64,000 nt of DNA from an uncultured Gammaproteobacteria bacterium (lineage in GTDB: Bacteria; Pseudomonadota; Gammaproteobacteria; GCA-001735895): contig CALCSG010000217.1 of assembly GCA_937894085.1 (NCBI GenBank), forward strand, positions 2,199 through 66,198, written 5' to 3'. The position numbers and the translations under genes are program-made. Below the pieces are notes generated by a model. The model was not told the DNA's origin and ran no database searches. It saw only the letters and a list, made by a program, of their open reading frames with translations. This document shows positions 1 through 64,000 of this stretch, one piece after another (position 1 is the first letter of the stretch; every line of letters begins with the position of its first letter).

Positions 1-571
1 CATTATCTTCTAACATTGAAATAAATTTCGTAAAATCCAAGTAACGCCAGATCTTTTGATCGCTGTTCTCTGGCGGTAATAATGCTGGATGACAAGCTTT
101 TATAAAAGCAGCTAAACCCTCCTTTCGAGCTTTTAAAGCTAATTGAAAAGCCTCTTCTTCACCATATTTATTAACAGAAAAAGCTTGGCCTTTATGCTTA
201 CCATTTCCAATAGGCCAATGTGCCTGCCATACTAAACTTTTATATCTTTTGCCTTTTTTTGTGGATGACGAGTAGCTTCTATTTACGCCAGTTGCTCCTG
301 ATACGTTTCTACGATTTGCTTTTCTTTTCCCTGAAAGTGTAAGTTCAGTGTTTGGGTTTTCGTAGTACTGGCTTTTTACTGCATCTCTGAATAATTTTGC
401 AGCCTCAAGAGAGCCATCTTTACCATCATATTTATTATCATTAAAGAAATGATGGAACTTATTTCCGTCTCGCTGAAACCTTACCCACCAACCATGCAGA
501 CCTACTTTGTGAGGCACTTTAGGTTCTTGGTCTATACGAGAAATATTTGAAAGTTCTGGACTTCTTTGCAT
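1..571 (-). CDS. AP2-domain DNA-binding protein, 5' part only (gene runs off window start); start ATG at 571-569
   Basis: Reverse-strand translation from the ATG at 569-571 gives MQRSPELSNISRIDQEPKVPHKVGLHGWWVRFQRDGNKFHHFF...GKRYKSLVWQAHWPIGNGKHKGQAFSVNKYGEEEAFQLALKARKEGL, i.e. two AP2/ERF-like repeats (W..G.F.T.EEA.AYD pattern). The frame continues open to position 1. Not in the ORF track because it is truncated. Low-GC context. Confidence 0.5.
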   Translation of the reverse strand, partial: MQRSPELSNISRIDQEPKVPHKVGLHGWWVRFQRDGNKFHHFFNDNKYDGKDGSLEAAKLFRDAVKSQYYENPNTELTLSGKRKANRRNVSGATGVNRSYSSSTKKGKRYKSLVWQAHWPIGNGKHKGQAFSVNKYGEEEAFQLALKARKEGLAAFIKACHPALLPPENSDQKIWRYLDFTKFISMLEDN

Positions 572-697
572 AGGAAATAATTACCTAGGTATAACGCCCA
601 GCATCAGAGGGAAAGCGAAGTGGAGGGAGGAACGACTGGAACTTTGCTTTTTCCGGCTGCATGCAATTGTTAGCTTTTGTTAAATATAAATACACAA

Positions 698-1567
698 TTA
701 TTTGAAAACCTTATCACCAAACATTTCATAGTCATGCATAAAAGATTCAAATTGTTTCGAATTTGAGGCTTTTTCTGGGTTATCTCTAATGTACTTTTCA
801 ATTTTTTCAGTATTAATTTCTTTTCCCAACTCATTAACATGATTAGCTTTTTCGATTATGTAATCTATGAACCCATCTGGCCACTGGTATTTTCGGGGAC
901 TTATTTTACCTGATCTTAATGCTATTCTGCTTGACCTCATCTTGTTTATGTTACTGCTTTTAATAAAGCCCAAAATGATGAATGAAGGTAATTTTGTATA
1001 AGTGAAAATGTTACTAGAATTTCCTGCAATATCCATCGAAATTGTTCTTAAGAAATACCCATTAATGTTTGATGGTAACCCCTTTCCAGTTACAGACTCT
1101 ATTCTATCAACAGGGAACAAGTGCTGTTCATATTGGAATAAGTTATCGACCTTTCCTAGTATAAATTTTGATATATGGATTTCAGCATCATCAAGTAGTT
1201 GAATGTACTCTGGTGGTTTACCAGCAATATCATTTTTACTTCTAATATAAGTTAGCGTTCTCCATGAAATAGAAGCACAGAATTTAGATAACCAATCTCC
1301 ATAATTGGCATTACTTATACCGTTATTTACAAATGGATAAAATATTTTATTAGCAAATTTTGTTTCCCATTTGGAAAATATATCCTCGCAGTCACCGCAA
1401 AGCCAAAATTCTTTTGCTAAATCTTGGGCGCGTTTATGCACCTCGTTTGATTCTCGTAAAAAACCTGTAATAGAAGTTTTTTTTGACCATTTACCAATGA
1501 ACTTGGGAATAAAGTGGCTAACCTCTAGATCTTTCTTCTTTTTACAAAGTTTACATTTTCCCTGCAT
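698..1567 (-). CDS. Hypothetical Cys-rich protein with HNH-like N-terminus (CxxC...LEVSHFIP...LCGDC)
   Basis: 289-aa ORF. N-terminal CKLCKKKKDLEVSHFIPKF...WLCGDCEDIF resembles the HNH nuclease CxxC-(DH)-CxxC zinc-finger scaffold. AT-rich codon usage unlike the rest of the window. The C-terminal ~200 aa are unrecognised. Confidence 0.45.
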   Translation of the reverse strand: MQGKCKLCKKKKDLEVSHFIPKFIGKWSKKTSITGFLRESNEVHKRAQDLAKEFWLCGDCEDIFSKWETKFANKIFYPFVNNGISNANYGDWLSKFCASISWRTLTYIRSKNDIAGKPPEYIQLLDDAEIHISKFILGKVDNLFQYEQHLFPVDRIESVTGKGLPSNINGYFLRTISMDIAGNSSNIFTYTKLPSFIILGFIKSSNINKMRSSRIALRSGKISPRKYQWPDGFIDYIIEKANHVNELGKEINTEKIEKYIRDNPEKASNSKQFESFMHDYEMFGDKVFK

Positions 1568-2096
1568 TGGTGACTTCCGTATTTAAGCTAACAGTTTATT
1601 GGAAGGAATCCTTTCTATCAGGTTCTAGAAGGCTTCCTTCTATTTCTATAATCCCTGTTTTCATTACAGGATACTAATTGCGCGCCTGGCCATATCAATC
1701 AAATAACCGGGGGCCGTTACACAAAAAATTTGACACCAGTAACGACCGCTCTCATCACTTTCCTACCTAATGCAACGCATGTAAACAATGACCGAAATTA
1801 TGGATACTCATTACTGCCGAATTGCTTTAACTGACTGGCAAAACATCTTAACTAAGTCATTGGTTCGGTTGACGATGGTATCTATGTTGCGTAGCCAGCA
1901 TTACTTTTAAAATGGATTGCATCCCTTGTTTCCGTAAACGGTGCGTCCGTGCACCACTACTCCAGCTAATAACATGCCGGTATGACGGTTTCGTGTTATT
2001 TACTGAATCATCTTGCTAATCACCCTGATTTATCAACGATATCCTGGGCAACCAATCTATCAATAACTAATCGCCATAACATCTGAAACAGATCCG

Positions 2097-2342
2097 CTAA
2101 TGATCACACTTATCCATTTTCTCTTTTGATTTGGGTAACACCGATATGAGGAAGGTCGAGATCAGGATTATCGGTGACAGTAAGAGCAGGATAAAACCGA
2201 AAAACATGATGATATGCTGCAAATTCCAGATGTGGGGCACCACATGCATGGCGACCAGTATCAGCATAATACCGGCTGTAAAGAAGATAAGCGAAGCTGC
2301 CACTCCTTCGCGCATTGTTTGACAACCTAAGGTTAATAACAT
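2097..2342 (-). CDS. Small two-TM membrane protein, last gene of the cytochrome operon
   Basis: 81-aa ORF, strongly hydrophobic (two predicted helices), 30 bp downstream of the NapC/NirT-family gene on the same strand. Confidence 0.4.
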   Translation of the reverse strand: MLLTLGCQTMREGVAASLIFFTAGIMLILVAMHVVPHIWNLQHIIMFFGFILLLLSPIILISTFLISVLPKSKEKMDKCDH

Positions 2343-2372
2343 GCTTTTATCCTCAATCTATTTTTCTGATTT

Positions 2373-3020
2373 TTATTCATTTTCAGCCATTAGCTTTTTC
2401 GCTGTGCCTTTTTCCAGCCCGAACTCGAGCTCGATCATTTCATTCCAGGCAGCTCTTTTGAATGTTTTTTCATGCGGAACCTTGCGGTGTACCAGGTTGT
2501 AATGACATTCGATACAGCTTTTATCTTTAGCGTCTTCCAGGTGAATTTTACGGGTATCCGGACGATCACCGTAAATCGCCTCTTTAACATGACAGCGTTT
2601 ACAGGTTGCCGAGTCTCGATCTTTAAACCATTTCCTGGCTTCAAATGCTGCTTCTGGTAAATGCAGTGCATTCATCACGGGGTCATCATAGTTAGGGCCA
2701 AAAACAGCCCCTTTCACCTGCTTGATAACATCTTTACCTCCAATGAAATGATCCCAGGTTGCCGATATCACTCCTTCAGATACGTGACAGTCTCCACAAC
2801 TCGCCTGTACACCCGAACTGGGTTTGTAATGCTTCGACTCACGGTATGGCTCGGCAACAATTCCCATGGAATGGCAGGTCGTACAAAATTCTTCACTGCT
2901 GGTGTAATGATCAAACTCAATCAGGAAAAGAATGAACACAATACCTGCTATACCTCCAACTAACAGGGCAAACAGAACATGGCGGGTTATAAATGCGGGT
3001 AAAGGTAATTTAATCTTCAT
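2373..3020 (-). CDS. NapC/NirT/NrfH-family membrane-anchored tetraheme cytochrome c (quinol dehydrogenase)
   Basis: 215 aa with an N-terminal TM helix and four CxxCH motifs (CTTCH, CGDCH, CKRCH, CIECH) at NapC/NirT-like spacing. Overlaps the upstream octaheme gene by 11 bp. Confidence 0.85.
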   Translation of the reverse strand: MKIKLPLPAFITRHVLFALLVGGIAGIVFILFLIEFDHYTSSEEFCTTCHSMGIVAEPYRESKHYKPSSGVQASCGDCHVSEGVISATWDHFIGGKDVIKQVKGAVFGPNYDDPVMNALHLPEAAFEARKWFKDRDSATCKRCHVKEAIYGDRPDTRKIHLEDAKDKSCIECHYNLVHRKVPHEKTFKRAAWNEMIELEFGLEKGTAKKLMAENE

Positions 3021-4464
3021 TGCCTTTTCCCTGCCCGAAACCCAGTATAGGATTCGCTTTTTGCGGATGATTTAACCAGTCATGATGCTCTGAACCATTG
3101 ATATGCTTTTTGATCAGCGCATCACCTTTCTCTTTTCCAGCAACTTCACGTATCTGGGCTAGAAATTTTCCGTAAAAATCACTGCCCAGATCACTCATGC
3201 CTTTCCAGGTTGAACTGGGACTGCCCATCGCGGCACCATGCCTGGCCAGCGTTCCATGTGTATGCCACAGATTCCAGTAGGTGACTTCTAATGGTTCATC
3301 GAAAGGAAGAGGGGTCAACAGGCCTGCAGAATATAGATCCTGCATGATTGCCTGTGCAGGCTTGCCATATTTTTCATTATAAAGCTCGACCACATTATCA
3401 AATTGTGACATGGCATTTTCGCTAAACCCCTTACTGTGGCATTCCAGACAGGTTTTTGTCATCGCACCTCTGCGACGTTTAGGCGATGCAACAGCCTTAA
3501 CCTTGCCCATACTACCATCCATTTTTGAAATGCTTTCGCCACGTCCCGGTAAAGGCTCGGAGGTTGATAGTTCGCGTTTATCACCATCTTCAAAAATTAT
3601 TAAATATTGCTGTTCTGACACAGCTGAATTCAGGTTCCACGAGTCACGCATTCCAACATCGTGAGTGGATTTCATTTTTCCTGCAGCGCCCATATGACAG
3701 GTAACACAGGTAGGTGCAGCCGAATAATCCTGTCCTGCTACCCATTGATCACTGTCCATATTCATGTCTTTTTTATGTGCTTCATACATCATGCCATGCT
3801 TTGAAGTTTCATAAACTTCCTTATCGGGTGAATCGGGGCCGGAGTGACAATAAATACAGGCCTGTGGTTCACGCGCCTGTGCTTTGGAAAATGTATGCCG
3901 GCCATGACAGGCAGAACAGGAACCGACAGATCCATCAGGGTTAATTCGTCCAATACCTGAATTAGGCCAGGTGGATGGATCGAGTGAACCGTCACCACGT
4001 ACTTTAACTTCAGATCCATGGCACTTTGCACAACCCGCATCATTGATCGAAGGACTGCCAAAATGTTGAGAAAGTGCAGGCATACGGTTTTTAATAATTG
4101 ATAGAGCTTTGGTATGCACAGAACCTTTCTGTTGTTTTAATTCAGTTTCATGACAACGCCCGCAATCTTTGGGTGACACGATGGTAGCAATAATACTGCC
4201 TTCATGTTCGATAGCATCGATGTCTTCTTCATAAGCCTGATGACAATCCAGACAGTTAACATTAGCTGCCGCATGTGCACTGTTTTTCCATTGATGGGTT
4301 AATCCTGCCGAGGACCTGGCATGACAATCTACACAGGCTTTTCCTTCTTCACTACCCCAGGTACTGGAGTCCAGTGTTACTTTATCAGCCACAGCAGACG
4401 CCGAGAATAACAGGATAAATATGACTGTAAAAGCTGATAAAGGGGTCTGTGTAAAAGGCTTCAC
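3010..4464 (-). CDS. Octaheme c-type cytochrome, hydroxylamine-oxidoreductase (HAO) family-like, periplasmic
   Basis: 484 aa with a signal peptide and eight CxxCH motifs (CVDCH, CLDCH, CGRCH, CAKCH, CSACH, CIYCH, CVTCH, CLECH). No CxxCK. Coupled to a NapC/NirT (CycB-like) gene, as seen for HAO-family octahemes. Confidence 0.65.
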   Translation of the reverse strand: MKPFTQTPLSAFTVIFILLFSASAVADKVTLDSSTWGSEEGKACVDCHARSSAGLTHQWKNSAHAAANVNCLDCHQAYEEDIDAIEHEGSIIATIVSPKDCGRCHETELKQQKGSVHTKALSIIKNRMPALSQHFGSPSINDAGCAKCHGSEVKVRGDGSLDPSTWPNSGIGRINPDGSVGSCSACHGRHTFSKAQAREPQACIYCHSGPDSPDKEVYETSKHGMMYEAHKKDMNMDSDQWVAGQDYSAAPTCVTCHMGAAGKMKSTHDVGMRDSWNLNSAVSEQQYLIIFEDGDKRELSTSEPLPGRGESISKMDGSMGKVKAVASPKRRRGAMTKTCLECHSKGFSENAMSQFDNVVELYNEKYGKPAQAIMQDLYSAGLLTPLPFDEPLEVTYWNLWHTHGTLARHGAAMGSPSSTWKGMSDLGSDFYGKFLAQIREVAGKEKGDALIKKHINGSEHHDWLNHPQKANPILGFGQGKGNED

Positions 4465-4489
4465 TGCATTACTCCACTATTATTATTTT

Positions 4490-4525
4490 TAGTTATATTA
4501 AAACAGCCCCATTTAAGGGGCTAAA
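4490..4525 (-). terminator. Hairpin (agcccc-atttaa-ggggct), terminator/attenuator-like between cytochrome b and the HAO-like gene
   Basis: 6-bp GC stem at 4505-4510/4517-4522, followed on the minus strand by GTTTTAAT. Sits in the 92-bp gap between two minus-strand genes. Confidence 0.3.
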
Positions 4526-4556
4526 TTCAATTGCTGGTATTAATAAATATTTCTAA

Positions 4557-5156
4557 TTATTCTTTCTCAAAACCGAAAATCATTGCTTTGAGGTATCCAA
4601 GAAATTCATCACTGGTGGTCAAAGCCAGATACAGATGAACGATAAGAAATGCTAACAACATAAAAGCCATTGCGGTATGAATCAGCGCAATCACTAACAG
4701 GCTAACATCCCCAAGACCAATCATTGGCCAGTAAGGATAAAAAAAGTAGAGCAGACCACTTAGTACCGCAAATGGAAGCATAAAGATATGCAATGACAGG
4801 TATGCCATGCGCTGCATGGGATTTAGCTTTGAGCGTCTGGTTTTATGGTGAGGATGTTCACTACCACCAATAAATATATCCACCCCGTAATACTTCACCA
4901 TCGCTAACAATTTATTCATATTGGCAGGAATATATTGCTTCCACTCGCCGGTAACCATGTGCCAGAAAATACCCAGAAACCAGATGGCTATCAAAGACCA
5001 GGCAGCTACGATGTGAATATCAACCGCTTTTTCAAAGCCAAAAAAATCAAAAGTATCATGAATCTCAAAACCAGTTACCAGTAAGGTAATTACCAGTAAC
5101 CCCTGAGACCAGTGCCAGATCCGCTCGAAGCGGGTATACATCATGACTTCTTTCAT
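4557..5156 (-). CDS. Dihaem cytochrome b membrane subunit (Ni/Fe-hydrogenase-type cytochrome b / PhsC/CybB family)
   Basis: 199 aa with four TM helices. N-terminal RFERIWHWSQ motif and conserved His positions typical of PF01292-type cytochrome b. Start overlaps the upstream octaheme gene stop (ATGA). Confidence 0.8.
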   Translation of the reverse strand: MKEVMMYTRFERIWHWSQGLLVITLLVTGFEIHDTFDFFGFEKAVDIHIVAAWSLIAIWFLGIFWHMVTGEWKQYIPANMNKLLAMVKYYGVDIFIGGSEHPHHKTRRSKLNPMQRMAYLSLHIFMLPFAVLSGLLYFFYPYWPMIGLGDVSLLVIALIHTAMAFMLLAFLIVHLYLALTTSDEFLGYLKAMIFGFEKE

Positions 5157-6781
5157 TGTTTCTTCCTCCGTCTGGAAAATAACACTCGAACCAGACCATG
5201 CAGGCCGACCCCACCAAAAGTTCCTGCTACTGCCAGCCAGCCGATAGTGTCGAGGATGCTATTGTTATCGCGTCCCGGCATATAAAAATCTGTCAACTTA
5301 TCCAGTCTGCCGCCTTTGCTGTGGCAATCTGCACAACTTAAGGTCTGATCCTTGGGGGCAACCATATGCGCCAATGGCATGTGCATGGTGGTTTCAATGA
5401 AACCATATTCACCACTATAGTCTGCTCCCGCTTCTTTCATGGCCTCACTGATAGCACTGTCCCAGTCGTAAGATTTCCAGTAGGCAGCCTTATCCTTACC
5501 AAACAGATGGATCAGTGCCAGAGTGTTATTACCCTTGTCATAAGGTTGTTTACCGCGCATTACCTTAAAAGGCCAGATACGTGCATTCGGGTCGTCATAG
5601 GATCCGGAAAAATTATTTAACTCGACCACTTCTTGCGGATTGATTTTTTCATCCAGTTGCTTGAAATGAACATTACCGGATAACCAGGCATATTCCGGCT
5701 CAACATTTTCAGCCCATTTAAAATTTCCTTTTTTAGTGACATAGGTGACATAACCATGCTCATCTTTCATGGTGATTTCTTTTCCATCCGCATCTTTTTT
5801 ACCTGCAGTTGTCCAGTCCCACCATAATTTTGAAGGTACACCGCCTCGTGCATAAGCAGGTATGTGACAGGTCGTACAGGCTACTTTATCGGTATGATCA
5901 TTGATTTTATTATTCAAAGTCGATTTGTGTGGCGTCATCCCATGACATGACTCACAGGTAGCTCGACTATTATCATCACGTCCGGGCACATCGATACCGT
6001 GTGTATCTTTGGCAACCGGGTTATAACGACTACCTTTAACATCATGTCCATCAGTAGTATGACATTCACTACATCCAAAATTCAGGCCATCCACACCCAT
6101 GTGAACATCCAGCTCTTTTTTCGGATTGGTCATCGATGAGTCCAGATCACCGTGTTTGACTCCATCTCCGCCGCCGCCATAAAAGTGGCAGACACCGCAA
6201 TTCTCTCGACGTGTTTTACCTACCTTTTGCGCGACATCGCTTAAATCAGCCACTTTCCAGACTTTCTTACTGCCTTTCGGAAAAATCTTCTCCTTGTAGT
6301 TTGGATGACCGGCATCGGTTGGAAATTTCTTGTAGGTATCGGTAGTGTCGTGACAAACCAGACAGTCAACTTTATCTTCTGCAGTAAAATCGAAGCTGTC
6401 ATCTTTCCAGCCATAACCAATATGACAACTTGTGCAGCGTGGTTGATTACTGGTAATGGATAAACAGAAATTATTTATTACGCTTTTTTTACCGACTTCT
6501 TCACCAGTATCGGGATTGGTAAACGTCCAGTTCCAGTGCTTGGTTTTATGTAACTGTTTACTGGCCTCGGTATGACAACTGAGACAGGCTTTAGTGACTT
6601 CAGGACCTGTTTTAAAAGGTTTTTGAAGTTCTTCGAATTTACTGTGATCAGCGGTTGAAGTAGATTTTTTGGTAGTTGCACTTTCCTGCATAGCCAGACT
6701 TACACTGGCAAAACTGCTCAGATAAAGACACAGCGATATCAGAAAAGCAGATGTTTTATAACTGCTATTACGGGAAATCAT
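5153..6781 (-). CDS. Octaheme c-type cytochrome, OTR (octaheme tetrathionate reductase)-like, with C-terminal TM anchor
   Basis: 542 aa with a signal peptide and eight CxxCH motifs (CLSCH, CTSCH, CLVCH, CGVCH, CSECH, CESCH, CTTCH, CADCH). Hydrophobic C-terminal helix followed by RRRKKQ. Translationally coupled to the cytochrome b gene. Confidence 0.6.
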   Translation of the reverse strand: MISRNSSYKTSAFLISLCLYLSSFASVSLAMQESATTKKSTSTADHSKFEELQKPFKTGPEVTKACLSCHTEASKQLHKTKHWNWTFTNPDTGEEVGKKSVINNFCLSITSNQPRCTSCHIGYGWKDDSFDFTAEDKVDCLVCHDTTDTYKKFPTDAGHPNYKEKIFPKGSKKVWKVADLSDVAQKVGKTRRENCGVCHFYGGGGDGVKHGDLDSSMTNPKKELDVHMGVDGLNFGCSECHTTDGHDVKGSRYNPVAKDTHGIDVPGRDDNSRATCESCHGMTPHKSTLNNKINDHTDKVACTTCHIPAYARGGVPSKLWWDWTTAGKKDADGKEITMKDEHGYVTYVTKKGNFKWAENVEPEYAWLSGNVHFKQLDEKINPQEVVELNNFSGSYDDPNARIWPFKVMRGKQPYDKGNNTLALIHLFGKDKAAYWKSYDWDSAISEAMKEAGADYSGEYGFIETTMHMPLAHMVAPKDQTLSCADCHSKGGRLDKLTDFYMPGRDNNSILDTIGWLAVAGTFGGVGLHGLVRVLFSRRRKKQ

Positions 6782-6866
6782 GATACCCCCTCCCTAAAGT
6801 TTATTGCTTATAGTATCTCTGACCAAAGGCTGTAGACATTCATCTACAGCCTTTACCAGAACCCTC

Positions 6867-8156
6867 TTACAAGGAGTTTTCAGCCGAAGCAATCATCTTC
6901 GGAGCAGTTACATCTGTGGGGAGTTTAGTAAACTTTTTAACCAGACCAGGCCATAGCAGGTTGTAATATAACTCTGCACGAACCAGCTCTACACCTTTAG
7001 CAGGTATCGAGTATTCCAGGTCACGTTTTTCAAATGCTTTCAATCGAGTATCTGCACCCTGACCTTTTGCAGTTGGTGGACCTGTTGGCTTTCCATCACC
7101 ATCAACTAGAGTCAAAAACATAAATGCTTGTTTATCTTCTTTAGCGGGGTGGCCTTTAGCATTTTGCCAAACTACATTTCCGCTCTTATCATAAGCTGAA
7201 ATCTTTACATAGATATTTCTAAAGGGAGCGCCTGTAGGCATGGTATGTGGCTGTTTATTCTTAATCGTAACAGTCGACATTATGTTACCGCCATTCTTCT
7301 TACTGTCCATACTGAATAGTACTGAACGCTGTAACATACCCAAATCATGTCCACCGCCCATACTGTGATCGGCTACAGCATCATTAGTCGGCATGTGGCA
7401 TGACAGGCAATCAACCTGTGCATTACTGGCAATGTATTCATCACCCGTTGCACATAGAGGAACACCGTGAGAATTATTGCGCTTATCATGACAACCCATG
7501 CAAGCATCTGAACTTCTCAACTGCGTTGGGTTACTTTCCATAGGCATCGCCTGAATGGTCTTACCATCAATGGTTACCGCCTCGCCCAGATGTGGGTTCG
7601 GTTTTTGATCTGCTTCTCCACCACCAAAACCAAATGCATCACCGGCTGATGCCAGTTTCTGTAATTTAGTATTAGAATGGCGACCGGATCCCTGCAGCAC
7701 GTCAGAAACTTCATATGCCATCATACCGAGCTGCATTTTTCCATTTGCGGCGGTAGTACCTTTAAATTTTTTCAATGTATGACAGGCTACGCAGTTGACG
7801 CCTTCAGCATAGGCAGGTGTCGCGTCAAGTTTGGTCTTTTTATCTTTGGCGGCATTCGGGGCATGGCACTGTATACAAACTGGAAATTTGCCTGCTTTTG
7901 TTTTTACACCCTCCTGACCAGGATCACCAACAACGTTTCTATAAAATGTTCCATGAATGGGATCGTTGAACGCGGTACTGTTCGCATGCATCGAACCTTT
8001 CCATTGTTTATAGATTTCTTTATGGCAGGTTTTACAGGTTTCAGATGAGACCTGGTGAATTGATTTGTCAGCAAACACATTTGTAGCTGAGACTAAACTT
8101 AAACCACAAAATACAATTGCTGAAAATAACATCGAAGTTTTTGTCTTGTTGCGCAT
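6867..8156 (-). CDS. Pentaheme c-type cytochrome with a ~150-aa haem-free C-terminal domain
   Basis: 429 aa with a signal peptide and five CxxCH motifs (CKTCH, CIQCH, CVACH, CMGCH, CLSCH). First gene of the minus-strand cytochrome cluster, with a 494-bp AT-rich upstream region. Confidence 0.7.
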   Translation of the reverse strand: MRNKTKTSMLFSAIVFCGLSLVSATNVFADKSIHQVSSETCKTCHKEIYKQWKGSMHANSTAFNDPIHGTFYRNVVGDPGQEGVKTKAGKFPVCIQCHAPNAAKDKKTKLDATPAYAEGVNCVACHTLKKFKGTTAANGKMQLGMMAYEVSDVLQGSGRHSNTKLQKLASAGDAFGFGGGEADQKPNPHLGEAVTIDGKTIQAMPMESNPTQLRSSDACMGCHDKRNNSHGVPLCATGDEYIASNAQVDCLSCHMPTNDAVADHSMGGGHDLGMLQRSVLFSMDSKKNGGNIMSTVTIKNKQPHTMPTGAPFRNIYVKISAYDKSGNVVWQNAKGHPAKEDKQAFMFLTLVDGDGKPTGPPTAKGQGADTRLKAFEKRDLEYSIPAKGVELVRAELYYNLLWPGLVKKFTKLPTDVTAPKMIASAENSL

Positions 8157-8650
8157 TCCTGTCCTTCCTTATATGTTTTTATAAATTATAAAAAGAGCAA
8201 CATTCAACATAAAAATTTTAGCTTTATGGCTGCTTGAAAGATTAGTTTTGACTGGAGACTTTCACTAATTCAATTCTAAACTTCGCACTTCATCGACTTT
8301 CGTTTGCTAAAGACGAAAAATACGCGACTTATACTGCTCTCAAAGTATTTAAATATTTGGGGGTTTTTATTAAAAATCGAAAACAAAACCTAATTTTCTA
8401 ACTTTCATATTCATCCCTTCTTTATATTTTTTTTAAGGTAGCTAAAATATTAGCTTAAACACGACAACATAAGTTAATAACTCTTACAATTACACCGAAA
8501 ACAGGGGCTATACTGCAAAATAAGTGGCATTTAATTAATGTAAATTAATTTTTTAGCGGATACATACAGGCATCTTTTCTGCTTATCAACTAGCGGGAAG
8601 ATCTACTTAAAGAATAAAATATTCCTTATATAAAGACCGTTTAATCGATC

Positions 8651-11542
8651 TTATATTTGAGCTAAAAGTAGTTTTTTCATTTCAGCAGAGGGCACTGCCG
8701 GACTAAACAAATATCCCTGCATCTGATCACAGCCCTCAGCAAGCAATAGCTCAAATTGCTGAGGAGTTTCCACACCTTCGGCGATCAGATGCAGGTTCAT
8801 GCTTTTACCTAAGGCTATAATAGCCCGGGTAATTGCCAGATCCTCCTGGTCGCCGGGTAGATCACGCACAAATTCACGATCAATTTTCAATTTATCTACC
8901 GGAAACCGCTTTAGATAACTGAGCGATGAATAACCTGTCCCAAAGTCATCAATGGCTAAATCGACTCCCAAAGATTTTAATGCATTGAGTGTATGAATCG
9001 CCTGCTCGGCATTTTCCATTAACATGCTTTCGGTTATTTCCAGCTCAAGATAACCAGCATCAAGCCCGGATATCTGCAATATCTGCTGCACTTGCGAAAC
9101 AATATCAGCTTGAGTGAGCTGACGTGCTGATAAATTGACTGACATTTTTAGCGCAGGTAACCCGGCCCGCTGCCACTCAACGGCCTGACGACAGGCCTCG
9201 AACAGTACCCACTTTCCTATCGGTTCTATCAACCCGCTTTCTTCTGCGAAGGGAATAAACTGGTTTGGAGATACCAGACCTGTTTGCGGATGCTCCCAGC
9301 GTATCAGAGCTTCCATGCCAACTATCTGGTTAGAACTTAATTCGATCTGAGGTTGATAATAAAGACGAAATTCTTCACGATTTAACGCATGCCGCAAATC
9401 AACCTGAAGCTTTTGACGCTCTTTGGCGATGGCTGTCAGAGTATCAGAAAAGTACTGAAATCCATTGCGCCCCAGGTCTTTAGCCCGATACATAGCAGCA
9501 TCCGCATTTTTAATCAGGGTGTCGACATTTTCGCCCTGCTCAGGATAAATCGAGATACCGATACTACTGGAAACAAAAAGCTCATGACCGTCAATAGCAA
9601 ACGGCTTTCTGAATCTTTCCAGTATCTTCTCTGCGACCAGAGCGGCATCCTGTGGTTGATCAATCTGCTCAACCAGAATTAAAAACTCATCGCCACCCTG
9701 ACGTGCAACGGTATCACCCTGACGCACAATTTCCTTTAAAATCGTTGACGCACTCTGTAATAATTTATCGCCTACCGCATGCCCAAGAGAGTCATTGACC
9801 TCCTTAAAATTATCCAGATCTATGAACAATAAAGCCATATTCACTTTGCTTCGACTGGCTCGATGAATGGCATGTTCCAGGCGTAACTGAAATAACATGC
9901 GATTCGGTAAATTCGTCAGCGGATCGTGATGTGATAAATATTCAAGTCGCTGCTGGGTTTCTTTAATTGCACTTATATCACCGAAAACACCTACATAATT
10001 TGTCAGCTTACCGGTTTCATCTTTGAGTGTATTTATAGTCAGCCACTCCGGGTAAAGCTCACCTGATTTGCGCCTATTCCAGATTTCTCCCTGCCAATAA
10101 CCTTTTGCCTTAATAGATGACCACATTTCTATAAAGAAAGGGTTTTTATGTTGCCCGGAATGCAGGAATGAGGGATTCCTGCCGATGACTTCCTGTTCGC
10201 TATAACCAGTAATTTCTGTAAATGCCGGGTTGACACTGACAATATTGACATCAGCATCGGCAATAATCACACCTTCCACGGTTGACTCTACAATCTTGGC
10301 CGCCAGTAACTGCTGCTTTTCAGCCTGCTTTCGGCGCGAAATATTCCTGATGACACCTGAAATAGCCAAAGGTATACCATCATCATCCGCAATGGCTCGA
10401 GAGATAGCCTCTACGTCAACAAAATCACTATTGATACTATTTAGTTTAAACTCTGCAACGCAGTGCTCCTCCCTGGCGATAGCCTGGTCGGAAAATAGCT
10501 TCACACAACGATCATGATCTACAGGGTCAACAAATTCACTCCAGTGACGGGCCAGGGAAGACTCAACTGAATTTCCCGTAAGCTTTTCCCATGCGGGACT
10601 GAGAAACTCCCAGCAGCCATTAATATCGATACGAAAAAGCACATCTTCCATATTATTAATGACGGTTCTATAGGCTTCTCTACTTTCTTTTAATTCAGTT
10701 TCCCGTTTACCGATATTTTCCGCCATAGAATTAAATGCGAGACTTACCTGGTCCATATCCTGATCGGCTTCTCTATTCAGACGTACAGAGTAATCACCAT
10801 TTGAAAGCCTGACGGTGGCCGCATTCATACTTTTCATTCGCTTCAGAAGAATTCGATTCAACATCCAGGATGCGATAATTAAACTGACAAGAAAAATTAA
10901 TGTCTTAAGGATCAGCTCTTTTTTCAGCTCGGACAATAACCTGTCCTGGAAAAGTTGAGCGGGCAATTTTATACTTAAAATTCCCCGTAAATCATCAAGT
11001 TTATAACCATAGGCGGTATCATAATTTTCACTGATACTGGCCGGCGCATTTTTTTGTTCTCCATGGCAGACAAGACATTGGGTAACTATGCGCAGAGGTG
11101 CTGAAAAGTGATAAGCCTGTTCCCCGGTGGGTTTAATAAAAGGTACAAACCTGTCTGTCGCCTGTGGGTTCTGTCTGAAATAATTCATTGCCTCCAGTTC
11201 CACACTATCGGCCTGATTCTGAGGGTTTCTGGGTCTGTCCGAAACACTGTTAAACCATATACCATCATCAGTTAATAAATTATATTCTTTTGCGATTCTA
11301 CTAATTGAGTGAGCCGGCAAAAAACGGATAGTTTTATCATTAACGGAAATATTTTCTTCGATGAATACCCGTTGATAAACTCGCCGCATGGAAACCAGAA
11401 CACCCTGTAATATTTTTGATTCCCGGTAGATGCCGGCTTTAACGGATTCGACACTGAGTAGATAGCCACGATATTCCACCAGCCCAAATGCCAGTAACAT
11501 AATACCGCTTATTGCAAAAAGTGTTTTTGTCTGGAGATTCAT
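8651..11542 (-). CDS. Signalling protein: periplasmic haem-c sensor domain (CxxCH, DUF3365/Tll0287-like) - TM - HAMP - 2xPAS - GGDEF - EAL
   Basis: 963 aa. N-terminal TM, then a periplasmic domain with CLVCHGEQ, then a second TM plus HAMP. PAS domains, GGDEF (RQGGDEFLIL) and EAL (EALIRW...DDFGTGYSS) motifs are intact. Confidence 0.85.
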   Translation of the reverse strand: MNLQTKTLFAISGIMLLAFGLVEYRGYLLSVESVKAGIYRESKILQGVLVSMRRVYQRVFIEENISVNDKTIRFLPAHSISRIAKEYNLLTDDGIWFNSVSDRPRNPQNQADSVELEAMNYFRQNPQATDRFVPFIKPTGEQAYHFSAPLRIVTQCLVCHGEQKNAPASISENYDTAYGYKLDDLRGILSIKLPAQLFQDRLLSELKKELILKTLIFLVSLIIASWMLNRILLKRMKSMNAATVRLSNGDYSVRLNREADQDMDQVSLAFNSMAENIGKRETELKESREAYRTVINNMEDVLFRIDINGCWEFLSPAWEKLTGNSVESSLARHWSEFVDPVDHDRCVKLFSDQAIAREEHCVAEFKLNSINSDFVDVEAISRAIADDDGIPLAISGVIRNISRRKQAEKQQLLAAKIVESTVEGVIIADADVNIVSVNPAFTEITGYSEQEVIGRNPSFLHSGQHKNPFFIEMWSSIKAKGYWQGEIWNRRKSGELYPEWLTINTLKDETGKLTNYVGVFGDISAIKETQQRLEYLSHHDPLTNLPNRMLFQLRLEHAIHRASRSKVNMALLFIDLDNFKEVNDSLGHAVGDKLLQSASTILKEIVRQGDTVARQGGDEFLILVEQIDQPQDAALVAEKILERFRKPFAIDGHELFVSSSIGISIYPEQGENVDTLIKNADAAMYRAKDLGRNGFQYFSDTLTAIAKERQKLQVDLRHALNREEFRLYYQPQIELSSNQIVGMEALIRWEHPQTGLVSPNQFIPFAEESGLIEPIGKWVLFEACRQAVEWQRAGLPALKMSVNLSARQLTQADIVSQVQQILQISGLDAGYLELEITESMLMENAEQAIHTLNALKSLGVDLAIDDFGTGYSSLSYLKRFPVDKLKIDREFVRDLPGDQEDLAITRAIIALGKSMNLHLIAEGVETPQQFELLLAEGCDQMQGYLFSPAVPSAEMKKLLLAQI

Positions 11543-11685
11543 AACATATGACTATAGCTGCTTACAGCTAAAAAAAGTTATGAAATTGAATATTAAAACC
11601 TATAAAACATGATCAGATTTCTGCATTCTATTCAAATCAGTTCATTAAAAAAACTTTTAATCTGAACTTCAGGAAACTACGGCAG

Positions 11686-13122
11686 TTATTTAATAATTGC
11701 TGCAAACTCTTTAACCAGTGCATCAGCAGTAATACCATTAGCAAATTTAGTCACAAAGCTGCCATCCGGGGCCATTAAATAAAGGCTGGCTGTATGGTCC
11801 ATGGTATAAAGGCTCGAATCTGATTTATCTCTCGGGCCTTTTTCATACTTAACCCTGAACTGATCGGCAACCCGTTTTATCATCTGTTCAGAACCGGTAA
11901 GCCCAATCAGGCGTTGATCAAAGTAACTGACATAATTTCGTAACAGTTTTACCGTATCCCGTTCAGGATCAACAGAAATGAAATAAGGTTGAACCTGCTC
12001 TGCCAGTACACCCATCTGTTGCAGTGCCTGAGTCAATACCGTTAAACTGGTTGGACACACATCAGGGCAGGAAGTATAACCAAAAAACACCAGTGAATAT
12101 TTTCCCTTCATATCCTGTTCAGTCACAGTTTGTCCAAGATGATTGGTCAGAAAGAAACGCCCTCCCAACCCATCAATGACGGGACTATCGTCACCATAGG
12201 CCGCCATCCTTGCTTTTGCGGCAGCATCCAGATTAGCATTCAGACATCGCTTGATGACATCTGTATTGTATTCCATCAATTTAAGATAAAGTTCCGGCCC
12301 CGCTTGCAGATCAAGCCCCAGAGTATCCAGTTCACCAATATTTATACTCTGCCCTGCGGTTAACAACTGAAGATTTTTCGCTGGCATACTCTTGTCTATA
12401 AACAAACATGCAGCTTCATGACTGGTTATTCTTGTCCTGACTTTAAGCAAGTCTGTAACCCTTTCTACATCCCACGGAGAACCAGAAACTCGATCCAGTG
12501 TTTGCAGCGCATAGGCCTGCTCAAAATAATTCAGGTTGTCATAATACGAAACGCCGAGACCGGCTTTTAATCCTCGATATCCATATTCGTATTCTTTATC
12601 AATACGACGTAACGGATCCAGCATGGCCATTCGATTTCTAATATAAATATGGGAGCGGGCAGGGTCCAGCTGGACCAGCGCTTCGGTCAACTCATCTAAC
12701 ATGATGATTGCATTACGGTCATCCATCCAGAAAAAGGGATCTCGAAAATCGGGATTCTGTCGTGACGGTAAAATTTTCAGATCGGGGCTGGACAGTAACT
12801 CGATAACTTTGACCGTTTCTGGTAACTGGCTCACTGTTGACTGCAAGGTTTTTTCCAGTTCCTGGCCTACCCAGATAAATAAGCTGGATTCAGCAAGCTG
12901 CTGTTGCTGAGTTTCGCTTAACTCAAAGTTATAGGGTGTGTTTTTTCCATCAATTAACAGCAGGGGCTCGCCTATATCCTGCATCAGGCCGGAGACTATA
13001 GAATGCACCGGTTTAATACTGGTCACCACCCTGAATTTATTTGCTGACCAGGCAGGCAGACTGGTAACCATCAACCCACAACTAACGAGCAGGATAAATA
13101 GCGGAAGAATTTTTTTTATCAT
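11686..13122 (-). CDS. Fusion protein: ZnuA/TroA-like periplasmic metal-binding-fold domain + SCO1/SenC copper chaperone (thioredoxin-like, CxxxCP)
   Basis: 478 aa. The N-terminal half aligns to the ZnuA architecture (VVTSIKPVHSIV...LFIWVGQELE). The C-terminal half carries the SCO1/SenC signature GKYSLVFFGYTSCPDVCP. Signal peptide present. Confidence 0.7.
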   Translation of the reverse strand: MIKKILPLFILLVSCGLMVTSLPAWSANKFRVVTSIKPVHSIVSGLMQDIGEPLLLIDGKNTPYNFELSETQQQQLAESSLFIWVGQELEKTLQSTVSQLPETVKVIELLSSPDLKILPSRQNPDFRDPFFWMDDRNAIIMLDELTEALVQLDPARSHIYIRNRMAMLDPLRRIDKEYEYGYRGLKAGLGVSYYDNLNYFEQAYALQTLDRVSGSPWDVERVTDLLKVRTRITSHEAACLFIDKSMPAKNLQLLTAGQSINIGELDTLGLDLQAGPELYLKLMEYNTDVIKRCLNANLDAAAKARMAAYGDDSPVIDGLGGRFFLTNHLGQTVTEQDMKGKYSLVFFGYTSCPDVCPTSLTVLTQALQQMGVLAEQVQPYFISVDPERDTVKLLRNYVSYFDQRLIGLTGSEQMIKRVADQFRVKYEKGPRDKSDSSLYTMDHTASLYLMAPDGSFVTKFANGITADALVKEFAAIIK

Positions 13123-13457
13123 TGCTTAAAGTTTAATTCAATCTGCTTTATTGCGGCATCAACCTGTTGCGTGAAATCCTGTGAATCAGGACAGGAAGAA
13201 TTGTTACTCATAAAATTCATGAATGAGTCATTGGTTGCTTGTTCAAACCAGTCACCTAATACCCGCTGTTTGGGTAAGTGCACCACTAAAGTCAGCTTGA
13301 TTCGCTGCATTTGATCCATGTAACGACATTGCAGCGCAACTCCATTGAGCTGCCCCATACCGGCTATTGCCGATAATTGATCTGGTGTTGCGGCACCAGC
13401 TGGTGCAAACCACAATAAGCTTGCGATTAACGGGACTATTAACTGACTACTTTTCAT
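13119..13457 (-). CDS. Hypothetical secreted protein (signal peptide, conserved Cys pair)
   Basis: 112-aa ORF. Its stop overlaps the start of the SCO1 fusion (ATGA), so the two genes are coupled. Confidence 0.5.
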   Translation of the reverse strand: MKSSQLIVPLIASLLWFAPAGAATPDQLSAIAGMGQLNGVALQCRYMDQMQRIKLTLVVHLPKQRVLGDWFEQATNDSFMNFMSNNSSCPDSQDFTQQVDAAIKQIELNFKQ

Positions 13458-13477
13458 TTTTTACTCTGTATAATTGC

Positions 13478-14344
13478 TTAATGTTCGATATTTTCATCGT
13501 TTAACATTTTCAATAAATGGTCGGGGATTTCTCTGGCGCGGGAAAAATTTGCACCCGTTAATACGGCGTTGTTAAATCGTGTATTTTGAAGAAGTGATTC
13601 ACTAAAATTTGCGTTATCAAGGCGCGCACCATTTAATAAAGAATTGCTTATATTGGCACCAGTAAAATCAGAATTTTCCAGTGCGCCACCGGTTAACACC
13701 ACGTTATAAAATGTACTGTCTCGCAGTTTGCTGCCAATCAAAACCGCCCGCTGCATAAAACAGCCGACAAATTTACTTCTATTAAAATTACTTTCTTCCA
13801 TCGCAATATCTTTCATGTAGGCGGTTGTGAAATCAGCCTGCTCGGCAAACACTTCATTTAAATTAGCGCCAAACATATTGGCCCTGGTAAATTGACTGTT
13901 GCTCAGGTTGGCACCATCAAATGTGGTGTGAAAAAGATCGGCTTCGGTCATATCCACCTGTTCCATCTGACACTCGGTTAAAATGGCCCATTTCAAATCT
14001 GCCTTACGAAGGCTTGAGCCAGTTAGATTGCATCCGGAAAGCTTCGCATTAGATAGATCCACACCATCCAGTATTGACCCTTGTAAATCAATACCCTCTA
14101 AAGACCTGCCTGCAAAGGAGCAATGTCTCAGATCGGTTGCTGCCTGTGGAGACTCACAATCACCTTTTTCTGCTGCATAAAGTGAAACAGCAGGGAAAAG
14201 AGCCGCAAATATAAATGTAAATAGAACTGTTCTGATCGATCGCACAAATAATTCCCGGTCTGATATTTCTAGCTGCTTGACAAACAGCAGGAATGACCGT
14301 CTATTAAACAAGATAAACGGGTCGTTGACTTTGATATTGATCAA
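13478..14344 (-). CDS. Pentapeptide-repeat protein (secreted)
   Basis: About 200 aa of A(D/N)LxX-type pentapeptide repeats (ANLSNSQFTRANMFGANLNE...). N-terminal hydrophobic segment. The true start may lie downstream of the annotated Met. Confidence 0.75.
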   Translation of the reverse strand: MINIKVNDPFILFNRRSFLLFVKQLEISDRELFVRSIRTVLFTFIFAALFPAVSLYAAEKGDCESPQAATDLRHCSFAGRSLEGIDLQGSILDGVDLSNAKLSGCNLTGSSLRKADLKWAILTECQMEQVDMTEADLFHTTFDGANLSNSQFTRANMFGANLNEVFAEQADFTTAYMKDIAMEESNFNRSKFVGCFMQRAVLIGSKLRDSTFYNVVLTGGALENSDFTGANISNSLLNGARLDNANFSESLLQNTRFNNAVLTGANFSRAREIPDHLLKMLNDENIEH

Positions 14345-14402
14345 GAGTCTACATTCGTTACTGGGGTTATAATATCAAATTCAGCTTATAATATTTCTTT
14401 AC

Positions 14403-15080
14403 ATGCTTTTAAAATTCACTCTAGTTGTTTGTTCTTTATTGTACCTGTCTTCAGCGGTAGCTTCGGAGGTCGATTATGACCCCGATATCGGCAATGAAAT
14501 TAATGAAGTTTGTGCTGGCTGTCATGGCGAATACGGGCAGGGTGGAAAAGAAGGATTATACCCCCGACTGGCAGGTATGCCGGCTGTTTTCATCGCAAAA
14601 CAGCTTGAATTGTTCAGAAGCCACAAACGCCCTAATATGCCGATGCTGCAATATATTGATGAACGTCAAATGCCGGATCAGGACATCTTAAATATTTCCA
14701 TTTATCTTTCTAAAATAAAACTCAATACACGGTTACCCCCTGTCGATGAAACAGCCGCCGATTTTGACGCTTATGCGCGTTTGCTGGAATCTAAAAAATT
14801 AATGCAAATTCCACGCGCAAAAGGCAATGTGGAAAATGGCTTAAAACTTTACAAAAAAGAATGTGCAAGTTGTCACGGTAAAGATGGTTATGGAATAGAT
14901 AAAAAAGGCGTTCCCTTATTAGCCGGGCAATACACCAGTTACCTGTGGAAACAGGTGGATAAATTGCGTAAAAAAATCAGGATTCACGATATAGATGAAC
15001 CCGATACAGAATTACTTAATGATTTTAGTGATCAGGAGCTGACAGATATATTTGCGTGGTTATCTACAGCGGACGATTAA
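14403..15080 (+). CDS. Dihaem cytochrome c4-family protein
   Basis: 225 aa with a signal peptide and two CxxCH motifs (CAGCH, CASCH) in two c-type domains. Confidence 0.8.
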   Translation: MLLKFTLVVCSLLYLSSAVASEVDYDPDIGNEINEVCAGCHGEYGQGGKEGLYPRLAGMPAVFIAKQLELFRSHKRPNMPMLQYIDERQMPDQDILNISIYLSKIKLNTRLPPVDETAADFDAYARLLESKKLMQIPRAKGNVENGLKLYKKECASCHGKDGYGIDKKGVPLLAGQYTSYLWKQVDKLRKKIRIHDIDEPDTELLNDFSDQELTDIFAWLSTADD

Positions 15081-15386
15081 ACCCGAAAACTAATCCTGAC
15101 ATTGACCTGTGTGGCAGGAGTTATTTTTTATTGTCCATTAATGATTATTACTCCTTCAAAAAAGATTAGAGGCTGTTTTCTCAGTATGAGTTGAAAAGCT
15201 GATATTTCCACTGTTTCATTAATAAATATCTTTAATGTACTGCAATTGCAGTATTTACCCACCCCGTTGCAATCCCTAGCATAGTCTTAATTTCGGGCTC
15301 CCCTGATTCGTATCTGTCACAATGAGGGGAAGTACCCATTCTATCAACGGTCATTTTCGCGTGATTTTTCACGGAAAATTACGCAC

Positions 15387-16856
15387 ATGGAGCACAATAT
15401 GCCTAACGGTTTAAGACTATTAAAAACTGAAGCCTATATCGATGGTAAGTGGATATCCGCCGAAAGCGGTAAACGATTCCCTGTTACCAATCCTGCGAAT
15501 GGAGAGTTACTGGCTGAAGTACCTGATTTAGGGCAATCCGAAACTCGCCTGGCAATTGAGCAAGCCAATGCTGCCTGGCCGGCATGGAGAGAGAAAACTG
15601 CAAAAGAGCGGGCGAATATTCTACGCCGCTGGTATGAATTACAGGTTCAGCATCAGGAAGACCTGGCGCAACTGATGACCGCCGAACAGGGTAAACCCCT
15701 CGCCGAGGCACGCGGCGAAGTGATATATGCCGCTTCATTTGTCGAATGGTTTGCGGAAGAAGGCAAACGGATTTACGGTGATGTAATTCCCACAAATGCT
15801 AATGATCGACGAATTCTGGTCATCAAACAACCGATTGGTGTGGTCGCTGCCATCACTCCGTGGAATTTTCCACTTGCCATGATTACCCGCAAGTGCGCAC
15901 CTGCCCTTGCCGCCGGTTGCCCAGTAGTGGTCAAACCTGCGGATCTAACCCCATTATCGGCACTGGCGCTGGCTGCTCTGGCCGAACAGGCAGGTATTCC
16001 TGCCGGTGTGTTTAATGTGGTCACCAGTAAAAGCCCGATTGAAGTCGGCGCTGAACTGACATCAAATCCATTAGTGCGAAAACTGTCCTTCACCGGATCT
16101 ACCGCAGTCGGTAAAAAACTGATTGAGCAGTGCGCTGCAACGGTCAAGAAACTGTCTCTGGAACTGGGCGGTAATGCACCCTTTATCGTATTCGATGATG
16201 CGGATCTGGATGCGGCTGTTGCCGGGGCCATGGCGTCAAAATATCGCAACGCGGGGCAGACCTGCGTATGCGCTAACCGCCTGCTGGTTCAGGACGGAGT
16301 ATACGACGCATTCGCAGAAAAGCTTGCAGTTGCCGTATCAGCCCTGAAGGTAGGGCATGGAATAGATGAAGGCGTCACACAGGGACCGCTGATTAATGAG
16401 GCCGCTATAGCCAAGGTGGAAGACCATATCAGCGATGCCGTGGCACACGGAGCGCGCATCTTATGCGGGGGTCACCGTCACGAAATAGGTGGAACCTTCT
16501 TCCAGCCCACTATCCTCGCAGATGTAACCGAAGTGATGAAGGTTAGCCGCGAAGAGACCTTCGGCCCGGTTGCCCCGCTGTACCGCTTTAAGGATGAGCA
16601 GGAAGCTATCCGTCTGGCGAATGATACAGAATTCGGGCTCGCGTCCTATTTTTACAGCCGTGATATCGGCCGCTGCTGGCGCGTCGCCGAGGCACTCGAA
16701 TACGGCATCGTCGGCATCAACGAAGGCATTATCTCGACCGAAGTTGCTCCATTTGGCGGCGTAAAGGAATCCGGTCTGGGCAGAGAAGGATCGAAATACG
16801 GCCTGGAAGACTTTACCGAAATTAAATACATGTGCATGGGCGGCCTGAATAGTTAG
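15387..16856 (+). CDS. gabD: Succinate-semialdehyde dehydrogenase (NAD(P)+), aldehyde dehydrogenase family
   Basis: 489 aa with strong GabD-like sequence throughout (catalytic Cys region GQTCVCANR, ELGGNAPFIVF). The start may be the internal MPNGL Met. Confidence 0.9.
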   Translation: MEHNMPNGLRLLKTEAYIDGKWISAESGKRFPVTNPANGELLAEVPDLGQSETRLAIEQANAAWPAWREKTAKERANILRRWYELQVQHQEDLAQLMTAEQGKPLAEARGEVIYAASFVEWFAEEGKRIYGDVIPTNANDRRILVIKQPIGVVAAITPWNFPLAMITRKCAPALAAGCPVVVKPADLTPLSALALAALAEQAGIPAGVFNVVTSKSPIEVGAELTSNPLVRKLSFTGSTAVGKKLIEQCAATVKKLSLELGGNAPFIVFDDADLDAAVAGAMASKYRNAGQTCVCANRLLVQDGVYDAFAEKLAVAVSALKVGHGIDEGVTQGPLINEAAIAKVEDHISDAVAHGARILCGGHRHEIGGTFFQPTILADVTEVMKVSREETFGPVAPLYRFKDEQEAIRLANDTEFGLASYFYSRDIGRCWRVAEALEYGIVGINEGIISTEVAPFGGVKESGLGREGSKYGLEDFTEIKYMCMGGLNS

Positions 16857-16909
16857 CCAGCCTCATTCAACATTTCAATTATTGATACTCATTTAGTGGA
16901 GAACCTACT

Positions 16910-18199
16910 GTGAAAACCAATCAACAATTACAGCAACGCAAACAGATGGCCATAGCTCGCGGTCAGGGCAATGTGGCACCTATTTATGTAGATCACGCAC
17001 TAAATGCCGAAATATGGGATGTTGAGGGTCGACGTTATATCGATTTCGGTTCCGGTATAGCGGTGGTCAATACAGGACACAGTCATCCAAAAATCAGGGC
17101 GGCAGTGCATGAACAGCTGGATAAATTCAGTCATACCTGTGTCATGGTGAGCCCTTATGAAAGTGCGGTCGAACTGGCCGAACGTCTGAATGCTATCGCA
17201 CCCATTAAAAATGCCAAATCGATGTTTGTCACTACCGGTGCTGAAGCGGTTGAAAACGCCATCAAGATAGCCAGAGTGCATACCGGTCGCCGCGGCGTTG
17301 TCGCATTCAACGGCGGTTTTCATGGCCGCACCAGCATGGGTATGGCTTTAACCGGTAAGGTAGCACCCTACAAAGCAGGCTTTGGCCCTTTCCCCGGAGA
17401 AATCTATCATGTGCCCTTTCCGATTGAATATCATGGCATCAGTGTGACCGATTCCCTGCGTGCACTGGATACCCTGTTCAAGGTTGATATTGAGCCAGAA
17501 GCTGTTGCTGCCATTATCATTGAACCGGTACAGGGTGAAGGTGGGTTTTATCCAGTTCCGCCCGGCTTTTTGAAAGATTTACGCAGCATCTGTGACCAGC
17601 ACGGTATCGTATTGATATGCGATGAAATCCAGACCGGCTTTGCACGTACCGGGCGTATGTTTGCTGTCGAGCACGATGCTGTCGAACCCGATCTGATGAC
17701 CCTCGCAAAAGGCATGGCGGGCGGATTTCCAATCGCCGCAGTGGTTGGCAAGGCGGAGATCATGGATGCCCCGTCGCCTGGTGGCCTGGGCGGAACCTAT
17801 GGCGGTTCACCCATCAGTTGTGCGGCAGCACTTGCTGTTCTGGATGTCATTGAAGAAGAGTCCCTGTGTGAGCGCGCAACACAGATTGGCGACAATATTT
17901 CATCTCATCTGCTTAAGCTGCAGACCGCTCATACCCGCACCATCGGACAAATCCGGCATACGGGTGCCATGGTCGCTATTGAACTCATCAGGGAAGGCGA
18001 TCCCGAACAACCTGATCCTGACCTGGCCAAACAAATTGTTGCTGAGGCTGCCGAAAGGGGCTTAATCCTGTTGTCCTGCGGTATTCGAGGCAATGTCATT
18101 CGTATACTGGTACCCCTGACCATCAGCGATGCGGTACTACAGGAAGGTCTGGAAATATTATCCGGGATTATCAACAACTCGGTGGCCATGGCGGCCTGA
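16910..18199 (+). CDS. gabT: 4-aminobutyrate aminotransferase (class III PLP aminotransferase)
   Basis: 429 aa, GTG start. Class III aminotransferase motifs (ICDEIQTGFARTG, TLAKGMAGGFP). Confidence 0.9.
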   Translation: MKTNQQLQQRKQMAIARGQGNVAPIYVDHALNAEIWDVEGRRYIDFGSGIAVVNTGHSHPKIRAAVHEQLDKFSHTCVMVSPYESAVELAERLNAIAPIKNAKSMFVTTGAEAVENAIKIARVHTGRRGVVAFNGGFHGRTSMGMALTGKVAPYKAGFGPFPGEIYHVPFPIEYHGISVTDSLRALDTLFKVDIEPEAVAAIIIEPVQGEGGFYPVPPGFLKDLRSICDQHGIVLICDEIQTGFARTGRMFAVEHDAVEPDLMTLAKGMAGGFPIAAVVGKAEIMDAPSPGGLGGTYGGSPISCAAALAVLDVIEEESLCERATQIGDNISSHLLKLQTAHTRTIGQIRHTGAMVAIELIREGDPEQPDPDLAKQIVAEAAERGLILLSCGIRGNVIRILVPLTISDAVLQEGLEILSGIINNSVAMAA

Positions 18200-18231
18200 G
18201 AAATCTGAAACCTTTTAACCTGGATAAATCA

Positions 18232-18267
18232 GGGGCAGTTTATAAAACTGCCCCTTTTTGTTATGGC
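18232..18267 (+). terminator. Rho-independent terminator after gabT
   Basis: GGGGCAGTTTT-AT-AAAACTGCCCC perfect 11-bp inverted repeat followed by TTTTTGTT. Confidence 0.75.
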
Positions 18268-18276
18268 TTCAGCTGT

Positions 18277-19110
18277 CTAAGGATTATCCGTATCTGGAAA
18301 ATCATCTTCATTAGCCAGCGTGTCGAAAAAAAAGGTAAACAGTTCGGCCTGCGAAGATATATTTAATTTTGCATAGATATTTCTGCGGTGTACACGCTCC
18401 GTGGTAGGCGATATGCCTAACTCCCTGGCGCAGGATTTCGAGGAATGTCCACGCAGCATCATTTGTGCGACACGGCGTTCCTGCGGAGTCAGAGTTTGCG
18501 CACCAAAGCTGGAAAAATAATCCGACAGCTGTTTTTTCAATCGTACTTTGGGTGACTCTATTAAAAGGGAGGCGTGCAGTTTGACGCAGCCGTCAATTAT
18601 GGATTTAACGGCATTAAGTTCATGTCGTTCGAGATCAGAATAGACCTCGAAATGCTCTGTTCTGCCCAGTGACGCGAGGACTGCCGAGTCATTGTCGATC
18701 GGTATCAGATAAGCCATTTCATCGCGTAAACCGGAGCGCATGTAGTAATCGGTGTAATAAATACTGTCGAAAAAACCATCTGGCGCAATGTCATGTAAAC
18801 GATATAATTCGGCCTCTGCCTGGTTTTCCAGCCATTGCAGATAAAAAGGACTTAACAGATATGCTCCTTCAAAATATCGTCCATACAGGGCCTGCCGGTC
18901 GAGCGGGGCAAGCTCCTCGTGCAATACTACAGGGGATTGATGGCGGTGATAAACCAGCATAACCATGCTGTCGATATCCGCCCTGTGGCGTAAAAACCCA
19001 CTCAGTTGCTTATAAAAACCGGCTCTTCCGATAAATGAGATTAATAAGCCTGCCTGTTCGGCCAATGGCTGTATATGCCTGACATCAAAGGGTATAGCAG
19101 AATCATCCAC
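18277..19110 (-). CDS. LuxR-family transcriptional regulator (C-terminal HTH, uncharacterised N-terminal ligand domain)
   Basis: 277 aa. C-terminal ERRVAQMMLRGHSSKSCARELGISPTTERVHRRNIYAKL is a LuxR/GerE-type HTH. Confidence 0.8.
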   Translation of the reverse strand: MDDSAIPFDVRHIQPLAEQAGLLISFIGRAGFYKQLSGFLRHRADIDSMVMLVYHRHQSPVVLHEELAPLDRQALYGRYFEGAYLLSPFYLQWLENQAEAELYRLHDIAPDGFFDSIYYTDYYMRSGLRDEMAYLIPIDNDSAVLASLGRTEHFEVYSDLERHELNAVKSIIDGCVKLHASLLIESPKVRLKKQLSDYFSSFGAQTLTPQERRVAQMMLRGHSSKSCARELGISPTTERVHRRNIYAKLNISSQAELFTFFFDTLANEDDFPDTDNP

Positions 19111-19138
19111 ATTATTAACCCGCTAACATCTGTCAGAG

Positions 19139-20059
19139 TTAATGTTTTATCGGCATGATAGCCGGCAGTTCTGCAGCATCTGCCGGGGTAGCCAGTGCCA
19201 CGACTTGCGGACGTTGAAGTTTGGATAGCGGGCCGAGACTGTTCAGGTAGCTATGGTCAAATTCATTCTTTCGATACACAGAGAAATCAACCGGATTATC
19301 GCGAAAACTTTTTAAAGGTTGTCCAAGGCTACGAATACCAACTTCACGATCTCTGCGTACACGTGAAAGATTGATTTCTACAGGAATGACCTCTTCGCCA
19401 CTACCAGCCTGATGAATAACATAACCGGAAGGCCCTACCACAATGGAGTGACCGTTGCCGCATTCACCAGTGCCGTTAATATCGAAAAAATAACACTGAT
19501 TGATCGCTGCCATTGCTCTTGCAATAGGAAGCTCAACATCCCGGTCGATGGTATCCGTCATGGTTGGATGCAGGATCACCTCAGCGCCCATAGATACCAG
19601 GGTGCGTGTAGTTTCTGGAAACCACATATCGTAGCAGATGGATACACCGAATCGCCCTACTTCTGGCACATCAAAAACGAGAAATTCCGTACCCGACTCA
19701 ACGCCGAGTTCATAGGGACGAAATGGAAACATCTTGCGGTATCGACCCACCACATGGCCATACGGATTGATCACGGATGCTGTGTTGTACAATAGTTCAC
19801 CGTAACTTTCAAACATAGAACCCGGCAGTAACCAGAGGCCATAGCGGCTGGCTATTTCACAAAAATGGGCTTCTGCCGGCCCGGGCATGGGTTGCGCGTG
19901 CTCTGGTGACGGGCCGAAGGTTGCAAGCTCGCTAAAAACTATCATCTGTACCCAGGGGAAACGGTTCACTATGGAGACAATGCGTTTTTCCATTGCCTCG
20001 ATATTATTACCTGCCAATGAAACATTCATTTGGACACCTGCAATACAAAAAGGTACCAT
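19139..20059 (-). CDS. Carbon-nitrogen hydrolase family amidase (nitrilase superfamily)
   Basis: 306 aa. Contains a GVSICYDMWFPE-type catalytic Cys block consistent with the E-K-C triad fold. Confidence 0.8.
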   Translation of the reverse strand: MVPFCIAGVQMNVSLAGNNIEAMEKRIVSIVNRFPWVQMIVFSELATFGPSPEHAQPMPGPAEAHFCEIASRYGLWLLPGSMFESYGELLYNTASVINPYGHVVGRYRKMFPFRPYELGVESGTEFLVFDVPEVGRFGVSICYDMWFPETTRTLVSMGAEVILHPTMTDTIDRDVELPIARAMAAINQCYFFDINGTGECGNGHSIVVGPSGYVIHQAGSGEEVIPVEINLSRVRRDREVGIRSLGQPLKSFRDNPVDFSVYRKNEFDHSYLNSLGPLSKLQRPQVVALATPADAAELPAIMPIKH

Positions 20060-20554
20060 TATTTTTTACCCCCGTTAAAAATAAATACAGTAACTCATTG
20101 ACCGCTGAATGCTACCTGCCTAATAAGACCGTAAGAATATATCTTTATTTGAATATGCTAGCTTTTATTGTATATGTTATGGCTATACGATACTTTCACA
20201 GAGTTGAAACTGTATATTCAGTTTACTACATTTAACAGAAACCTGATTCCTCTATCATGAAATGATGCATCAGCTTAGCCAGAATAAATTTCAGCTGATT
20301 AATTATAAAAAATGTATAGTTGGCTTTTTTCATACCTTAACTTTCAACATCCATGCTTTAAGTATGATAATTTTAGTGCAAGCATAATATATACAAAGAA
20401 TCGTAAAAACATTATAAACAACCATAGAAGCATCGATTCATAAAGAATATTATGGATAGTTATTAAAATATCCAGATATAAAAAGGCCGAATTTCTGTGA
20501 AGTCAGACCATTTCAATCGTTTCGGTATTAACCAAAGTCAAGAGGAATAAAATA

Positions 20555-21529
20555 ATGAAAATTAAAAATAAAATTTTTTGTAGTGCGCTGGTATCCGCAG
20601 CGATTTGCTGGGCGGGAAGTGTTACTGCTGCAGACCAGAAATACGTAACGATAGGTACTGGTGGTCAAACAGGTGTGTATTATGTTGTAGGTCAGTCCAT
20701 CTGCAAACTGGTCAACCGTGGCCAGAAACAACATGGTATCAAATGTACAGCACCATCTACCGGTGGTTCTGTGGCGAATCTGAACGCGATCAAGGCTGGT
20801 CAGCAGAATATGGGTGTGGCCCAGTCTGACTGGCAATATCATGCCTACAAAGGCACCAGCAAGTTCGAAGATCAGGGTGCTAACAATAATCTACGTCATG
20901 TTTTCTCGGTCCATCTGGAGCCCTTCACAATTGTTGCCAGAGCTGATTCCGGCATCAAAACTTTTGATGACCTGAAAGGCAAGCGCGTTAACATCGGAAA
21001 CCCCGGTTCAGGTCAACGCGGCACCATGGAAGTTATCATGGAAGCAAAGGGCTGGACCAATGATGTATTCAAGTTCACCTCCGAATTGAAATCAGCAGAA
21101 CAGGCTCAGGCGCTGTGTGATAACAAAATAGATGCAATGGTGTTTGTGGTCGGTCACCCCAGTGGGTCCATCAAGGAAGCAACCACTTCCTGCGATTCTA
21201 TTCTGATACCGGTAACAGGTCCTACAATTGATAAGCTGGTTGCGGATAATTCTTACTATGCGAAAGCGGTTATCCCGGGTGGGATGTATACAGGTACGGA
21301 TGCGGATACCAATACCTTTGGTGTGGCAGCGACTTTTGTATCCTCTACCGATACCGATGAAGATACTATCTACCAGGTGGTAAAAGCTGTTTTTGATAAT
21401 TTCGAAATTTTCAAAAAATTACATCCAGCGTTTGTAAATCTTGATAAAAAGAAGATGATCAATGATGGTCGTACCGCACCTTTGCACGATGGTTCGGTAA
21501 AGTATTTTAAAGAAGCTGGTTTAATGTAA
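20555..21529 (+). CDS. TRAP transporter solute receptor, TAXI family
   Basis: 324 aa with a signal peptide. TAXI-family signature (TIGTGGQTGVYY...GGSVANLNAIKAGQ). Confidence 0.85.
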   Translation: MKIKNKIFCSALVSAAICWAGSVTAADQKYVTIGTGGQTGVYYVVGQSICKLVNRGQKQHGIKCTAPSTGGSVANLNAIKAGQQNMGVAQSDWQYHAYKGTSKFEDQGANNNLRHVFSVHLEPFTIVARADSGIKTFDDLKGKRVNIGNPGSGQRGTMEVIMEAKGWTNDVFKFTSELKSAEQAQALCDNKIDAMVFVVGHPSGSIKEATTSCDSILIPVTGPTIDKLVADNSYYAKAVIPGGMYTGTDADTNTFGVAATFVSSTDTDEDTIYQVVKAVFDNFEIFKKLHPAFVNLDKKKMINDGRTAPLHDGSVKYFKEAGLM

Positions 21530-21584
21530 GTCCGAATGCCGGTAGATTATCCTGGTAACAGGTAAACTGCTAAATTCGTTTTTT

Positions 21585-21620
21585 CTGTCCTGCGACGACT
21601 GTAATGTCTTTGCAGGACAG
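21585..21620 (+). other. Stem-loop (9-bp stem ctgtcctgc/gcaggacag) in the TRAP SBP-permease intergenic region
   Basis: Perfect 9-bp inverted repeat with an 18-nt loop. Could attenuate read-through from the binding-protein gene into the permease gene. Confidence 0.35.
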
Positions 21621-21916
21621 CACAATTAAAAATAAATAATAAGGGGTTTGTCAGAACCCTGTTTTCCGCTACCACCGGCTTTTCTGAATGTGTTTGAAGT
21701 TGTGTTTCACCGCAGGATGTTTAACCAGCGATTACCGATTACGGTCAGTTGCTGTTAATTAAATGCCACGACCATTTTCCGGATCTTAATTTAATACCTG
21801 TTTATACGATTGAGGTAGCAAAAGCTGACACAGTTATAAAAAGCATTGAAAGTTTCAGGAGGAAGGTTTCATTGCATCCTAAAATAAAAATATTCATGAC
21901 TTGAGGGGAATGAACA

Positions 21917-24529
21917 ATGACCGATGAAACGATAAAAACGGCTGCCGAAAAGGAAGCGGAGCTGCAGGATTTAATTGCACAGGTTGATACAGGGCCACGA
22001 AACCCGAGCGGAATGTCCAAAAAAATTATTCTTGGCGTTGCTGCGCTCTGGTCACTATTCCAGTTGTGGATTGCTTCGCCTTTACCTTTTGTGGCCGGTT
22101 TTGCCATTTTTAACGATACCGAAGCACGCTCCATCCACCTGGCGATTGCCATTTTTCTGGCATTCCTTGCCTATCCGGCACTGAAAGGTTCACCGCGCGA
22201 TAGAATTCCTGTGCAGGACTGGGTACTGGCCATAGTTGGTTCATTTTCTGCGGCTTATATTTACATTTTCTATGTTGAACTCTCTGCAAGACCCGGTGCG
22301 CCCATCATGCAGGATATTGTTGTTGGCTGCATCGGTATGGTGCTGTTGCTGGAAGCCACTCGTCGCGCCCTCGGGCCGCCGTTAATGGTGGTGGCCATGA
22401 TCTTCCTGATATATACCTTCGCAGGACCTTACATGCCGGAGATCATCGCTCACCAGGGTCAGGAGCTAAGTTCGGTTGTTAACCATCAGTGGGTAACCAC
22501 GGAAGGTGTGTTTGGTATTGCACTTGGTGTTTCAACCAGTTTCGTTTTCCTGTTTGTATTGTTCGGTGCGATGCTCGATAAGGCGGGTGCCGGTAACTAT
22601 TTTATAAAAGTCGCGTTTTCCATGCTCGGTCACCTGGCTGGCGGCCCTGCCAAAGCAGCCGTGGTGTCATCTGCCATGACCGGACTTATTTCCGGTTCCT
22701 CTATTGCAAACGTGGTAACAACGGGTACTTTCACGATACCGATGATGAAACGAGTCGGATTTTCGGCTGAAAAAGCAGGTGCTGTTGAAGTGGCTTCATC
22801 TGTAAATGGTCAGATCATGCCGCCGGTTATGGGAGCAGCGGCTTTCCTGATGGTTGAGTACGTGGGTATCACCTATTTTGAAGTGGTTACACATGCTTTC
22901 GTACCCGCACTGATTTCCTATATTGCGCTCGTATATATCGTTCATCTTGAAGCAATGAAAGCGGGTATGAAAGGTTTACCCAGGGTGAGTGCGGTTAAAC
23001 CATGGCAACAGAAGTTAATGGGTATGCTACTCGGTTTTATAGGCACTGCGGGGGTAGCTGCGGTGGTCTACTATGGCATGGGCTGGATTAAACCTACATT
23101 TGGCGATGCTGCGATTTATGTTATCTCAATTCTGCTGGCGAGTGTGTATGTCTACCTGATCTGGATCGGTAGTCGTCACCCTGAGCTGGAGCTGGATGAC
23201 CCCAACGCACCCATGGTCAAATTGCCTGAAACAGGACCGACCGTTAAATCGGGCTTACACTTTATTCTTCCGGTAGTTGTGCTGGTCTGGTGCCTGATGG
23301 TTGAAAGACTTTCACCTGGACTATCGGCATTCTGGGCCACTGCTTTTATGATCTTTATCCTGGTTACACAAAAGCCTTTATTTGCGTTTTTTCGTGGCAA
23401 TTCAGATCAGATTGGAGCCAGTGTCAGACAGGGTTTTCAGGACCTTCTGGACGGATTGATTGATGGCGCACGCAACATGATCGGTATCGGTATAGCGACA
23501 GCGACAGCCGGTGTGATTGTGGGTGCTGTATCGCAAACCGGGGTAGGCGCTGTACTCGCTGATCTGGTCGAGATTATGTCTTTTGGCAACCTGCTGTTGA
23601 TGCTGTTACTGACAGCGGTACTCAGCCTGATCCTCGGTATGGGTCTACCGACCACGGCCAACTACATTGTGGTTTCATCTCTGCTGGCTCCGGTTATAGT
23701 CACATTAGGCCAGCAGTCTGGTCTGATCGTGCCGTTGATTGCAGTTCATCTCTTCGTGTTCTATTTTGGTATCATGGCGGATGTAACTCCACCGGTCGGG
23801 CTGGCCTCTTTTGCTGCTGCTGCGATCTCGGGTGGTGATCCCATAAAGACAGGTTTTGTCGCCTTCTTTTACAGCCTGCGTACCGCAGTCCTGCCTTTCC
23901 TGTTTATTTTCAATACCGATATACTGCTAATCAATGTGGGGTGGGCCGAAGGTATCTTTGTGTTCATTGTCTCGACAATTGGTATTCTCATCTTTACTGC
24001 CGCCACGCAGGGCTATTTTATTACCCGTAACCGTTTCTATGAATCACTGGCGATGATACTGATTGCTTTTACCCTGTTTCGTCCGGGTTTCTGGATGGAT
24101 ATTATGGTGCCGCCATTTCATGAACGTGCTGCCACTCAACTGGTTGAAGAAGCAGGAAAAATGAACCCGGGTGATCAATTACGCCTCGAAGTCGATGGAG
24201 TAGATGAAGTGGGAAGCCCACGCAGTTTCATCGCGCTATTGACTATGCCGGAGGGCAAGGATGGTGCTGAACGCCTTGCTAAAGCCGGTCTGGATTTTAG
24301 TGTTGATGGTGACCTTGTGCTGATCAATAATGCGGCCTTTGATAGTGTGGCCGAAAAAGCCGGGCTGGAATTTGATCAGAAAATTACCGGAATGATGGCC
24401 CCGCAATCGCAGCCTTATAAGCAGTTTATGTTTATCCCTGCACTGTTATTACTGGCCTTGATCTGGCGCGTACAGCGAAAACGCCGTGATGAGAATACTG
24501 GAACCGCAACGAAACCAATCGAAGCATAA
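21917..24529 (+). CDS. TRAP transporter fused 4TM/12TM permease (TAXI-associated)
   Basis: 870 aa, polytopic. DctM-like core with a fused small-subunit-like region. Directly follows the TAXI receptor gene. Confidence 0.85.
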   Translation: MTDETIKTAAEKEAELQDLIAQVDTGPRNPSGMSKKIILGVAALWSLFQLWIASPLPFVAGFAIFNDTEARSIHLAIAIFLAFLAYPALKGSPRDRIPVQDWVLAIVGSFSAAYIYIFYVELSARPGAPIMQDIVVGCIGMVLLLEATRRALGPPLMVVAMIFLIYTFAGPYMPEIIAHQGQELSSVVNHQWVTTEGVFGIALGVSTSFVFLFVLFGAMLDKAGAGNYFIKVAFSMLGHLAGGPAKAAVVSSAMTGLISGSSIANVVTTGTFTIPMMKRVGFSAEKAGAVEVASSVNGQIMPPVMGAAAFLMVEYVGITYFEVVTHAFVPALISYIALVYIVHLEAMKAGMKGLPRVSAVKPWQQKLMGMLLGFIGTAGVAAVVYYGMGWIKPTFGDAAIYVISILLASVYVYLIWIGSRHPELELDDPNAPMVKLPETGPTVKSGLHFILPVVVLVWCLMVERLSPGLSAFWATAFMIFILVTQKPLFAFFRGNSDQIGASVRQGFQDLLDGLIDGARNMIGIGIATATAGVIVGAVSQTGVGAVLADLVEIMSFGNLLLMLLLTAVLSLILGMGLPTTANYIVVSSLLAPVIVTLGQQSGLIVPLIAVHLFVFYFGIMADVTPPVGLASFAAAAISGGDPIKTGFVAFFYSLRTAVLPFLFIFNTDILLINVGWAEGIFVFIVSTIGILIFTAATQGYFITRNRFYESLAMILIAFTLFRPGFWMDIMVPPFHERAATQLVEEAGKMNPGDQLRLEVDGVDEVGSPRSFIALLTMPEGKDGAERLAKAGLDFSVDGDLVLINNAAFDSVAEKAGLEFDQKITGMMAPQSQPYKQFMFIPALLLLALIWRVQRKRRDENTGTATKPIEA

Positions 24530-24543
24530 AAGGAGCCTATGAA

Positions 24544-24996
24544 ATGTATAAAGATATCTTGTTACCAATTGATCTTAACCATAAAAGCTCCTGGCGAACA
24601 TCATTGCCGGTAGCGTTGGGTTTTTGTCAATGTTTTAAAGCCCGCCTGCACGTGATGACGGTTATTCCAAATTACGGTATGTCTATGGTCGGTGAGTATT
24701 TCCCCGAAGGGTTTGAAAAGAAGCATGTTGAAAGTGCAAATAAGTTGTTGCATGCCTTTACTCTTGAACATATACCGAAAGAGGTTGAGGTACAGCACAT
24801 CGTGGCTCAAGGAACAACTTATAAGGAGGTTCTGACTACCGCAGAAAAAATAGATGTGGACCTGATCATTATGGGTTCTCACCGACCCGAGTTGAAGGAT
24901 TATCTGCTGGGGCCTAATTCGGAGAGGGTTGTCAGGCATTCTCCTCGCTCGGTACTGGTGGTTCGCGATAATCAGCCCAACGATGAACTTTTATAA
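24544..24996 (+). CDS. Universal stress protein (UspA family)
   Basis: 150 aa. C-terminal DLIIMGSHRPELKDYLLGPNSERVVRHSPRSVLVV matches the UspA ATP-binding motif region. Confidence 0.8.
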   Translation: MYKDILLPIDLNHKSSWRTSLPVALGFCQCFKARLHVMTVIPNYGMSMVGEYFPEGFEKKHVESANKLLHAFTLEHIPKEVEVQHIVAQGTTYKEVLTTAEKIDVDLIIMGSHRPELKDYLLGPNSERVVRHSPRSVLVVRDNQPNDELL

Positions 24997-25360
24997 CAAA
25001 AATTCCTGCTGTTAAAATTCCACTCAGATCGTGTCCAATACGGGCACGACCTGAGCGGTTTATTCAGGCTAATCGTTCTTCCAGTACAACCCGAACATTA
25101 GCCCTTACCCCCCAATTACGAACAAAGTTGAAAGCACTCTCCTGTGCGTTGAATTTTCAGAAAATTCTGATATTACAGGCATCCCGCTCTCACCCTTAAC
25201 TTGTTCGACAAATTGCATATCAGACAATCGCACATATGGACAGAGTGTTTAGCACCCCGGTTCATCGTATGGCTATGGGCTTTCGCAGTGCAGCAGGTTT
25301 GGGCGTGATTAACGGGAAACCGGGTGAGCGAATTGCTCACGTCCGGATCTGTGTGAAGGG

Positions 25361-25386
25361 GATGGGCAGCAATGGCTGCCTTTAAC
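25361..25386 (+). terminator. Terminator-like hairpin (ggcagc-aatg-gctgcc-ttt) at the 3' end of a structured intergenic segment
   Basis: 6-bp GC stem plus a TTT run. Lies between convergent genes. May terminate a small plus-strand transcript (see findings). Confidence 0.3.
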
Positions 25387-25413
25387 TACCTGCTACGTTA
25401 GTGGATAGTTTAT

Positions 25414-26406
25414 TCAGGCCAGTACTTTTAACTTTGATGGATAGCGAATGATTCTTCGGCCTTCTTCAAAATTGTCGAAGCTGTGTTGCCAGGTAGTTCC
25501 CGGCCAGCGAAGCTCCATCTGGCCTTTTGCCGGCCGGTAAACCGAAGTGTAAACGGTGCCGAAACCCCGATCGTACTCTGTCGAATATAATGGTGGGCTA
25601 AGAAAAGATTTTATAAAACCTTTCTCAGTTTCTTCCGTATCCGCCAGTCGACAGGACAGAAATTGCTCCCGTTCCAGTGATGACGTTGCGTTGGCGTGTC
25701 TGACCCACTCGATACGCCCCTGATGGTTGGTGGCGACCGGTATTTTTCGAATCACCGGAGCACGGTCAGGAGATAAAAAAGCTGTCTGGAACTGACCATG
25801 CTTATCCAGCAGGGTGACATTATACGACATGTGCGTCGGTATATGCGTCAACACTTCAACCGCCTGCTCGGTGCTATCGCAAAACTCCAGTACATATCTC
25901 AATATCAGAGGTACGCCAAAGCCATAGCCGACAACCTTGCGCCCGCCAAATGAAAGCGAAACGGATAGCCCATCGTCATTCATTCCATCCAGTACGCCCC
26001 ATAGACAGTCACCCATTGCTATGACCCGTTTATCGTTCCAGCGAGTCATCAAAAGACTGCCTTCGCACAGACGCGGGCTGTAATCATAGTTACGCACCAG
26101 CACCGACTCATGCCGGTCTGGCCACACCGCCTGAGAACAACCAGCGATATAGGGAGGAGGACGGTACAGTGAGAGTAAACGCGCCTGCTGGTCCCCACCA
26201 CCTGCCAGGTTCAACAGGCGTTCATAGGTTGGTACCAGTTCAGGGACATATTGACGCAGCATGCGGCGCGACTCCAGATAACTGGGTCGCGCCGCATCAC
26301 CTTCGGACAAAAACCATTTGTGATAAGCGGGCCAGTGCTTTTCAAAAAAAGCCGACCATTTCTCTCCTGGCTCATCTTCTGCGATGGCGTTAAAGTGTAG
26401 TTGCAT
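25414..26406 (-). CDS. C45-family / Ntn-hydrolase-type acyltransferase-hydrolase (acyl-CoA:6-APA acyltransferase-like)
   Basis: 330 aa. An internal GCS motif (YIAGCSQAVW) matches the autoproteolytic Gly-Cys nucleophile site of C45/Ntn hydrolases. Last gene of a four-gene operon. Confidence 0.5.
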   Translation of the reverse strand: MQLHFNAIAEDEPGEKWSAFFEKHWPAYHKWFLSEGDAARPSYLESRRMLRQYVPELVPTYERLLNLAGGGDQQARLLSLYRPPPYIAGCSQAVWPDRHESVLVRNYDYSPRLCEGSLLMTRWNDKRVIAMGDCLWGVLDGMNDDGLSVSLSFGGRKVVGYGFGVPLILRYVLEFCDSTEQAVEVLTHIPTHMSYNVTLLDKHGQFQTAFLSPDRAPVIRKIPVATNHQGRIEWVRHANATSSLEREQFLSCRLADTEETEKGFIKSFLSPPLYSTEYDRGFGTVYTSVYRPAKGQMELRWPGTTWQHSFDNFEEGRRIIRYPSKLKVLA

Positions 26407-26420
26407 TTTAAAATCTATAC

Positions 26421-27875
26421 TTAAAGAATCTTAAATGCTCCATCGATACTCATCGGTATGTCGGCCTGGTCGACTTTGTCGAGGGACTGCGATGCATACA
26501 TACCGTGCAGATCGCGTATCCAGCGCTGGGCGCGTTCGTTAAGCGTAAAGTCGTCGTTCATCAATCTTTCGCGCGTAATCAGGATACCCAGATCCGCACC
26601 CTTATAGATATAATCTCCAGCACCAATAATACGCAGGTAAAAGCCTTCATTTTCAGAGGTAATACCACGACGGTGATAATCAAAGCGTTCATACATTATG
26701 CGTCCATCGTCCTGCAATTCCCAGATACCTGATTCTGGTGCACTGCTGACCCATTCAACCCGGTCCTCATTGAACTTGAGCACCAGCTGACTCCAGCTAT
26801 CGATATTCTCCGCATCCGCCCAGCGTTCATTCAGTTCACTGACATCGAGATCAAATTCAACATCCGAGAATTCGAGCAGGTGAAATAGAAATAGAGGTGC
26901 ATCGGCATGCGCGAAAGCCGCGCTGTTGGTAAGACTGCTTACGCCGGTGACACGTGGATTTAGTTCTCCCAGGTAGATCTCGCCATTGTCCTGATCAATT
27001 AGGAAGTCCAGCTCGAAGTAACCGCGATAACCTTCTTCACGCAGTACTTCACCAAATTTGAAAGTATATTCCCTGGCCTTGTCGCGCACTTCCTGGGAAA
27101 ATGCATCGGCAAAGATTTCATTACCGCACCAGCCGCCCTTGTAAGGCGTCAGTTCCTTAAAGCCAACCAGTTCAGTCATCAATGGCCCGACGATAGTACC
27201 CTGTTTGGTAGTACAGGCTTCAATAGCGGAGCCACGCACATTGACCCGTTTCATGATCTTGATCTCGGGTTCCTTCTCGATATATTTTGCGTATTTTTTA
27301 TATTCGTCTTCGTTGGAAATGAACCAGGTAGTCTTGCCGGAATCGCCAAACGCCGATTGTAAAACCAGATCATTGCCCAGCTCTGCGGAAACTTCACAAA
27401 GCTCCTTGTAGCTACCTACTTTGGACAGAATATTCGGCACGCTTGGCACCCCTGCGCGGTTTCCCAGACGCACGGTTTCGATCTTGTTGTCCACCCGCTC
27501 GCGTAGTTCGGCGGAAGGAAACCACACATCAAGGCCCAGTTCTGCACACAGCGCCTCTGTCTCTTCATTGAACATCAGAAAGACAGCTTTTCCGCCCGGC
27601 CCTTTGGACTCGATAAAATCGATGACTTCCTTATGTTGTAGCAAATAGTTATTGATATCTTCTATGCTTTCAAACTCCCGGTGAGGCATTTCACTCGGCA
27701 CAAAGACATTCGGATGGCGACCGTCAAAACAGTCGATGTAGTTGATGTAATGAAAATTACGCACCCATTCACTGACACCCAACAGATTGAAGTTGGTCGC
27801 ACTGAAGAAAAATATCGGCGTTTCATTACGATGAAAAAAACGACGTATGTCTGAAATATTTTTTAGTTTTCTCAT
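26421..27875 (-). CDS. ATP-grasp family carboxylate-amine ligase
   Basis: 484 aa. Has the ATP-grasp core (ELNPR block, YFELDFLID, Gly-rich loop) but is not closely similar to any named ligase I can identify. Confidence 0.65.
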   Translation of the reverse strand: MRKLKNISDIRRFFHRNETPIFFFSATNFNLLGVSEWVRNFHYINYIDCFDGRHPNVFVPSEMPHREFESIEDINNYLLQHKEVIDFIESKGPGGKAVFLMFNEETEALCAELGLDVWFPSAELRERVDNKIETVRLGNRAGVPSVPNILSKVGSYKELCEVSAELGNDLVLQSAFGDSGKTTWFISNEDEYKKYAKYIEKEPEIKIMKRVNVRGSAIEACTTKQGTIVGPLMTELVGFKELTPYKGGWCGNEIFADAFSQEVRDKAREYTFKFGEVLREEGYRGYFELDFLIDQDNGEIYLGELNPRVTGVSSLTNSAAFAHADAPLFLFHLLEFSDVEFDLDVSELNERWADAENIDSWSQLVLKFNEDRVEWVSSAPESGIWELQDDGRIMYERFDYHRRGITSENEGFYLRIIGAGDYIYKGADLGILITRERLMNDDFTLNERAQRWIRDLHGMYASQSLDKVDQADIPMSIDGAFKIL

Positions 27876-27909
27876 GTTAATCCTCTTGGTTTAATTTTTT
27901 TAATGTTGA

Positions 27910-30795
27910 TTAATCCTGCTTAACTGATTCATCGGTATGGATTACTGCTGTGATATCTGCCGCTATTTCAGAGACCGAAATTCTCGCTGCCTTTTCAGTT
28001 CCCGTTACCAGGGCTTCTTCACTGAACACACGTAAACCCAGGTCCGGTCGGTAACCATGTATTTCCTTTACGTCCAGTGCGCGCATGAAATTTAGTATCT
28101 CCTGGCTGACCACCTGGCCCGGCACCAGGATCGGAAACCCCGGTGGATAGGGAATTACAAATCCGGCGCTTACCACCTCACGACCTTTCTGCATTTCCAT
28201 ATCAATGCTGTCATCATCTATACGCATGTAGTCGCACAACAAATCGTCATAGGCCAGAAAATAGGCCATGCGGATATCACCTTCATGAGTGCCAGTAGCT
28301 TTTCCCGGACTGAACATGGCATGAAAATGACTGAAATCAGGCAGTGGCGGTAAATCTATGGTCAGTGAATCAATACGATTCTGTATAATTTTACGTTCAC
28401 GCGGGCTGCTGTCCTTCCATTCATGGTCCAGTTCATTGGCGATCTTGACCAGTACACCGATCAGGTATGCGACTGAACTGCGCGTGGTGCCAATATTGGT
28501 CATGAACAATACTGAGTTGCGTGATGTTTTGTTGATTTGTATACCGTATTTGTCCATCAGGTATTTGTTTTTGAAGGTGTCTCCATCAATACCTGTTTTA
28601 CCGACATACAGGGTAATACGGCTGGGATCAATCACGAAATCATCTACCGTCCAGGCTTCTTCCATGTTCAGATTACGCCAACCGGTCTTCACATCATAAT
28701 AGGAACTGATGCCGGAAGGTCGATAATCATCGGGAATCATCTGACCTGCGGAGAGTACGCTGAAGTATTTATTCAATAAGGGGTGGGTAGTCACCCTTTC
28801 GCGTAGCGACATGGCAAGATCGAGCTGCTTCTGTACCAGCTCATAGCCTTCCAGTTCTACCTGGCGACGCCCCACATCAAGAGAGGCCAGAATCTGATAG
28901 TTAGGAGATGTAGAGGTATGCGTCATGAACGCCTCAGAAAAGGATTCTTCCACCTTGTGGCGAAACTCCTGATCATATACATGGATCATAGAGCCCTGGC
29001 GTAACGAGGTCAGCGTTTTATGGGTGGATTGAGTAGCGTAGACGCGCACCTTAACCAGGTCAGGATCAGGCATCAGTGTTGTTTTTAGCCACAGTTCATC
29101 GTCGTCCTTGTCTTTCAGTTTTTTCAGTGTTTTCTGGAAACCTGCATAGGTTTCCCGATACTTGTCACTAAGAAAACGAGCTTCCAGCGTACGTGCGTTA
29201 TACATCGCGGTGCGTTTTCGATAGGTTGGATGAAACCCGGCGAAGGCGAACCACGCTTCATCCCACAGAAAGATCAGGTCAGGCTTGATGGCCAGACATT
29301 CCATCATGATTTTTTCGACGTTGTACACCACACCATCGAAGGTGCAGTTAGTCAGTAGTAACATCTTGACCCGATCCAGCATGCCAGCGCGTCGATACTC
29401 TAACAGGCGGTGTTTTATTTCATGCAGGGGTACTGCGCCGTACATGGAATATTCACTCAGTGGATAGGAATCAAGATACGACACCTGTGCGCCGGATAGC
29501 ACCATGCCATAGTGATGGGACTTATGACAGTCGCGGTCGACCAGCACGATGTCGCCAGGCTTGATCAGCGCCTGCACCACGATTTTGTTCGAAGTCGACG
29601 TCCCATTCGTAGCAAAATAGCTGCGTTTCGCGCCGAAAGCCCGAGCGGCAAGTTCCTGCGCCCGTTTGATCGGACCATGCGGTTGCAGCAGGGAATCCAG
29701 CCCGCCGGATGTAGCTGATGTTTCTGCCAGAAACACATTCATGCCATAAAATTTCAACATATCACCCACCCACTTGGACTTGGTGAGTGATTTACCGCGT
29801 GAGATGGGCATAGCGTGGAAAACACCTGTCGGCTTGCGGCTGTATTCCTTTAACGCGGAAAAGAACGGCGTTTCGTAACGCGAATTGATGCCGCGCAGGA
29901 TAGCCAGATGCAACTCCAGGTAATCTTCCTGCCGATAAAAAACGCGGCGGAATTTTTCTGTTATATTTCCGGCAATCTCTTCTACTGCTACATCGGTAAC
30001 CAGGTACAGATCCAGTTCCGGGCGTAATTCAGAAATCATCGCGCCCAGCATGGGGCCACGATCGGTATCGGGTAATTCCTCAGCCTCTGATTCATTGATG
30101 CCCGCAAGCAACCGTTGCAGTACTTCCAGGTGATTCTTGGAGCGGAAGGGAAAGCCGTAGCGTATGACACAGGCCTGGATATTATAATTGAACAGAATTG
30201 CAATAAGGGCGTCTTCAAAGGTCGGCACCGAAATCACTTCATAATGGAACTGGTCATCATCACGCCGCATCTCAATCAATCCTTTGCGCAAACGCAACTC
30301 TTCAGCATCCGTCATTTCTTCGACGAATAACACCTCAAAGTAGGGTTTTTGCTGGATAGATTCGTCTTCTGTATATTCCTCTTCCTTGTCGCAGGAACTG
30401 TCGCCGGAGCTGAGACGCTTGATGGAAGAAAATGTCCCGCGTTGATAGGTGTGCGTGGTTATCGCTCGAACCAGGCGTTCAACCATACGACTCAGGGTGG
30501 AATAATCCTCACGTTCCAGAAACTTCCAGAGAGTTCTGAAATCTTCTCGTGAGGGAAAAGCGGTGTAGTATTCGATCGTTTCTAGAATCGTCATCGCATC
30601 ATGCGCTGCTTTTTTAAAACGCGCCACATCGGTTTTTCTTGCGGATCGATCACTCAGTTGTTTGGTATAATGTTCCAGACGATGCCAGGTATCAAATCGT
30701 AATTGACTGGCGCTATGGTAAAAGTCCAGAGACTTTCTAAGAATTTCTTTCGGGCTTTCTAACATATTTGCCTCTTTTGTTGATTGATGTTCCAT
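27910..30795 (-). CDS. Orn/Lys/Arg decarboxylase family (fold-I PLP) enzyme, oversized with N- and C-terminal extensions
   Basis: 961 aa. Blocks FATNGTSTSNKIV, DRDCHKSHHYGM, TQSTHKTLTSLRQGSMIHV (PLP-Lys in S-T-H-K) and AFMTHTSTSPNYQILASLDV match LdcI/SpeF-type decarboxylases almost residue for residue. About 150 extra N-terminal residues. Confidence 0.85.
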   Translation of the reverse strand: MEHQSTKEANMLESPKEILRKSLDFYHSASQLRFDTWHRLEHYTKQLSDRSARKTDVARFKKAAHDAMTILETIEYYTAFPSREDFRTLWKFLEREDYSTLSRMVERLVRAITTHTYQRGTFSSIKRLSSGDSSCDKEEEYTEDESIQQKPYFEVLFVEEMTDAEELRLRKGLIEMRRDDDQFHYEVISVPTFEDALIAILFNYNIQACVIRYGFPFRSKNHLEVLQRLLAGINESEAEELPDTDRGPMLGAMISELRPELDLYLVTDVAVEEIAGNITEKFRRVFYRQEDYLELHLAILRGINSRYETPFFSALKEYSRKPTGVFHAMPISRGKSLTKSKWVGDMLKFYGMNVFLAETSATSGGLDSLLQPHGPIKRAQELAARAFGAKRSYFATNGTSTSNKIVVQALIKPGDIVLVDRDCHKSHHYGMVLSGAQVSYLDSYPLSEYSMYGAVPLHEIKHRLLEYRRAGMLDRVKMLLLTNCTFDGVVYNVEKIMMECLAIKPDLIFLWDEAWFAFAGFHPTYRKRTAMYNARTLEARFLSDKYRETYAGFQKTLKKLKDKDDDELWLKTTLMPDPDLVKVRVYATQSTHKTLTSLRQGSMIHVYDQEFRHKVEESFSEAFMTHTSTSPNYQILASLDVGRRQVELEGYELVQKQLDLAMSLRERVTTHPLLNKYFSVLSAGQMIPDDYRPSGISSYYDVKTGWRNLNMEEAWTVDDFVIDPSRITLYVGKTGIDGDTFKNKYLMDKYGIQINKTSRNSVLFMTNIGTTRSSVAYLIGVLVKIANELDHEWKDSSPRERKIIQNRIDSLTIDLPPLPDFSHFHAMFSPGKATGTHEGDIRMAYFLAYDDLLCDYMRIDDDSIDMEMQKGREVVSAGFVIPYPPGFPILVPGQVVSQEILNFMRALDVKEIHGYRPDLGLRVFSEEALVTGTEKAARISVSEIAADITAVIHTDESVKQD

Positions 30796-30816
30796 GGTTG
30801 CATTATCAAGGCTCGA

Positions 30817-33800
30817 TTACAATTGAGCCGGTACAATGGATTCTGTTTGCCGATAATCTGCAAGGGGTGCTGCACTGACTTCAACAAGATCTTTTCTTAC
30901 AAAACCGAAGAGTTCACGTAGAACAACCGATAGTGTGGTGAAATCCGCTGCTGGTACAGCATTCAACTCGGCGATCAGTTGCACACAGTGCTCAATTTGA
31001 AATCCATGCGCAGCTCTCCAGCTTTCCATTTGATTACTCGATTCATCCTGTAGCGGACTATTTAGCACATCGATACAGATAGACTTCTGCAGATATAACA
31101 GATCATCGCGCAGTGACACGCGAGCAATCGCCTGCCAGCGCGTATTACGTGGCAACTCGCCTATCTTTTCTCTCAGCCAGGGAAGTTGCAGTAAATCACC
31201 CAACCCAAAAAATGTTGTCACCACGCTATCCAGCTCGATATGAGTCTGGATGGAGATCTCCACTAATTCCATCGAAGCGGAAAGGGTATCAAAAATCATA
31301 CTGTGTGCAGCAAGCTGTTCGGGAACGCCGGATTCCAGCAAGTGTCTATATTTCTGGTTGACCTGCGCCTGATGATGAATGAAATCTGACTGCAACAGGG
31401 CGGCGACATACTGTATTCGAGCCTGATATCGCTCCACGTTGAGTTTGATGTGTATCGGGCGCGGCGCATTCTGAATCATCCAGCGCACCGAGCGTTCCAG
31501 CAACTTACGCGTCTCAAACATCATGTTCTTCTGTACATCCCTGTCGCTAATATCCAGACTCTCAATCTGCTTCCACACATTATTTAAGCCAAATATCTCC
31601 CGCACAATGATAAATGAGCGTGTGATATCGCCTTCCGTTGCGCCCGTCTCTTCCTGCATTCTATACATAAAGGTAATGCCTGCTCGATTGACTAAACCGT
31701 TAGCAAGTTCGGTGGCGATAATTTCGCGACGTAAACGATGTCCCATCATCGCGTCCGGGTAAGCACTGCGTAACGCAGTGGGAAAGTAATCGATTAGTGT
31801 CTGCTCCAGGTATGGATCATCAGGAAGGTCAGATGCAATCAGGCCTTTCGACAGACCGATTTTTACATACGCAATCAACACCGACAGTTCCGGTGCTGTC
31901 AGGCCTTCTGACGCACTCAGTCGTTCCTGCATAACCTCATCCGTGGGCAGATATTCCAACGCCCTGTTCAACCCGCCCTGATGTTCCAGTTTACGAATCA
32001 AACGACCATGAGCTTCAAGCATCCTGCGCGAATTAAAACTGGACAGGCTCAGGGCCTGGGTCTGATAAAAATTATTTTTCAGCACCAGAAGCGCGACCTC
32101 ATCCGTCATGCTGGCGAGTAATTCACTACGCTGTTGTAAGGTCATTTCTCCGCTAGACATGACGGTATTCAGCAGTATCTTGATATTGACTTCATGATCA
32201 GAACAATCGACGCCGGCGGAGTTATCGATGGCATCGGTGAAGATGCACCCTTTTTGTTGAGCGAACTCGATACGTCCAGACTGGGTCAGTCCCAGATTTC
32301 CACCCTCTGCCACTACCCTGCAACGTAATTGATTGCCGTTGATGCGTAACGCTTCATTGCTGCGGTCGCCCACATCTGCATGTTGCTCATGCGATGCCTT
32401 GACATAGGTGCCAATGCCGCCATTCCACAGCAGATCAACCCTGGCTTTTAACAGCAGCTGTATGAGTTCAACAGGGGTCAGCCGGGTCACGCTGATTTGC
32501 AGTCGATGAGCCATCTCTTCACTGAGCTGTATCGACTTCGAACTGCGCGCAAAGATACCGCCGCCCTGAGAAATAATCGACCTGTTATAATCTTCCCAGC
32601 CTGAGCGAGGCAGATTGAATAGCCGCTCGCGCTCAGCATAAGACTGTTCACAATCTGGGTTGGGATCGAGAAATATATGCTGATGATTGAAGGCGCCAAT
32701 CAGCTCAATGTTGCGCGATAGTAACAGCCCATTGCCGAACACATCACCACTCATATCGCCAATACCGACGACCGTGAAGGGATTATTATCTATATCCATC
32801 GACAGATCTTTGAAATGTCGCTTAACCGACTCCCAGGCGCCGCGTGCAGTAATGCCCATGCCCTTATGATCATAGCCTACAGAACCGCCTGATGCGAAAG
32901 CGTCGCCCAGCCAGAATTGATAGGAAGCAGCGACCTCGTTGGCGATATCAGAAAAAGTTGCAGTGCCTTTATCAGCTGCCACAACCAGGTAAGGGTCATC
33001 TCCATCATGACGAAAAACCCGCTCTGGCGGAACGGGTACACCATCAACCAGGTTGTCAGTAATATCCAGCAATCCGCTGATGAAGGTCCGGTAACAATTG
33101 ATGCCTTCAGCAAGAATCTGATCGCGTGTTCCCTGCACGGGCAACTGTTTTGTCAGGAAGCCGCCCTTGGATCCACCTGGAACAATTACCGAGTTTTTCA
33201 CCATCTGTGCCTTGACCAGCCCCAGCACCTCGGTGCGAAAATCCTCCTGCCGATCAGACCAGCGTAATCCGCCGCGCGCTATTTTGTCGCCGCGTAAATG
33301 CACACCTTCCACACGTGGGGAATAAACAAATATTTCATATTTAGGCCTGGGTTCAGGCATGTCTGGCACGCGAGCAGAATCGAATTTAATCGACAGGTAA
33401 TCATGTTGTCCACCCTCCCTGTTTAACTGGAAATAATTGGTGCGCAGGCTGGCCGAGATTGCGCCCATAAAACGCCGGATAATACGGTCTTCATCAAGAC
33501 TTTCTACCTGCTCCAGAAGTTGAATAATCTGCGCCTCCAGCTGTGCATTACGTTCTTCACGCGAGCCCGTGAAATCCGGGTCAAAGCGCGTCTCAAACTG
33601 CTGAATCAATATTGCAGCAATGTGCGCATTTCCTACCATCGCCTGGATCATATAGTCGTGACTGAAGGTGCCACGCACCTGGCGAAGGTAATGCGAATAG
33701 GCGCGTAAAATATCGACCCGACGCCAGTCAATAATGGCGCGTAGAATAAGCCTGTTGAATCCATCGTTAGAGGATTCACCCTGAAATATACGTTTAAAGG

Positions 33801-35721
33801 CATCCTCAAAAAAACTTTTAACCTGCTCCAGCTGCAACTCCTGTTCGGTATGCTGCAGGCCGAAGTCATGAATCCACACAGTCTCCCCACTTTTCAGCCT
33901 GATCCTGCTGGAATGTTCATCTATGACCTTCAGGCCCATATTCTCCAGCATGGGCAGGGCTTCTGACAACGCCACAGCTACTCCGAAACTGAACAACTTG
34001 AAGCGTAACAAATTGTCAGGAGAGTCTTCCTTACGCAACAGCTCCATCGAAATATCGCCTGGCTTTTGCAGAGCCGCGATATGTTTTATATCCTGCACCG
34101 CTTCCTCAGGCGAATAGGATTCACGGTAATCCGCCCGAAACCCTTCTCCGTAAAGTCGAAACAATTGAATACCCTGTTCTTCTCCATGAGTTCCAATCAG
34201 CGCATTGCGCATCAGGTCTCGCCACGGCTGTGAGACGGCGACAATGTCGGATTCTATGTTTTTTATATCGAATAACTTGATCGCGTCCGATGAGATATGT
34301 ATTAGAAAGTTTACTCTCGCCAGCAGCGCTTCATTGATCTGCACACTAAAGTTTACCGTTTCACCACCCAGCGCCTGTTCGAGAATTCGACCGATACTCT
34401 GCCGCACCTCGGTATTAAAATGGTCGCGCGGTATAAATACCAGGCAATTATAAAAACGGCGATAGGGATCCTTACGAATAAAAATCCTGGTTTCCTGCCT
34501 TTCCTGCAGTTGCATGATGCCAATAGAGGCCTCAAGCAATTCATCCTCGCTGATCTGAAACAACTCATTGCGAGGGTAATTCTCCAGAACACTCAGCAGG
34601 TTGCGTTCTGCATAGCTGTTTTGATGCAGACCGCTGCGTCTTAATACATTTTCCACCTTGCGGCGCAACAGCGGAATATGATGCGTGTCACTGGTATAGG
34701 CCGATGAGGTATATAAGCCCAGAAAGCGGTGCACTCCGGTCACTTCACCCTCGGTATTGAATGTTTTAATGCCAATGTAATCCATATAACCGGGTCGATG
34801 CACCCTGGATGCTGAACCGGACCGGGTTAGCACAAGCAGCTCGGGCACACGCGCCAGACGGCGAATATCAGCTGGCAGGGAAGCAAAACTGCGGCACAGC
34901 TGTTCACCGTCATCACTCTCTTCCTTGCGCAATATGCCAAGTGAAGTTCCCGGAATTATATTTAACTGGTCTTCACCATCTAAATTGACCAGGCTGTGTT
35001 GACGATAACCCAGGAACACGAAATTTCCTTCCAGCAGCCATTGCAGGTAGGCAAAATTTTCATTTAATTCATCATTTTCAAGCGGCAGCGCCTGGCTTTT
35101 TGCCTGCGAGAGAACTTCAGATAATCTGACACGCATAGCTGCAAAATCTGCTACCGCGGTTTTCACATCAAGCAGGGCCTGTTCGATCCGCTTATGGATT
35201 TGGGTAAGCGACTCCTCATCATTTTGTCGATCAATCTGGAAATGCATAAAGGATTCATCAACCAGATGTTTTTTAGCTGACCGCGGTGCACCGGCCGTTT
35301 TGAAATGTCCTTCCTCTCCACGCTGTACATGCATCACGGGATGGATCGATAGATGAATGGATGAACCGTCCTGATTGATCGCCATACGTACGGAATCGAC
35401 CAGAAAAGGCGTATCGTCGGTGATAATGTCAATCACTGTATGCGCCGATTCCCACCCATCCCGCTCCAAAACAGGGTTATAAACACGTATCAGCGCATCG
35501 CTACCGGGTAACCGTTGCTTCGCAATATTCCAGTGCGCCAACAGCAAAGCGTATACATCTTCTATGGTGGCTTCTTCCAGGTAGTCGGCTGAAATGCCCG
35601 CAAGATAAAGTCTGACAAAGGACTCCAGATCGTTTGCCTGACCCGGTAAACGATCATGCAAAAGCTTAGACATTTTAGTTATATAGCCATCCAGGGAAAC
35701 GGGCATCTGCATCATCCTCAT
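30817..35721 (-). CDS. gdhB: NAD-specific glutamate dehydrogenase, large (~180 kDa) GdhB type
   Basis: 1634 aa. Length and sequence are characteristic of the bacterial giant NAD-GDH family (Bac_GDH). Confidence 0.9.
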   Translation of the reverse strand: MRMMQMPVSLDGYITKMSKLLHDRLPGQANDLESFVRLYLAGISADYLEEATIEDVYALLLAHWNIAKQRLPGSDALIRVYNPVLERDGWESAHTVIDIITDDTPFLVDSVRMAINQDGSSIHLSIHPVMHVQRGEEGHFKTAGAPRSAKKHLVDESFMHFQIDRQNDEESLTQIHKRIEQALLDVKTAVADFAAMRVRLSEVLSQAKSQALPLENDELNENFAYLQWLLEGNFVFLGYRQHSLVNLDGEDQLNIIPGTSLGILRKEESDDGEQLCRSFASLPADIRRLARVPELLVLTRSGSASRVHRPGYMDYIGIKTFNTEGEVTGVHRFLGLYTSSAYTSDTHHIPLLRRKVENVLRRSGLHQNSYAERNLLSVLENYPRNELFQISEDELLEASIGIMQLQERQETRIFIRKDPYRRFYNCLVFIPRDHFNTEVRQSIGRILEQALGGETVNFSVQINEALLARVNFLIHISSDAIKLFDIKNIESDIVAVSQPWRDLMRNALIGTHGEEQGIQLFRLYGEGFRADYRESYSPEEAVQDIKHIAALQKPGDISMELLRKEDSPDNLLRFKLFSFGVAVALSEALPMLENMGLKVIDEHSSRIRLKSGETVWIHDFGLQHTEQELQLEQVKSFFEDAFKRIFQGESSNDGFNRLILRAIIDWRRVDILRAYSHYLRQVRGTFSHDYMIQAMVGNAHIAAILIQQFETRFDPDFTGSREERNAQLEAQIIQLLEQVESLDEDRIIRRFMGAISASLRTNYFQLNREGGQHDYLSIKFDSARVPDMPEPRPKYEIFVYSPRVEGVHLRGDKIARGGLRWSDRQEDFRTEVLGLVKAQMVKNSVIVPGGSKGGFLTKQLPVQGTRDQILAEGINCYRTFISGLLDITDNLVDGVPVPPERVFRHDGDDPYLVVAADKGTATFSDIANEVAASYQFWLGDAFASGGSVGYDHKGMGITARGAWESVKRHFKDLSMDIDNNPFTVVGIGDMSGDVFGNGLLLSRNIELIGAFNHQHIFLDPNPDCEQSYAERERLFNLPRSGWEDYNRSIISQGGGIFARSSKSIQLSEEMAHRLQISVTRLTPVELIQLLLKARVDLLWNGGIGTYVKASHEQHADVGDRSNEALRINGNQLRCRVVAEGGNLGLTQSGRIEFAQQKGCIFTDAIDNSAGVDCSDHEVNIKILLNTVMSSGEMTLQQRSELLASMTDEVALLVLKNNFYQTQALSLSSFNSRRMLEAHGRLIRKLEHQGGLNRALEYLPTDEVMQERLSASEGLTAPELSVLIAYVKIGLSKGLIASDLPDDPYLEQTLIDYFPTALRSAYPDAMMGHRLRREIIATELANGLVNRAGITFMYRMQEETGATEGDITRSFIIVREIFGLNNVWKQIESLDISDRDVQKNMMFETRKLLERSVRWMIQNAPRPIHIKLNVERYQARIQYVAALLQSDFIHHQAQVNQKYRHLLESGVPEQLAAHSMIFDTLSASMELVEISIQTHIELDSVVTTFFGLGDLLQLPWLREKIGELPRNTRWQAIARVSLRDDLLYLQKSICIDVLNSPLQDESSNQMESWRAAHGFQIEHCVQLIAELNAVPAADFTTLSVVLRELFGFVRKDLVEVSAAPLADYRQTESIVPAQL

Positions 35722-36128
35722 ATTTTCATTTTGTCCCTTTTCAGGGAGTGTGACTCAATTTTTTATAATGTAGAATCCACAACGGGACTGGAGTTCTGCG
35801 TACTGTAAGCAGGTTCATGTCCAGGCAATTAGACGACTGCCTGTTAAACACCTTTTAGTACTGAGTGTTCCCATGACTTAATCTAAATAGTTTTACCGGA
35901 ATTCTCTGTTCCAGTTTAAATTACATCTAATACTTGCGGTAACGCTTAGATATGTAAATACTATGTTTTGAATGCTTGCTTGACGAAAACCGCAAGTAAT
36001 GAGATTTTCAGTAAATACTGAATTAATAAATCTGCCTGCCTGGCCATGATCCTTGATGACCCGCTCAGGACGAAAATCATCAGACCCTGGATTTGATTTC
36101 CGGGAGAACTGAAAAAAGAGAATAAGCA

Positions 36129-37037
36129 ATGATACTCGGTCAACTCAACGATATAGATGTGAAGTTATTACGCGTGTTTCGCCAGATTGTGGAATGCGGC
36201 GGCATGACTGCTGCGGAGCTGGAATTAAATATTAGTCGCTCTGTCATCAGCAGGCAGTTAAAAGACCTGGAGATACGACTGGGAGGGCTTCGTCTGTGTC
36301 AACGAGGTCGCGCCGGATTTGCACTGACCGATGAAGGGCAGCATGTGTATGATTCGATCATCAAGTTACAGACCGCGATGGACTCGTTCCGCGCCGAGGT
36401 CAACGACCTGCATCAAAAAATGACCGGTAACCTGGTGATTGCTCTGGGTGATCTCACCATGACAAATCCGCATGCGCGTATCTCACAGGCAATACAGAAA
36501 TTCAATCAAATTGCACCTGATGTCTCGCTGGAATTACATGCCCAGTCACTGAATGCCATTGAGTCGAGTATCATCGATGGAGCTTATCACATAGGGATCG
36601 TACCTCTGCACCGAAATTCCAGTAGCCTGGATTATCACCCCTTATTTAGTGAAAAGATGCATATATACTGCGCCCGCTCTCATCCACTGTTTGATGCTGA
36701 CCACAGCAAGCTGGACTGGGATGATATAAAACATTACCCATTTGCCGGGCTGGGCTATCATTCGCCCAATATGGAATTAACGCACGAAAAGGGGCTAAAG
36801 CGCAGTGCAACAGCATATGATCAGGAGTCCATCGCCACCCTGATTAGCTCGGGAATTTATATCGGTTTTTTACCCGATCATTATGCGGATATTTTTGTCG
36901 CGGATAGTCACATGCAGCGCATTGAGAATGAAACTTTTGAATACGACGTACAGTATTCCGCCATTATCCGGCGCGCACCTGTTTCATCGCGTAGCGTACA
37001 TGTACTGATGCAATGTCTGGTGGAAGCTCACCAATAA
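36129..37037 (+). CDS. LysR-family transcriptional regulator, divergent from the gdhB operon
   Basis: 302 aa. N-terminal wHTH (LLRVFRQIVECGGMTAAELELNISRSVISRQLKDLE) plus a LysR substrate-binding domain. Confidence 0.85.
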   Translation: MILGQLNDIDVKLLRVFRQIVECGGMTAAELELNISRSVISRQLKDLEIRLGGLRLCQRGRAGFALTDEGQHVYDSIIKLQTAMDSFRAEVNDLHQKMTGNLVIALGDLTMTNPHARISQAIQKFNQIAPDVSLELHAQSLNAIESSIIDGAYHIGIVPLHRNSSSLDYHPLFSEKMHIYCARSHPLFDADHSKLDWDDIKHYPFAGLGYHSPNMELTHEKGLKRSATAYDQESIATLISSGIYIGFLPDHYADIFVADSHMQRIENETFEYDVQYSAIIRRAPVSSRSVHVLMQCLVEAHQ

Positions 37038-37314
37038 ATATTTATCCGCACAAATCGAATCAATTCGTTTCAATGCATGAACAGTTTATCTATTCCAGGT
37101 ATTCTACTGCCGAAGCGATTACGGACTCTGCTACTGACAGCTGTTAGCTAACATTTATATTCCTGTTAAATTTGGATCAATTAACCGCTAATGCGGGGAA
37201 GCCCGAACAGGAATCCTGATATTTCCTGTCTTCCCGGACAATCCCGCCATCCAGCGGCGGGATATAAATCCACTTAACTAACAGCCCTGTTCCAGACAAT
37301 CTCCAGTGTCAAGT

Positions 37315-37566
37315 TCACTTCATGTGTTTTAGCAATTTCAGTCCTTTTCTACGCTGAGCCACAATGACTTCAATTTCTTTCTTATCACTTTTGTTTGTCC
37401 CTTTTTCCTTTGCAGCTTCCAGCTTTTTACAAAGTTCCTTCTGCTTGGCCTTGAGTAATTTCAGCACCTTCTTAAGGTACTTTTTTTTCCCTTGCTGCTT
37501 TTTTTTAGATTCATCAAAAAAATCATTGATGGCCGTCAATAGCTTATTGGTCTTTATTTTTTTCAT
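37315..37566 (-). CDS. Small lysine-rich basic protein (hypothetical)
   Basis: 83-aa ORF, about 35% Lys with a coiled-coil-like repeat pattern. Sits 14 bp downstream of the Na/Pi cotransporter gene on the same strand. Confidence 0.35.
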   Translation of the reverse strand: MKKIKTNKLLTAINDFFDESKKKQQGKKKYLKKVLKLLKAKQKELCKKLEAAKEKGTNKSDKKEIEVIVAQRRKGLKLLKHMK

Positions 37567-37580
37567 CTAAGAGTTATCCT

Positions 37581-39452
37581 TTAATGCTGTAAGTTGACGA
37601 TTTCATCAGCATCATCTTCATCAAGCTGCACACTACGTAAGGCGGCTTTAAAATCACTATCACCTTTCGTAAACAGTACTTCTCCCATTTGCACGAGATT
37701 TCTTGCCACGTCATAGGCATAAGCAGAGTCGTTCATCAGTGAGGTTGCCATTCTGGCAGTGATCCGGCCTTCCCGGATTAGACGTTCGATGGTGTCATTA
37801 ACCATGCGGTCATGTTCTTCCATTTCAAGTTTAATCACATCCATCAACAGCATTTCTCCCATATCATCTTCATCTTTTCTGATATTCTCCAGTCTGCGCA
37901 TAACCGAACCAAGTCCAGCTCGTATCTTGTTATATTCCTCGCGGATATACTGGTTATCGGAGGCTATGTACTGAACAAGATTACCATGCATATGTTTGGT
38001 ATCTTTGATGGCTTCTACTATGTCCCGGCCTGCCGCCCTTAGCATGAATAACTCGTCGGCCTGTTGCTCCGACATGTTCAGGGAAGACTTACTGATAAAA
38101 CTGACAATCTCACTATATAAATCCTTGATCTTGTTATCATATTCATCATCCATATCGATACTCATCGGCTTACCAGGTTTATCGGCTATATCTTCCAGAC
38201 TATCTTCTGACAAAATATCATGGCGATGCAGGCTCAGCCCGTGGGCAATAATTGCGAAAGCATTTTCATACAGGTGTACGGTTTCTTTACGCACGGATTC
38301 CAGCGCGGTATCCGGCAACTCAAAGGCAGACTCGTTCAGATACATTGGCTCCGCTTCGGCAATTGTTTTATCAGGCATCAAGCGGGTAACCAGACGCACC
38401 AGTGGATTAACCAGCGGTATCATGATGATGACGCCCGCAACATTGAATATGGTGTGGAATACGGCAAGTTTAAGCGTGTAGTCAGTTGGTGCGAGACCAA
38501 TAATGTCTGAGATGACATCAACCAGCCAGGTAATTTGATTGATCATCAGTATAAATACAATCCCGGCCGACACCTTAAACAAAACATCTGACAGGGCCAG
38601 TCGCTTGCCATCTGTATTGGATGTCAGAGAACCCAGTATGGCAGTGATAGTGGTACCTACGTTGGCACCTATAACCAGTGCCAGCGCGTTATCATAGGTC
38701 AGTTGCTGCACCGACAGTGCGGTTATGACCAGTACCAGTGTGGCGTGGCTTGACTGCATGATAATGGTGGCCAGTATTCCAATCAGGGTAAATACCAGCA
38801 ACCCGGCAAAACCTTCCATTGCGTAGTCAGTCAGGTTGATTTGAGTCTGGAATGTCTCAAAACCTTCTTTCATGTGGTGAATACCCAGAAAAAGGAACCC
38901 CAGTCCAGCCAGGATGTAACCAAACCCTTTTAACGATTTAGATTTCTGGAACACCAGCACCACGCCAAACACCAGCATCGGCATTGCGTAGGCAGAGATT
39001 TTTACCTTTAAACCAAAACCCGCAATGAGCCAGGCGCCGGTCGTGGTACCAACATTGGCACCAAAGATAATACCCATACCCTGTACCAGCCCAATAAGAC
39101 CTGCACTTAGAAAAGAGATAGTAATAACGGATACAAGAGAGCTGGACTGCATGATGGTCGCAGCAGTAAAACCAAAGGACAGGCTTTTCCACATTTTGTT
39201 AGTGCTTTTACGCAATACTTTTTCCAGCGTGCCGCCGGTAAATGCCCGGAATCCCTCTTCCAGTGAAAACATTCCAAATAGAAAGATAGCGACACCCGCT
39301 GCTATTTCCTTGAAATTAGGACTAATCCAGAACCCATAGGCGAGGATGACAAGCATTGTCGGCAAGATTATTTTTTTTAGCATATTCCAGTATTTCTCAT
39401 AATTAAAGATGTAATTAAACGCAGATAATAAACGAAGGTTGGTAGACTTCAA
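37581..39452 (-). CDS. Na+/phosphate cotransporter family protein (NptA/YjbB-like) with C-terminal PhoU-like domain
   Basis: 623 aa. Duplicated GANVGTT motifs in the TM region and a C-terminal soluble PhoU-like helical domain. Confidence 0.85.
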   Translation of the reverse strand: MKSTNLRLLSAFNYIFNYEKYWNMLKKIILPTMLVILAYGFWISPNFKEIAAGVAIFLFGMFSLEEGFRAFTGGTLEKVLRKSTNKMWKSLSFGFTAATIMQSSSLVSVITISFLSAGLIGLVQGMGIIFGANVGTTTGAWLIAGFGLKVKISAYAMPMLVFGVVLVFQKSKSLKGFGYILAGLGFLFLGIHHMKEGFETFQTQINLTDYAMEGFAGLLVFTLIGILATIIMQSSHATLVLVITALSVQQLTYDNALALVIGANVGTTITAILGSLTSNTDGKRLALSDVLFKVSAGIVFILMINQITWLVDVISDIIGLAPTDYTLKLAVFHTIFNVAGVIIMIPLVNPLVRLVTRLMPDKTIAEAEPMYLNESAFELPDTALESVRKETVHLYENAFAIIAHGLSLHRHDILSEDSLEDIADKPGKPMSIDMDDEYDNKIKDLYSEIVSFISKSSLNMSEQQADELFMLRAAGRDIVEAIKDTKHMHGNLVQYIASDNQYIREEYNKIRAGLGSVMRRLENIRKDEDDMGEMLLMDVIKLEMEEHDRMVNDTIERLIREGRITARMATSLMNDSAYAYDVARNLVQMGEVLFTKGDSDFKAALRSVQLDEDDADEIVNLQH

Positions 39453-39722
39453 TATTAGAAAGCATTAAAAAGCAATAACTGGGCCAATAATTGGACTTAA
39501 CAATTAATTCCTTAAATAACAATAACTTATCTTAATACTTTAAGTAAAAAGAAAGGAGTAAGGGGGTGTAACCAAATGAATAAGTTCTTAACACATATTC
39601 AATGAATAAACTGATCAAAAAAGGTTACCTAAGAGCTTAAGACCTTTATCAGATCTATAAAGGCCAAAAACTGTGACAGCAGAAAAAGGGGTAATAAGAT
39701 AACGAGCTAAACTATCATTTGG

Positions 39723-40052
39723 TTACAGTGACCGATCTTTACAAAATCTGTAATACAGATGCAGAGCATTAATCACTAAATAGTTTTGGCTCTTTCGCCT
39801 TTGTTGCTGGATATTCGAAACCACAGGAGGTCTTTCAGGGGCACCATCAGTAACAGAAACGAGAGCCATAATAATCAACAGCAGCAAAATAAAAATTGTT
39901 TTTTTAAGATTTTGAATCTCTTTATTTTCTCGTTTTTCACGGTTAGACCGGTCACTCATTGTTTTACTAATTGGATTACTTATTGGTTTACTTATTGGTT
40001 TACTTATTGGTTTACTTATTGGTTTACTTAAATCACTAGTTGTATTCATCAT
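39723..40052 (-). CDS. Small membrane protein with N-terminal (KPIS)n tandem repeats, sigma-54-dependent
   Basis: 109 aa. KPISKPISKPISKPISNPISK encoded by a 12-bp DNA tandem repeat, then a basic segment and one TM helix. A sigma-54 promoter lies 28 nt upstream. Confidence 0.5.
   Translation of the reverse strand: MMNTTSDLSKPISKPISKPISKPISNPISKTMSDRSNREKRENKEIQNLKKTIFILLLLIIMALVSVTDGAPERPPVVSNIQQQRRKSQNYLVINALHLYYRFCKDRSL
39959..40030. repeat. 12-bp tandem repeat (TTGGTTTACTTA) x ~6, in-frame within the small ORF
   Basis: Four perfect and two degenerate copies. Encodes (S/K)PIS repeats on the minus strand. Confidence 0.8.
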
Positions 40053-40089
40053 TTAATCTCTCTCAAATATAGATTGGATATAATGACTT

Positions 40090-40106
40090 AAGCAATAATT
40101 GCTCCA
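40090..40106 (-). promoter_or_regulatory. Sigma-54 (RpoN) -24/-12 promoter: TGGAGC-N5-TTGCT
   Basis: Minus-strand sequence TGGAGCAATTATTGCTT matches TGGCAC-N5-TTGCW with GG and GC at the canonical spacing. It sits about 40 nt upstream of the ATG of the repeat-protein gene and directly downstream of an NtrC-family activator gene. Confidence 0.6.
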
Positions 40107-40228
40107 ATTATACTAATAGATGACAAATACCTGTATATTCAAAGAGTTATAAATTTTTTTGGTGGTATAGAGAGACTAATAGAGGGTGTAATGAAATACT
40201 GGTTTTATAACCCATCGAGCAGGAGAAA

Positions 40229-40246
40229 CAGCTTTTCGAACAGCTG
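40229..40246. promoter_or_regulatory. Near-perfect 18-bp palindrome (CAGCTTTTCGAACAGCTG), candidate enhancer/UAS for the NtrC-type activator
   Basis: 16 of 18 positions are palindromic. Located about 130 bp upstream of the sigma-54 promoter. Confidence 0.3.
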
Positions 40247-40369
40247 GGTTAAGCGCGGAAAGGTCTCGGCGAGGCAACCTGAATCATCATTAAGTTACAC
40301 CCCCTTTACGATCAATAAACACCATTAAGCGTGCGGAACAAACTGTAACATGAAGATTTTGCTTTATAG

Positions 40370-41803
40370 CTATTCTTCATTATTATGCAAACGTGCCAGC
40401 CGACGATTCAAAGCTGGACGGGAAATCCCGAGCAACGTGGCTGCCACCCCCTGATTACCATTGGCTCGCTGCATCGCTTCACGTACCAGGCAGGTATCTG
40501 CCTGGTTGAGCGTAGGGAATTGTCCCGGTATCTGTAGCAGGTTGTTGTTTTCAAGCTTGCTCGTTTCGGTTTTCCGGGCGGGCATAATCTGCTGCTGTTT
40601 TTCAACCGCATTTCTGAATCGATCGAGAGAAAGTATCGAGCCGGATCGATGGGTAGCGACGGCATCAAAAACCAACGCCCTGAGCTCCCGAATATTACCA
40701 GCAAAGTGATATATTCCCAGCAAGTCATACAGTTCCGGAGGGGCGACCAGGTCATCTTTTCCCATAGATTTTGCTGCATCTACCACAAACCGTTTAACCA
40801 GTAAGGGTAAATCTTCCCGTCTATCACGCAATGGCAAAAGTTCAATCTGATGTACTGACAGGCGAAAATATAGATCAGAACGAAAATCATCGTCCAGCAT
40901 ACGTTGATGGAGATTTCTATTAGTTGCACAGATAATGCGTACATCACTGTTAATGCTAATATCCGAACCCAGTGGGTTATACCTTTTTTCCTGTAGCAGG
41001 CGTAACAATTTAATCTGTGATGCGTGAGATAACTCTCCAATCTCATCCAGAAAAAGGGTACCGCCCACTGCTGCTGAAATCAGTCCTTTGCGGGTATCTG
41101 TAGCCCCGGTAAAGGCACCTTTCTTATGCCCGAAAAGGGTATCTGAAAACAGCGCGTCATCCAGCCCGGCGACATTAACGGGTATTAACTCACCAGTGAG
41201 ACCACTTAACTGATGGATTGTTCTGGCCAACAATTCCTTACCTACTCCGGTTTCGCCGGTGATTAACACGGGCTCATTTGAATTAGCGATAGCCTCTGCA
41301 TACTGGAAAACCGAGTGCATTTTTTTACTAACCGTATCGAAACAGCTGAATACCTGAGCATGCTCAAGCTTATTGGTTAACAGATAATCCTTCAGCACGT
41401 TAACCTGTCGTCGCAGAGAACGCATTTCTACAGCTCGCTTAACACTGGATATCAGTCGACTTTCCTCGACAGGTTTGACCAGATAGTCAAACGCACCCTG
41501 TTTCATACTTGATACAGCTGTTTCCACATCCTGCGCTGCCGTCATCACAATGACCGGAACCTCAGGATAACTTTTTATCAGAGCAGGCAATAAGTCGATT
41601 CCAGATATTTCAGGCATATACAGATCAAGCAAAATAACCGCGACTTCCTGCTGCTGAAGAAGCGGAAGCAAATCACGGCTATCCTGCAAGGTAATAACCG
41701 GTTTTAACCCGGCACCCGATAACAGCAATTTTGAACTATGCAGTACCGTGGATTCATCATCCACCAGTACCAGAGGAAGCTCGGTGGAAGCTTGATAACT
41801 CAT
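40370..41803 (-). CDS. Sigma-54-dependent response regulator (NtrC family: REC - AAA+ - Fis-type HTH)
   Basis: 477 aa. Receiver domain with a D-containing acidic pocket, GETGVGKELLARTIH Walker A, a GAFTGA-like sigma-54 interaction region, and a C-terminal HTH. Confidence 0.9.
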   Translation of the reverse strand: MSYQASTELPLVLVDDESTVLHSSKLLLSGAGLKPVITLQDSRDLLPLLQQQEVAVILLDLYMPEISGIDLLPALIKSYPEVPVIVMTAAQDVETAVSSMKQGAFDYLVKPVEESRLISSVKRAVEMRSLRRQVNVLKDYLLTNKLEHAQVFSCFDTVSKKMHSVFQYAEAIANSNEPVLITGETGVGKELLARTIHQLSGLTGELIPVNVAGLDDALFSDTLFGHKKGAFTGATDTRKGLISAAVGGTLFLDEIGELSHASQIKLLRLLQEKRYNPLGSDISINSDVRIICATNRNLHQRMLDDDFRSDLYFRLSVHQIELLPLRDRREDLPLLVKRFVVDAAKSMGKDDLVAPPELYDLLGIYHFAGNIRELRALVFDAVATHRSGSILSLDRFRNAVEKQQQIMPARKTETSKLENNNLLQIPGQFPTLNQADTCLVREAMQRANGNQGVAATLLGISRPALNRRLARLHNNEE

Positions 41804-42217
41804 CTATTTTGACTCCTGATAAACAGGTAAACGGATACTGACCACGGTTCCTGAGTCACTGGATGACTCAAAGTTTAAAGAGCCATGATGATTCTCTATG
41901 ATCGTACTGGATATGGATAATCCGAGGCCAGTACCACCGGATTCAAGACGGGTGGTGAAGAAAGGTTCTGTCACCCTTGCAATATCTTTATCGTCGATAC
42001 CGCTACCCTGATCCACTATACGGATCAATAAGAACTTACTTTCTGAATCAATCATTGACTCTACTCTGACAGCCTGATTTTTATTGGTCAGGGATTGTAG
42101 CGCATTCAGCATGACATTGATAAATACCTGCTCCAGTTGCTGAAAGTTACCTTTAATTATGGGAATATCCGCTGCAAGTTGAGTTACCCAATGATGAGTG
42201 TATTTGTGAACCTGATT
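41804..42217 (-). pseudogene. 3' portion of the sensor histidine kinase (N-box/G1/G2 HATPase_c domain), separated from the upstream portion only by an in-frame TGA
   Basis: The same reading frame as the upstream ORF continues through the TGA at 42218-42220: ...SASAIL*NQVHKYTHHWVTQLAADIPIIKGNFQQLEQVFINVMLNALQS...DQGSGI...GGTGLGLSI. Confidence 0.6.
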
Positions 42218-44383
42218 TCATAATATTGCAGATGCCGATCTGATTACCATATTAATATCAACATTTTCATTCAAATCACCTGGGTCATTTTTGCCGAGGC
42301 GCTTCAGGTTTTCTACGATCGCTTTGATGCGTCTGGAATTATCCTTGATTTCAGATATCAACTCTCCCAGCGCATCTCCTTCTTCGGCAAACGACAGGCC
42401 ACCCACAGAGAAGTCACCCTGCAGCTGATAATATTCTCTGAGCACCGGCATGGCGTCTTCCCACACATGACTGAACAGTGCCGCACCGGTCTGAATCGCA
42501 TTATTCGGATTATTGATTTCGTGCGCTACACCGGTGGCAAGCACCCCGATAGTAGCAAGACGGGCATTGCGGATGGCATGAGCCTGGAAATTTCTTTTTT
42601 CGGTAATATCCGTGGCAATCACCATGGCCGTTTGAACCTCATGTTTTTCCAGAATGGGGACTATCCTGATTTCCAGCCAGCTCGACTCATCATTGGTCGG
42701 GTACTGAAAATAACCCACTTCACCTTTTTGAAAAGCCTGTGCCAGTAACTGCCTGTAATCTTGCTGATAGTTAGCAGGCACTAAATCAGCAGATTGTATT
42801 TCCTCTCCACGAATACCGGAAAATTCCAGCGCGGCTCCACGGTTCATCATGAGTATTTTTCCTGCCCCGTTCACCGACATTATTCTGTCTGGCGACTGAT
42901 TGAAAATAACGCGTAATTTTTCTTCTGAATCTCGCAGGTCATCATCAGCCTGTTTTTTCTCGGTAATGTCTTCAGCGACTCCAACCAGTCTGTAGATGCT
43001 GCCGTTTTCATCACGTACCGGAAAAGCATTATCTCTAATCCAGCGTTGACTACCATCCGCTCGTCTAACCCGGTAAATTGCTTCCATTGAACCCGATCCT
43101 TTAACAGCATTATTCAACGCCTCTAACCATTGCCCCCGGTCATCAGCATGAATTGCACTGGAAAACAGTGCAGGATCTGCATACAGTTCTTCGCACTGAA
43201 TACCCCATAGCTTTTCGATAGCGGGACTGACATACAGAAAGTGACTTCTATCAACCGGCATTGCCCAGTAAACATCATCAACCGTTTCGCTCATTTGCCA
43301 TAACAGTTGCTCCCGGTCTTTTAGTAACTGGTCTATTTTCTGGCGTTCCTGCAGGCCAAGTTTCATCCTGAGCAGAAAAGTGGATAAAAGCAGGGTAAGC
43401 AGGATACCGGTAAAAAGCACAGCAACCGGTGCTTTTTCAAAAGCCTCAGCACTGCGAAAATGTTCATTTGCCGCAGCCGTAATCGTCCATTTCCTGTCGC
43501 CCATTAAAACGACTTCAGAAAGAAAATTTTTACGATGCATCAGCCATTCCTGTATCTGGGGTTCCCCAAACTCTCTGGCCGAATTCAGCCGACTGGAATA
43601 ATATTCCAGAAAACGGGAGTCGATATCAGCATTATCATCCTGGATCAGCACATCAACCCCGCGCGGTTCCAGGTAACTGATCGCCGCATGAGCCAGCTCA
43701 TCCAGCTTCAACACTGCCACAACAAACCCGCTTAAGCTGGCAGATTCCTGCTCAAATCCTGGCGTAAATGTTGATTTTTCGGAAATGCCGGAATACAGCG
43801 GATGACAGGCGATGATTACATATTTATCATCGTTCGCACTGGATAGTTTTAACCGTCCACTGACTGTCATCTCGCCAGTTTGCATTGCTTTGAATATCGT
43901 TTCACTGAGAATTGAGCCCGGTATAATCCTGTATCCTGGTTGAAACCGGTTACTCCCCCGATTCTCTGCAAAAGTCAGACTGGAAAATGCCCCCGGTAAG
44001 CTGTTAGCCTGCAGCTGAACAGAGCCCTTGTAGCTGCTATCATCAGCAACGACCAGGCCAATCATTTCTATACCTGGATTTCGCTCAAGCAATGGCATTA
44101 CAACCCGATGAAATTGATCAGCAGTGATCGATTCAATAGACTGTACATAATCTCCAGTCATCCTGACCGGTTCCAGCGCACTTTCAAAACCCAGTTTTAA
44201 CAGACGGTTACGATTATGAGCAACCCAGCTAAATTCATTATCTCTTTGTATGCCGAACTGTTTGTTGACAACCCAGAAAGCAGCCGCGGTAAACGAAAAC
44301 CCCAATAAAGCAATCAGCCATATCACCAGATGCTCACTCACAAGATGCTGAATAAATTTTACAATCTGGCCGAAATTTTTCAT
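42218..44383 (-). CDS. Sensor histidine kinase, 5' portion: TM - periplasmic CHASE-like domain - TM - 2xPAS - HisKA (H-box VAHEINNP); truncated by an in-frame stop
   Basis: 721-aa ORF ending 40 codons after the H-box, with no ATP-binding domain in this ORF. Confidence 0.75.
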   Translation of the reverse strand: MKNFGQIVKFIQHLVSEHLVIWLIALLGFSFTAAAFWVVNKQFGIQRDNEFSWVAHNRNRLLKLGFESALEPVRMTGDYVQSIESITADQFHRVVMPLLERNPGIEMIGLVVADDSSYKGSVQLQANSLPGAFSSLTFAENRGSNRFQPGYRIIPGSILSETIFKAMQTGEMTVSGRLKLSSANDDKYVIIACHPLYSGISEKSTFTPGFEQESASLSGFVVAVLKLDELAHAAISYLEPRGVDVLIQDDNADIDSRFLEYYSSRLNSAREFGEPQIQEWLMHRKNFLSEVVLMGDRKWTITAAANEHFRSAEAFEKAPVAVLFTGILLTLLLSTFLLRMKLGLQERQKIDQLLKDREQLLWQMSETVDDVYWAMPVDRSHFLYVSPAIEKLWGIQCEELYADPALFSSAIHADDRGQWLEALNNAVKGSGSMEAIYRVRRADGSQRWIRDNAFPVRDENGSIYRLVGVAEDITEKKQADDDLRDSEEKLRVIFNQSPDRIMSVNGAGKILMMNRGAALEFSGIRGEEIQSADLVPANYQQDYRQLLAQAFQKGEVGYFQYPTNDESSWLEIRIVPILEKHEVQTAMVIATDITEKRNFQAHAIRNARLATIGVLATGVAHEINNPNNAIQTGAALFSHVWEDAMPVLREYYQLQGDFSVGGLSFAEEGDALGELISEIKDNSRRIKAIVENLKRLGKNDPGDLNENVDINMVIRSASAIL

Positions 44384-44983
44384 GATGACACCTGGATAAC
44401 GGTCCGCATCTAAACAACTTTCTGGATGATGGCAGGCAAATTTAGAGGAAATAAAATATTTTAATTCCAGGAATCTTATACTGGTTACATACAGCCACCC
44501 TAATAATATTTCATCAGTGAAAAGCTTTTTAAAGAATTAACCTGGAAATATAAAGTATCTCTTTAACTTTGCCCACATGAGCAAGGACATGAATAACCGA
44601 TTAAGAAAACTAAAACTCAACTTTCATAATTACGATAATTAAGAAGCTAAATCAGCCATAGTTTCCAGCAGTAACATACGTCCCTCTTCAATATCTGCAC
44701 TTTCAGGCATACTATTTCTGCGTCTGGATATTTCATCAATTGTCATTAAATGGAGCTGAATAATATCTTTTGGCATTGCATTCAATATTTCCTCTTACAA
44801 GGGTAAAGCAGATTGCCTGATGCAACGCACTGAGTACCTTCACGAAGCTTCCTATCACTATTCGTTACTGCTCATTTAAAAAAAGTGCAGATTTTTGATA
44901 CTTTTTAGAGGCATACTAGTGAGGGCCTGTGCCTGCAATCAATACGACATTACGGCTTAGGCTGTTAATGAGGATAATTAGCT

Positions 44984-45958
44984 ATGTATAAAAAGAGTAA
45001 TGATACCCTGGCAGTTTTTATCGTAATTTTACTCGCCCTGTCAGCATGCAACAAACAGGAGCCCTTGAGCGCAATGGGCCTGCTGGAATGGGACCGCCTT
45101 GAACTGATTGCGGAGACTAATGAACCCATTCTAGAAAGAGTTGCACAGGAAGGCGATATGCTGGAGGCCGGTGCTATTATTCTGCGCCAGGATGCGCGCC
45201 GTATTCAGGCACAGCTGGATGAAGCAAAAGCCGCCAGGGACCAGTCACAGGCGCGCCTTGCCGAACTCAGGCGAGGTCCGCGTGCAGAACGCATTGACGA
45301 AGCTAAGGCAAAACTACAGGCCGCGCAGAGTGGGGAAGACAACGACCGTACTGAATTATTACGCCTGCAATCTTTACTGGATAAAAATCTGATCAGCAAG
45401 GAATCGGTCGATTCGGCACGTAACAGGCTCAAAGTCAGTACCGCCAATAAAAGTGCAGCAAGAGCAGCCGTGGAAGAATTATTAAATGGCACCACGATTG
45501 AAGAATTAAACCAGGCTGATGCGGCGCTAGCACAGGCAGAAGCGGTTGTGAGGGTGCTTAGCATTACAATGGATAATCTGACCCTGCGTACTCCGCGTGC
45601 GGGCCGTCTGGATAATTTACCCTACCAGGCTGGTGAACGCCCTGCTGCGGGAGCGGTAATCGCCGTGATACTGATTAACAGTGTTCCCTATGCACGTATC
45701 TATGTGCCGGAGCCATTACGAGCCGGGGTAAATCAGGGGTCACAGGCCACTATTTATATTGATGGTATCGATCAGCCCTTTTCCGGCAAGGTGCGTATGA
45801 TCAGTAGTGAAGCGGTGTTTACGCCCTATTATTCACTGACAGAAAGAGACCGATCACGCCTCAGTTATCTTGCCGAAGTAGAGTTGGACAAGAGCAGGAT
45901 ACAACAACTGCCGTCCGGCATACCGGTACGTGTTGAATTTCAGGCGGCCTTAAATTAA
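44984..45958 (+). CDS. HlyD-family membrane fusion / secretion protein
   Basis: 324 aa. N-terminal anchor, long coiled-coil and beta-barrel domains. First gene of the ABC-2 efflux operon. Confidence 0.8.
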   Translation: MYKKSNDTLAVFIVILLALSACNKQEPLSAMGLLEWDRLELIAETNEPILERVAQEGDMLEAGAIILRQDARRIQAQLDEAKAARDQSQARLAELRRGPRAERIDEAKAKLQAAQSGEDNDRTELLRLQSLLDKNLISKESVDSARNRLKVSTANKSAARAAVEELLNGTTIEELNQADAALAQAEAVVRVLSITMDNLTLRTPRAGRLDNLPYQAGERPAAGAVIAVILINSVPYARIYVPEPLRAGVNQGSQATIYIDGIDQPFSGKVRMISSEAVFTPYYSLTERDRSRLSYLAEVELDKSRIQQLPSGIPVRVEFQAALN

Positions 45959-45967
45959 ATCCATACA

Positions 45968-46912
45968 ATGAATCCTGAAAATGCCATCGAATCGATAGAC
46001 CTGACCAAACGTTTTGGTGAGCTGGTCGCCGTCGATCATGTCAACCTGGTGATACCTCGTAAACGTATATTCGGCTTTCTGGGGCCGAATGGTTCCGGTA
46101 AATCGACCACTATTCGCTTATTGTGCGGCTTATTGACGCCTACCTCGGGCAGTGTCAGCGTATTAAATTACCGGGTGCCGGAACAGGCAGAAATCCTGAA
46201 ACAGAAAATTGGTTATATGACACAACGTTTTTCTCTGTACGAAGACCTTACCGTGTTCGAAAATCTCAATTTTATGGCACGAATTTACAGTATGCCGGCT
46301 GCGCAGAGGCGTACACGTACTGCAGAAGTGATGGAAACTTTCCGTCTCGATAAGCTGGCAAAACAGTTTGCCGGCACGCTCAGCGGCGGGCAGCGCCAGC
46401 GCCTGTCACTGGCCGCTGCGACCCTGCATCGCCCGGAACTACTGCTTCTGGATGAACCGACCAGCGCGGTCGATCCACAAACCCGTCGTGACTTCTGGGA
46501 TAATCTGTTCCAGCTGGTGGATGACGGCACCACTATCCTGGTTTCTACGCACTACATGGACGAGGCAGAACGCTGTCACAATCTCGCCATTCTCGATCAT
46601 GGACGCATGGTTGCGAACGGTGAACCGGAAACGCTGATGCAGGAAATAAATAGTGATGTGGTAGAAGTAGAGTCAAAACAACCGCGCCAGGTTGCGCACA
46701 CCCTGAAGGATAAAATCCATATTATCAGCGTAACCCAGCTGGGTGCTCGTCAGCGCGTACTGGTCAGTAAACAGCAGGGTGAAGCGCAATCCTATGTTCA
46801 GCAGTTACTGGATTCTGCACAATTAACTGCAGAGTGTCATGCCACCCACCCCAGCCTGGAAGATGTATTCGTTACCGTCACCTGCAAACAGCCGCGGACA
46901 GGTGATATATGA
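45968..46912 (+). CDS. ABC transporter ATP-binding protein
   Basis: Walker A GPNGSGKST, signature LSGGQRQRL, Walker B LLLLDEP. Confidence 0.9.
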   Translation: MNPENAIESIDLTKRFGELVAVDHVNLVIPRKRIFGFLGPNGSGKSTTIRLLCGLLTPTSGSVSVLNYRVPEQAEILKQKIGYMTQRFSLYEDLTVFENLNFMARIYSMPAAQRRTRTAEVMETFRLDKLAKQFAGTLSGGQRQRLSLAAATLHRPELLLLDEPTSAVDPQTRRDFWDNLFQLVDDGTTILVSTHYMDEAERCHNLAILDHGRMVANGEPETLMQEINSDVVEVESKQPRQVAHTLKDKIHIISVTQLGARQRVLVSKQQGEAQSYVQQLLDSAQLTAECHATHPSLEDVFVTVTCKQPRTGDI

Positions 46913-48012
46913 AACTCAGTTTAACCCGCCTGTTTGCGATTCTGCAGAAAGAGGTACAGCAACTGCGCAGGGACCGCCTGACGTTTGGCATGATTGTAGG
47001 TATTCCACTCATGCAAATCATATTGTTTGGTTTCGCGATTAATACGGATGTGAGAAATTTATCGGCCGCTGTCGCTGACCAGTCCAACACCCAGTTATCA
47101 CGTCAGCTGGTGGCAGATATGCTGGCTACCCAGGTGATAGACCGGGTTCAACATGTGAACACGGGGGCGCAACTTAAAACCCTGCTGGATCAAGGCGATA
47201 TCAAGATCGGTATTCTGATCCCTGCGGATTTTGAGCGCCGTCTACAGCAATCCAGCAGACCCGCTGCGCAACTGATGATTGATGGCAGTGACCCCATTAT
47301 CCTGTCCACCGCCCAGTCACTCACAAAAATGAGCTTTAATCAGCGTAACGCGGCAAAATCGATTAAACCTCCTGAACTGTTTGAAGTGAGAAATTACTAT
47401 AATCCCGAGCGTCGCTCAGCGGTGTTCGTGGTGCCGGGTCTGATCGGAGCGATCCTCACCATGACCATGGTGCTGTTTACCGCGGTCGCTATTGTCAGAG
47501 AGCGTGAACGCGGTAACCTGGAACTGTTAATCAATACCCCGGTCAGCACCACTGAACTGATGATCGGGAAGATTATTCCCTATATTATTATCGGCCTGAT
47601 ACAGGTTGCCATCATCATGCTGCTCGGCATGTTTCTGTTCCACGTTCCGGTAAATGGTCGGGTACTGGACGTGTACCTGGCCTCGGGTATTTTTATCGCG
47701 GCCAACCTGAGCCTTGGGCTGGTGATTTCGACGGTTGCAAAAAACCAGTTCCAGGCCATGCAACTTACCTTTTTCTTTTTCCTGCCTTCGTTATTGCTAT
47801 CCGGGTTTATGTTTCCGTTTGAAGGTATGCCGAGGGCTGCGCAAATTATTGCCGAAATTTTGCCAATGACTCACTTCATGCGTTTGATTCGTGGCATCAT
47901 GTTACGTGGCGCAGAATTATCCCAGCTATCGATGGAGGTTTATGCACTGGTTATTTTCACCATCATCACCATGAGCTTTGCCATTTTACGGTTTAAAAAG
48001 CGCCTCGATTAA
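46909..48012 (+). CDS. ABC-2 type transporter permease
   Basis: 367 aa, six-TM ABC-2 fold. Overlaps the ATPase gene by 4 bp. Confidence 0.85.
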   Translation: MKLSLTRLFAILQKEVQQLRRDRLTFGMIVGIPLMQIILFGFAINTDVRNLSAAVADQSNTQLSRQLVADMLATQVIDRVQHVNTGAQLKTLLDQGDIKIGILIPADFERRLQQSSRPAAQLMIDGSDPIILSTAQSLTKMSFNQRNAAKSIKPPELFEVRNYYNPERRSAVFVVPGLIGAILTMTMVLFTAVAIVRERERGNLELLINTPVSTTELMIGKIIPYIIIGLIQVAIIMLLGMFLFHVPVNGRVLDVYLASGIFIAANLSLGLVISTVAKNQFQAMQLTFFFFLPSLLLSGFMFPFEGMPRAAQIIAEILPMTHFMRLIRGIMLRGAELSQLSMEVYALVIFTIITMSFAILRFKKRLD

Positions 48013-48036
48013 GTGACCACTTTTTAGGAGCAATCA

Positions 48037-49125
48037 ATGTCTTTTTTAATGAAACGCTACCATTCACCCGGTACCTCGCCCGGCACCCTGCACAAGGCGC
48101 ATAAAATTCAGGGTGCCCCGCTCAAAATCACCCTGATTGATTACACTGATAGTGAATTTTTAGAGAAGACAATAGACCAGCCTGAAGAGTGCAGGGACTA
48201 CCTGGATCGCGCTACGATTACCTGGATACATGTACAGGGCGATGCAGAACCCGACACCATGCACCAGCTGGGCAACCTGTTTAACCTGCATCAGCTGGCG
48301 CTGGAAGATGTGATCAATACCGGGCAACGACCGAAGGTGGATGACTACAAGGATCAGTTGTTTGTCGTGATGTCACATCCGTTGATTGAAAATGTCGATG
48401 GCGGAAACGCTAAAATAAGCGTTGCCCAGTTAAGCCTGTTTGTGGGTAAAAACTTTGTCATCAGTTTTCATCCCGGTGCTAATGACCCGTTTAATCCGGT
48501 GCGCCTGCGCCTGCGTGATGCGGTAGGACGTATCCGTCAGCGTGGTTCCGACTACTTGCTCTACGCGTTACTGGACCTGGTGATTGATGAAGGTTTTCCG
48601 GTGCTTGAGAATCTGGGCGATGAAATTGAACAGCTGGAAGAAGAATTGCTTGATGTGCCTACTCGTAACTCCCTGCGCCAGTTGCACCATCTCAAACGCA
48701 CCCTGCTCATTGTACGGCGCATGTTATGGCCTCAGCGCGAAGTGCTGAATAGCCTGGTACGGGATGACAGTGGTCTGATCGAGGAACAGAATCAGATTTA
48801 TTACCGGGATTGTTACGATCACACAATACAGATCATGGACCTCATCGAAACCTACCGGGATATGGTCACGGGCCTGCTGGATATCTATCATTCCAGCGTA
48901 AGTTATCGTCTGAATGAAGTGATGCGGGTGTTAACTATTATCGCCACTATCTTTATTCCGCTTACCTTTATTGTTGGTGTGTACGGAATGAATTTCAGCA
49001 ATGAAAGCAGCCCCTGGTCGATGCCGGAATTACGCTGGTATTATGGTTACCCGCTGGTATGGGTGCTGATGATAGTGATCGTCGGCTTTATGCTGTATTA
49101 TTTCCGGCGCAAAAAATGGTTTTAA
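48037..49125 (+). CDS. corA: CorA-family Mg2+/Co2+ transporter
   Basis: 362 aa. YGMNF motif (VGVYGMNFSNE) before the last TM pair. Confidence 0.9.
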   Translation: MSFLMKRYHSPGTSPGTLHKAHKIQGAPLKITLIDYTDSEFLEKTIDQPEECRDYLDRATITWIHVQGDAEPDTMHQLGNLFNLHQLALEDVINTGQRPKVDDYKDQLFVVMSHPLIENVDGGNAKISVAQLSLFVGKNFVISFHPGANDPFNPVRLRLRDAVGRIRQRGSDYLLYALLDLVIDEGFPVLENLGDEIEQLEEELLDVPTRNSLRQLHHLKRTLLIVRRMLWPQREVLNSLVRDDSGLIEEQNQIYYRDCYDHTIQIMDLIETYRDMVTGLLDIYHSSVSYRLNEVMRVLTIIATIFIPLTFIVGVYGMNFSNESSPWSMPELRWYYGYPLVWVLMIVIVGFMLYYFRRKKWF

Positions 49126-49679
49126 GGTGATTGTCTTCGACGGTAAAAATGGCGCGCCCAGAACAGTGCAGCTACAGCGGCAATGACTGCCATAACTTCA
49201 ATTTCATATTTTTTAATATCACCGAGAAACAGTTCCACGGCATGCCCGAAGTAGTAACCGGCGAGAGCAATACAAACGGCCCAGATTGCGGCACCGGTCA
49301 GATTGAGTAAGGTAAAGCGCATATAGGAAACTTCGCTCATGCCGATCACAAAAGGAGTTACAGTGCGTATGCCGTACAGAAAGCGGAAGCCCAGGATAAG
49401 CAGGTTCTGATGCCGCTCCAGGATCTTCAACACACGGGTTGCCGGGGTCTGCCAGGCAGGGTGTTTTGCGAGGGTGGTTTTACCATGCCGCCGGCCCAGA
49501 AAGAAATACAGCTGATCGCCGATCACGGTACCGAAAAATCCGCAGATAATAACCCACTCAAGTTCAAGATAACCCAGGTGTGCGGCGACACCTGCAAGAA
49601 TCATTATGGTTTCACCTTCCAAAAAAGTGCCAATGATAAGCGCAGGGTAGCCGTAGGTTGAGAGTATTGATTCAAGCAT
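49122..49679 (-). CDS. DedA/TVP38-family membrane protein
   Basis: 185 aa. DedA core motif region (FLEGETIMILAG...GDQLYFFLGRRHG). Confidence 0.85.
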   Translation of the reverse strand: MLESILSTYGYPALIIGTFLEGETIMILAGVAAHLGYLELEWVIICGFFGTVIGDQLYFFLGRRHGKTTLAKHPAWQTPATRVLKILERHQNLLILGFRFLYGIRTVTPFVIGMSEVSYMRFTLLNLTGAAIWAVCIALAGYYFGHAVELFLGDIKKYEIEVMAVIAAVAALFWARHFYRRRQSP

Positions 49680-49828
49680 GGTTTATTGCGGGCATGATTT
49701 TAAATTGTAAAGAAACTTGTAATGAGCTCATACTGTCGAAGGAAGCTGTACCGTTTCAACTTCAGCCGCCAATACAATTGCAGGATTGCGCAGAAAGTAA
49801 ATATTAATTCATCACTCACGGACAAACC

Positions 49829-50947
49829 ATGCCTAAAAATAACCTGGAACTTCTTAACCAGCTCGGCCAGAGCATCTGGCTGGATTTTATCGATCGTAGC
49901 ATACTCACCGATGGTACGCTGGCGGGACTGATTCAACAGGATAATCTCGCCGGTCTGACATCGAACCCGGCCATTTTCGAAAAAGCGATCTCCCAGGATA
50001 AAGCCTATACAGATGACATTCAGCGCACGAAGCATAGTGATGTCAGCTCCCAGACACTTTATAGCACCCTGGTGTTAGAAGATATAGCTCGTGCAGCAGA
50101 TTTGTTTCTACCGGTTTATAAAGCAAGTGCGGGCAGGGATGGTTATGTGAGCATCGAGGTTTCACCCCTGCTGGCACGCGATAGCGAGGCTTCCATAGTG
50201 GAAGCACGCGAACTCTGGGCGAGCTTAAATCGACCCAATATCATGATCAAGATACCCGGTACAGAACAGGGCCTGAAAGCCATAGCAATATTGCTCGCTG
50301 AAGGGATTAACGTGAATGTAACCCTGCTGTTTTCGATTGAACGTTATGTCGCGGTGCTGGAAAACTATGTACAGGCACTGGAAGTAAGACAGGCAAAGGG
50401 ACTGCCACTCAACAATGTGGCATCAGTGGCAAGTTTCTTTTTGAGCCGGATTGATGTCAAAATCGACGCAATACTGGATGCGATGCCAACCGGCAGTGAT
50501 GCATCTACAGCCACGCATGAGTTACGCGGACGTACCGCTATTGCCAGCGCAGCACTCGCCTATCAGCAATATCAGAATATGGTGCAAAGTACGCGATGGC
50601 AGGCACTCGTGAAAAACGGTGCGAAGGTGCAGCGTTTATTATGGGCAAGTACCGGAACCAAGGATCCTGCGTATAGCAACATCAAATACGTGGAGGCGTT
50701 GATTGCACTCGATACGGTGAATACCCTGCCGCGCGATACCCTCGATGCTTACAGGGCACATGGTGAACCGGTGCTGCGGATCGCGCAATCGATGGCCGAT
50801 GCGCAGCAGGTAATGCTGCAACTTGACGCGATGGGGATTGATATACCGACCCTGATGCAGGCGCTGGAAGAGGAAGGTATCCGTAAATTCGTCGAGCCGT
50901 ATAACAAAATACTAACCACTCTCGATAGCCTGCGCACCGGGGTTTAA
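49829..50947 (+). CDS. tal: Transaldolase
   Basis: 372 aa. [30 protein letters not shown] and IKIPGT (Schiff-base Lys) blocks. Confidence 0.9.
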
Positions 50948-50976
50948 CCACATGCAACACACGGAGGGCTTTAAGC

Positions 50977-51290
50977 ATGCCGCAAAATGCCAGCCTGGTG
51001 CTGTTTGGTGCCCTCGGTGACCTGGCCTGGCGCCTGGTCGGACCTGCCATCTATGACCTGCATTGTAAAAACCAGTTACCCTCAAGTTTTCGTTTGAATG
51101 GGGTGGATCGCGCCATCGATACCGAAAAATTGATCGATCGACTACGTGACGGCGCGAGCCGGTTTACCTGCGTACCGGTAAGCGCATGAGCCCGGCGCGT
51201 ATGAAACCCTGTTGCATGATGTACTGCCGGGGGATGCTACACTATTCATGCAGCGACCAGCTCGAATACCGGGTAAACATCGCCGATCCA
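50977..51290 (+). pseudogene. zwf: Glucose-6-phosphate dehydrogenase (zwf) remnant: N-terminal ~68 aa plus a short out-of-frame C-terminal piece, with most of the gene deleted
   Basis: 70-aa ORF LVLFGALGDLAWRLVGPAIYDL...GVDR matches the Zwf NADP-binding N-terminus. About 10 bp downstream, a different frame reads AYETLLHDVLPGDATLFMQR, matching the Zwf C-terminal AYERLLLD..GD.TLF.R block. Confidence 0.6.
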
Positions 51291-51309
51291 GACACAACAG
51301 GAGATTAAG

Positions 51310-51828
51310 ATGGATTTGTATAACACTGAAAATATTATCCGGCTGATACCCGGCATTGTCGTACTGTTTGCCGGGAGAAATATTTTCTGGTTGTTCATAG
51401 CCCTGATTGGTTTCCTGGCAGGCATCCAGTTCGCCAGTTTATGGCTGGCAGATCAGCAGACCTGGATGATCCTCATGGCTGGCGTGTTTGCCGGAATAAT
51501 TGGCGCGCTACTGGCCGTAGTCTTCGAGCGGGTGGCTTTTGCGCTGGCCGGATTCTACGCGGCGGCGTTGTTAGCGAGCTTGTCAGCCGCCAGATTCGGG
51601 GTAATGGATATTCACCTGGTTATGATCGTCGCCGGCATAGCTGGCGCGCTCATTGCATTTGTGCTGACCGACTGGGCCATCATTATTCTATCCGCACTGG
51701 CGGGGGCTGCGACGATCGTTTCAGTGTTTGCACTAGAACCGCCGATCGAAAGCAGTCTCTTTATCGTACTCGCCATAATTGGCGTGCTGGTACAGAGCGC
51801 CATGCTGAAACGGCATAAAACAGGCTGA
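51310..51828 (+). CDS. Hypothetical integral membrane protein (5-6 TM)
   Basis: 172 aa, Ala/Gly/Leu-rich hydrophobic ORF with an RBS-like GGAGA upstream. Confidence 0.55.
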   Translation: MDLYNTENIIRLIPGIVVLFAGRNIFWLFIALIGFLAGIQFASLWLADQQTWMILMAGVFAGIIGALLAVVFERVAFALAGFYAAALLASLSAARFGVMDIHLVMIVAGIAGALIAFVLTDWAIIILSALAGAATIVSVFALEPPIESSLFIVLAIIGVLVQSAMLKRHKTG

Positions 51829-52157
51829 TAGTTTTATCATCCAGGAGTCGGTCAGTTTAACTTATCGTATCGAGAAAAATGCATTTTCCTCAGTAGCTTC
51901 ATCCTAAGTTCGACAGGCTCATGGAATCTAATAACAGAAGTATCAGGCTTCGCTAGAGTAATGCCTGATTACTATTCTACCCTTCATGATTTTCCTTATT
52001 TCGTATATATTTCTTGACTCTAATCATGATGGTCATAGCTAATTTGATATAGAGTTTGCCAGAAAAATAATTTTTCATAAATTTCTGATGGACTGTGCGA
52101 TTGAGTAATTTTTTCCCGCCACAATGATTTCAATAAGGCAAATAGGTAGGTATAAAA

Positions 52158-53789
52158 ATGTTTAGATTTTTCCAGGAAATGGAGGATGCCGCAGAAACCT
52201 CCAGTAAGGCTAATTTTATCAAATATGGTATTGTCATTATCTTCATGATAGCGGTACTTATCCTGAGCTTTAACTCTATGGGTGAGTTACCGACGAATGT
52301 ATTCCTTGTTATAGCAGCACTGTTTGGTGCCTATATGGCAATGAATATCGGCGCAAATGATGTCGCTAATAATGTCGGCCCGGCAGTGGGTTCAAAAGCC
52401 CTTACACTCGTAGGTGCCATCATTATCGCGGCTATATTTGAAGCTGGTGGAGCTTTTATCGCCGGTGGCGATGTCGTGGGTACCATTAAAAATGGCATTA
52501 TTGATATAAAGGCTTTCCATGGCGATGTGAATAGCTTTATCTGGGCCATGATGGCGGCACTTCTCGCGGCAGGTTTATGGTTAAACCTGGCAACTAAATT
52601 TAAAGCACCTGTTTCTACCACTCATGCAATTGTGGGTGGCGTGATGGGAGCGGGTATTGCGGCAGGCGGGTTTTCCATCGTTTCCTGGGGAACCATGGGA
52701 GAAATTGCAGCTTCATGGGTTATCTCACCAGTACTGGGTGGCATCATAGCGGCAGCATTTTTATTTTCTATTAAGAAATCCATGGTTTTTAAAGAAGATA
52801 AAGTAAACGCAGGTAAGTTTTGGGTTCCAGTTTATGTCGCTATTATGACATGGGCATTTGCCACTTATCTCACCTTAAAAGGTCTTAAGCAAATATGGCC
52901 CAAAATTGTCGATATCCTGCCATTTCTGCCAGATGAGAAGAAGCCCAGTTTTATGATTGCATCTATTATTGGCCTGATTCTCGCGGTAATTGTTTTCTTC
53001 GTTGTTAGAAGGAGCGTATCACTGAAACAAAACCTGAAAAACGATAGAGCCAGTATCAATACTTTATTTACCGTTCCGCTCATCTTTGCAGCTGCATTGT
53101 TGAGTTTTGCACATGGAGCGAATGATGTCGCGAATGCGATTGGACCACTGGCTGCGATTAGTGATGCGGTCAATACGGGAGGCATTGCTTCGAAGGCGAG
53201 CATTCCATTCTGGGTGATGGCCGTTGGCGCACTCGGTATTGTTGTTGGCCTGGCATTATATGGTCCTAAGTTGATTAAAACGGTCGGTTCAGAAATAACA
53301 GAACTGGATCAGATGAGGGCTTTTTCGGTCGCTATGGCCGCTGCGGTCACGGTCATTGTGGCCAGTCAGCTTGGGCTGCCGGTAAGTTCTACACATATTG
53401 CCATTGGTGGTATCTTCGGTGTGGGTTTCTTACGGGAATATTTACAGGGCCATAAGGAAGTCATTAAACTGGATGAAGAAGAAAGAAGACTGGTGAAAGA
53501 AGAAAACAAGCTGGAGCAATTCCGCGAAAATCTTCAGGAATTATTAGATCTGCCTGATGACAAGAAAGATAAAAAAGTTTACAAGCAAATCGGTAAACTT
53601 TACGAGATGGTAGAGCATGAAGAAAGAATTCTAGAAGAAGAACAGCGTATTGTTAGTACTTTACAAAGGAAAAAATATGTAAAAAGAGATGCCTTTAAAA
53701 AGATTATTATGGCATGGATTATTACAGTTCCTGTTGCCGCAGTTCTTTCCGCGTGTATTTACTACATGATTAGAGGCATGATGCTTTAA
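52158..53789 (+). CDS. Inorganic phosphate transporter, PiT family, with a long charged cytoplasmic loop
   Basis: 543 aa. Duplicated GANDVAN signatures (GANDVANNVGPAVGS; GANDVANAIGPLAA). Confidence 0.9.
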   Translation: MFRFFQEMEDAAETSSKANFIKYGIVIIFMIAVLILSFNSMGELPTNVFLVIAALFGAYMAMNIGANDVANNVGPAVGSKALTLVGAIIIAAIFEAGGAFIAGGDVVGTIKNGIIDIKAFHGDVNSFIWAMMAALLAAGLWLNLATKFKAPVSTTHAIVGGVMGAGIAAGGFSIVSWGTMGEIAASWVISPVLGGIIAAAFLFSIKKSMVFKEDKVNAGKFWVPVYVAIMTWAFATYLTLKGLKQIWPKIVDILPFLPDEKKPSFMIASIIGLILAVIVFFVVRRSVSLKQNLKNDRASINTLFTVPLIFAAALLSFAHGANDVANAIGPLAAISDAVNTGGIASKASIPFWVMAVGALGIVVGLALYGPKLIKTVGSEITELDQMRAFSVAMAAAVTVIVASQLGLPVSSTHIAIGGIFGVGFLREYLQGHKEVIKLDEEERRLVKEENKLEQFRENLQELLDLPDDKKDKKVYKQIGKLYEMVEHEERILEEEQRIVSTLQRKKYVKRDAFKKIIMAWIITVPVAAVLSACIYYMIRGMML

Positions 53790-53834
53790 TCTGGAATTTT
53801 TTTCAGCTTTTTTGATACGACCATTTGAATGGAA

Positions 53835-53864
53835 CAGTGTTACCTGTTTTAACAGGTAACACTC
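53835..53864. repeat. Strong 13-bp-stem inverted repeat downstream of the PiT gene (terminator-like hairpin without a T-tract)
   Basis: AGTGTTACCTGTT-TTAA-AACAGGTAACACT. Confidence 0.5.
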
Positions 53865-53981
53865 CGCTATCCAAATCAAAAGCTTGCACATCATTTTCGT
53901 ACTCAACCAACTTTTCCGGGTTGAACATTACCGGCTAAAACCGTTTGTTGTTTCGGTTGAATACCATTTTAAAACTCCCTG

Positions 53982-54263
53982 TCATGCTTCTGATGATGAC
54001 GGCGGATCCATACTGGAACCTCCGGTCATACGAATTACCCGGCCCACCGTCAAGCCCTGCACAGGGATCGAGAACACTACTACACAGTAGGTCAGCTTCA
54101 GTATCAGGCTGCGCGAATAGTCTTCCGACAGCGCCATGGCTACTGAGATACCACCGCGTAAACCATCCCAGGTTAGAACCGAGATGGCACCTTTGGCCTG
54201 CGTCTTCACCCGTCCAGGCGAACCGATAATATCCTCGACACTCAGCCGGCGCGTCGACAGCAC
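53982..54263 (-). pseudogene. Remnant of a CPA1-family Na+/H+ antiporter (C-terminal TM segment only)
   Basis: 93-aa ORF with LTWDGLRGGISVAMALSL...VVVFSIPVQGLTVGRVIR, matching the conserved TM-XI/XII region of NhaP-type exchangers. No upstream remainder of the gene is present. Confidence 0.45.
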
Positions 54264-54320
54264 GATCAGTTGTGATCCCCAAATACGTTGTTCGTTTTTT
54301 CTGCAACAGTTCGCGCTAAA

Positions 54321-56684
54321 TTAATCATTTTGAGCGGAGTTTAATTCCGCACCTGGAAAACCCGGAATTGCCGCCGCAAAAACAGTTTCGATATGCTCAG
54401 CAAATATAAACTCAATATCTTTAAAAACCTGTTCCGGCAACTCGGTAAGATCCTGTTCATTTTCTTTAGGCAGTATTATGTGCTTGAAACCGGCACGGTG
54501 AGCCGCCAGCATTTTTTCTTTGATACCGCCAACCGGCAACACCAGGCCACTGAGAGTAATCTCACCGGTCATTGCAGTATCACTTCTAACCGGTAACCCG
54601 GTATAAGCTGAAGCCAGCGCCGTTGCCATAGTAACCCCTGCCGATGGACCATCCTTCGGGGTCGCGCCGGCCGGCACATGAATATGCGCGCCGGATTTAC
54701 GAATTTGTTCCTTAACAATTCCCAGCGCATCGGCCTGCGACCACAGATAACTCTGTGCAGCTTTGGCTGATTCCTGCATGACGCTGCCGAGCTGCCCGGT
54801 AAGTACCAGATCCTTGCCTTCGGGTAATAAAACGGCCTCTACATAGAGTACATCGCCGCCCATTTCAGTCCATGCTAATCCGGCCACAACGCCGGCCGGC
54901 ATCGATTCACGTCTCGCTTCACGGGTCATATGCGCCGGCCCGAGAAACTCGATGATCATCTCTCTGTTCAGGGTCAGCGATTCCAGCCTGCCATCGGCAA
55001 CCCGGTTGGCTACCTTACGCGAAATGCGCCCGAGAGCGCGTTCCAGCGAACGTACCCCGGCTTCTCGCGTATAACTCTGAATGATAAAATCGAGCTCGGC
55101 ATCACCGATCACCAGCTGTTCAGGTTTCAGGCCAGCCTCGCCTAGTCGGCGTCCGATAATGTAACGTTTTGCGATCTCGCGTTTTTCTTCGGCACTATAA
55201 CCCGACAGTCGCAATACTTCGATGCGGTCCAGCAATGGTGCGGGAATGCTATCCAGCGTATTCGCTGTGGCGACAAAGAATACGCTGGACAGGTCATACG
55301 GCAGATCAAGATAGTTATCATTGAACTGATCATTTTGAGATGGGTCGAGGATTTCCATTAATGCAGCTGCCGGATCACCACGATAATCGTGTCCCAGCTT
55401 GTCAATTTCATCTAGCATGAGCAGTGGGTTTTTAACACCGGCGCGACGTATGGCACGAATGATGCGCCCCGGCATGGCGCCTACATAGGTGCGACGGTGC
55501 CCCCTGAGCTCGGCCTCATCATGCGGCCCGCCAAGGCTCATACGTTCAAAAATCCGACCCAGCGCCCGGGCGATAGACTGGCCGAGTGAAGTCTTACCAA
55601 CACCTGGAGGACCAACGAAACACAGAATCGGCGCCTTCGCCTGTGGATTGAGCTTCATCACGGCCAGATGTTCGATGATACGTTCCTTGATTTCCTGCAA
55701 ATCAAAATGATCCTCATCGAGAATATCACGCGCACGCTTAAGGTCGAGGTTGTCTTCCGTCACTTTCTGCCACGGCATGTCCAGCACAAGGTCGACATAA
55801 CTACGACTGGTCTGGTAATCAGAAGCGTTGGCTGACATGCGCTCCAGCCGTGACAGTTCTTTTTCAACTTCCTTCTTAACCAGTTCGGGTAATGTGACCT
55901 CTGCCATGCGGCGGCGCAATTCAGCAACTTCTTCCTGCTCCGGACTGGATTCGCCAAGTTGCGCCTGGATTTCACGTAGTTGTTGACGCAGCATCATCTC
56001 GTGCTGCTCAACAGTCATCTTGGATTCCACTGCTTTGGAGATCTGCTTTTGCACCTCTAAAACCTGTACCTCATGCGTGAGAAAGTCCACAACCAGACTT
56101 AAGCCTTCCAGTTGTGTATTGGCTGCCAGTAAGTGATTTTGTTTATCGACATCAATAGAGGTCATTGTCGACAACACATAAGCCTGTTGTAATGGCATTT
56201 CCAGGTCCGATACCATTTGTTCGAGATCAATCTGCATCTGCGGTGGACCCAGCGACATCATGTGTGCCGCAAGGTCGAGCATGGTGCGGTGCATTGCTTC
56301 AACTTCAGTCCCGGTATCAGTAGGCTGCGTCAGGTATTTAACGCGGAACTGAGGGTAAGGTGATGTTTGTACCACTTCAACCCGCTCAATGCGTCGACTA
56401 CCCTGCAGCATCAAATGTATGGCACCTTCATGCCGTTTCATGTGGCGGATTACGCACAGCGTACCGACTGAATAAAAATCACCCGTCCCGGGTTCATCGA
56501 CCTCGGTATTACGCTGGGTAAATACAGCAATCTGTTTATCTTCGGTTGCCAGTGCGGCTTCAACGGCTGCCTGTGATGCGGGGCGTCCAGCGGTGATCGG
56601 CAACATGATATTGGGAAATGCCACACCATTTTTTAACGGAAAAACAGGAACTGTTAATAACTCTGTATCTGTGGAAACGTTCAT
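54321..56684 (-). CDS. lon: ATP-dependent Lon protease
   Basis: 787 aa. Lon N domain, AAA+ GPPGVGKTS, and protease Ser motif [17 protein letters not shown]. Confidence 0.95.
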
Positions 56685-57022
56685 CGTGCGTTATCCTTAT
56701 CTGTAGTTAAATACACCAGTAGCATTCCATTATGGTATTCAGTGCGTACCACACTCATTTCAATAGCTTCGGGTAAAGGGATAATGCGCTTGAACCAGTC
56801 ATAGGTTATCTCCATCGACAAAAGTGTTTCATTATCTGAAATACACCAGTCACGCCTTTTCCCTTCCACAATCAATTTATCTTTTTGAGTTGAAATTTTC
56901 ACATCGTGTTCAGCTATGCCGGCCAGCTCAAGTTTCACCAGCAAACCATCAGCACAGCGATAAACATCGACCCTCGGTTGCCAGCCACCGGGCCGATAAA
57001 AATCAGATGACTGTTGTTTCAT
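56681..57022 (-). CDS. Hsp20/alpha-crystallin family small heat-shock protein
   Basis: 113 aa with an alpha-crystallin domain. Its stop overlaps the lon start (4 bp). Confidence 0.8.
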   Translation of the reverse strand: MKQQSSDFYRPGGWQPRVDVYRCADGLLVKLELAGIAEHDVKISTQKDKLIVEGKRRDWCISDNETLLSMEITYDWFKRIIPLPEAIEMSVVRTEYHNGMLLVYLTTDKDNAR

Positions 57023-57415
57023 ACTCGCCTCGCCTGCAAAGAATTGTCAATAAGTGTTCGAATCACAATCAATCACCTTCATCGTTCGATGTTATTGAAT
57101 CTGTCACAATTTTAATTGCACAGCTACCGAACTTTCTGCCGTCATAAACAGGCGACCGCGCGAGTTTAGTAAACCCATTCCTGAAGTATGCAGTCGGTGA
57201 CTACTCAGCGTAATTAAAAAAGTCAAAAGTTATTCACCACTTAGTCACGAAGAAAAACAAATGACCTTAAAAAGGTAACCAGATAAATCTGCTATTATCA
57301 AAATTTTGAAAAAACTTATCACTCGATCACCAGCTCCCGGCTCAACAGCTCGCTGACGAGCTTAACCGTCAGCCCGTTATGCTAGATTTATAAAAATGTG
57401 CAAATAGCGTGCAAA

Positions 57416-58114
57416 TCATTGAACGCTATAACCCTTGCCTTCCATACAAGCTCGTAAAGCACGATTATAAGACGCACGCTTATCACTCAACTCGATGCTC
57501 GAAACATTTGCAGGTGGCTGACTTGGATCATAATTAGTCTGACTAACACCCCACGAATGACAGGCAAAACGATCATCTGCCTGTTGCTGCTCGCTTTGTT
57601 TCATTTTAGGATAGAAAAACAGTTTATCAGCCACTACAGATACCGGCTTTTGGTCGATGTCAGCCGGTGGTTCGGTAACAACATAGCCTTTACGATCCGG
57701 TTGCCAGACATAATACACATCGTTCGCATAATAGTAGGGAGTACCGCTAATCCATAAGGTCGAATACACGGTCGGCAGTGTTGAAACCACTATGCCGGCA
57801 GGTGGTGTTACGATAATATAACGGCTGCCAGACGGTCGATACCAGATACCACCAGAAAAATAGAAATCGTCGTCACGATAATGTATCCGGTGACGGCTGA
57901 CAGGCAACCTGTCTACCTGATAACCCCGGCGTGGATAACTCTGATTGTGCCGAAAGCGATTGTCTACCTTACAGTGTTCGGCGTTACGGTTTCCCGGCTG
58001 ATTACATTTACCCCGGTCCGCGTAAACCGCAACAGAGAAAATACCCGATAACAAGGTCACAGTTATGCTGAATTTAAACAATCGATTTAGTCGCATAGTT
58101 TTTACTCCAATCAC
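57416..58114 (-). CDS. Hypothetical secreted protein, paralog of the adjacent gene (shared C-terminal CHxW...AC(M/L)EG(K/R)GY motif)
   Basis: 232 aa with a signal peptide and an aromatic-rich (Y/W) middle region. Confidence 0.55.
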   Translation of the reverse strand: MIGVKTMRLNRLFKFSITVTLLSGIFSVAVYADRGKCNQPGNRNAEHCKVDNRFRHNQSYPRRGYQVDRLPVSRHRIHYRDDDFYFSGGIWYRPSGSRYIIVTPPAGIVVSTLPTVYSTLWISGTPYYYANDVYYVWQPDRKGYVVTEPPADIDQKPVSVVADKLFFYPKMKQSEQQQADDRFACHSWGVSQTNYDPSQPPANVSSIELSDKRASYNRALRACMEGKGYSVQ

Positions 58115-58137
58115 GGTTAATCAAGTTAAGGGAGGGT

Positions 58138-58794
58138 TTAGCGTACTTTGTAACCACGACCTTCAAGGCAGGCAGTCATAGCTCGTGTGTAATCGTGTGA
58201 CTGACGCTCAACTTGCGCATATTGCCTGGCATAACTATCATCATTCTGATTTTCAATTTGCTGTGCCTGCTTCTTTTGAGAGGAGTCGGCTGCAGAACCA
58301 ATTAACGCACCGGTTATCGCACCCAGTACCATCCCCCTGCCAGCTTGTCGAGGACCAGAGAGCATAGATCCGATTACTGCTCCGCCAAACGCCCCTACCG
58401 CAGTATTTGCTCCAGATGGCTGCTCGGATACAACATTAACCTGCTGATGTGGCGCAATCGCTGCCTGCCCTGGATCATAGCCGGTTTTTTGAACTGCCCA
58501 GATATGACATTCATAACGGTCTCTATCCTGCTGCGTCTGACTTTGGCCATTAAGAGGGTAATAAAAAAGCTGGGTTTGCGGAGGAGGTGTGACTGTACGG
58601 GACTCAACGCGATATGCAGGTTGAACACAAGCCGTTACTACCATTCCCGATAGGGCTATAATGATTAAATTTATTGCCCGTGTCAGGTGCAAACTAAATT
58701 TTGCGGTGAATAATTCAAACACTGGTCCCTCCGGTTTCAAATAACAGATACAAGTTAGATCAATTATCATCTCATTCGTTAACCAGTAAAGCAA
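58138..58794 (-). CDS. Hypothetical protein with glycine-zipper segment, paralog of the adjacent gene
   Basis: 218 aa. GAFGGAVIGSMLSG...GAITGALIGSA glycine zipper. C-terminal motif shared with the 57416-58114 gene. Confidence 0.55.
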   Translation of the reverse strand: MLYWLTNEMIIDLTCICYLKPEGPVFELFTAKFSLHLTRAINLIIIALSGMVVTACVQPAYRVESRTVTPPPQTQLFYYPLNGQSQTQQDRDRYECHIWAVQKTGYDPGQAAIAPHQQVNVVSEQPSGANTAVGAFGGAVIGSMLSGPRQAGRGMVLGAITGALIGSAADSSQKKQAQQIENQNDDSYARQYAQVERQSHDYTRAMTACLEGRGYKVR

Positions 58795-58981
58795 TGTGTT
58801 AAGTCAACGGCTTTAAAAATAAAATATTTATATTTTCTTTGTGGAATTCTCTAAATAAATTACGGCGTAATTAAGCAATTAGCAGTCAGTCAAACTTAGC
58901 ATAAATCTACTCGGCAATTAGCGCGCGGTGTAACTACCTGTTGTGATCATCATGCAGGGTGCGCCGTGCGCACCAGAAGCC

Positions 58982-60670
58982 TCACTTTTTATGCCGATAC
59001 GCGTCCAGCACCTCTTCCAGCGTATTGAAGTAGGCATGTTTGCCAAATGCCTTGCGCAACGCATGGTGATTCTCCTGCCTGACGTCTTGCGGAATTTGCG
59101 CAATCACCAGGCGTATATCCTTTTCTTGCAATATTTGATGAATCGAACGCAGCGTTTTAGTCGCAGTATAATCGATATCATCCACCGCTGAGGCATCCAG
59201 ACAAAACCAGTGTAACGGGGGTTTTGAGTCATTCACGAGGGCAGTTATTTCCTCCGACAACTGTTGGGCGTTAGCATAGTAGATGCTGTGGGTGAAGCGG
59301 TAGATGACTAACCCGGGTAGCGCCTGGGCTTTGTCAGCAACTGGGCGTGCACGTAGAATACCCGACTTGCCTGGCACCAGCAGGGCGTTCTTCGGCTGAT
59401 AACCACGCCGAGTATGATCGATCAGCGACAGTACGATGGCGAGTATGATGCCGTCTTCCACACCCACGAACACAACCATCAGCAAGGTGATCATCGCCAC
59501 CCAGAACTCCGATGGACGCTGCTTGAGGATACTGTGCATGCCTTTCAGATCGACCAGTTCGATACCGATTAGAAATACCACTGCCGATAAAACCGCTTCA
59601 GGCATAAAAGCCAGTGGTGCTGTAAGAAAAAGCAGAACCAGTAACACAATAAGCGCAGTGAAAATCAGCGATAGCTGGCTACGCCCACCGGCGCTGTCGA
59701 CCATCTGGGTCTTGGTCGGGCTACCGTTGACGACAAAGGTACCGGACAGGCCGGCGCCTATATTTGCCAGCCCCAGACCGGTGAGATCGATGTTAGCGCT
59801 GAAGCGTTCGTTATAGCGTGCGGCATAAGCTCGCGAGGTTGCCGCACTCTGCGCCAGGATGACAACGAACATGGCAAATGCAGTGGGCACCAGTTTTTGC
59901 AGAAGTTCCCAGCTCCACTTGACCTCCGGCAGCCCGATATGAGGCAGGCCGCTCGGGACGGCTCCCAGTACATGCATGTGTTTACTGAAATCGAGCGCCC
60001 AGCTTAGAATAATTGCACCCACTACTGCAATCAGTGCGCCCGGTATCCTGTGTGAAATTTTTCTCGACGTGACAATAATCAGCAGCACACTGAGCGCAAC
60101 GGCAAGTGCATAGAAGTTGACCTGCCCGATGCTCTGAACATCTTCCCAGATCTTTGACAGTGTGCCATGACCGCCACCTTTCAGGCCAAGCATGCCGGAC
60201 ACTTCTCCCAGTGCGACCTGGATTCCGACCCCCGACAGGAAACCGATCAGTACCGTTCGCGACATGAAATCCGCCATGAAGCCCAGCCCGATAAAACGCG
60301 CCAGAAACAGGAATCCTGCCGCCATCAGGGCAAGAACCCCGGCCAGTGCCAGGTATTCGTCTGAACCGGTAGCAGCAATCCCCACCAGCCCGGCGGCCAG
60401 GATGGTTGCGGTAGCTGAATCGGCACCAACCACAAGATGGCGCGATGAACAGAAAATAGCGAACAGAAACATCGGAATGAGCATGGTATACAAGCCGGTA
60501 ATCACCGGTGTTCCGGCGATCTTGGTGTAACCCATCACCTCGGGTATAGCCAGCGCGGCCAACGTGATGCCGGCAATAATTTCCGCCGGGATCTGACTGC
60601 TGTTGATGGGCAGCACTCCCTGGAGGAAAGGAATTCTGAAAAACTCAAACTTGCTTTTTATAGTTGTCAT
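58982..60670 (-). CDS. SulP-family anion transporter with C-terminal STAS domain
   Basis: 562 aa. SulP TM core plus a STAS domain. Confidence 0.9.
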   Translation of the reverse strand: MTTIKSKFEFFRIPFLQGVLPINSSQIPAEIIAGITLAALAIPEVMGYTKIAGTPVITGLYTMLIPMFLFAIFCSSRHLVVGADSATATILAAGLVGIAATGSDEYLALAGVLALMAAGFLFLARFIGLGFMADFMSRTVLIGFLSGVGIQVALGEVSGMLGLKGGGHGTLSKIWEDVQSIGQVNFYALAVALSVLLIIVTSRKISHRIPGALIAVVGAIILSWALDFSKHMHVLGAVPSGLPHIGLPEVKWSWELLQKLVPTAFAMFVVILAQSAATSRAYAARYNERFSANIDLTGLGLANIGAGLSGTFVVNGSPTKTQMVDSAGGRSQLSLIFTALIVLLVLLFLTAPLAFMPEAVLSAVVFLIGIELVDLKGMHSILKQRPSEFWVAMITLLMVVFVGVEDGIILAIVLSLIDHTRRGYQPKNALLVPGKSGILRARPVADKAQALPGLVIYRFTHSIYYANAQQLSEEITALVNDSKPPLHWFCLDASAVDDIDYTATKTLRSIHQILQEKDIRLVIAQIPQDVRQENHHALRKAFGKHAYFNTLEEVLDAYRHKK

Positions 60671-60965
60671 TTTACAGCTCCTCTGAAGCCGGGAAGTCCG
60701 ATTGCCTCAGTGCTAGCCGAAAGGAACAGGCCAAACACCAGATGATGTCGTCTATCAGGTAAAATCGAACGTCAAACTCCTACTTTGTAAACCATAACTA
60801 ACTCCAGGCAGCCTTTCTTTAAGTCCTGGCAAGAGTAAAGCATTTCTTTCTATTGAAAATATTTATTTGCTGAATCTCAGGGATATGCAGCTAAAACTTT
60901 GATCATACCGAAGGCTGAATGATTCCCTTGATCATATTTGAGTCACAGCCGAGGCTTGCTTGAAG

Positions 60966-61463
60966 CTAATACGTCTGTTTGCTCGTAATAAATCGATAAG
61001 GTATTTTTATTAGTTTATTGCCTGTATCCAGATGCACCACCGATTCCCACTCCATAGTACTTCTGGTGCAAAATGTTAGTGCGCTCTTAGCGCTGTAATG
61101 GCCGTTTCCAGTATGCTTTAAATTAACGAAATTAGGTGGCATTTTCATATCGGTGCCATTGATATCAACTGAAACATTATCGACAGTCATACCAGAAATA
61201 ATTACTTCGAGTGTTAACTGATCACTGATCGGAATCGAACGTGGTTGTATGGCAAAACTTACACTACTCCCATCTGCTAAAATCGTCTCGCAGGGACCTG
61301 CACGTAAATCACAGGAAGGATCAAAGGCTAAGCTGACTGGTATTAGGGAATGATTCAGATTCATAAACCATTGCTGATAAATAACCCAGCTTAGGACTAG
61401 AAAAAACAGTAGCATAGCTACAATCCAGTTAAGTTTACTGATTTCTTCAAAAGCTTTTTTCAT
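60966..61463 (-). CDS. Hypothetical membrane-anchored periplasmic protein (last gene of the NosL/ABC module)
   Basis: 165 aa. One N-terminal TM helix, two Cys and a beta-rich periplasmic domain. 20 bp downstream of the NosY-like gene. Confidence 0.45.
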   Translation of the reverse strand: MKKAFEEISKLNWIVAMLLFFLVLSWVIYQQWFMNLNHSLIPVSLAFDPSCDLRAGPCETILADGSSVSFAIQPRSIPISDQLTLEVIISGMTVDNVSVDINGTDMKMPPNFVNLKHTGNGHYSAKSALTFCTRSTMEWESVVHLDTGNKLIKIPYRFITSKQTY

Positions 61464-61483
61464 GGCTAATTAACTAACCAGAG

Positions 61484-62311
61484 CTAAGGTAAATCGCTAC
61501 GTTGAAAAAAGAAATATCCTGTACCGGCACAGATACTTCCAAAAACTACCGGATATATGACCGCATAGGCAATATAACCAGCCTGCGAGAAGTTATCAAG
61601 AATGATATAGGCCGTCGGTCCTAACAGCACCAGTTGCGGGTCAAATAACATCATGGTCGCGGTGCGAAACACCTGCATCGGGTTTGCCAGTGCGATTGCC
61701 ACTGCTGTTTGCGGAGGCAGGTTCTCCTGGATCATAATTCCCAGCAGGATTAAATCGAGGAACAATAGCAATGTTAACCAGGTAATAAATGCCGCACCCT
61801 GAGCAACATCTGATGAACGTGCCAGGGTTGATATCAACATACCAATACCTAAAAAGCACCATGCCAGCGCCATTAATAAAGCAGTATAGTAAATAAAAAG
61901 GTTCCAGGGTATTTCCGAATCCTTGATTACACCCCAGATTACCGCACCGAGCATAGCAAGAAAAACAGGCAGAAAGACCACAAAAAAGCGCCCGAAGAAA
62001 CGCCCCCAGAACCAGGCAGCTAATGATACCGGTAATGACAGCATGTATTCAAAGACGCCGGCCTCTCGATCTCCTGCTACCGAACGCACTGTTGTTATTA
62101 ATACAAAAATGGGCAGTATGGCCATCGACAGTTGTATGTAGGTCACCAGTAAACGCGATAAACCGGTAAATCCCATAATACGTGATTCGGACAGGCCAAA
62201 GGCGAACAACAGCACCACTATGCCCCCAAATACCAGCGAATAAACCATAAACCAGCGTGCGCGCAGAGATTCAATTATGTCAGTATATGCCGTTAACCAG
62301 AGATGTTTCAT
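61484..62311 (-). CDS. ABC-2 family permease, NosY-like
   Basis: 275 aa, six TM. Overlaps the NosL-like gene by 4 bp. Confidence 0.7.
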   Translation of the reverse strand: MKHLWLTAYTDIIESLRARWFMVYSLVFGGIVVLLFAFGLSESRIMGFTGLSRLLVTYIQLSMAILPIFVLITTVRSVAGDREAGVFEYMLSLPVSLAAWFWGRFFGRFFVVFLPVFLAMLGAVIWGVIKDSEIPWNLFIYYTALLMALAWCFLGIGMLISTLARSSDVAQGAAFITWLTLLLFLDLILLGIMIQENLPPQTAVAIALANPMQVFRTATMMLFDPQLVLLGPTAYIILDNFSQAGYIAYAVIYPVVFGSICAGTGYFFFQRSDLP

Positions 62312-62814
62312 TGTGTGTTTTCCCGTTGTTTTGCCTGCTCTCTGAGACGTTGCTCTAATTGTAATCCATGCACATTGAATCGCTGTTCAACTTCACTGAT
62401 ATGAACTTTTGCACGATCAAAACTCATGCTGCCACTAACAGCTTCAAGTTGAGCCCCCAGACCGTATTCCATTGGTGTGGTTTTCTTCAGTACGTAAGTT
62501 GCTGTGGTGGCATCGATCCATTCTTTACTACGATGATCAGCTACCCAGAACTCCGTCCTTCCATCATCTTTCCACGGTTTATCTTCAAGCCACAGGGCTG
62601 CACATCCGAAGTCATCAAATTTTTCTACCACAGAACGTTTTTTCCCAGCAGGATAGTAACGAATCTGAGCTGCAAAATGCGGATCGCTCAACACCATGCG
62701 ACAACGCTCACAGGCATCTCTGTCCCATTTAATCTCTAGCGGACCTGTGTCCGGTTCACCGGAGCAGGCTGTCAGTAAGGTTATAAATATTAGCGATAGT
62801 AATCTAGCCAACAT
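62308..62814 (-). CDS. NosL-family copper-binding lipoprotein
   Basis: 168 aa. Lipobox LLTAC, a DACERCRM metal-binding motif (CxxCxM as in NosL), and conserved KFDDFGC...DATTATYV blocks. Confidence 0.7.
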   Translation of the reverse strand: MLARLLSLIFITLLTACSGEPDTGPLEIKWDRDACERCRMVLSDPHFAAQIRYYPAGKKRSVVEKFDDFGCAALWLEDKPWKDDGRTEFWVADHRSKEWIDATTATYVLKKTTPMEYGLGAQLEAVSGSMSFDRAKVHISEVEQRFNVHGLQLEQRLREQAKQRENTQ

Positions 62815-63694
62815 TTTCTACACCAGTTTGTTGCTGTTCGCCTGCTTCCTTCATCTGTATGCCGGCCAACAGGGCCGCATAACGTGATAACATACCGAGA
62901 AATCGTAACCGATCCGGCCCGGCAACTATGCCTTTCCATGTTGTGCGGTGATCGTCTTCCGTTTTAAAACCCCATTCGGTGAGTGCCCTGGCAAAAGCAT
63001 CTTCATGGCGAATCATCGAGATACTGCACAGCAACATGCTGGACATATCGACCAGGTCGGCCACTTCGTCATCCAGCACAATTTTCCCCTGATCCATTTC
63101 AACAACCCGGTTCACCAGCGATGCTACTTCATCCAGCCGGTGGCTGGAAATCAACATGGCAGAAGTTTTCTGTTTTTCGGCTAATAGTTTAAACAGAATA
63201 TGCCTGGCTTCCGGATCGAGATTAGCAGCAGGTTCATCCATCACCAGTAATTCACTATCACGCCCGAGAGCGATGGAAATTAACAGTTTCTGTTTCTGCC
63301 CACCGGATAATTTGACGAAAGGTTGATGCTTAAATTGAAGCGCATCAAAACCCAGTTGTTTTGCTACATCTATCATGCGTTGCGGATCAGCATTACACAG
63401 GCTTGACGCAAACCGGATCAACTGACCCACAGGCATTCTCAGCGGGGGAGGCAATTGCGGTACAAAACCCACTTTGGATAAAACCTGCTGACGAAATTCA
63501 CGCGGGTTCATGTCATCGATAGTGACACTGCCAGTACAGTTATACTCGCCTAACAGGCAACGAATTAAGGTCGTTTTACCCGCACCGTTTGAACCGACCA
63601 GAGCAACACGATGACCACGCTGGATAGTTAAATCTATACCCTTCAGCACTTCATTGCGGCGAAATTTTTTAGTGACGTTTGAAAATTGAATCAT
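62804..63694 (-). CDS. ABC transporter ATP-binding protein, NosF-like (start taken at internal Met MIQFSNV; the track ORF extends further 5')
   Basis: Walker A GSNGAGKTT, signature LSGGQKQKL, Walker B LLVMDEP. An upstream ferredoxin ORF occupies the region that the longer ORF would overlap. Confidence 0.75.
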   Translation of the reverse strand: MIQFSNVTKKFRRNEVLKGIDLTIQRGHRVALVGSNGAGKTTLIRCLLGEYNCTGSVTIDDMNPREFRQQVLSKVGFVPQLPPPLRMPVGQLIRFASSLCNADPQRMIDVAKQLGFDALQFKHQPFVKLSGGQKQKLLISIALGRDSELLVMDEPAANLDPEARHILFKLLAEKQKTSAMLISSHRLDEVASLVNRVVEMDQGKIVLDDEVADLVDMSSMLLCSISMIRHEDAFARALTEWGFKTEDDHRTTWKGIVAGPDRLRFLGMLSRYAALLAGIQMKEAGEQQQTGVENVG

Positions 63695-63731
63695 GGCGCG
63701 GCTAATATAATATCTAATATAGATGCCAACA

Positions 63732-64000
63732 CTAAAGGAATTTATCCAGACCCTTAATCTTGAAATTGAGTGAATCGGTTGGGCAAACATCGACACACAT
63801 ACCACAACGGGTACAGTCTGACGTAATATCCTGATTAACTTCATGAGCACGACCGCGAATAGTTAAATCAAGCACATGCGGTACCAGGCATATTTTCCGA
63901 CAATCCCCTTCATGATGACAGGCTTCGGCGTTATACACGACACGCACCGGTGAAAACGTACCTACGACAGCATAGGTAACACCAATAGGGCAGACATAAC
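63732..64000 (-). CDS. 4Fe-4S ferredoxin-domain protein, 3' portion (gene continues beyond the window end)
   Basis: CTRCGMCVDVCP and an upstream CPIGV cluster motif. The minus-strand frame is open to position 64000. Confidence 0.55.
   Translation of the reverse strand, partial: YVCPIGVTYAVVGTFSPVRVVYNAEACHHEGDCRKICLVPHVLDLTIRGRAHEVNQDITSDCTRCGMCVDVCPTDSLNFKIKGLDKFL

Follow-up and report, generated by a model that had tools for sequence, protein, structure and literature searches.

The closest described counterparts of the locus studied here are CALINs, i.e., integron cassette arrays without an integrase (PMC4889954), and the sedentary chromosomal integrons analyzed by Darracq et al. as reservoirs of small antiphage systems (bioRxiv 10.1101/2024.07.02.601686), for which a counterpart study on mobile integrons is available (10.1101/2024.07.02.601719). 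Complete integrons consist of the integrase gene intI, the attI site, the Pc promoter, and cassettes. Integron cassettes are enriched in small defense systems, with AbiV among the commonest, and Sirona and Nemetona were described as distantly HNH related (bioRxiv 10.1101/2024.07.02.601686). The DUF2971 family is predicted to consist of DarT-like ADP-ribosyltransferases (PMC12522546), and its member Aristaios has been validated as a single-gene antiphage system (PMC11381338).

The locus occupies the left end of a 64-kb stretch of DNA (the window, i.e., the whole stretch analyzed) from an uncultured gammaproteobacterium related to Nitrosococcus. Bases 1 to 1592 very probably form the proximal part of a minus-strand array of integron-type gene cassettes. 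This array is assigned to the CALINs since no integron integrase adjoins it on the window side. The element is of a known kind and not new, and current ideas on integrons remain unchanged. It resembles CALINs as defined by IntegronFinder (PMC4889954) in having at least two attC sites on the same strand less than 4 kb apart with ORF-sized cassettes between them, in lacking intI or an intI pseudogene nearby on the window side, and in carrying functionally uncharacterized cassettes whose composition is unlike that of the host, a comparison for which only the first 1.6 kb of the array lies in the window. Unlike in CALINs, the array ends upstream in a bare GTTAGCT core, next to 504 bp of noncoding DNA and without a recognizable attC or attI site. 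A difference from complete integrons is the first cassette without an adjacent intI gene. With sedentary chromosomal integrons, the array shares single-gene cassettes, one of them encoding AbiV, but it has no integrase platform, and its cassettes are candidates for a defense role.

Layout and composition of the array end

The array is located just downstream of a conserved multiheme cytochrome operon, which is co-directional with the array genes, and comprises the following features at the left end of the window.

1 to 571, minus strand: 5' part of the cassette 2 gene (amino acids 1 to 190 of 383), with ATG at 571; two AP2 units followed by a predicted DarT-like domain that lies mostly beyond the window
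1 to 594, minus strand: cassette 2, truncated at the window start; its full length is 1256 bp (positions 4454 to 5709 of metagenome contig L002)
589 to 675, minus strand: attC site of cassette 1 (attC1), with R'' AGCTAAC at 675 to 669 and R' GTTATAC at 595 to 589
595 to 1591, minus strand: cassette 1 (997 bp), i.e., the gene of the 289-aa protein and its own attC site; its R' remnant complements its own R'' box
698 to 1567, minus strand: gene of the 289-aa protein (ORF 1567 to 698)
1586 to 1592, minus strand: core-type junction G/TTAGCT, visible in the sequence itself, at which the array ends upstream
1593 to 2096, no strand: noncoding spacer of 504 bp between the array and the conserved host gene
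2097 to 2342: conserved host gene (81-aa ORF) adjoining the spacer

The limits of cassette 2 are the position that follows the G in the R' box of attC1 and the G in the R' box of attC2. Its AP2 gene runs past the window start, so that only 190 of 383 amino acids are visible, and at the junction the first cassette meets noncassette DNA. The attC site at 589 to 675, the cassette structure, and the predicted DarT-like effector domain had been overlooked in an earlier sequence-only reading of this DNA.

That reading had described the left end as an AT-rich, acquired segment with two co-directional genes, and a scan of GC and GC3 values confirmed the description; the two genes are encoded on the minus strand. 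The GC content of bases 1 to 1592 is 34.9% (0.349) versus 46.2% (0.462 ± 0.035) across the remaining window, and the lowest 1592-bp interval elsewhere in the 64 kb has a GC content of 0.375, i.e., none reaches the level of this segment. The GC content is 0.322 for the gene of the 289-aa protein and 0.373 for the visible AP2 part, and the respective GC3 values of 0.28 and 0.26 compare with 0.36 to 0.61 in 30 other long ORFs. The boundary of the low-GC block is located near position 1592, and bases 1593 to 2096 are intermediate (0.411). In relatives whose flanking NapC/NirT-type cytochrome is 89% identical to that of the window, attC, intI, the 289-aa gene, and the AP2 gene are all absent from the 10 kb downstream, and both synteny and nucleotide similarity to these relatives end at position 2097. 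The segment from 1 to 1592 is compositionally foreign and lineage specific.

The window contains one attC site and one junction, and the array was established from identical metagenome contigs. Contig L002 shares 5047 bp with the window at 100% identity and carries four attC sites within 2.7 kb on one strand, only one of them inside the window, and the identical contigs extend the array by at least three cassettes, i.e., those of a membrane protein and an AbiV protein (cassette 4) and the start of another. The earlier supposition that the element extends past the window start thus proved right with respect to the array, but an island with a tRNA gene, an integrase, and attachment-site repeats was the wrong model. 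No tRNA gene is present in positions 1 to 12000, and the window yielded no integrase, as the sequence-only reading had stated for its first 2 kb; a tRNA-targeted genomic island is ruled out on these grounds.

Two genes as independent attC-bounded cassettes

An initial scan for AAC...GTT hairpins by folding energy recovered the true sites together with 14 chance matches in the window and was replaced for this reason by an attC covariance model (R1), which was trained exclusively on 15 attC sites from seven other genomes and whose alignment shows covariation in five L-box pairs. On the 64-kb window, the only significant R1 match is the one at 589 to 675, which is full length and scores 21.8 bits (E = 0.0024 with a shortened calibration), followed by a runner-up with an E value of 1.1. 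The top four matches on L002 are its four attC sites, all on the same strand, and on 33 genome loci with a homologue of the 289-aa protein the model found 36 matches on the strand of the gene and none on the opposite one. The core boxes of attC1 are close to the consensus (R'' RYYYAAC and R' GTTRRRY), with one off-consensus base in each, and the crossover is predicted between G595 and T594. An attC-like imperfect hairpin is predicted for attC1, and the bottom-strand folds show bulged bases without an assignment to the canonical extrahelical positions. Its folding energy is no better than that of shuffled sequence (DNA parameters, z = -0.27) and is accordingly not counted as evidence.

The boundaries of the cassettes follow a strict rule. 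The 5' R' remnant of cassette 1 (GTTAGCT, 1592 to 1586) is exactly complementary to the R'' box of its own attC site (AGCTAAC, 675 to 669), and the R'' box GTATAAC of cassette 2 complements its opening GTTATAC. All four complete cassettes of L002 satisfy the rule, the minus-strand pairs of R' and R'' being GTTAGCT with AGCTAAC, GTTATAC with GTATAAC, GTTAGGTG with CACCTAAC, and GTTAGTGG with CCACTAAC. Such complementarity is what a circular intermediate leaves behind after recombination at G/TT. Both genes are hence shown to be independent mobile units bounded by attC-type sites.

It is extremely improbable that the repeats are ordinary intergenic palindromes of the REP or terminator type in a generic genomic island or prophage remnant. 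The unremarkable folding energy of attC1, the 14 other matches of the ad hoc hairpin scan, and the missing integrase would agree with such an origin, but the covariance model sets 589 to 675 apart within the 64 kb, the complementarity holds in four of four cases, the R1 matches all lie on one strand (36 to 0), the same gene family resides in an intI-linked array of Marinobacter daepoensis, and phage structural genes and tRNA genes are missing.

The sequence-only reading had regarded the pairing of the two genes as typical of phage or homing-endonuclease modules. Bacterial AP2 domains are often fused to HNH homing endonucleases or encoded beside them, and the genes of this locus are adjacent, co-directional, and alike in GC content, all of which would suit a functional HNH-plus-AP2 module. 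This explanation is nevertheless very unlikely and the claim did not hold, since an attC site separates the genes and each conforms to the boundary rule independently of the other. Within 10 kb, the 33 genomic loci of the 289-aa family are free of AP2 homologues, and reciprocally, at five loci inspected for the two AP2 homologues P0123 and P0134, no gene of the 289-aa family was called beside the AP2 gene; the AP2 homologues in L087 to L091 have other neighbors. A phage, intron, or intein context is missing as well, and the AP2 protein has its own predicted effector domain.

Integrase, junction, and origin of the array

The intI gene of an integration platform would be expected to the right of position 1592, inside the window, and is absent there. 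A tblastn search of the window with IntI1 and the IntI protein of M. daepoensis (locus L022) detected no integron integrase, apart from one 28-bit chance match in an unrelated ORF, while the intI gene of L022, which served as a positive control, was recovered with 51% identity to IntI1. Two short tblastn matches between 1400 and 2500 (E = 0.14 in a 1.1-kb database) were considered as intI remnants and dismissed as noise, given a stop codon, differing frames, and the wrong spacing. The spacer from 1593 to 2096 showed no intI remnant, attC site, tRNA, or Rfam match and may be what is left of an integration platform or else intergenic DNA of the host.

Neither an attI site nor a Pc promoter was identified upstream of the first cassette, and the R1 model found no attC site upstream of the junction at 1586 to 1592. 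A second attC or attI site at 1586 to 1722 was also considered, but these 137 nt form three separate hairpins and not one attC stem, and R1 does not match them. The junction itself (...CCAATAAACTG/TTAGCT) has a loose likeness to a simple site, and the array may have been seeded at a noncanonical, attG-type site downstream of a respiratory operon. Promoter-like sites are not enriched (9 versus 7.7 ± 2.5 in shuffled sequence).

By analogy with described integrons, an integron integrase encoded elsewhere or present in the past would have recombined folded bottom-strand attC sites at G/TT, and the cassettes would have been inserted singly, one after another. The cassette genes would lack promoters of their own, and their expression, if any, would depend on read-through from the cytochrome operon or on weak internal promoters.

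A doubtful but conceivable alternative is that the array is an arm of a complete sedentary chromosomal integron whose intI-attI platform has been rearranged away or acts in trans. Integrons can be split by rearrangements, and about half of the CALINs come from genomes that encode IntI at another place (PMC4889954). A 65-nt alignment of attC1 with attC2 shows 78% identity, and large chromosomal arrays typically have homogeneous attC sites. Two independent assemblies, moreover, end precisely at the R' box of attC2, an indication that the cassette content varies within the population. Against a split integron stand the 62 kb on the expected platform side without intI or a remnant, the sites attC3 and attC4, which are unlike attC1 and attC2, and the cassette order, which is constant in contigs from at least seven samples. 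The preferred assignment of the array end remains that of a CALIN.

Candidate functions of the cassette genes

The 289-aa protein encoded by cassette 1 belongs to a family of at least 2782 clusters at 50% identity, for which no Pfam family exists and which recurs in many genera as a cassette with conserved boundaries. At least 10 loci show the same arrangement, i.e., GTTATCT, 12 to 16 nt, the start codon, a stop codon within AGA-TAA-C, and then the attC hairpin. In M. daepoensis, the homologue is located 5.6 kb downstream of a divergent intI gene in an array with 15 R1 attC sites, and family members are also found in Vibrio cholerae. Outside integrons, homologues follow GpU/GpD in P2-like prophages, adjoin C5 DNA methylases, and are carried by a plasmid that also encodes a zeta toxin.

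An HNH-like N terminus had been proposed for this protein before. The Cys/His pattern is indeed present, as amino acids 1 to 68 are HNH_2-like with a CxxC...SH...CxxC zinc-binding pattern (C5, C8, S17, H18, C57, and C60); among 51 diverse homologues, the four Cys residues and H18 are invariant and S17 is kept in at least 90%. The assignment to a known HNH family is borderline, with a score of 20.7 bits for the family consensus against HNH_2 (gathering score, 21; E = 3.7e-4; profile positions 1 to 59 of 66). Of the 51 members, seven match HNH_5 (PF14279) and six HNH_2 (PF13391), all below threshold, and the window protein itself has no match in Pfam (E of ≤1), NCBIfam, or PADLOC. The family shares CxxC, (S)H-x-I-P, and CxxC over about 60 residues with HNH_2 (PF13391), but it has Ser instead of the usual Asp or His before the His residue, another residue stands in for the distal His in a C-x-x-C-E context, an insertion of about 30 residues separates the two halves, and a large C-terminal domain without a known fold is added. 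This C-terminal part of about 220 aa is conserved; it has no structural match, and the predicted model of the 289-aa protein matched no solved structure. The product of cassette 1 would combine a zinc-stabilized His-Me-finger (HNH_2-like) nuclease head with the 220-aa domain, which probably senses or regulates. The protein is likened to Sirona and Nemetona by description only, as being HNH related, and the family could represent a new single-protein nuclease defense system.

A restriction-type enzyme instead of an abortive-infection effector, i.e., a modification-dependent, McrA-like type IV nuclease or the nuclease partner of a methylase, is an unlikely identity for the 289-aa protein. The HNH_2-like head would suit such an enzyme, and in two Pseudomonas prophage loci (L025 and L033) a divergently oriented gene of a C5 cytosine methylase adjoins the homologue, but these loci count as one observation because the prophages are related. 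Furthermore, the cassettes carry no accompanying methylase, and the C-terminal domain has no similarity to known modified-DNA readers.

The second protein carries tandem AP2 units, as had been recognized from the sequence and is borne out by the profile match (PF00847) and by a sheet of three strands that packs against a helix. For the visible piece in the window, AP2 is the sole match in PADLOC, Pfam, and NCBIfam, and the 289-aa protein had no PADLOC match either; the proposed comparison with defense models was informative for the full 383-aa AP2 protein, whose residues 168 to 378 match PADLOC PDC-S31 (profile positions 11 to 234 of 245; E = 3.8e-28). Three further PDC-S31 profiles match as well, and only residues 168 to 190 of this domain lie inside the window. 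The stand-alone relatives carry the NCBI name DUF2971, and the Pfam DUF2971 profile scores 14.6 bits, i.e., below its gathering score of 22. The C terminus is a predicted DarT-like ADP-ribosyltransferase domain. A single ORF is located between the attC sites of cassette 2, which, unlike the DarTG system, lacks a DarG-type macrodomain antitoxin, and the protein differs from DarT and Aristaios in the N-terminal fusion of two AP2 units and in its subthreshold DUF2971 score. The two DNA-binding AP2 units would direct or gate the DarT-like ADP-ribosyltransferase on DNA, whose ADP-ribosylation might lead to growth arrest or to a block of phage replication. The AP2 protein could be the first DarT-like DNA ADP-ribosyltransferase that is guided or gated by sequence-specific AP2 domains and free of an antitoxin.

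The cassettes are most likely small single-gene antiphage or antiplasmid systems, a role for which they are candidates. The earlier mention of defense islands as a setting for the two genes has gained plausibility from the PDC-S31 match of the full AP2 protein and the AbiV protein in cassette 4. That a new nuclease defense family, an antitoxin-free DarT-like ADP-ribosyltransferase guided or gated by AP2 domains, and attG-type seeding all apply jointly is tentative and rather improbable.

The current analysis replaces the vague label of an AT-rich island with an integrase-less integron cassette array, very probable as that assignment is, in an uncultured gammaproteobacterium related to Nitrosococcus, and it highlights two compact and widespread candidate defense genes. 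The predicted fusion of AP2 units with an ADP-ribosyltransferase raises the question of whether a fused DNA-binding module, and not an antitoxin, restrains or targets a DNA-modifying toxin.

An integron cassette array at the left end

As a sequence-only reading had proposed, the window opens with a stretch that is AT-rich and foreign in composition: positions 1-1592 have a GC content of 0.349 vs. 0.462 ± 0.035 in equal-sized windows elsewhere, the lowest of which is at 0.375, and the GC3 values of the two genes located here (0.28 and 0.26) lie below those of 30 other long ORFs (0.36 to 0.61). The boundary of the block is near 1592, with an intermediate stretch at 1593-2096 (GC 0.411). Other GC dips (0.35 to 0.39 in 1-kb bins) occur at 8001-9000, 20001-21000, 38800-40400, and 44001-45000 and are milder than the cassette block when taken over 1.6 kb. 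The two genes are indeed co-directional, both being encoded on the minus strand.

Features of the left end and the adjoining region
571 to past the window edge, minus: ORF of the AP2 protein (start at 571)
589-675, minus: attC site of the first cassette (attC1)
1567-698, minus: ORF of the 289-aa protein
2097-2342: conserved membrane ORF, 81 aa, after the cytochrome cluster
2373-8156, minus: multihaem c-type cytochrome gene cluster, directly upstream of the array and co-directional with it (NapC/NirT-type, 215 aa; multihaem, 484 aa; b-type cytochrome, 199 aa; Cytochrome_cB-type, 542 aa; c554-like, 429 aa)
8651-11542: PAS-GGDEF-EAL protein

The element reaches beyond the window, as had been expected: metagenome contig L002 is 100% identical to it across 5047 bp and carries the array on past the window start, and the same sequence is present on metagenome contigs of at least seven samples. 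In gene direction, the region consists of serial units, each closed by an imperfect palindrome of 66 to 87 nt beginning with ...YTAAC and ending with GTTA.... In four units, the palindrome begins with 7 to 8 bases that are exactly complementary to those opening that unit. Such complementarity is the mark left by integron gene cassettes, which recombine as circular intermediates at G|TT of attC; the element is of a known kind, an integron gene-cassette array.

Unit openings and palindrome starts
289-aa unit: opening GTTAGCT, palindrome start AGCTAAC
AP2 unit: opening GTTATAC, palindrome start GTATAAC
Third unit: opening GTTAGGTG, palindrome start CACCTAAC
Fourth unit: opening GTTAGTGG, palindrome start CCACTAAC

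A covariance model trained on 15 attC sites from seven other genomes, none from the host organism, in whose training alignment the L-box pairs covary, gave one significant match in the 64-kb window with filters off (589-675, minus; 21.8 bits, E=0.0024; runner-up, E=1.1). Its best four matches on L002 were the four palindromes, all on one strand, and on the 33 genome loci with a 289-aa homologue 36/36 matches lay on the gene strand. The folding energy of the 589-675 site is unremarkable alone (z = -0.27); the site is called attC because of the covariance model, the boundary rule, and its 78% identity to the next attC in the array.

The R' box of attC2, which closes the AP2 cassette (L002 5716, ~670 bp beyond the window start), is the exact end of contigs L001 and L003 from different assemblies, and other contigs run through attC2 into the same third cassette, which hints at strain-level variation in cassette content there. 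This third cassette (L002 5714-6296, outside the window) encodes a hydrophobic protein in two ORFs of 169 aa and 71 aa, neither of which matches Pfam or PADLOC; either a frameshift or a sequencing error could explain the break, which falls at a G8 run near 6060.

Absence of the integrase and origin of the array

From the cassette orientation, the integron platform (intI, attI, and Pc) is expected right of 1592. Two IntI queries had no match across the window, no remnants were detected in 1400-2500, and the same IntI query recovered intI in genome locus L022 as a positive control (51% identity). The 504-bp spacer between the first cassette and the 81-aa host gene has no attC, tRNA, or Rfam match, and no tRNA is located within 12 kb, in agreement with the earlier statement that neither integrase nor tRNA is visible in the leftmost 2 kb. 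In tblastn, IntI1 gave a single weak match across the window, within a 1634-aa ORF (30817-35721, minus); at 28 bits and E=0.022, it was judged to be due to chance. The spacer contains a short G/C-rich palindrome (TAACCGGGGGCCGTTAC) at 1698-1716, and several metagenome contigs begin or end within a few bases of it (1703-1705), which could reflect genuine heterogeneity or an effect of assembly or coverage.

The host is an uncultured gammaproteobacterium whose nearest named relative, according to its Lon protease (64 to 66% identity), is Nitrosococcus. Relatives with an 89%-identical NapC/NirT-type cytochrome retain the 81-aa gene, similarity stops at 2097, and their following 10 kb contain no attC, intI, 289-aa gene, or AP2 gene; the array is therefore a lineage-specific acquisition. 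The cassettes would have been inserted by an integron integrase that acted on the folded bottom strands of attC. The array may have arisen through loss of the platform, through the splitting of a larger integron, or through cassette insertion into a secondary site of the genome (10.1101/2022.09.11.507474).

The two cassette proteins

The Cys pattern of the 289-aa protein is real and conserved: C5, C8, H18, C57, and C60 are invariant across 51 diverse homologues, and S17 is almost so. The protein of the window has no match in Pfam, NCBIfam, or PADLOC, and the only recurrent Pfam matches among the 51 members, all sub-threshold, were HNH_5 (7/51) and HNH_2 (6/51); the family consensus aligned with nearly the full HNH_2 profile at 20.7 bits (gathering score, 21). 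An HNH-like N-terminus, as proposed, is thus plausible, though the match is borderline.

Close homologues (52 to 73% identity) number 209 and occur, e.g., in Alcanivorax, Shewanella, Vibrio cholerae, Pseudoalteromonas, Methylophaga, Desulfobacter, and Nitrospira, and the wider family comprises at least 2782 cluster representatives (E<=1e-3). In at least 10 genome loci the homologue lies in the same cassette type with conserved boundaries (GTTATCT, 12 to 16 nt, start codon; stop codon within AGA-TAA-C, then the attC hairpin). In Marinobacter daepoensis, it is part of an array adjoining intI, and a Vibrio plasmid carries it alongside a zeta toxin and RadC. In a Pseudomonas P2-like prophage (L024 8272-10867), it directly follows the tail genes GpU and GpD, a slot that often carries accessory genes; in two Pseudomonas prophage regions related to each other (L025 8991-10888 and L033 4212-7318), it divergently adjoins a C5 cytosine DNA methylase, a layout reminiscent of a restriction-modification pair. 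Cassette copies are without the methylase.

The AP2 protein has a full length of 383 aa. A Pfam AP2 match at residues 114-151 and two units of three strands and a helix (residues 10-68 and 96-160) in the predicted structure (pLDDT 84.9) bear out the tandem AP2 domains. They are followed by an alpha/beta domain; residues 168-378 match the PADLOC defence candidate PDC-S31 (E=3.8e-28), and NCBI assigns the name DUF2971 to stand-alone relatives of ~247 aa. R176, Y177, H242, S248, E313, and E315 are among the invariant residues. DUF2971 is a predicted DarT-like ADP-ribosyltransferase (PMC12522546), and one member, Aristaios, has been validated as an antiphage system consisting of a single gene (PMC11381338). 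Cassette 2 contains no antitoxin gene. Homologues elsewhere are likewise located 3' of an attC site, but with different neighbours. At locus L091 (7305-13161), the homologue P0134 lies within a run of small co-directional ORFs including a Cass2-type integron-associated protein and an acetyltransferase; at E<=0.05, the attC model had no match in this run, which may be an array with another attC type.

Putative expression and defence roles

The pairing of HNH-like and AP2 genes had been described as typical of phage/homing-endonuclease modules and as also seen in defence islands. Within 10 kb of the 289-aa homologue, neither AP2 nor AbiV homologues occur (0/33 loci). The two genes are adjacent through cassette insertion and are not partners. 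Overall, the original observation is confirmed and its interpretation holds in part.

No terminator-like site interrupts the array's strand from 2096 to 1568, and promoter-like sites occur at chance level; any expression of the cassettes would therefore probably come from transcription that continues out of the co-directional cytochrome operon. Small defence systems are over-represented among integron cassettes, AbiV being one of the commonest (10.1101/2024.07.02.601686); this enrichment and the identity of cassette 4 as AbiV support putative defence roles of the cassettes. The main interest of the array lies in two compact candidate defence genes.

Follow-up and report, generated by a model that had tools for sequence, protein, structure and literature searches.

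We analyzed a 64,000-nucleotide stretch of DNA (hereafter, the window) from a sulfur-bacterium-type gammaproteobacterium. As originally predicted, six co-directional genes (g1-g6) were found within positions 2097-8156, and an ORF check placed all of them on the minus strand with the expected boundaries. The numbers of CxxCH motifs in g1 through g6 were 5, 8, 0, 8, 4 and 0, respectively, or 25 in total; the 26 heme sites claimed earlier are an arithmetic slip, since the accompanying per-gene breakdown also adds up to 25. Neither CxxCK nor Cx3-4CH motifs were found in the six-gene cluster. When the window's remaining six-frame ORFs (100 aa or longer) were used for comparison, CxxCH motifs were enriched in the cluster far beyond chance (25 in 2,047 aa versus 3 in 22,498 aa). 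Judged by sequence, each component is a member of an already known family. Two gene pairs overlap, g2/g3 by 4 nt and g4/g5 by 11 nt, and the spacers are 85 nt (g1-g2), 92 nt (g3-g4) and 30 nt (g5-g6).

Folding of the 85-nt spacer revealed a 14-bp perfect stem-loop (6824..6855, minus strand) directly 3' of the g1 stop codon. The folding energy of this spacer was -28.8 kcal/mol (z = -4.75), and none of 200 shuffled sequences was equally stable. A strong hairpin of differing sequence occupied the same site in 10 of 10 related loci examined, in several cases with a U-tract. The stem-loop may serve as a partial terminator or as a hairpin that stabilizes the mRNA. The g3-g4 spacer contains a terminator-like GC hairpin (7 bp, 5 of them G-C; 4494..4523, minus strand) followed by UUUUAAUAU, which is a weak indication because folding of the whole spacer was unexceptional (z = -1.1). 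Together, the two hairpins favor transcription in three segments over a single operon, and the modules described below may therefore not be co-transcribed.

Components of the cluster

The first gene, g1 (6867..8156, minus strand), codes for a periplasmic pentaheme cytochrome c of 429 aa with five CxxCH motifs and a Sec signal peptide. It belongs to the family of the low-potential cytochrome c552 of Thermochromatium tepidum (PDB 5ZE8; E = 4.5e-161, family profile score 708 bits), with approximately 60% identity over 393 aa and conservation of all five CxxCH motifs and an extra Cys. In work by Chen et al. from 2019, T. tepidum c552 is reported to be a major soluble cytochrome of cells grown phototrophically. 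A distant homolog is MccSep/ExtKL of Geobacter sulfurreducens (PDB 9WT8; E = 6e-10 to 9e-11 with the family profile), which shares the architecture of a pentaheme followed by a C-terminal Ig-like domain. In contrast to MccSep, however, whose catalytic residue is Sec325 (or Cys), the c552 family has Ala at this site (Ala310 in g1), and g1 scored 77.9 against NF040886, far below the ExtKL cut-off of 250. Both Ala310 and the extra Cys235 (Cys241 in 5ZE8) were invariant among 27-29 aligned orthologs. Cys235 is a candidate counterpart of the heme-ligating Cys239 of MccSep, although it could only be placed near that region.

The product of g2 (5153..6781, minus strand; 542 aa) has a signal peptide and eight CxxCH motifs and is an octaheme cytochrome of the OTR family (TIGR04315, 643 bits, cut-off 375), also falling in PF11783. 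It matched Shewanella oneidensis OTR (PDB 1SP3) over residues 51-495 with E = 1e-120 and with the GKK motif aligned; Lys98, which aligns with the heme-2 ligand Lys56 of the Shewanella protein, was invariant. Different from the OTRs of Shewanella and of Guaymas Beggiatoaceae, the g2 protein ends in a Gly-rich hydrophobic helix with an invariant His528 and a basic RRRKK tail. A related OTR of a sulfur oxidizer, BOGUAY_2386 of an orange Guaymas Beggiatoaceae, has been reported to reduce, in vitro, nitrite as well as tetrathionate (PMC6449678). The next gene, g3 (4557..5156, minus strand; 199 aa, no CxxCH), is translationally coupled to g2 via the 4-nt overlap and encodes a dihaem-type cytochrome b of the Ni_hydr_CYTB (PhsC-FdnI-HydC) type (PF01292, 76 bits, cut-off 30). 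Its top NCBIfam match was PhsC (NF011582, 89.6 bits), under the cut-off of 204. Four hydrophobic segments were observed, and H15, H48, H160 and H174 were conserved in all 81 sequences.

The second octaheme, g4 (3010..4464, minus strand; 484 aa, eight CxxCH), is a periplasmic protein of the HAO superfamily (PF13447, 89 bits, cut-off 22). Thus, the two octahemes belong to different families, as had been proposed. The label "HAO-like" should be refined to IhOCC/epsilon-Hao-like: the best PDB match was IhOCC of Ignicoccus hospitalis (4QO5, profile E = 2e-51; HAO-family chains, approximately 1e-22 to 1e-24), g4 shares with it a WPNSGIGRINPDGS insertion between the motifs of hemes 4 and 5, and its hemes follow the HAO-type octaheme order as in IhOCC and epsilon-Hao. 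The cross-link Tyr is absent, its position being occupied by Trp (Trp or Phe, depending on the alignment). The segment M413...W420, invariant in 46 family members, aligns with the H481...Y489 region of Ruegeria HAO, and such a Met...Trp signature fits the epsilon-Hao criterion quoted in PMC8940962. In the distal pocket, Asp211 is followed by Ser212, which is invariant in the g4 clade; IhOCC has Val at the corresponding site, and HAO, HAOr and the sister paralogs have His. The AF2 model of g4 (pLDDT 54.5) was too poor for active-site geometry. It has been reported that Tyr-less HAO-family proteins are reductases in vitro and do not oxidize hydroxylamine (PMC8042395), and that IhOCC lacks P460 (PMC9250108). 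With Trp in place of the cross-link Tyr and Ser in place of the distal His, g4 is therefore probably a reductase, and the hydroxylamine oxidation considered for it earlier is unlikely.

Overlapping the g4 gene, g5 (2373..3020, minus strand; 215 aa, four CxxCH) encodes a NapC/NirT-family tetraheme cytochrome c of the quinol dehydrogenase type (PF03264, 116 bits, cut-off 24), which scored below the cut-offs of the NCBIfam equivalogs TorC, NapC and NrfH. It is anchored by an N-terminal TM helix (residues 9-39), and the CxxCHxM motif of heme 1 (C46 to M52) is conserved. The last gene, g6 (2097..2342, minus strand), codes for an 81-aa protein with two hydrophobic helices and no CxxCH, for which a Pfam search gave no match; tblastn detected homologs with 43-91% identity downstream of NapC in many loci, sometimes as tandem copies. 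The families initially guessed for g2, g3, g4 and g5 were all confirmed by HMM scores above the cut-offs, the overlapping genes agree with the proposed pairing of OTR with the dihaem cytochrome b and of the HAO-like octaheme with the NapC/NirT tetraheme as separate quinol partners, and the cluster was none of the known nrf-, mcc- or dms-type systems.

Linkage of the modules in related loci

Among orthologous loci, the HAO-like gene was directly followed by NapC in 33 of 33 and had c552 beside it in 32 of 33. The pentaheme, first regarded as an add-on, is thus a near-invariant partner. This trio occurs in Chromatiaceae, Thiodiazotropha and related MAGs, including the purple sulfur phototrophs Thiocapsa, Halochromatium, Lamprobacter and Rhabdochromatium, and is mostly found without OTR, as in most Chromatiaceae. 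Cytochrome b, in turn, adjoined OTR in all 64 loci of the g2 clade that had enough downstream sequence, another feature that distinguishes this clade from the two OTRs named above, and the OTR-cytochrome b pair was alone in 50 of 80 loci. In the closest genome, OTR is a deleted pseudogene and the trio is intact. These observations show that c552-HAO-NapC and OTR-cytochrome b are two separable units.

Nevertheless, the two modules lie side by side in 23 related loci, where three gene orders occur. OTR was located at most 5 kb away in 6 of 16 HAO-seeded wide-flank loci, and the HAO-like gene was present in 6 of 23 OTR-seeded ones. Linkage of the modules is therefore non-random; the two-family locus, initially considered unusual, is not unique to this genome. 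Linkage of OTR to the c552 and HAO-like/NapC unit within a subclade is a further difference from those two OTRs, and this recurrent association of the two octaheme modules is previously undescribed. In addition, c552 was directly upstream of OTR in 12 of 57 OTR-seeded loci, and for some of these (L130, L142) no HAO gene was found in the available flanks; c552 therefore associates with either module. The examined papers that cite the 5ZE8 protein assign it no function, and no description of its gene context was found in them. Here, its orthologs almost always lie beside the HAO-like/NapC pair and sometimes beside OTR-cytochrome b, and this is the first genomic context for the pentaheme c552.

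Possible roles in respiration and sulfur metabolism

We propose, with a probability of about one half, that the locus encodes two separable, membrane-anchored periplasmic multiheme reductase modules that oxidize quinol and one soluble pentaheme serving both. In module A, the OTR-type octaheme, with a Lys-ligated catalytic heme 2 and a C-terminal anchor helix, would dock on the PhsC/FdnI-type dihaem cytochrome b in the membrane, and its most likely substrates would be tetrathionate and/or nitrite. In module B, the IhOCC/epsilon-Hao-type octaheme, without a P460 tyrosine cross-link, would be fed by the NapC/NrfH-type tetraheme and accompanied by the small 2-TM protein, the whole acting as a "reverse HURM"-like quinol:octaheme reductase that most likely converts nitrite and hydroxylamine to ammonium. 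We infer that c552, expressed from its own hairpin-delimited segment, may be a periplasmic electron buffer or shuttle for either octaheme, similar to c554 in the nitrifier HAO-c554-cM552 module. The single branched electron-transfer pathway suggested originally is plausible. The sequence comparisons establish the families, the numbers of hemes and their ligands, the anchors in the membrane, the coupling of genes and the conservation of their linkage; which way electrons flow, which substrates are used and what c552 does are deductions. Coupling through NapC-type proteins is electroneutral, and that through a transmembrane cytochrome b is pmf-linked; a sulfur-oxidizing, anaerobically respiring gammaproteobacterium would thus gain a choice of terminal reductases that differ in their energetic coupling.

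HURM and reverse-HURM modules are composed of HAO and a NapC/NrfH-type cM552, with or without c554 (PMC3701875). The present cluster resembles the nitrifier HURM in combining an octaheme enzyme, a soluble multiheme carrier and a NapC-family membrane tetraheme that connects to quinone, but lacks the Tyr cross-link, haoB and amo genes, has as its carrier a pentaheme with an Ig-like domain (5ZE8 fold) instead of the tetraheme c554, and probably runs in the reductive direction. It is also similar to epsilonproteobacterial Hao (reverse HURM with the NapC/NrfH-type CycB), since the partner of g4 is a NapC/NrfH-family tetraheme as well. However, the octaheme and NapC genes are unlinked in Nautilia and overlap here, and, relative to IhOCC and epsilon-Hao, two further partners are conserved, the c552 pentaheme and the small 2-TM protein, and the hosts are sulfur-oxidizing Gammaproteobacteria.

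An oxidative forward HURM, in which the octaheme oxidizes hydroxylamine or detoxifies NO and electrons pass via c552 and the NapC-type protein to the quinone pool, would mirror the three components HAO-c554-cM552 and agree with the public annotation of these genes as hydroxylamine dehydrogenase. Yet the replacement of the cross-link Tyr in both alignments, the absence of both the distal His and haoB, the lack of P460 in the nearest structure, IhOCC (PMC9250108), and the failure of Tyr-less HAOs to oxidize hydroxylamine (PMC8042395) make it very improbable. It is also rather unlikely that co-location is meaningless, with a cytochrome island that happens to house two systems of respiration or detoxification working independently and with c552 tied only to HAO-NapC. 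The many solitary OTR-cytochrome b pairs, the Chromatiaceae trios without OTR, the OTR pseudogene beside an intact trio and the terminator-like elements that set the units apart would all fit such a view. However, adjacency in 6/16 and 6/23 loci exceeds random expectation for a few-Mb genome by orders of magnitude, the linkage was kept through three different rearrangements, and c552 directly precedes OTR in some loci whose available flanks contain no HAO.

A serious rival to the reductase reading, although we consider it less likely, is that the trio (together with OTR-cytochrome b in loci that have it) acts on sulfur species of the periplasm, for example polysulfide or the sulfur of globules, thiosulfate/tetrathionate, or sulfite. 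In one possible variant, quinol would drive the reduction of stored S0 in dark anoxia; in another, electrons from a sulfur compound would enter the quinone pool. The hosts of the trio are sulfur-storing or -oxidizing Gammaproteobacteria, anoxygenic phototrophs among them; to our knowledge, nitrite respiration is not known in the purple sulfur phototrophs that carry it, which counts against the reductase reading, as does the reported status of T. tepidum c552 as a major soluble cytochrome during phototrophic growth. Similarly, the distal His that typifies N-oxide-converting HAOs has been lost in the g4 clade, whose chemistry may for this reason be other than the reduction of nitrite or hydroxylamine. 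MccSep, the one structural relative of c552 that has been characterized, is a polysulfide reductase on which S0 respiration depends, the invariant Cys235 of c552 lies near the heme-ligating Cys region of MccSep, and g3 is most similar to the thiosulfate reductase PhsC. Earlier work has suggested that c552 takes part in sulfur metabolism (PMC11976967), OTR reduces tetrathionate and is reported to lie near soxY-S3/soxZ in lucinid symbionts (PMC11237559), and sulfur roles were proposed elsewhere for non-nitrifier HAO-family proteins (PMC9213671). On the other hand, an Ala invariably replaces the catalytic Sec/Cys of MccSep in c552, which also scores far below the ExtKL cut-off, and we know of no HAO-family enzyme with demonstrated action on sulfur. 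In the loci examined, sox, dsr or psr genes were not conserved beside the cluster, and soxYZ was not found next to OTR. Moreover, in vitro reduction of nitrite and hydroxylamine is shared by all the characterized relatives, IhOCC, epsilon-Hao and OTR.

Gene content and transcript structure

Six consecutive minus-strand ORFs were found at 2097-8156, in agreement with the original prediction of six co-directional genes. They encode a pentahaem cytochrome c552 (6867-8156, minus strand, 429 aa), an OTR octahaem (5153-6781, minus, 542 aa), a cytochrome b (4557-5156, minus, 199 aa), an HAO-like octahaem (3010-4464, minus, 484 aa), a NapC/NirT tetrahaem (2373-3020, minus, 215 aa) and a small membrane protein (2097-2342, minus, 81 aa). 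The OTR gene overlaps the cytochrome b gene by 4 nt and the HAO-like gene overlaps the NapC/NirT gene by 11 nt, and spacers of 85, 92 and 30 nt separate c552 from OTR, cytochrome b from the HAO-like gene and NapC/NirT from the small gene, respectively. A scripted motif count gave 5, 8, 0, 8, 4 and 0 CxxCH motifs in this gene order. The total of 25 corrects the 26 haem sites predicted originally, the gene-by-gene breakdown of which also sums to 25. CxxCK and Cx3-4CH variants were absent from the six proteins in the same count. CxxCH was extremely enriched in the cluster (25 in 2,047 aa): the remaining six-frame ORFs of the window that reach 100 aa have 3 in 22,498 aa. HMM searches assigned the two octahaems to distinct families, as had been proposed: the OTR protein matched TIGR04315 (OTR family) at 643.2 bits (cut-off 375) and the HAO-like protein matched PF13447 at 88.9 bits. 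The possibility that the cluster is a known nrf, mcc or dms system, which would have undercut the prediction, was ruled out by the absence of CxxCK and of matching HMMs; in the Nrf test, PF02335 gave a score only for the HAO-like protein, and this was below cut-off (17.2 vs 24.1 bits). Several ENA metagenome contigs carry identical copies of the cluster.

A perfect 14-bp stem-loop is located directly after the c552 stop codon, in the c552-OTR spacer (6824-6855, minus strand; -28.8 kcal/mol, z = -4.75), and an Rfam scan of the window gave no hits. A strong hairpin was present at the same place in 10 of 10 related loci that were folded (L094, L095, L096, L098, L101, L103, L025, L026, L130 and L142; L-numbers denote comparison loci from genome and metagenome scans), in several cases with a U-tract. 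The structure and strength of the hairpin, not its sequence, are conserved, which suggests that it is under selection as an element that terminates transcription or stabilises the mRNA and thereby sets the stoichiometry of c552. The spacer between the cytochrome b and HAO-like genes also contains a short GC hairpin and, after it, a U-run. Together, the hairpins suggest three predicted transcript segments (c552; OTR and cytochrome b; HAO-like, NapC/NirT and small gene), and c552 would probably accumulate above the other products of the cluster. Chen et al. (2019) reportedly described c552 as an abundant soluble cytochrome in Thermochromatium tepidum, which would fit such higher accumulation.

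Family assignment and characteristic residues

The pentahaem protein matched the low-potential pentahaem cytochrome c552 of T. tepidum (PDB 5ZE8, E = 4.5e-161) with ~60% identity over 393 aa; the five haem motifs were aligned and Cys235 corresponded to Cys241. In papers citing 5ZE8, c552 is described as a protein of unknown function that is possibly sulfur-related. Its only other solved relative was MccSep/ExtKL, a selenoprotein with five haems in which polysulfide is reduced at haem 2 (His/Cys-ligated) with Sec325. In the family profile, 'PtGAPfrN' of c552 was placed over 'PdGXPtpN' of MccSep, and the Sec325 position was occupied by Ala310, which was invariant in 27 c552 sequences. An assignment as a MccSep-type selenoenzyme was ruled out by this Ala and by the NF040886 score (77.9 bits, cut-off 250). 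The invariant Cys235 is located 15 residues before haem motif 5, compared with 20 residues for MccSep Cys239, in a region that the HMM alignment misses.

The OTR protein contains CxxCH at residues 66, 116, 140, 195, 237, 276, 302 and 483, matched PF11783 (Cytochrome_cB) at 233.6 bits and aligned over residues 51-495 with the Shewanella oneidensis enzyme (SoOTR, PDB 1SP3; E = 1e-120). Gly97-Lys98 aligned with Gly55-Lys56 of 1SP3, and Lys98 was invariant among 8 orthologues. In the Shewanella enzyme, catalytic haem 2 has Lys56 as an unusual axial ligand, which is remote from the haem motif. The protein is a genuine octahaem of the OTR family. Tetrathionate (and nitrite/hydroxylamine) reductase activity in this family is known only for SoOTR and BOGUAY_2386 (PMC6449678). 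A signal peptide was found at the N-terminus, and the C-terminus (5153-5260, minus strand) forms a Gly-rich hydrophobic helix with an invariant His528 and an RRRKK tail, conserved throughout the clade, which could be a membrane anchor docking on cytochrome b. The latter is a four-helix protein (PF01292, 76.4 bits, cut-off 30.1) in which His15, His48, His160 and His174 were 100% conserved in 81 sequences, the classical dihaem pattern of the FdnI/HydC/PhsC type. Its best NCBIfam match was the thiosulfate-reductase subunit PhsC, below cut-off (89.6 vs 204).

The NapC/NirT protein scored 116 bits against PF03264 (cut-off 24.1) and contains four CxxCH, an N-terminal transmembrane helix at residues 9-39 and a conserved CxxCHxM haem-1 motif. 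It remained below the NCBIfam equivalog cut-offs of TorC (94.6/478), napC_nirT (78.9/310.6) and NrfH (46.2/134.2). The pairing of the HAO-like octahaem with this overlapping gene resembles the reductive type represented by IhOCC of Ignicoccus hospitalis and epsilon-Hao, which have a NapC/NrfH-family quinol dehydrogenase partner. The last gene encodes a protein with two transmembrane helices and no family match that is conserved in position. Downstream of NapC in L008, L009, L010, L011 and L098, this gene was doubled in tandem and the copies had diverged, and in several of these loci the opposite strand had one more match, which was weaker.

The nearest solved relative of the HAO-like octahaem, which contains eight CxxCH, was IhOCC (4QO5, profile E = 2.1e-51), followed by the HAO-family chains 1FGJ, 4N4J and 6T5E (E ~ 1e-22 to 1e-24) and HDH 6HIF (E = 7e-18); the profile search against PDB did not reach into the C-terminal region of the HAO NeHAO. 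An insertion, 'WPNSGIGRINPDGS', was shared with IhOCC. It is located between haem motifs 4 and 5, is conserved as WPNSGIGRINPDGSxGSC and is absent from the aligned HAO of Ruegeria pomeroyi. According to Soares et al., IhOCC is sister to HAO/HDH and does not have P460, the haem of oxidative HAOs (PMC9250108). A defining feature of oxidative HAOs is a cross-link between a Tyr and the catalytic haem of the adjacent subunit, and family members without this Tyr are reductases (PMC8042395).

The haoA-haoB HAO of R. pomeroyi, taken from the plasmid collection, was used as the reference in our alignments of the HAO-like protein. Tyr467, the cross-link residue of NeHAO (distal pair D267-H268), was transferred to Ruegeria Tyr489 through the constant offset of two aligned fragments. 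A first MAFFT alignment of 21 sequences placed Tyr489 opposite Phe430, after a 10-residue gap and beside an invariant Tyr431. A larger alignment (47 sequences, including 26 more distant paralogues) placed Ruegeria 'AHVNPGGFTYSNG' over 'AMSGP-DYAWWHG' of the family: most family members have Trp in the cross-link Tyr column, where the window protein has a gap beside the invariant Trp420. In this alignment, the invariant Met413 matched Ruegeria His481, Pro416 and Gly422 also matched, and Tyr431 was located in a segment absent from the Ruegeria HAO. Thus, neither alignment had a Tyr at the cross-link position, and the ambiguous candidates Phe430 and Tyr431 were set aside on the basis of the 47-sequence alignment and a published Met...Trp criterion. 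This criterion is the epsilon-Hao signature of Haase et al., in the form quoted in PMC8940962: a Trp in place of the Tyr, preceded eight residues earlier by a conserved Met. The window protein carries this signature, and Met413 and Trp420 were invariant in 20 orthologues and 26 paralogues (consensus AAMxSPNxTWWEG). The distal pair in its clade was D/E211-S212, with Ser in 20 of 20 orthologues; the Asp-His pair is kept by the paralogues and the Ruegeria HAO. Because of the Trp column, Met413 and the Asp/Glu-Ser pair, the protein reads, at the level of sequence, as a Tyr-less octahaem of the IhOCC/epsilon-Hao type with an altered distal pocket. An AlphaFold2 model from the 20-sequence alignment (pLDDT 54.5, pTM 0.36) was too poor for active-site geometry.

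Distribution and linkage of the two units

A scan of the genome collection with the HAO-like family as seed returned 80 loci, which were sorted by tblastn searches with the six proteins of the window, by clustering of ORFs and by counts that took the flanks into account. They were split into 37 orthologous (at least 53% identity) and 43 paralogous (42-48%) loci. Hosts of the former included Thiocapsa, Halochromatium, Lamprobacter, Rhabdochromatium, Thiohalocapsa, Candidatus Thiodiazotropha and many unclassified gammaproteobacterial MAGs. In orthologous loci, NapC was directly downstream of the HAO-like gene in all 33 cases with enough sequence, and c552 was adjacent, divergent or co-directional, in 32 of 33; OTR was found within 5 kb in 6 of 16 loci with wide flanks. 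Among the paralogous loci, NapC was present in 1 of 40 and c552 in 0 of 34. An OTR-seeded metagenome scan also returned 80 loci. Cytochrome b was immediately downstream of OTR in 64 of 64, c552 was directly upstream in 12 of 57 and an HAO-like gene occurred in 6 of 23 wide-flank loci; in 50 OTR-seeded loci, OTR-cytochrome b stood alone.

Three arrangements of the combined cluster were observed. The window, L094-L098, L101-L103, L025 and L026 have the order c552, OTR, cytochrome b, HAO-like, NapC and small gene, and L021, L032, L109, L112, L116, L126 and L132 have c552, HAO-like, NapC and small gene followed by OTR and cytochrome b. The third arrangement is divergent, with HAO-like, NapC and small gene on one strand and c552, OTR and cytochrome b on the other (L013-L016, L018 and L134). 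Besides, c552, OTR and cytochrome b occurred without an HAO gene in the available flanks of L130 and L142. In the closest genome, MAG Bse_11 (L007), the c552, HAO-like (85% identical protein) and NapC genes are intact; ~1.5 kb of OTR and the start of cytochrome b have been deleted (L007:8990-9990) and the remnants are frameshifted. OTR in this MAG is a pseudogene, or the lesion may be an assembly artefact. The locus thus consists of two fixed units, c552-HAO-NapC (with or without the small gene) and OTR-cytochrome b, each of which is independently viable. Conserved functional neighbours (sox, dsr, nap and nir) were not found in the loci compared, and soxYZ was absent beside OTR in the Thiodiazotropha loci examined; the neighbours common to Chromatiaceae loci were housekeeping genes.

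The paralogue family with 42-48% identity (L042-L086, e.g. L057, L060 and L079) keeps both Asp-His and Met...Trp. Halochromatium glycolicum (L029, L057), H. salexigens (L045, L060) and Thiocapsa S07.Bin152 (L020, L079) have both paralogues. The Parabeggiatoa paralogue (L084) may be connected with the 'orange octahaem cytochrome'. Immediately beyond the downstream end of the combined cluster in L101 (6442-7938, minus strand) and L103 (6919-8424, minus strand), the opposite strand carries a second, divergent OTR paralogue (47-48% identity).

Possible function and genomic surroundings

The two octahaems are located in the periplasm and have the residues expected of catalytically open haems. Translational coupling links each of them to a membrane cytochrome that interacts with quinone, and this cytochrome is of a different type in the two cases. 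By analogy with SoOTR, BOGUAY_2386, IhOCC, epsilon-Hao and the reverse-HURM concept (PMC3701875), both would be quinol-fed reductases. The trio of octahaem, soluble multihaem and NapC-type cytochrome resembles HURM, the HAO-c554-cM552 module of nitrifiers (PMC3701875). Because of this likeness, c552 would act as a soluble carrier or buffer. The most likely substrates would be nitrite and hydroxylamine, yielding ammonium, and tetrathionate/nitrite. Quinol oxidation of the NapC/NrfH type is electroneutral, and coupling to proton-motive force is possible for a transmembrane dihaem cytochrome b like those of the PhsC/FdnI type; the differing energetics of the two devices may be one rationale for keeping both. 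We give this analogy-based reading, a reductase architecture with N-oxyanion/tetrathionate substrates, a probability of roughly 0.5.

The main alternative is a role in the conversion of sulfur compounds, which we regard as doubtful, although several observations favor it: the host range includes anoxygenic phototrophs, MccSep is a relative of c552, cytochrome b is PhsC-like, the distal His has been lost in the HAO-like clade and OTR has been reported beside soxY-S3 in lucinid symbionts (PMC11237559). A more specific form, that sulfur-storing Gammaproteobacteria use the trio, with OTR-cytochrome b as an add-on, as a dedicated redox system for sulfur compounds in the periplasm, appears unlikely. 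One candidate role would be the long-sought quinol-dependent reduction or mobilisation of stored S0/polysulfide, or thiosulfate-tetrathionate interconversion. If true, a physiological sulfur substrate would be established for an HAO-family enzyme for the first time, extending HAO-family chemistry, and the low-potential cytochrome c552 of purple sulfur bacteria would gain a function. It is still less probable that co-location is functionally meaningless; the two units are linked far above chance, and c552 is associated with both. An oxidative, HURM-like direction is very improbable: the HAO-like protein is an octahaem of the PF13447 type but lacks the other features of an oxidative HAO/HDH, namely the cross-link Tyr, the distal Asp-His and a haoB partner. 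Ruegeria has haoA-haoB; among the six window proteins HaoB had no match, and the gene downstream of the HAO-like gene is the NapC/NirT tetrahaem.

If the modules of the preferred reductase reading reduce nitrite to ammonium, they would represent an unrecognised DNRA route where NrfA is absent, in lucinid, tubeworm-type and free-living sulfur oxidisers. The linkage of c552, near-obligate to octahaem/NapC and frequent to OTR-cytochrome b, suggests a concrete, testable role for a protein that has a crystal structure, and two contrasting quinol couplings in one locus offer a natural system to compare electroneutral and pmf-linked periplasmic reduction. The family of every protein was already known, as were OTR-cytochrome b and HAO-like/NapC pairs as kinds of module. 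New with regard to the literature searched are the near-obligate link of T. tepidum-type c552 with a NapC-type cytochrome and an HAO-family octahaem that lacks both the Tyr and the His, the repeated combination of this trio with OTR-cytochrome b in a gammaproteobacterial subclade, and the distinctive Asp/Glu-Ser pocket of the octahaem clade.

Current annotations of such genes in the literature read 'hao', 'nrfH' or 'cytochrome c family protein', and at times the genes are over-interpreted; in purple sulfur bacteria and chemosynthetic symbionts, HAO-like genes are routinely annotated as 'hydroxylamine dehydrogenase'. For example, a Thiocapsa genome description takes 'hao' as nitrification potential (PMC8767323), and an orphan nrfH without nrfA was reported in Candidatus Venteria ishoeyi (PMC5728499), in which we also found a c552 homologue (P0188). 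Both reports probably concern the trio or its paralogue. The HAO-like genes of this clade are part of a fixed module of three genes whose octahaem lacks the Tyr, and this module is unlikely to have a nitrifying role.

Several features were observed around the cluster. Directly upstream of c552, on the same strand and after a 494-nt gap, is a 963-aa sensor (8651-11542, minus strand) with a Tll0287-like haem-c sensor domain (one CxxCH), HAMP, PAS, GGDEF and EAL domains; in L094 and L097, relatives with 86% identity, tblastn did not detect it in the ~6.6 kb that precede c552. Unrelated membrane GGDEF-EAL proteins were found directly downstream of OTR-cytochrome b in L021 and L032. These neighbours hint at a link to c-di-GMP, and may be a coincidence. 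An unusual fusion of a ZnuA-type periplasmic metal-binding protein and an SCO1/SenC copper chaperone (11686-13122, minus strand) is syntenic in L007, and the opposite strand encodes, ~6 kb upstream of the cluster, a 225-aa dihaem c-type cytochrome (14403-15080, plus strand; two CxxCH, PF00034 and PF13442). At the downstream boundary, window positions 1-2000 have a low GC content (0.36 vs ~0.44 in the cluster) and contain a 289-aa ORF that matched no Pfam family. In matching metagenome contigs (L001:9369-11516 and L004:3481-7045), this ORF is followed by an AP2-like gene and an HEPN_AbiV gene, and the low-GC stretch may be a mobile or defence islet.

What the first reader, a model, noticed from the sequence alone, without database searches (positions are those of the whole stretch)
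2373..4464. HAO-family-like octaheme directly fused in operon (11-bp overlap) with a NapC/NirT quinol dehydrogenase
Eight canonical CxxCH and no CxxCK argues against NrfA/ONR and for the HAO lineage. The CycB-like partner mirrors the haoA-cycB logic of nitrifiers and the epsilon-Hao systems that work reductively (nitrite to ammonium). Which direction this enzyme runs in this organism is open. A trailing 81-aa two-TM ORF may be an uncharacterised subunit.
Basis: partly seen in the sequence, partly recalled or inferred. Interest (0 to 1): 0.6.

Follow-up and report, generated by a model that had tools for sequence, protein, structure and literature searches.

The report
Cross-link-free HAO-like octahaem with NapC partner
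A sulfur-oxidiser genome encodes an eight-haem enzyme of the hydroxylamine-oxidoreductase superfamily wired to the membrane quinone pool, built to run as a reductase, but with a rebuilt catalytic pocket that leaves its real substrate unknown.

Summary
A 484-aa ORF (3010-4464, minus) has eight CxxCH and no CxxCK or CX15CH. It overlaps by 11 bp a 215-aa NapC/NirT-family tetrahaem gene (2373-3020). A conserved 81-aa two-TM gene follows.

The octahaem belongs to the HAO superfamily. Its closest solved relative is the Ignicoccus octahaem IhOCC (4QO5), not nitrifier HAO. The cross-linking Tyr467 is absent, so reductive operation from quinol via the NapC-like protein is the best reading (a "reverse HURM").

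- The gene belongs to a clade found in sulfur-oxidising Gammaproteobacteria. That clade always carries the NapC partner (35/35 loci) and nearly always a pentahaem cytochrome (34/35), an orthologue of Thermochromatium tepidum low-potential c552 (5ZE8).
- Only five positions separate this clade from a NapC-less paralogue. One is the distal catalytic His (His to Ser); another lies in the loop that carries the cross-link Tyr in HAO.
- An OTR-cytochrome b pair sits alongside in about a quarter of loci.

The substrate is unproven. Hydroxylamine or NO seems more likely than nitrite, and a sulfur-linked role is not excluded. This is a new variant of a known kind, of moderate interest.

The parts
3010..4464 (-). 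HAO-superfamily (IhOCC-like) octahaem cytochrome c, 484 aa, with a Sec-type signal peptide (…SASAVA/DKV)
   Evidence: Eight CxxCH. PF13447 4.5e-25. PDB best hit 4QO5 at 2e-42, profile 3.4e-51; HAO, HOX and HDH at 1e-16 to 1e-24. Foldseek top 10 are all HAO family.
4018..4032 (-). Fourth haem motif CAKCH (residues 145-149), the presumed catalytic five-coordinate haem by homology with HAO and IhOCC
   Evidence: Invariant in 102 homologues. The position of the catalytic haem in the C-terminal module is taken from PMC9250108.
3823..3834 (-). Residues 211-214 (D-S-P-D) directly after haem-6 CIYCH; the position of the Asp267-His268 distal pair of NeHAO, here Asp-Ser
   Evidence: Ungapped alignment to NeHAO CHSGVDHNN. 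S212, P213 and D214 are invariant. S212/H and D214/Q are two of only five clade A versus clade B discriminating positions.
3196..3240 (-). Loop HGAAMGSPSSTWKGM (residues 409-423), homologous to the NeHAO loop GLAHVNPGGWTY(467)TEGW; it contains no Tyr
   Evidence: Tyr467 was located as Y491 of the precursor chain 6m0p_A. MAFFT and hhalign both place it on a gap between T419 and W420; it is Trp in most clade members.
2373..3020 (-). NapC/NirT-family membrane-anchored tetrahaem cytochrome c (quinol dehydrogenase type), 215 aa
   Evidence: PF03264 2e-33. NrfH 2J7A_C 2.3e-6. Four CxxCH, the first as CxxCHxM (a motif I recall from NrfH), and an N-terminal helix. Present downstream of the octahaem gene in 35/35 clade A loci.
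2097..2342 (-). 81-aa two-TM protein with a conserved N-terminal Cys and a C-terminal C-x-H
   Evidence: tblastn 46-79% identity next to HAO-NapC in related loci. jackhmmer finds 38 family members in 25 fetched loci, 22 of them among the 39 clade A loci. No Pfam family.
6867..8156 (-). Pentahaem cytochrome c with a C-terminal Ig-like domain; orthologue of T. tepidum low-potential cytochrome c552 (LPC)
   Evidence: 5ZE8_A E=4.5e-161 over residues 31-427. Five CxxCH plus free invariant Cys235. Adjacent to the octahaem gene in 34/35 clade A loci.
5153..6781 (-). Octahaem tetrathionate reductase (OTR) family cytochrome, 542 aa; an optional neighbour
   Evidence: TIGR04315 643 bits against a cut-off of 375. 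PF11783. Within the flank in 10/39 clade A loci.
4557..5156 (-). Cytochrome b (PF01292, PhsC-like), overlapping the OTR stop codon by 4 bp
   Evidence: PF01292 3.1e-21. NF011582 thiosulfate reductase cytochrome b 2.4e-25, below cut-off.
4504..4523 (-). Terminator-like hairpin plus T-run between the cytochrome b gene and the octahaem gene
   Evidence: sequence read. It suggests that OTR-cytochrome b and HAO-NapC-TM81 are separable transcription units.

Best explanation
The locus encodes a quinol-linked periplasmic multihaem reductase module of the 'reverse HURM' type.

Proposed mechanism:
- The membrane-anchored NapC/NirT-family tetrahaem (215 aa) oxidises quinol.
- It passes electrons to a secreted octahaem of the HAO superfamily, IhOCC-like branch. 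The conserved low-potential pentahaem c552 (LPC orthologue) may act as intermediary or partner.
- The octahaem lacks the Tyr-haem cross-link that makes the P460 cofactor, so it works reductively at its five-coordinate fourth haem.

Shown: family membership, absence of the Tyr, the Asp-Ser replacement of the distal Asp-His pair, obligate gene linkage with NapC and LPC, and restriction of the clade to sulfur-oxidising Gammaproteobacteria.

Inferred: electron flow from quinol, the reductive direction, and the substrate. I commit to a small N-O species. Because the pocket has lost His and Arg and gained Asp, neutral or cationic hydroxylamine or NO (detoxification or ammonium formation) is more likely than anionic nitrite. 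The 81-aa Cys...CxH membrane protein is an accessory of unknown role.
For: HAO-superfamily membership: PF13447; PDB phmmer and profile hits only to IhOCC, HAO, HOX, HDH and Kustc0458; Foldseek top 10 all from the same family; three long C-terminal helices at pLDDT about 90.

Cross-link Tyr: Tyr467 located in NeHAO and absent here in two independent alignments. Cross-link-free HAOs are reductases in every tested case (PMC8042395; epsilon-Hao as cited there). Kustc0458, a proven reductase, also has Trp at that position.

Partner: NapC/NirT family membership and NrfH homology, an 11-bp overlap, and a NapC-like gene downstream in 35/35 clade A loci. The HaoA plus CycB/NapC quinol-oxidase concept is set out in PMC3701875.

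Pocket: clade A and clade B differ at only five conserved positions, namely S212/H, D214/Q, N279/R, M352/Y and S415/G. S212 is the position of His268, which PMC3814345 lists as functional.

Localisation: signal peptide and lack of other TM segments.
Against: No biochemical or expression data exist for any member of this clade. The substrate inference rests on charge arguments from sequence alone.

Loss of the distal His might mean a non-N substrate or no catalysis at all. Neighbouring genes outside the cytochrome cluster are unrelated housekeeping genes, with no nap, nir, nor or hcp.

To my knowledge many hosts, such as the phototrophic Chromatiaceae Thiocapsa and Halochromatium, are not nitrate respirers. 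The conserved partners (an LPC related to a polysulfide reductase, and OTR) point towards sulfur chemistry.

The mapping of N279 to NeHAO Tyr334 is ambiguous: MAFFT says yes, hhalign places it three residues away.
Confidence: 0.5

Rival explanations
1. Respiratory or assimilatory nitrite-to-ammonium reductase, functionally equivalent to epsilon-Hao/HaoB or NrfAH. Quinol is oxidised by the NapC-like protein and nitrite is reduced by six electrons at haem 4.
For: This is the known activity of the closest characterised relatives: IhOCC is described as an octahaem nitrite reductase in PMC9250108, and epsilon-Hao reduces nitrite and hydroxylamine (PMC8042395). The gene logic matches the reverse HURM (PMC3701875). 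The Tyr is absent.
Against: The distal His is Ser and the clade B Arg is Asn, both invariant, and an extra Asp is gained. That gives a pocket poorer in the basic residues used for binding an anion and delivering protons. The His/Arg-bearing paralogue (clade B) coexists in the same genomes (L027/L055, L043/L058, L012/L061) and sits next to a two-component regulatory pair that I read as NarXL-like in Thiocystis, so it is the better nitrite-reductase candidate. No nap or nir genes lie nearby.
Confidence: 0.2
2. A sulfur-compound oxidoreductase module specific to sulfur oxidisers. The remodelled octahaem, together with the His/Cys-type pentahaem LPC, and often alongside OTR-cytochrome b, links a periplasmic sulfur species (polysulfide, sulfite, thiosulfate or tetrathionate) to the quinone pool.
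For: The clade is found in Chromatiaceae, Sedimenticola, Thiodiazotropha, Thiolapillus and tubeworm or clam symbionts.

The obligate partner is an orthologue of T. tepidum LPC. LPC has the pentahaem plus Ig-like domain build of the polysulfide reductase MccSep and is shown as a structural comparator in that preprint; here it gives a weak N-terminal sequence hit to MccSep, and it has an invariant free Cys235 close to the position number of the haem-ligating C239 (bioRxiv 10.1101/2025.11.18.688581).

An OTR-family gene with a PhsC-like cytochrome b is adjacent. Ignicoccus hospitalis, which I recall to be an obligate sulfur reducer, carries the same trio of HAO-like octahaems, OTR-like protein and membrane tetrahaem (PMC4429474).
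Against: No HAO-family enzyme is known to act on sulfur compounds. A more acidic pocket disfavours sulfur oxyanions and polysulfide. The LPC loop has Ala where MccSep has its catalytic Sec. OTR is present in only 10/39 loci.
Confidence: 0.2
3. A non-catalytic electron relay or store: a 17-haem periplasmic wire (4 + 8 + 5 haems) that connects the quinone pool to another enzyme or buffers electrons.
For: A relay role was proposed for the Ignicoccus octahaems (PMC4429474). Loss of a catalytic residue is compatible with loss of catalysis. To my recollection LPC is an abundant soluble cytochrome with no assigned function.
Against: The pocket residues are replaced by other invariant residues rather than drifting. 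The fourth haem motif and its surroundings are strictly conserved. A dedicated quinol dehydrogenase is typical of terminal reductase systems.
Confidence: 0.07
4. A forward HURM: oxidation of hydroxylamine or hydrazine, with electrons delivered through c554-like and cM552-like cytochromes to quinone, as in nitrifiers.
For: The gene set superficially copies haoA, cycA and cycB: the octahaem, a cytochrome with a PF13435 c554-type region, and a NapC/cM552-family tetrahaem. JGI pipelines label some homologues 'hydroxylamine dehydrogenase'.
Against: Tyr467 is absent and His268 is absent. No amo or related genes are in the window. To my knowledge the hosts are sulfur oxidisers rather than nitrifiers. 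Cross-link-free HAOs show negligible oxidative activity (PMC8042395).
Confidence: 0.03

Closest known systems
IhOCC, octahaem cytochrome c of Ignicoccus hospitalis (PDB 4QO5)
   Same: Best solved relative by sequence (2e-42; profile 3.4e-51) and by fold search (3e-12). Eight CxxCH. No Tyr cross-link (PMC9250108). The distal His is also missing (CHLDPDVP against CHSGPDSPD). Its host also has an OTR-like protein and a membrane tetrahaem (PMC4429474).
   Different: Identity is about 25-40% and only over parts of the protein. It is archaeal and, as I recall, membrane-associated, whereas the protein here has a cleavable-looking signal peptide. Here the residue is Ser, not Val. The protein here has a longer C-terminal extension (about 50 aa beyond the IhOCC end). 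No adjacent NapC gene is documented for IhOCC in what I could read.
Epsilon-Hao with NapC/NrfH-type CycB ('reverse HURM') of Nautilia and Campylobacter
   Same: A cross-link-free HAO homologue coupled to a NapC/NrfH/cM552-family tetrahaem as a quinol oxidase (PMC3701875). Reductive activity has been shown in vitro (cited in PMC8042395).
   Different: In N. profundicola the two genes are unlinked (NAMH_1280 and NAMH_0559), whereas here they overlap. Nearly all other family representatives sampled keep Asp-His; whether epsilon-Hao does was not checked, since no epsilon-Hao sequence was obtained.
Kustc0458/Kustc0457 reductive HAO (HAOr) of Kuenenia (PDB 6H5L)
   Same: An HAO-family member without the Tyr, with Trp at that position. 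A proven reductase, nitrite to NO (PMC8042395).
   Different: It belongs to the type-I (HAO/HDH) half of the family, at about 24% identity. It keeps Asp-His (CHMGPDHPD). Its partner is a soluble dihaem, not a NapC-type protein.
Nitrosomonas europaea HAO with c554 and cM552 (forward HURM)
   Same: Same superfamily and haem order. The gene trio of octahaem, a cytochrome with a c554-type Pfam region, and a NapC/cM552-family tetrahaem is analogous.
   Different: About 23% identity to the AOB-type HAO representative P0127. Tyr467 and His268 are absent here. The hosts are not nitrifiers.
NrfA-NrfH cytochrome c nitrite reductase complex
   Same: A NapC/NirT/NrfH-type quinol dehydrogenase delivering electrons to a periplasmic multihaem reductase. 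NrfH is the only solved homologue of the 215-aa protein.
   Different: NrfA is pentahaem with a CxxCK catalytic motif and a His/Arg/Tyr pocket. There is no CxxCK here, and NrfA hits are insignificant.
Low-potential pentahaem cytochrome c552 of Thermochromatium tepidum (PDB 5ZE8); relative of the MccSep polysulfide reductase
   Same: The neighbouring 429-aa gene is its orthologue (E=4.5e-161). It has five haems and keeps the PLC(A/Q)TG Cys and the PTGAPFRN loop.
   Different: This match concerns the partner, not the octahaem. The function of LPC is unknown. Ala replaces the Sec of MccSep.

Membership tests
HAO superfamily (PF13447; 'clade 1' HAO/HDH/IhOCC of PMC9250108) | Eight CxxCH haem motifs with a profile match above the curated threshold | tested here: met
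   Eight CxxCH. PF13447 88.9 bits against a cut-off of 21.9.
HAO superfamily (PF13447; 'clade 1' HAO/HDH/IhOCC of PMC9250108) | The closest solved structures are HAO-family members; three long C-terminal helices | tested here: met
   phmmer and hmmsearch hit 4QO5, 6T5E, 6H5L, 4N4J, 1FGJ and 6HIF. Foldseek top 10 are the same set, though TM-scores are only about 0.3 because the haem domain is poorly packed. Helices 345-379, 391-412 and 416-442 at pLDDT 86-97.
Oxidative HAO/HDH (P460 enzymes) | Cross-linking tyrosine (NeHAO Tyr467) | tested here: not met
   Y491 of the precursor lies in GLAHVNPGGWTYTEGW. It aligns to a gap between T419 and W420, and to Trp in most clade members.
Oxidative HAO/HDH (P460 enzymes) | Distal Asp267-His268 pair after haem 6 | tested here: not met
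   CHSGPDSPD against CHSGVDHNN. Ser212 is invariant in 102 homologues.
Reductive HAO-type enzymes (epsilon-Hao, HAOr, IhOCC) | HAO fold without the cross-linking Tyr | tested here: met
Reductive HAO-type enzymes (epsilon-Hao, HAOr, IhOCC) | Demonstrated reduction of nitrite, hydroxylamine or NO | not testable with these tools
   Needs enzyme assays.
Epsilon-Hao lineage specifically | Phylogenetic grouping with the Campylobacter and Nautilia Hao | not tested
   No epsilon-Hao sequence could be obtained. Cluster names did not identify any.
Reverse HURM / NrfAH-like quinol:reductase module | A dedicated NapC/NirT/NrfH-family membrane tetrahaem encoded with the catalytic subunit | tested here: met
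   PF03264 2e-33, four CxxCH, N-terminal helix, 11-bp overlap. Present in 35/35 loci.
NrfA / ONR | CxxCK catalytic haem motif (Lys ligand) | tested here: not met
   No CxxCK. PF02335 17.2 bits is below its cut-off of 24.1.
MccA | CX15CH or CX17CH haem motif | tested here: not met
   None in the 484-aa protein. No MccA hit.
OTR | TIGR04315 / PF11783 match | tested here: not met
   No hit for the 484-aa protein. The neighbouring 542-aa protein is the OTR (643 bits).
NapC, TorC, NrfH equivalogs (for the 215-aa protein) | Score above the NCBIfam equivalog cut-off | tested here: not met
   TorC 94.6 against 478; NapC/NirT 78.9 against 310.6; NrfH 46.2 against 134.2. It is a superfamily member only.
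LPC (T. tepidum pentahaem c552), for the 429-aa neighbour | Full-length high-scoring match, five CxxCH, Ig-like C-terminal domain | tested here: met
   5ZE8_A E=4.5e-161 over 31-427. Five CxxCH. The Ig-like domain was not separately modelled.

The most novel reading that the evidence does not exclude
Clade A is a functionally new branch of the HAO/IhOCC superfamily confined to sulfur-oxidising Gammaproteobacteria. Its catalytic pocket was rebuilt (His to Ser, Arg to Asn, Gln to Asp, plus changes in the cross-link loop). It became obligately tied to a NapC-type quinol dehydrogenase, to the hitherto function-less low-potential pentahaem c552, and to a small Cys...CxH membrane protein. Together they would catalyse a reaction not yet known for octahaem cytochromes, for example quinol-dependent reduction of a neutral species such as hydroxylamine, NO or peroxide, or a sulfur-linked redox step. 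This would at last assign a role to LPC.
Probability: 0.3. Interest if true: 0.75.

Novelty: new variant of a known kind. Interest (0 to 1): 0.5.

Why it matters
Genes of this clade are labelled 'hydroxylamine dehydrogenase' or plain 'multiheme cytochrome' by annotation pipelines. At least 586 species genomes carry relatives of this protein (clades A and B and more distant ones), and the 39 clade A loci come from chemosynthetic animal symbionts and phototrophic sulfur bacteria. Reading them as nitrification markers would be wrong, because the cross-link Tyr is missing. Reading them as ordinary nitrite ammonifiers may also be wrong, because the distal His is missing.

If the module is a hydroxylamine or NO reductase, or a sulfur-linked enzyme, it would change how nitrogen and sulfur budgets of symbioses and sulfidic sediments are inferred from genomes. 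It would give a function to T. tepidum LPC. The paralogue pair differs at only five conserved positions, which offers a clean natural experiment on what tunes substrate choice in octahaem enzymes.

Tried and rejected
- A 97-aa NeHAO fragment used as query for the search for homologous proteins returned only short fragments. I recovered from this by using fragment P0121 for the representative search and by reading the NeHAO sequence out of a PDB alignment.
- The first AlphaFold model (22 sequences) had pLDDT 57, and its Foldseek search gave meaningless hits. The second model (102 sequences) was usable for family recognition only, with TM about 0.3.
- Coordinates cannot be inspected, so I could not measure whether S212, D214, N279, M352 and S415 line the haem-4 pocket.
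- The mapping of NeHAO Tyr334 is unresolved: MAFFT gives N279, hhalign gives V282.
- I tried to find epsilon-Hao among the 50%-cluster representatives through source names, without success.
The active-site description of IhOCC and the gene context of epsilon-Hao and LPC therefore rest on secondary citations or memory.
- The orange Beggiatoa octahaem (BOGUAY_0691) could not be placed; its primer-derived termini do not match the Parabeggiatoa homologue L082.
- The T. tepidum LPC locus could not be retrieved: the top 120 LPC homologues contain no Thermochromatium entry.
- The rest of the window was searched for N- or S-cycle genes and none was found.
- MccA, OTR, NrfA and decahaem membership of the 484-aa protein was considered and rejected.
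Full report
**1. What is in the sequence**

On the minus strand there is a row of six genes:
- a 429-aa cytochrome (6867-8156);
- a 542-aa cytochrome (5153-6781);
- a 199-aa membrane protein (4557-5156, overlapping the previous stop by 4 bp);
- the 484-aa ORF of the finding (3010-4464);
- the 215-aa ORF of the finding (2373-3020);
- an 81-aa ORF (2097-2342).

The 484-aa protein has eight CxxCH motifs, no CxxCK, and no CX15CH or CX17CH. All 16 of its cysteines lie in haem motifs. Shuffles of the same protein give 0.024 motifs on average. It starts at a GTG preceded by GGAG, and homologues are 484-488 aa and align from residue 1. It has a signal-peptide-like N-terminus ending in AVA/DKV and no other hydrophobic segment.

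The 215-aa protein has four CxxCH and an N-terminal helix. Its ATG lies 11 bases before the stop codon of the octahaem gene, with a purine-rich stretch just upstream.

**2. Family of the octahaem**

Pfam gives PF13447 (the HAO-type multihaem family) at 4.5e-25, well above threshold. NCBIfam gives only a sub-threshold hydrazine dehydrogenase hit.

Against all PDB sequences the best match by far is 4QO5, the Ignicoccus hospitalis octahaem IhOCC (2e-42; 3.4e-51 with a family profile). It is followed by Brocadia and Kuenenia HOX, Kustc0458, N. europaea HAO and HDH (1e-16 to 1e-24). NrfA and ONR are marginal.

A first AlphaFold model was too poor to use. A second, built from 102 homologues (pLDDT 72.7), shows three long, confident C-terminal helices. 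Its ten significant Foldseek hits are exactly these HAO-family structures, with 4QO5 first, although TM-scores are low because the haem domain cannot pack without haems.

The evolutionary study PMC9250108 places HAO/HDH and IhOCC together as 'clade 1'. This protein belongs there, on the IhOCC side. Against one representative per 50% cluster, it shares 30-46% identity with IhOCC-like representatives and 22-28% with HAO/HDH-like ones.

**3. The tyrosine test**

I recovered the N. europaea HAO precursor sequence from a PDB alignment. The cross-linking Tyr467 (Y491 in the precursor) lies in GLAHVNPGGWTYTEGW.

In a MAFFT alignment of 65 family members, and in an independent profile-profile alignment (hhalign, probability 100), this residue falls on a one-residue gap in the query loop HGAAMGSPSST-WKGM. 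In most close relatives it falls on Trp (SPNHTWWEGM). Kustc0458, the experimentally proven reductive HAO, also has Trp there. There is no Tyr in the loop.

By the rule stated in PMC8042395 and PMC3701875, that absence of the Tyr marks reductases, the enzyme is predicted to run reductively.

**4. The pocket is not that of a standard reductive HAO**

Directly after haem 6, NeHAO reads CHSGVDHNN. This is the Asp267-His268 pair, listed as functional in PMC3814345. Nearly all 60 family representatives keep D-H.

The query reads CHSGPDSPD, with Ser212, Pro213 and Asp214 invariant in 102 homologues. IhOCC has D-V.

**5. Two paralogous clades**

A scan of one genome per species found at least 586 genomes with relatives. 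The best 80 loci fall into two groups:
- Clade A (52-85% identity by tblastn): Thiodiazotropha, Sedimenticola, Thiolapillus, tubeworm and clam symbionts, and cultured Chromatiaceae such as Thiocapsa roseopersicina DSM 217, Halochromatium, Lamprobacter and Rhabdochromatium.
- Clade B (42-48% identity): broader taxonomy.

Several genomes carry both clades (L027/L055, L043/L058, L012/L061, L018/L077).

Comparing 37 clade A with 43 clade B sequences, 96 positions are conserved and identical in both clades. Only five are conserved in each clade but different between them: S212/H, D214/Q, N279/R, M352/Y and S415/G.
- The first two lie in the Asp-His motif.
- S415 lies in the loop that carries the cross-link Tyr in HAO.
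- N279 lies three residues after a conserved Trp. That is where MAFFT places NeHAO Tyr334, although hhalign shifts it by three residues.

So the divergence between the paralogues is concentrated in elements that form the catalytic pocket in solved relatives. The pocket of clade A has lost two basic residues and gained an acidic one. Whether all five residues really line the pocket could not be measured.

**6. Gene linkage**

Among the 39 clade A loci:
- A NapC-like gene lies directly downstream in 35 of 35 loci with enough flank, overlapping by 8-11 bp in several.
- A homologue of the 429-aa cytochrome is adjacent in 34 of 35, either co-directional or divergent.
- The OTR-cytochrome b pair is present in 10 of 39.

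Clade B loci have no NapC-like neighbour; some have a dihaem ORF about 0.7-1 kb downstream. In Thiocystis violacea the clade B gene lies next to genes that look like flavocytochrome c (fccAB) and a NarXL-like two-component pair; I assigned these by reading the translations, not by a family search. Outside the cytochrome cluster the neighbours are unrelated housekeeping genes.

**7. The partners**

*The 215-aa protein.* It is a NapC/NirT superfamily member (PF03264, 2e-33) that reaches none of the NapC, TorC or NrfH equivalog thresholds. Its only solved homologue is the quinol dehydrogenase NrfH. Its first haem motif is CxxCHxM, a motif I recall from NrfH.

*The 429-aa protein.* It is an orthologue of the low-potential pentahaem cytochrome c552 of Thermochromatium tepidum (5ZE8, E=4.5e-161), a protein described as of unknown function (bioRxiv 10.1101/2023.11.21.568154). 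It has the pentahaem plus Ig-like domain build of the Geobacter polysulfide reductase MccSep and gives a weak N-terminal sequence hit to it. In MccSep, Cys239 ligates a haem and Sec325 is catalytic (bioRxiv 10.1101/2025.11.18.688581). Here a free Cys235 is invariant in 34 of 34 homologues, while the loop PH(S/T)(L/M)PTGAPFRN carries Ala where MccSep has Sec.

*The 542-aa protein.* It is a bona fide OTR-family octahaem (TIGR04315, 643 bits). The 199-aa protein is a PhsC-like cytochrome b. A terminator-like hairpin separates them from the octahaem gene.

*The 81-aa protein.* It belongs to a family of small two-TM proteins with a conserved N-terminal Cys and a C-terminal C-x-H. The family is found next to the HAO-NapC pair in at least 22 clade A loci, as a co-directional type and a convergent type. 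It matches no Pfam family.

**8. How it most likely works**

*Shown:* an HAO-superfamily octahaem without the cross-link Tyr, secreted, and encoded in an overlapping reading frame with a NapC-type membrane tetrahaem.

*Inferred:* quinol is oxidised by the tetrahaem, and electrons reach haem 4 of the octahaem, possibly through LPC, where a substrate is reduced. This is the reverse-HURM logic proposed for Nautilia (PMC3701875) and the NrfAH logic.

The substrate is the open point. The relatives reduce nitrite, hydroxylamine and NO in vitro. The Ser/Asn/Asp pocket, the coexisting His/Arg-bearing paralogue, and hosts that to my knowledge are not nitrate respirers make nitrite ammonification less likely for clade A. 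I favour a neutral or cationic N species such as hydroxylamine or NO.

The restriction to sulfur oxidisers, the LPC and OTR company, and the parallel with Ignicoccus keep a sulfur-linked function alive. Ignicoccus, which I recall to be an obligate sulfur reducer, has two HAO-like octahaems, an OTR-like protein and a membrane tetrahaem (PMC4429474).

**9. Comparison, novelty and verdict**

The kind is known: cross-link-free HAO homologues with NapC-type partners. Related genes sit in hundreds of public genomes under generic names.

What I could not find described in the papers I was able to search is this particular clade with its altered distal pair, its obligate NapC and LPC partners, and its small membrane protein. 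I therefore rate it a new variant of a known kind with moderate interest (0.5).

Noticed in passing
window 6867-8156 (-): The 429-aa pentahaem cytochrome is an orthologue of the T. tepidum low-potential cytochrome c552 (5ZE8, E=4.5e-161). It has an invariant free Cys235 (a possible His/Cys haem ligand, as C239 is in MccSep) and an invariant loop PTGAPFRN with Ala at the Sec position of MccSep.
   Followed up: yes
window 4557-6781 (-): An OTR-family octahaem (TIGR04315, 643 bits) with a hydrophobic C-terminal tail ending in RRRKKQ, overlapping by 4 bp a PhsC-like cytochrome b gene. This looks like a second, parallel quinol-to-octahaem module beside the HAO-NapC one. In the 85%-identical relative L005 the OTR gene is largely deleted.
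   Followed up: partly
window 2097-2342 (-); L005-L086: A family of small two-TM proteins with an N-terminal Cys (LGCxTMREGV or CxxMRxAV) and a C-terminal C-x-H. One to three copies lie next to HAO-NapC, some co-directional and some convergent. The window has only the co-directional type.
   Followed up: partly
window 1-2097: GC content falls to 36%, and synteny with the relative L005 ends exactly at the stop codon of the 81-aa gene (2097). The 289-aa ORF (698-1567) has no family match. In contigs of the same organism it is followed by an AP2-domain gene and a HEPN AbiV gene (L001, L004), which suggests an inserted mobile or defence islet.
   Followed up: partly
window 8651-11542 (-): A 963-aa signalling protein immediately upstream of the cytochrome cluster: a Tll0287-like domain with one CxxCH, then HAMP, PAS, GGDEF and EAL. 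It may be a redox-sensing c-di-GMP regulator. It is absent at this position in L005.
   Followed up: no
L060 3446-10392 (Thiocystis violacea DSM 208): The clade B paralogue (CHVGPDHPQ, 501 aa) lies between divergently transcribed genes that look like flavocytochrome c sulfide dehydrogenase (fccAB) and a LuxR-type response regulator plus a NarX-like sensor kinase. These identities come from reading the translations, not from a family search.
   Followed up: no
L046, L049, L054, L059, L061, L069: Several clade B loci have a roughly 195-237-aa dihaem ORF 0.7-1 kb downstream, reminiscent of the dihaem partner Kustc0457 of the Kuenenia reductive HAO.
   Followed up: no
window 11686-13122 (-): A 478-aa protein that fuses a ZnuA-type periplasmic metal-binding domain with an SCO1/SenC copper-chaperone domain.
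   Followed up: no
L008, L033: Clade A loci sit in MAGs labelled Bathyarchaeota and Bdellovibrio bacteriovorus at 84% and 58% identity to the query. These are probably mis-binned gammaproteobacterial contigs.
   Followed up: no
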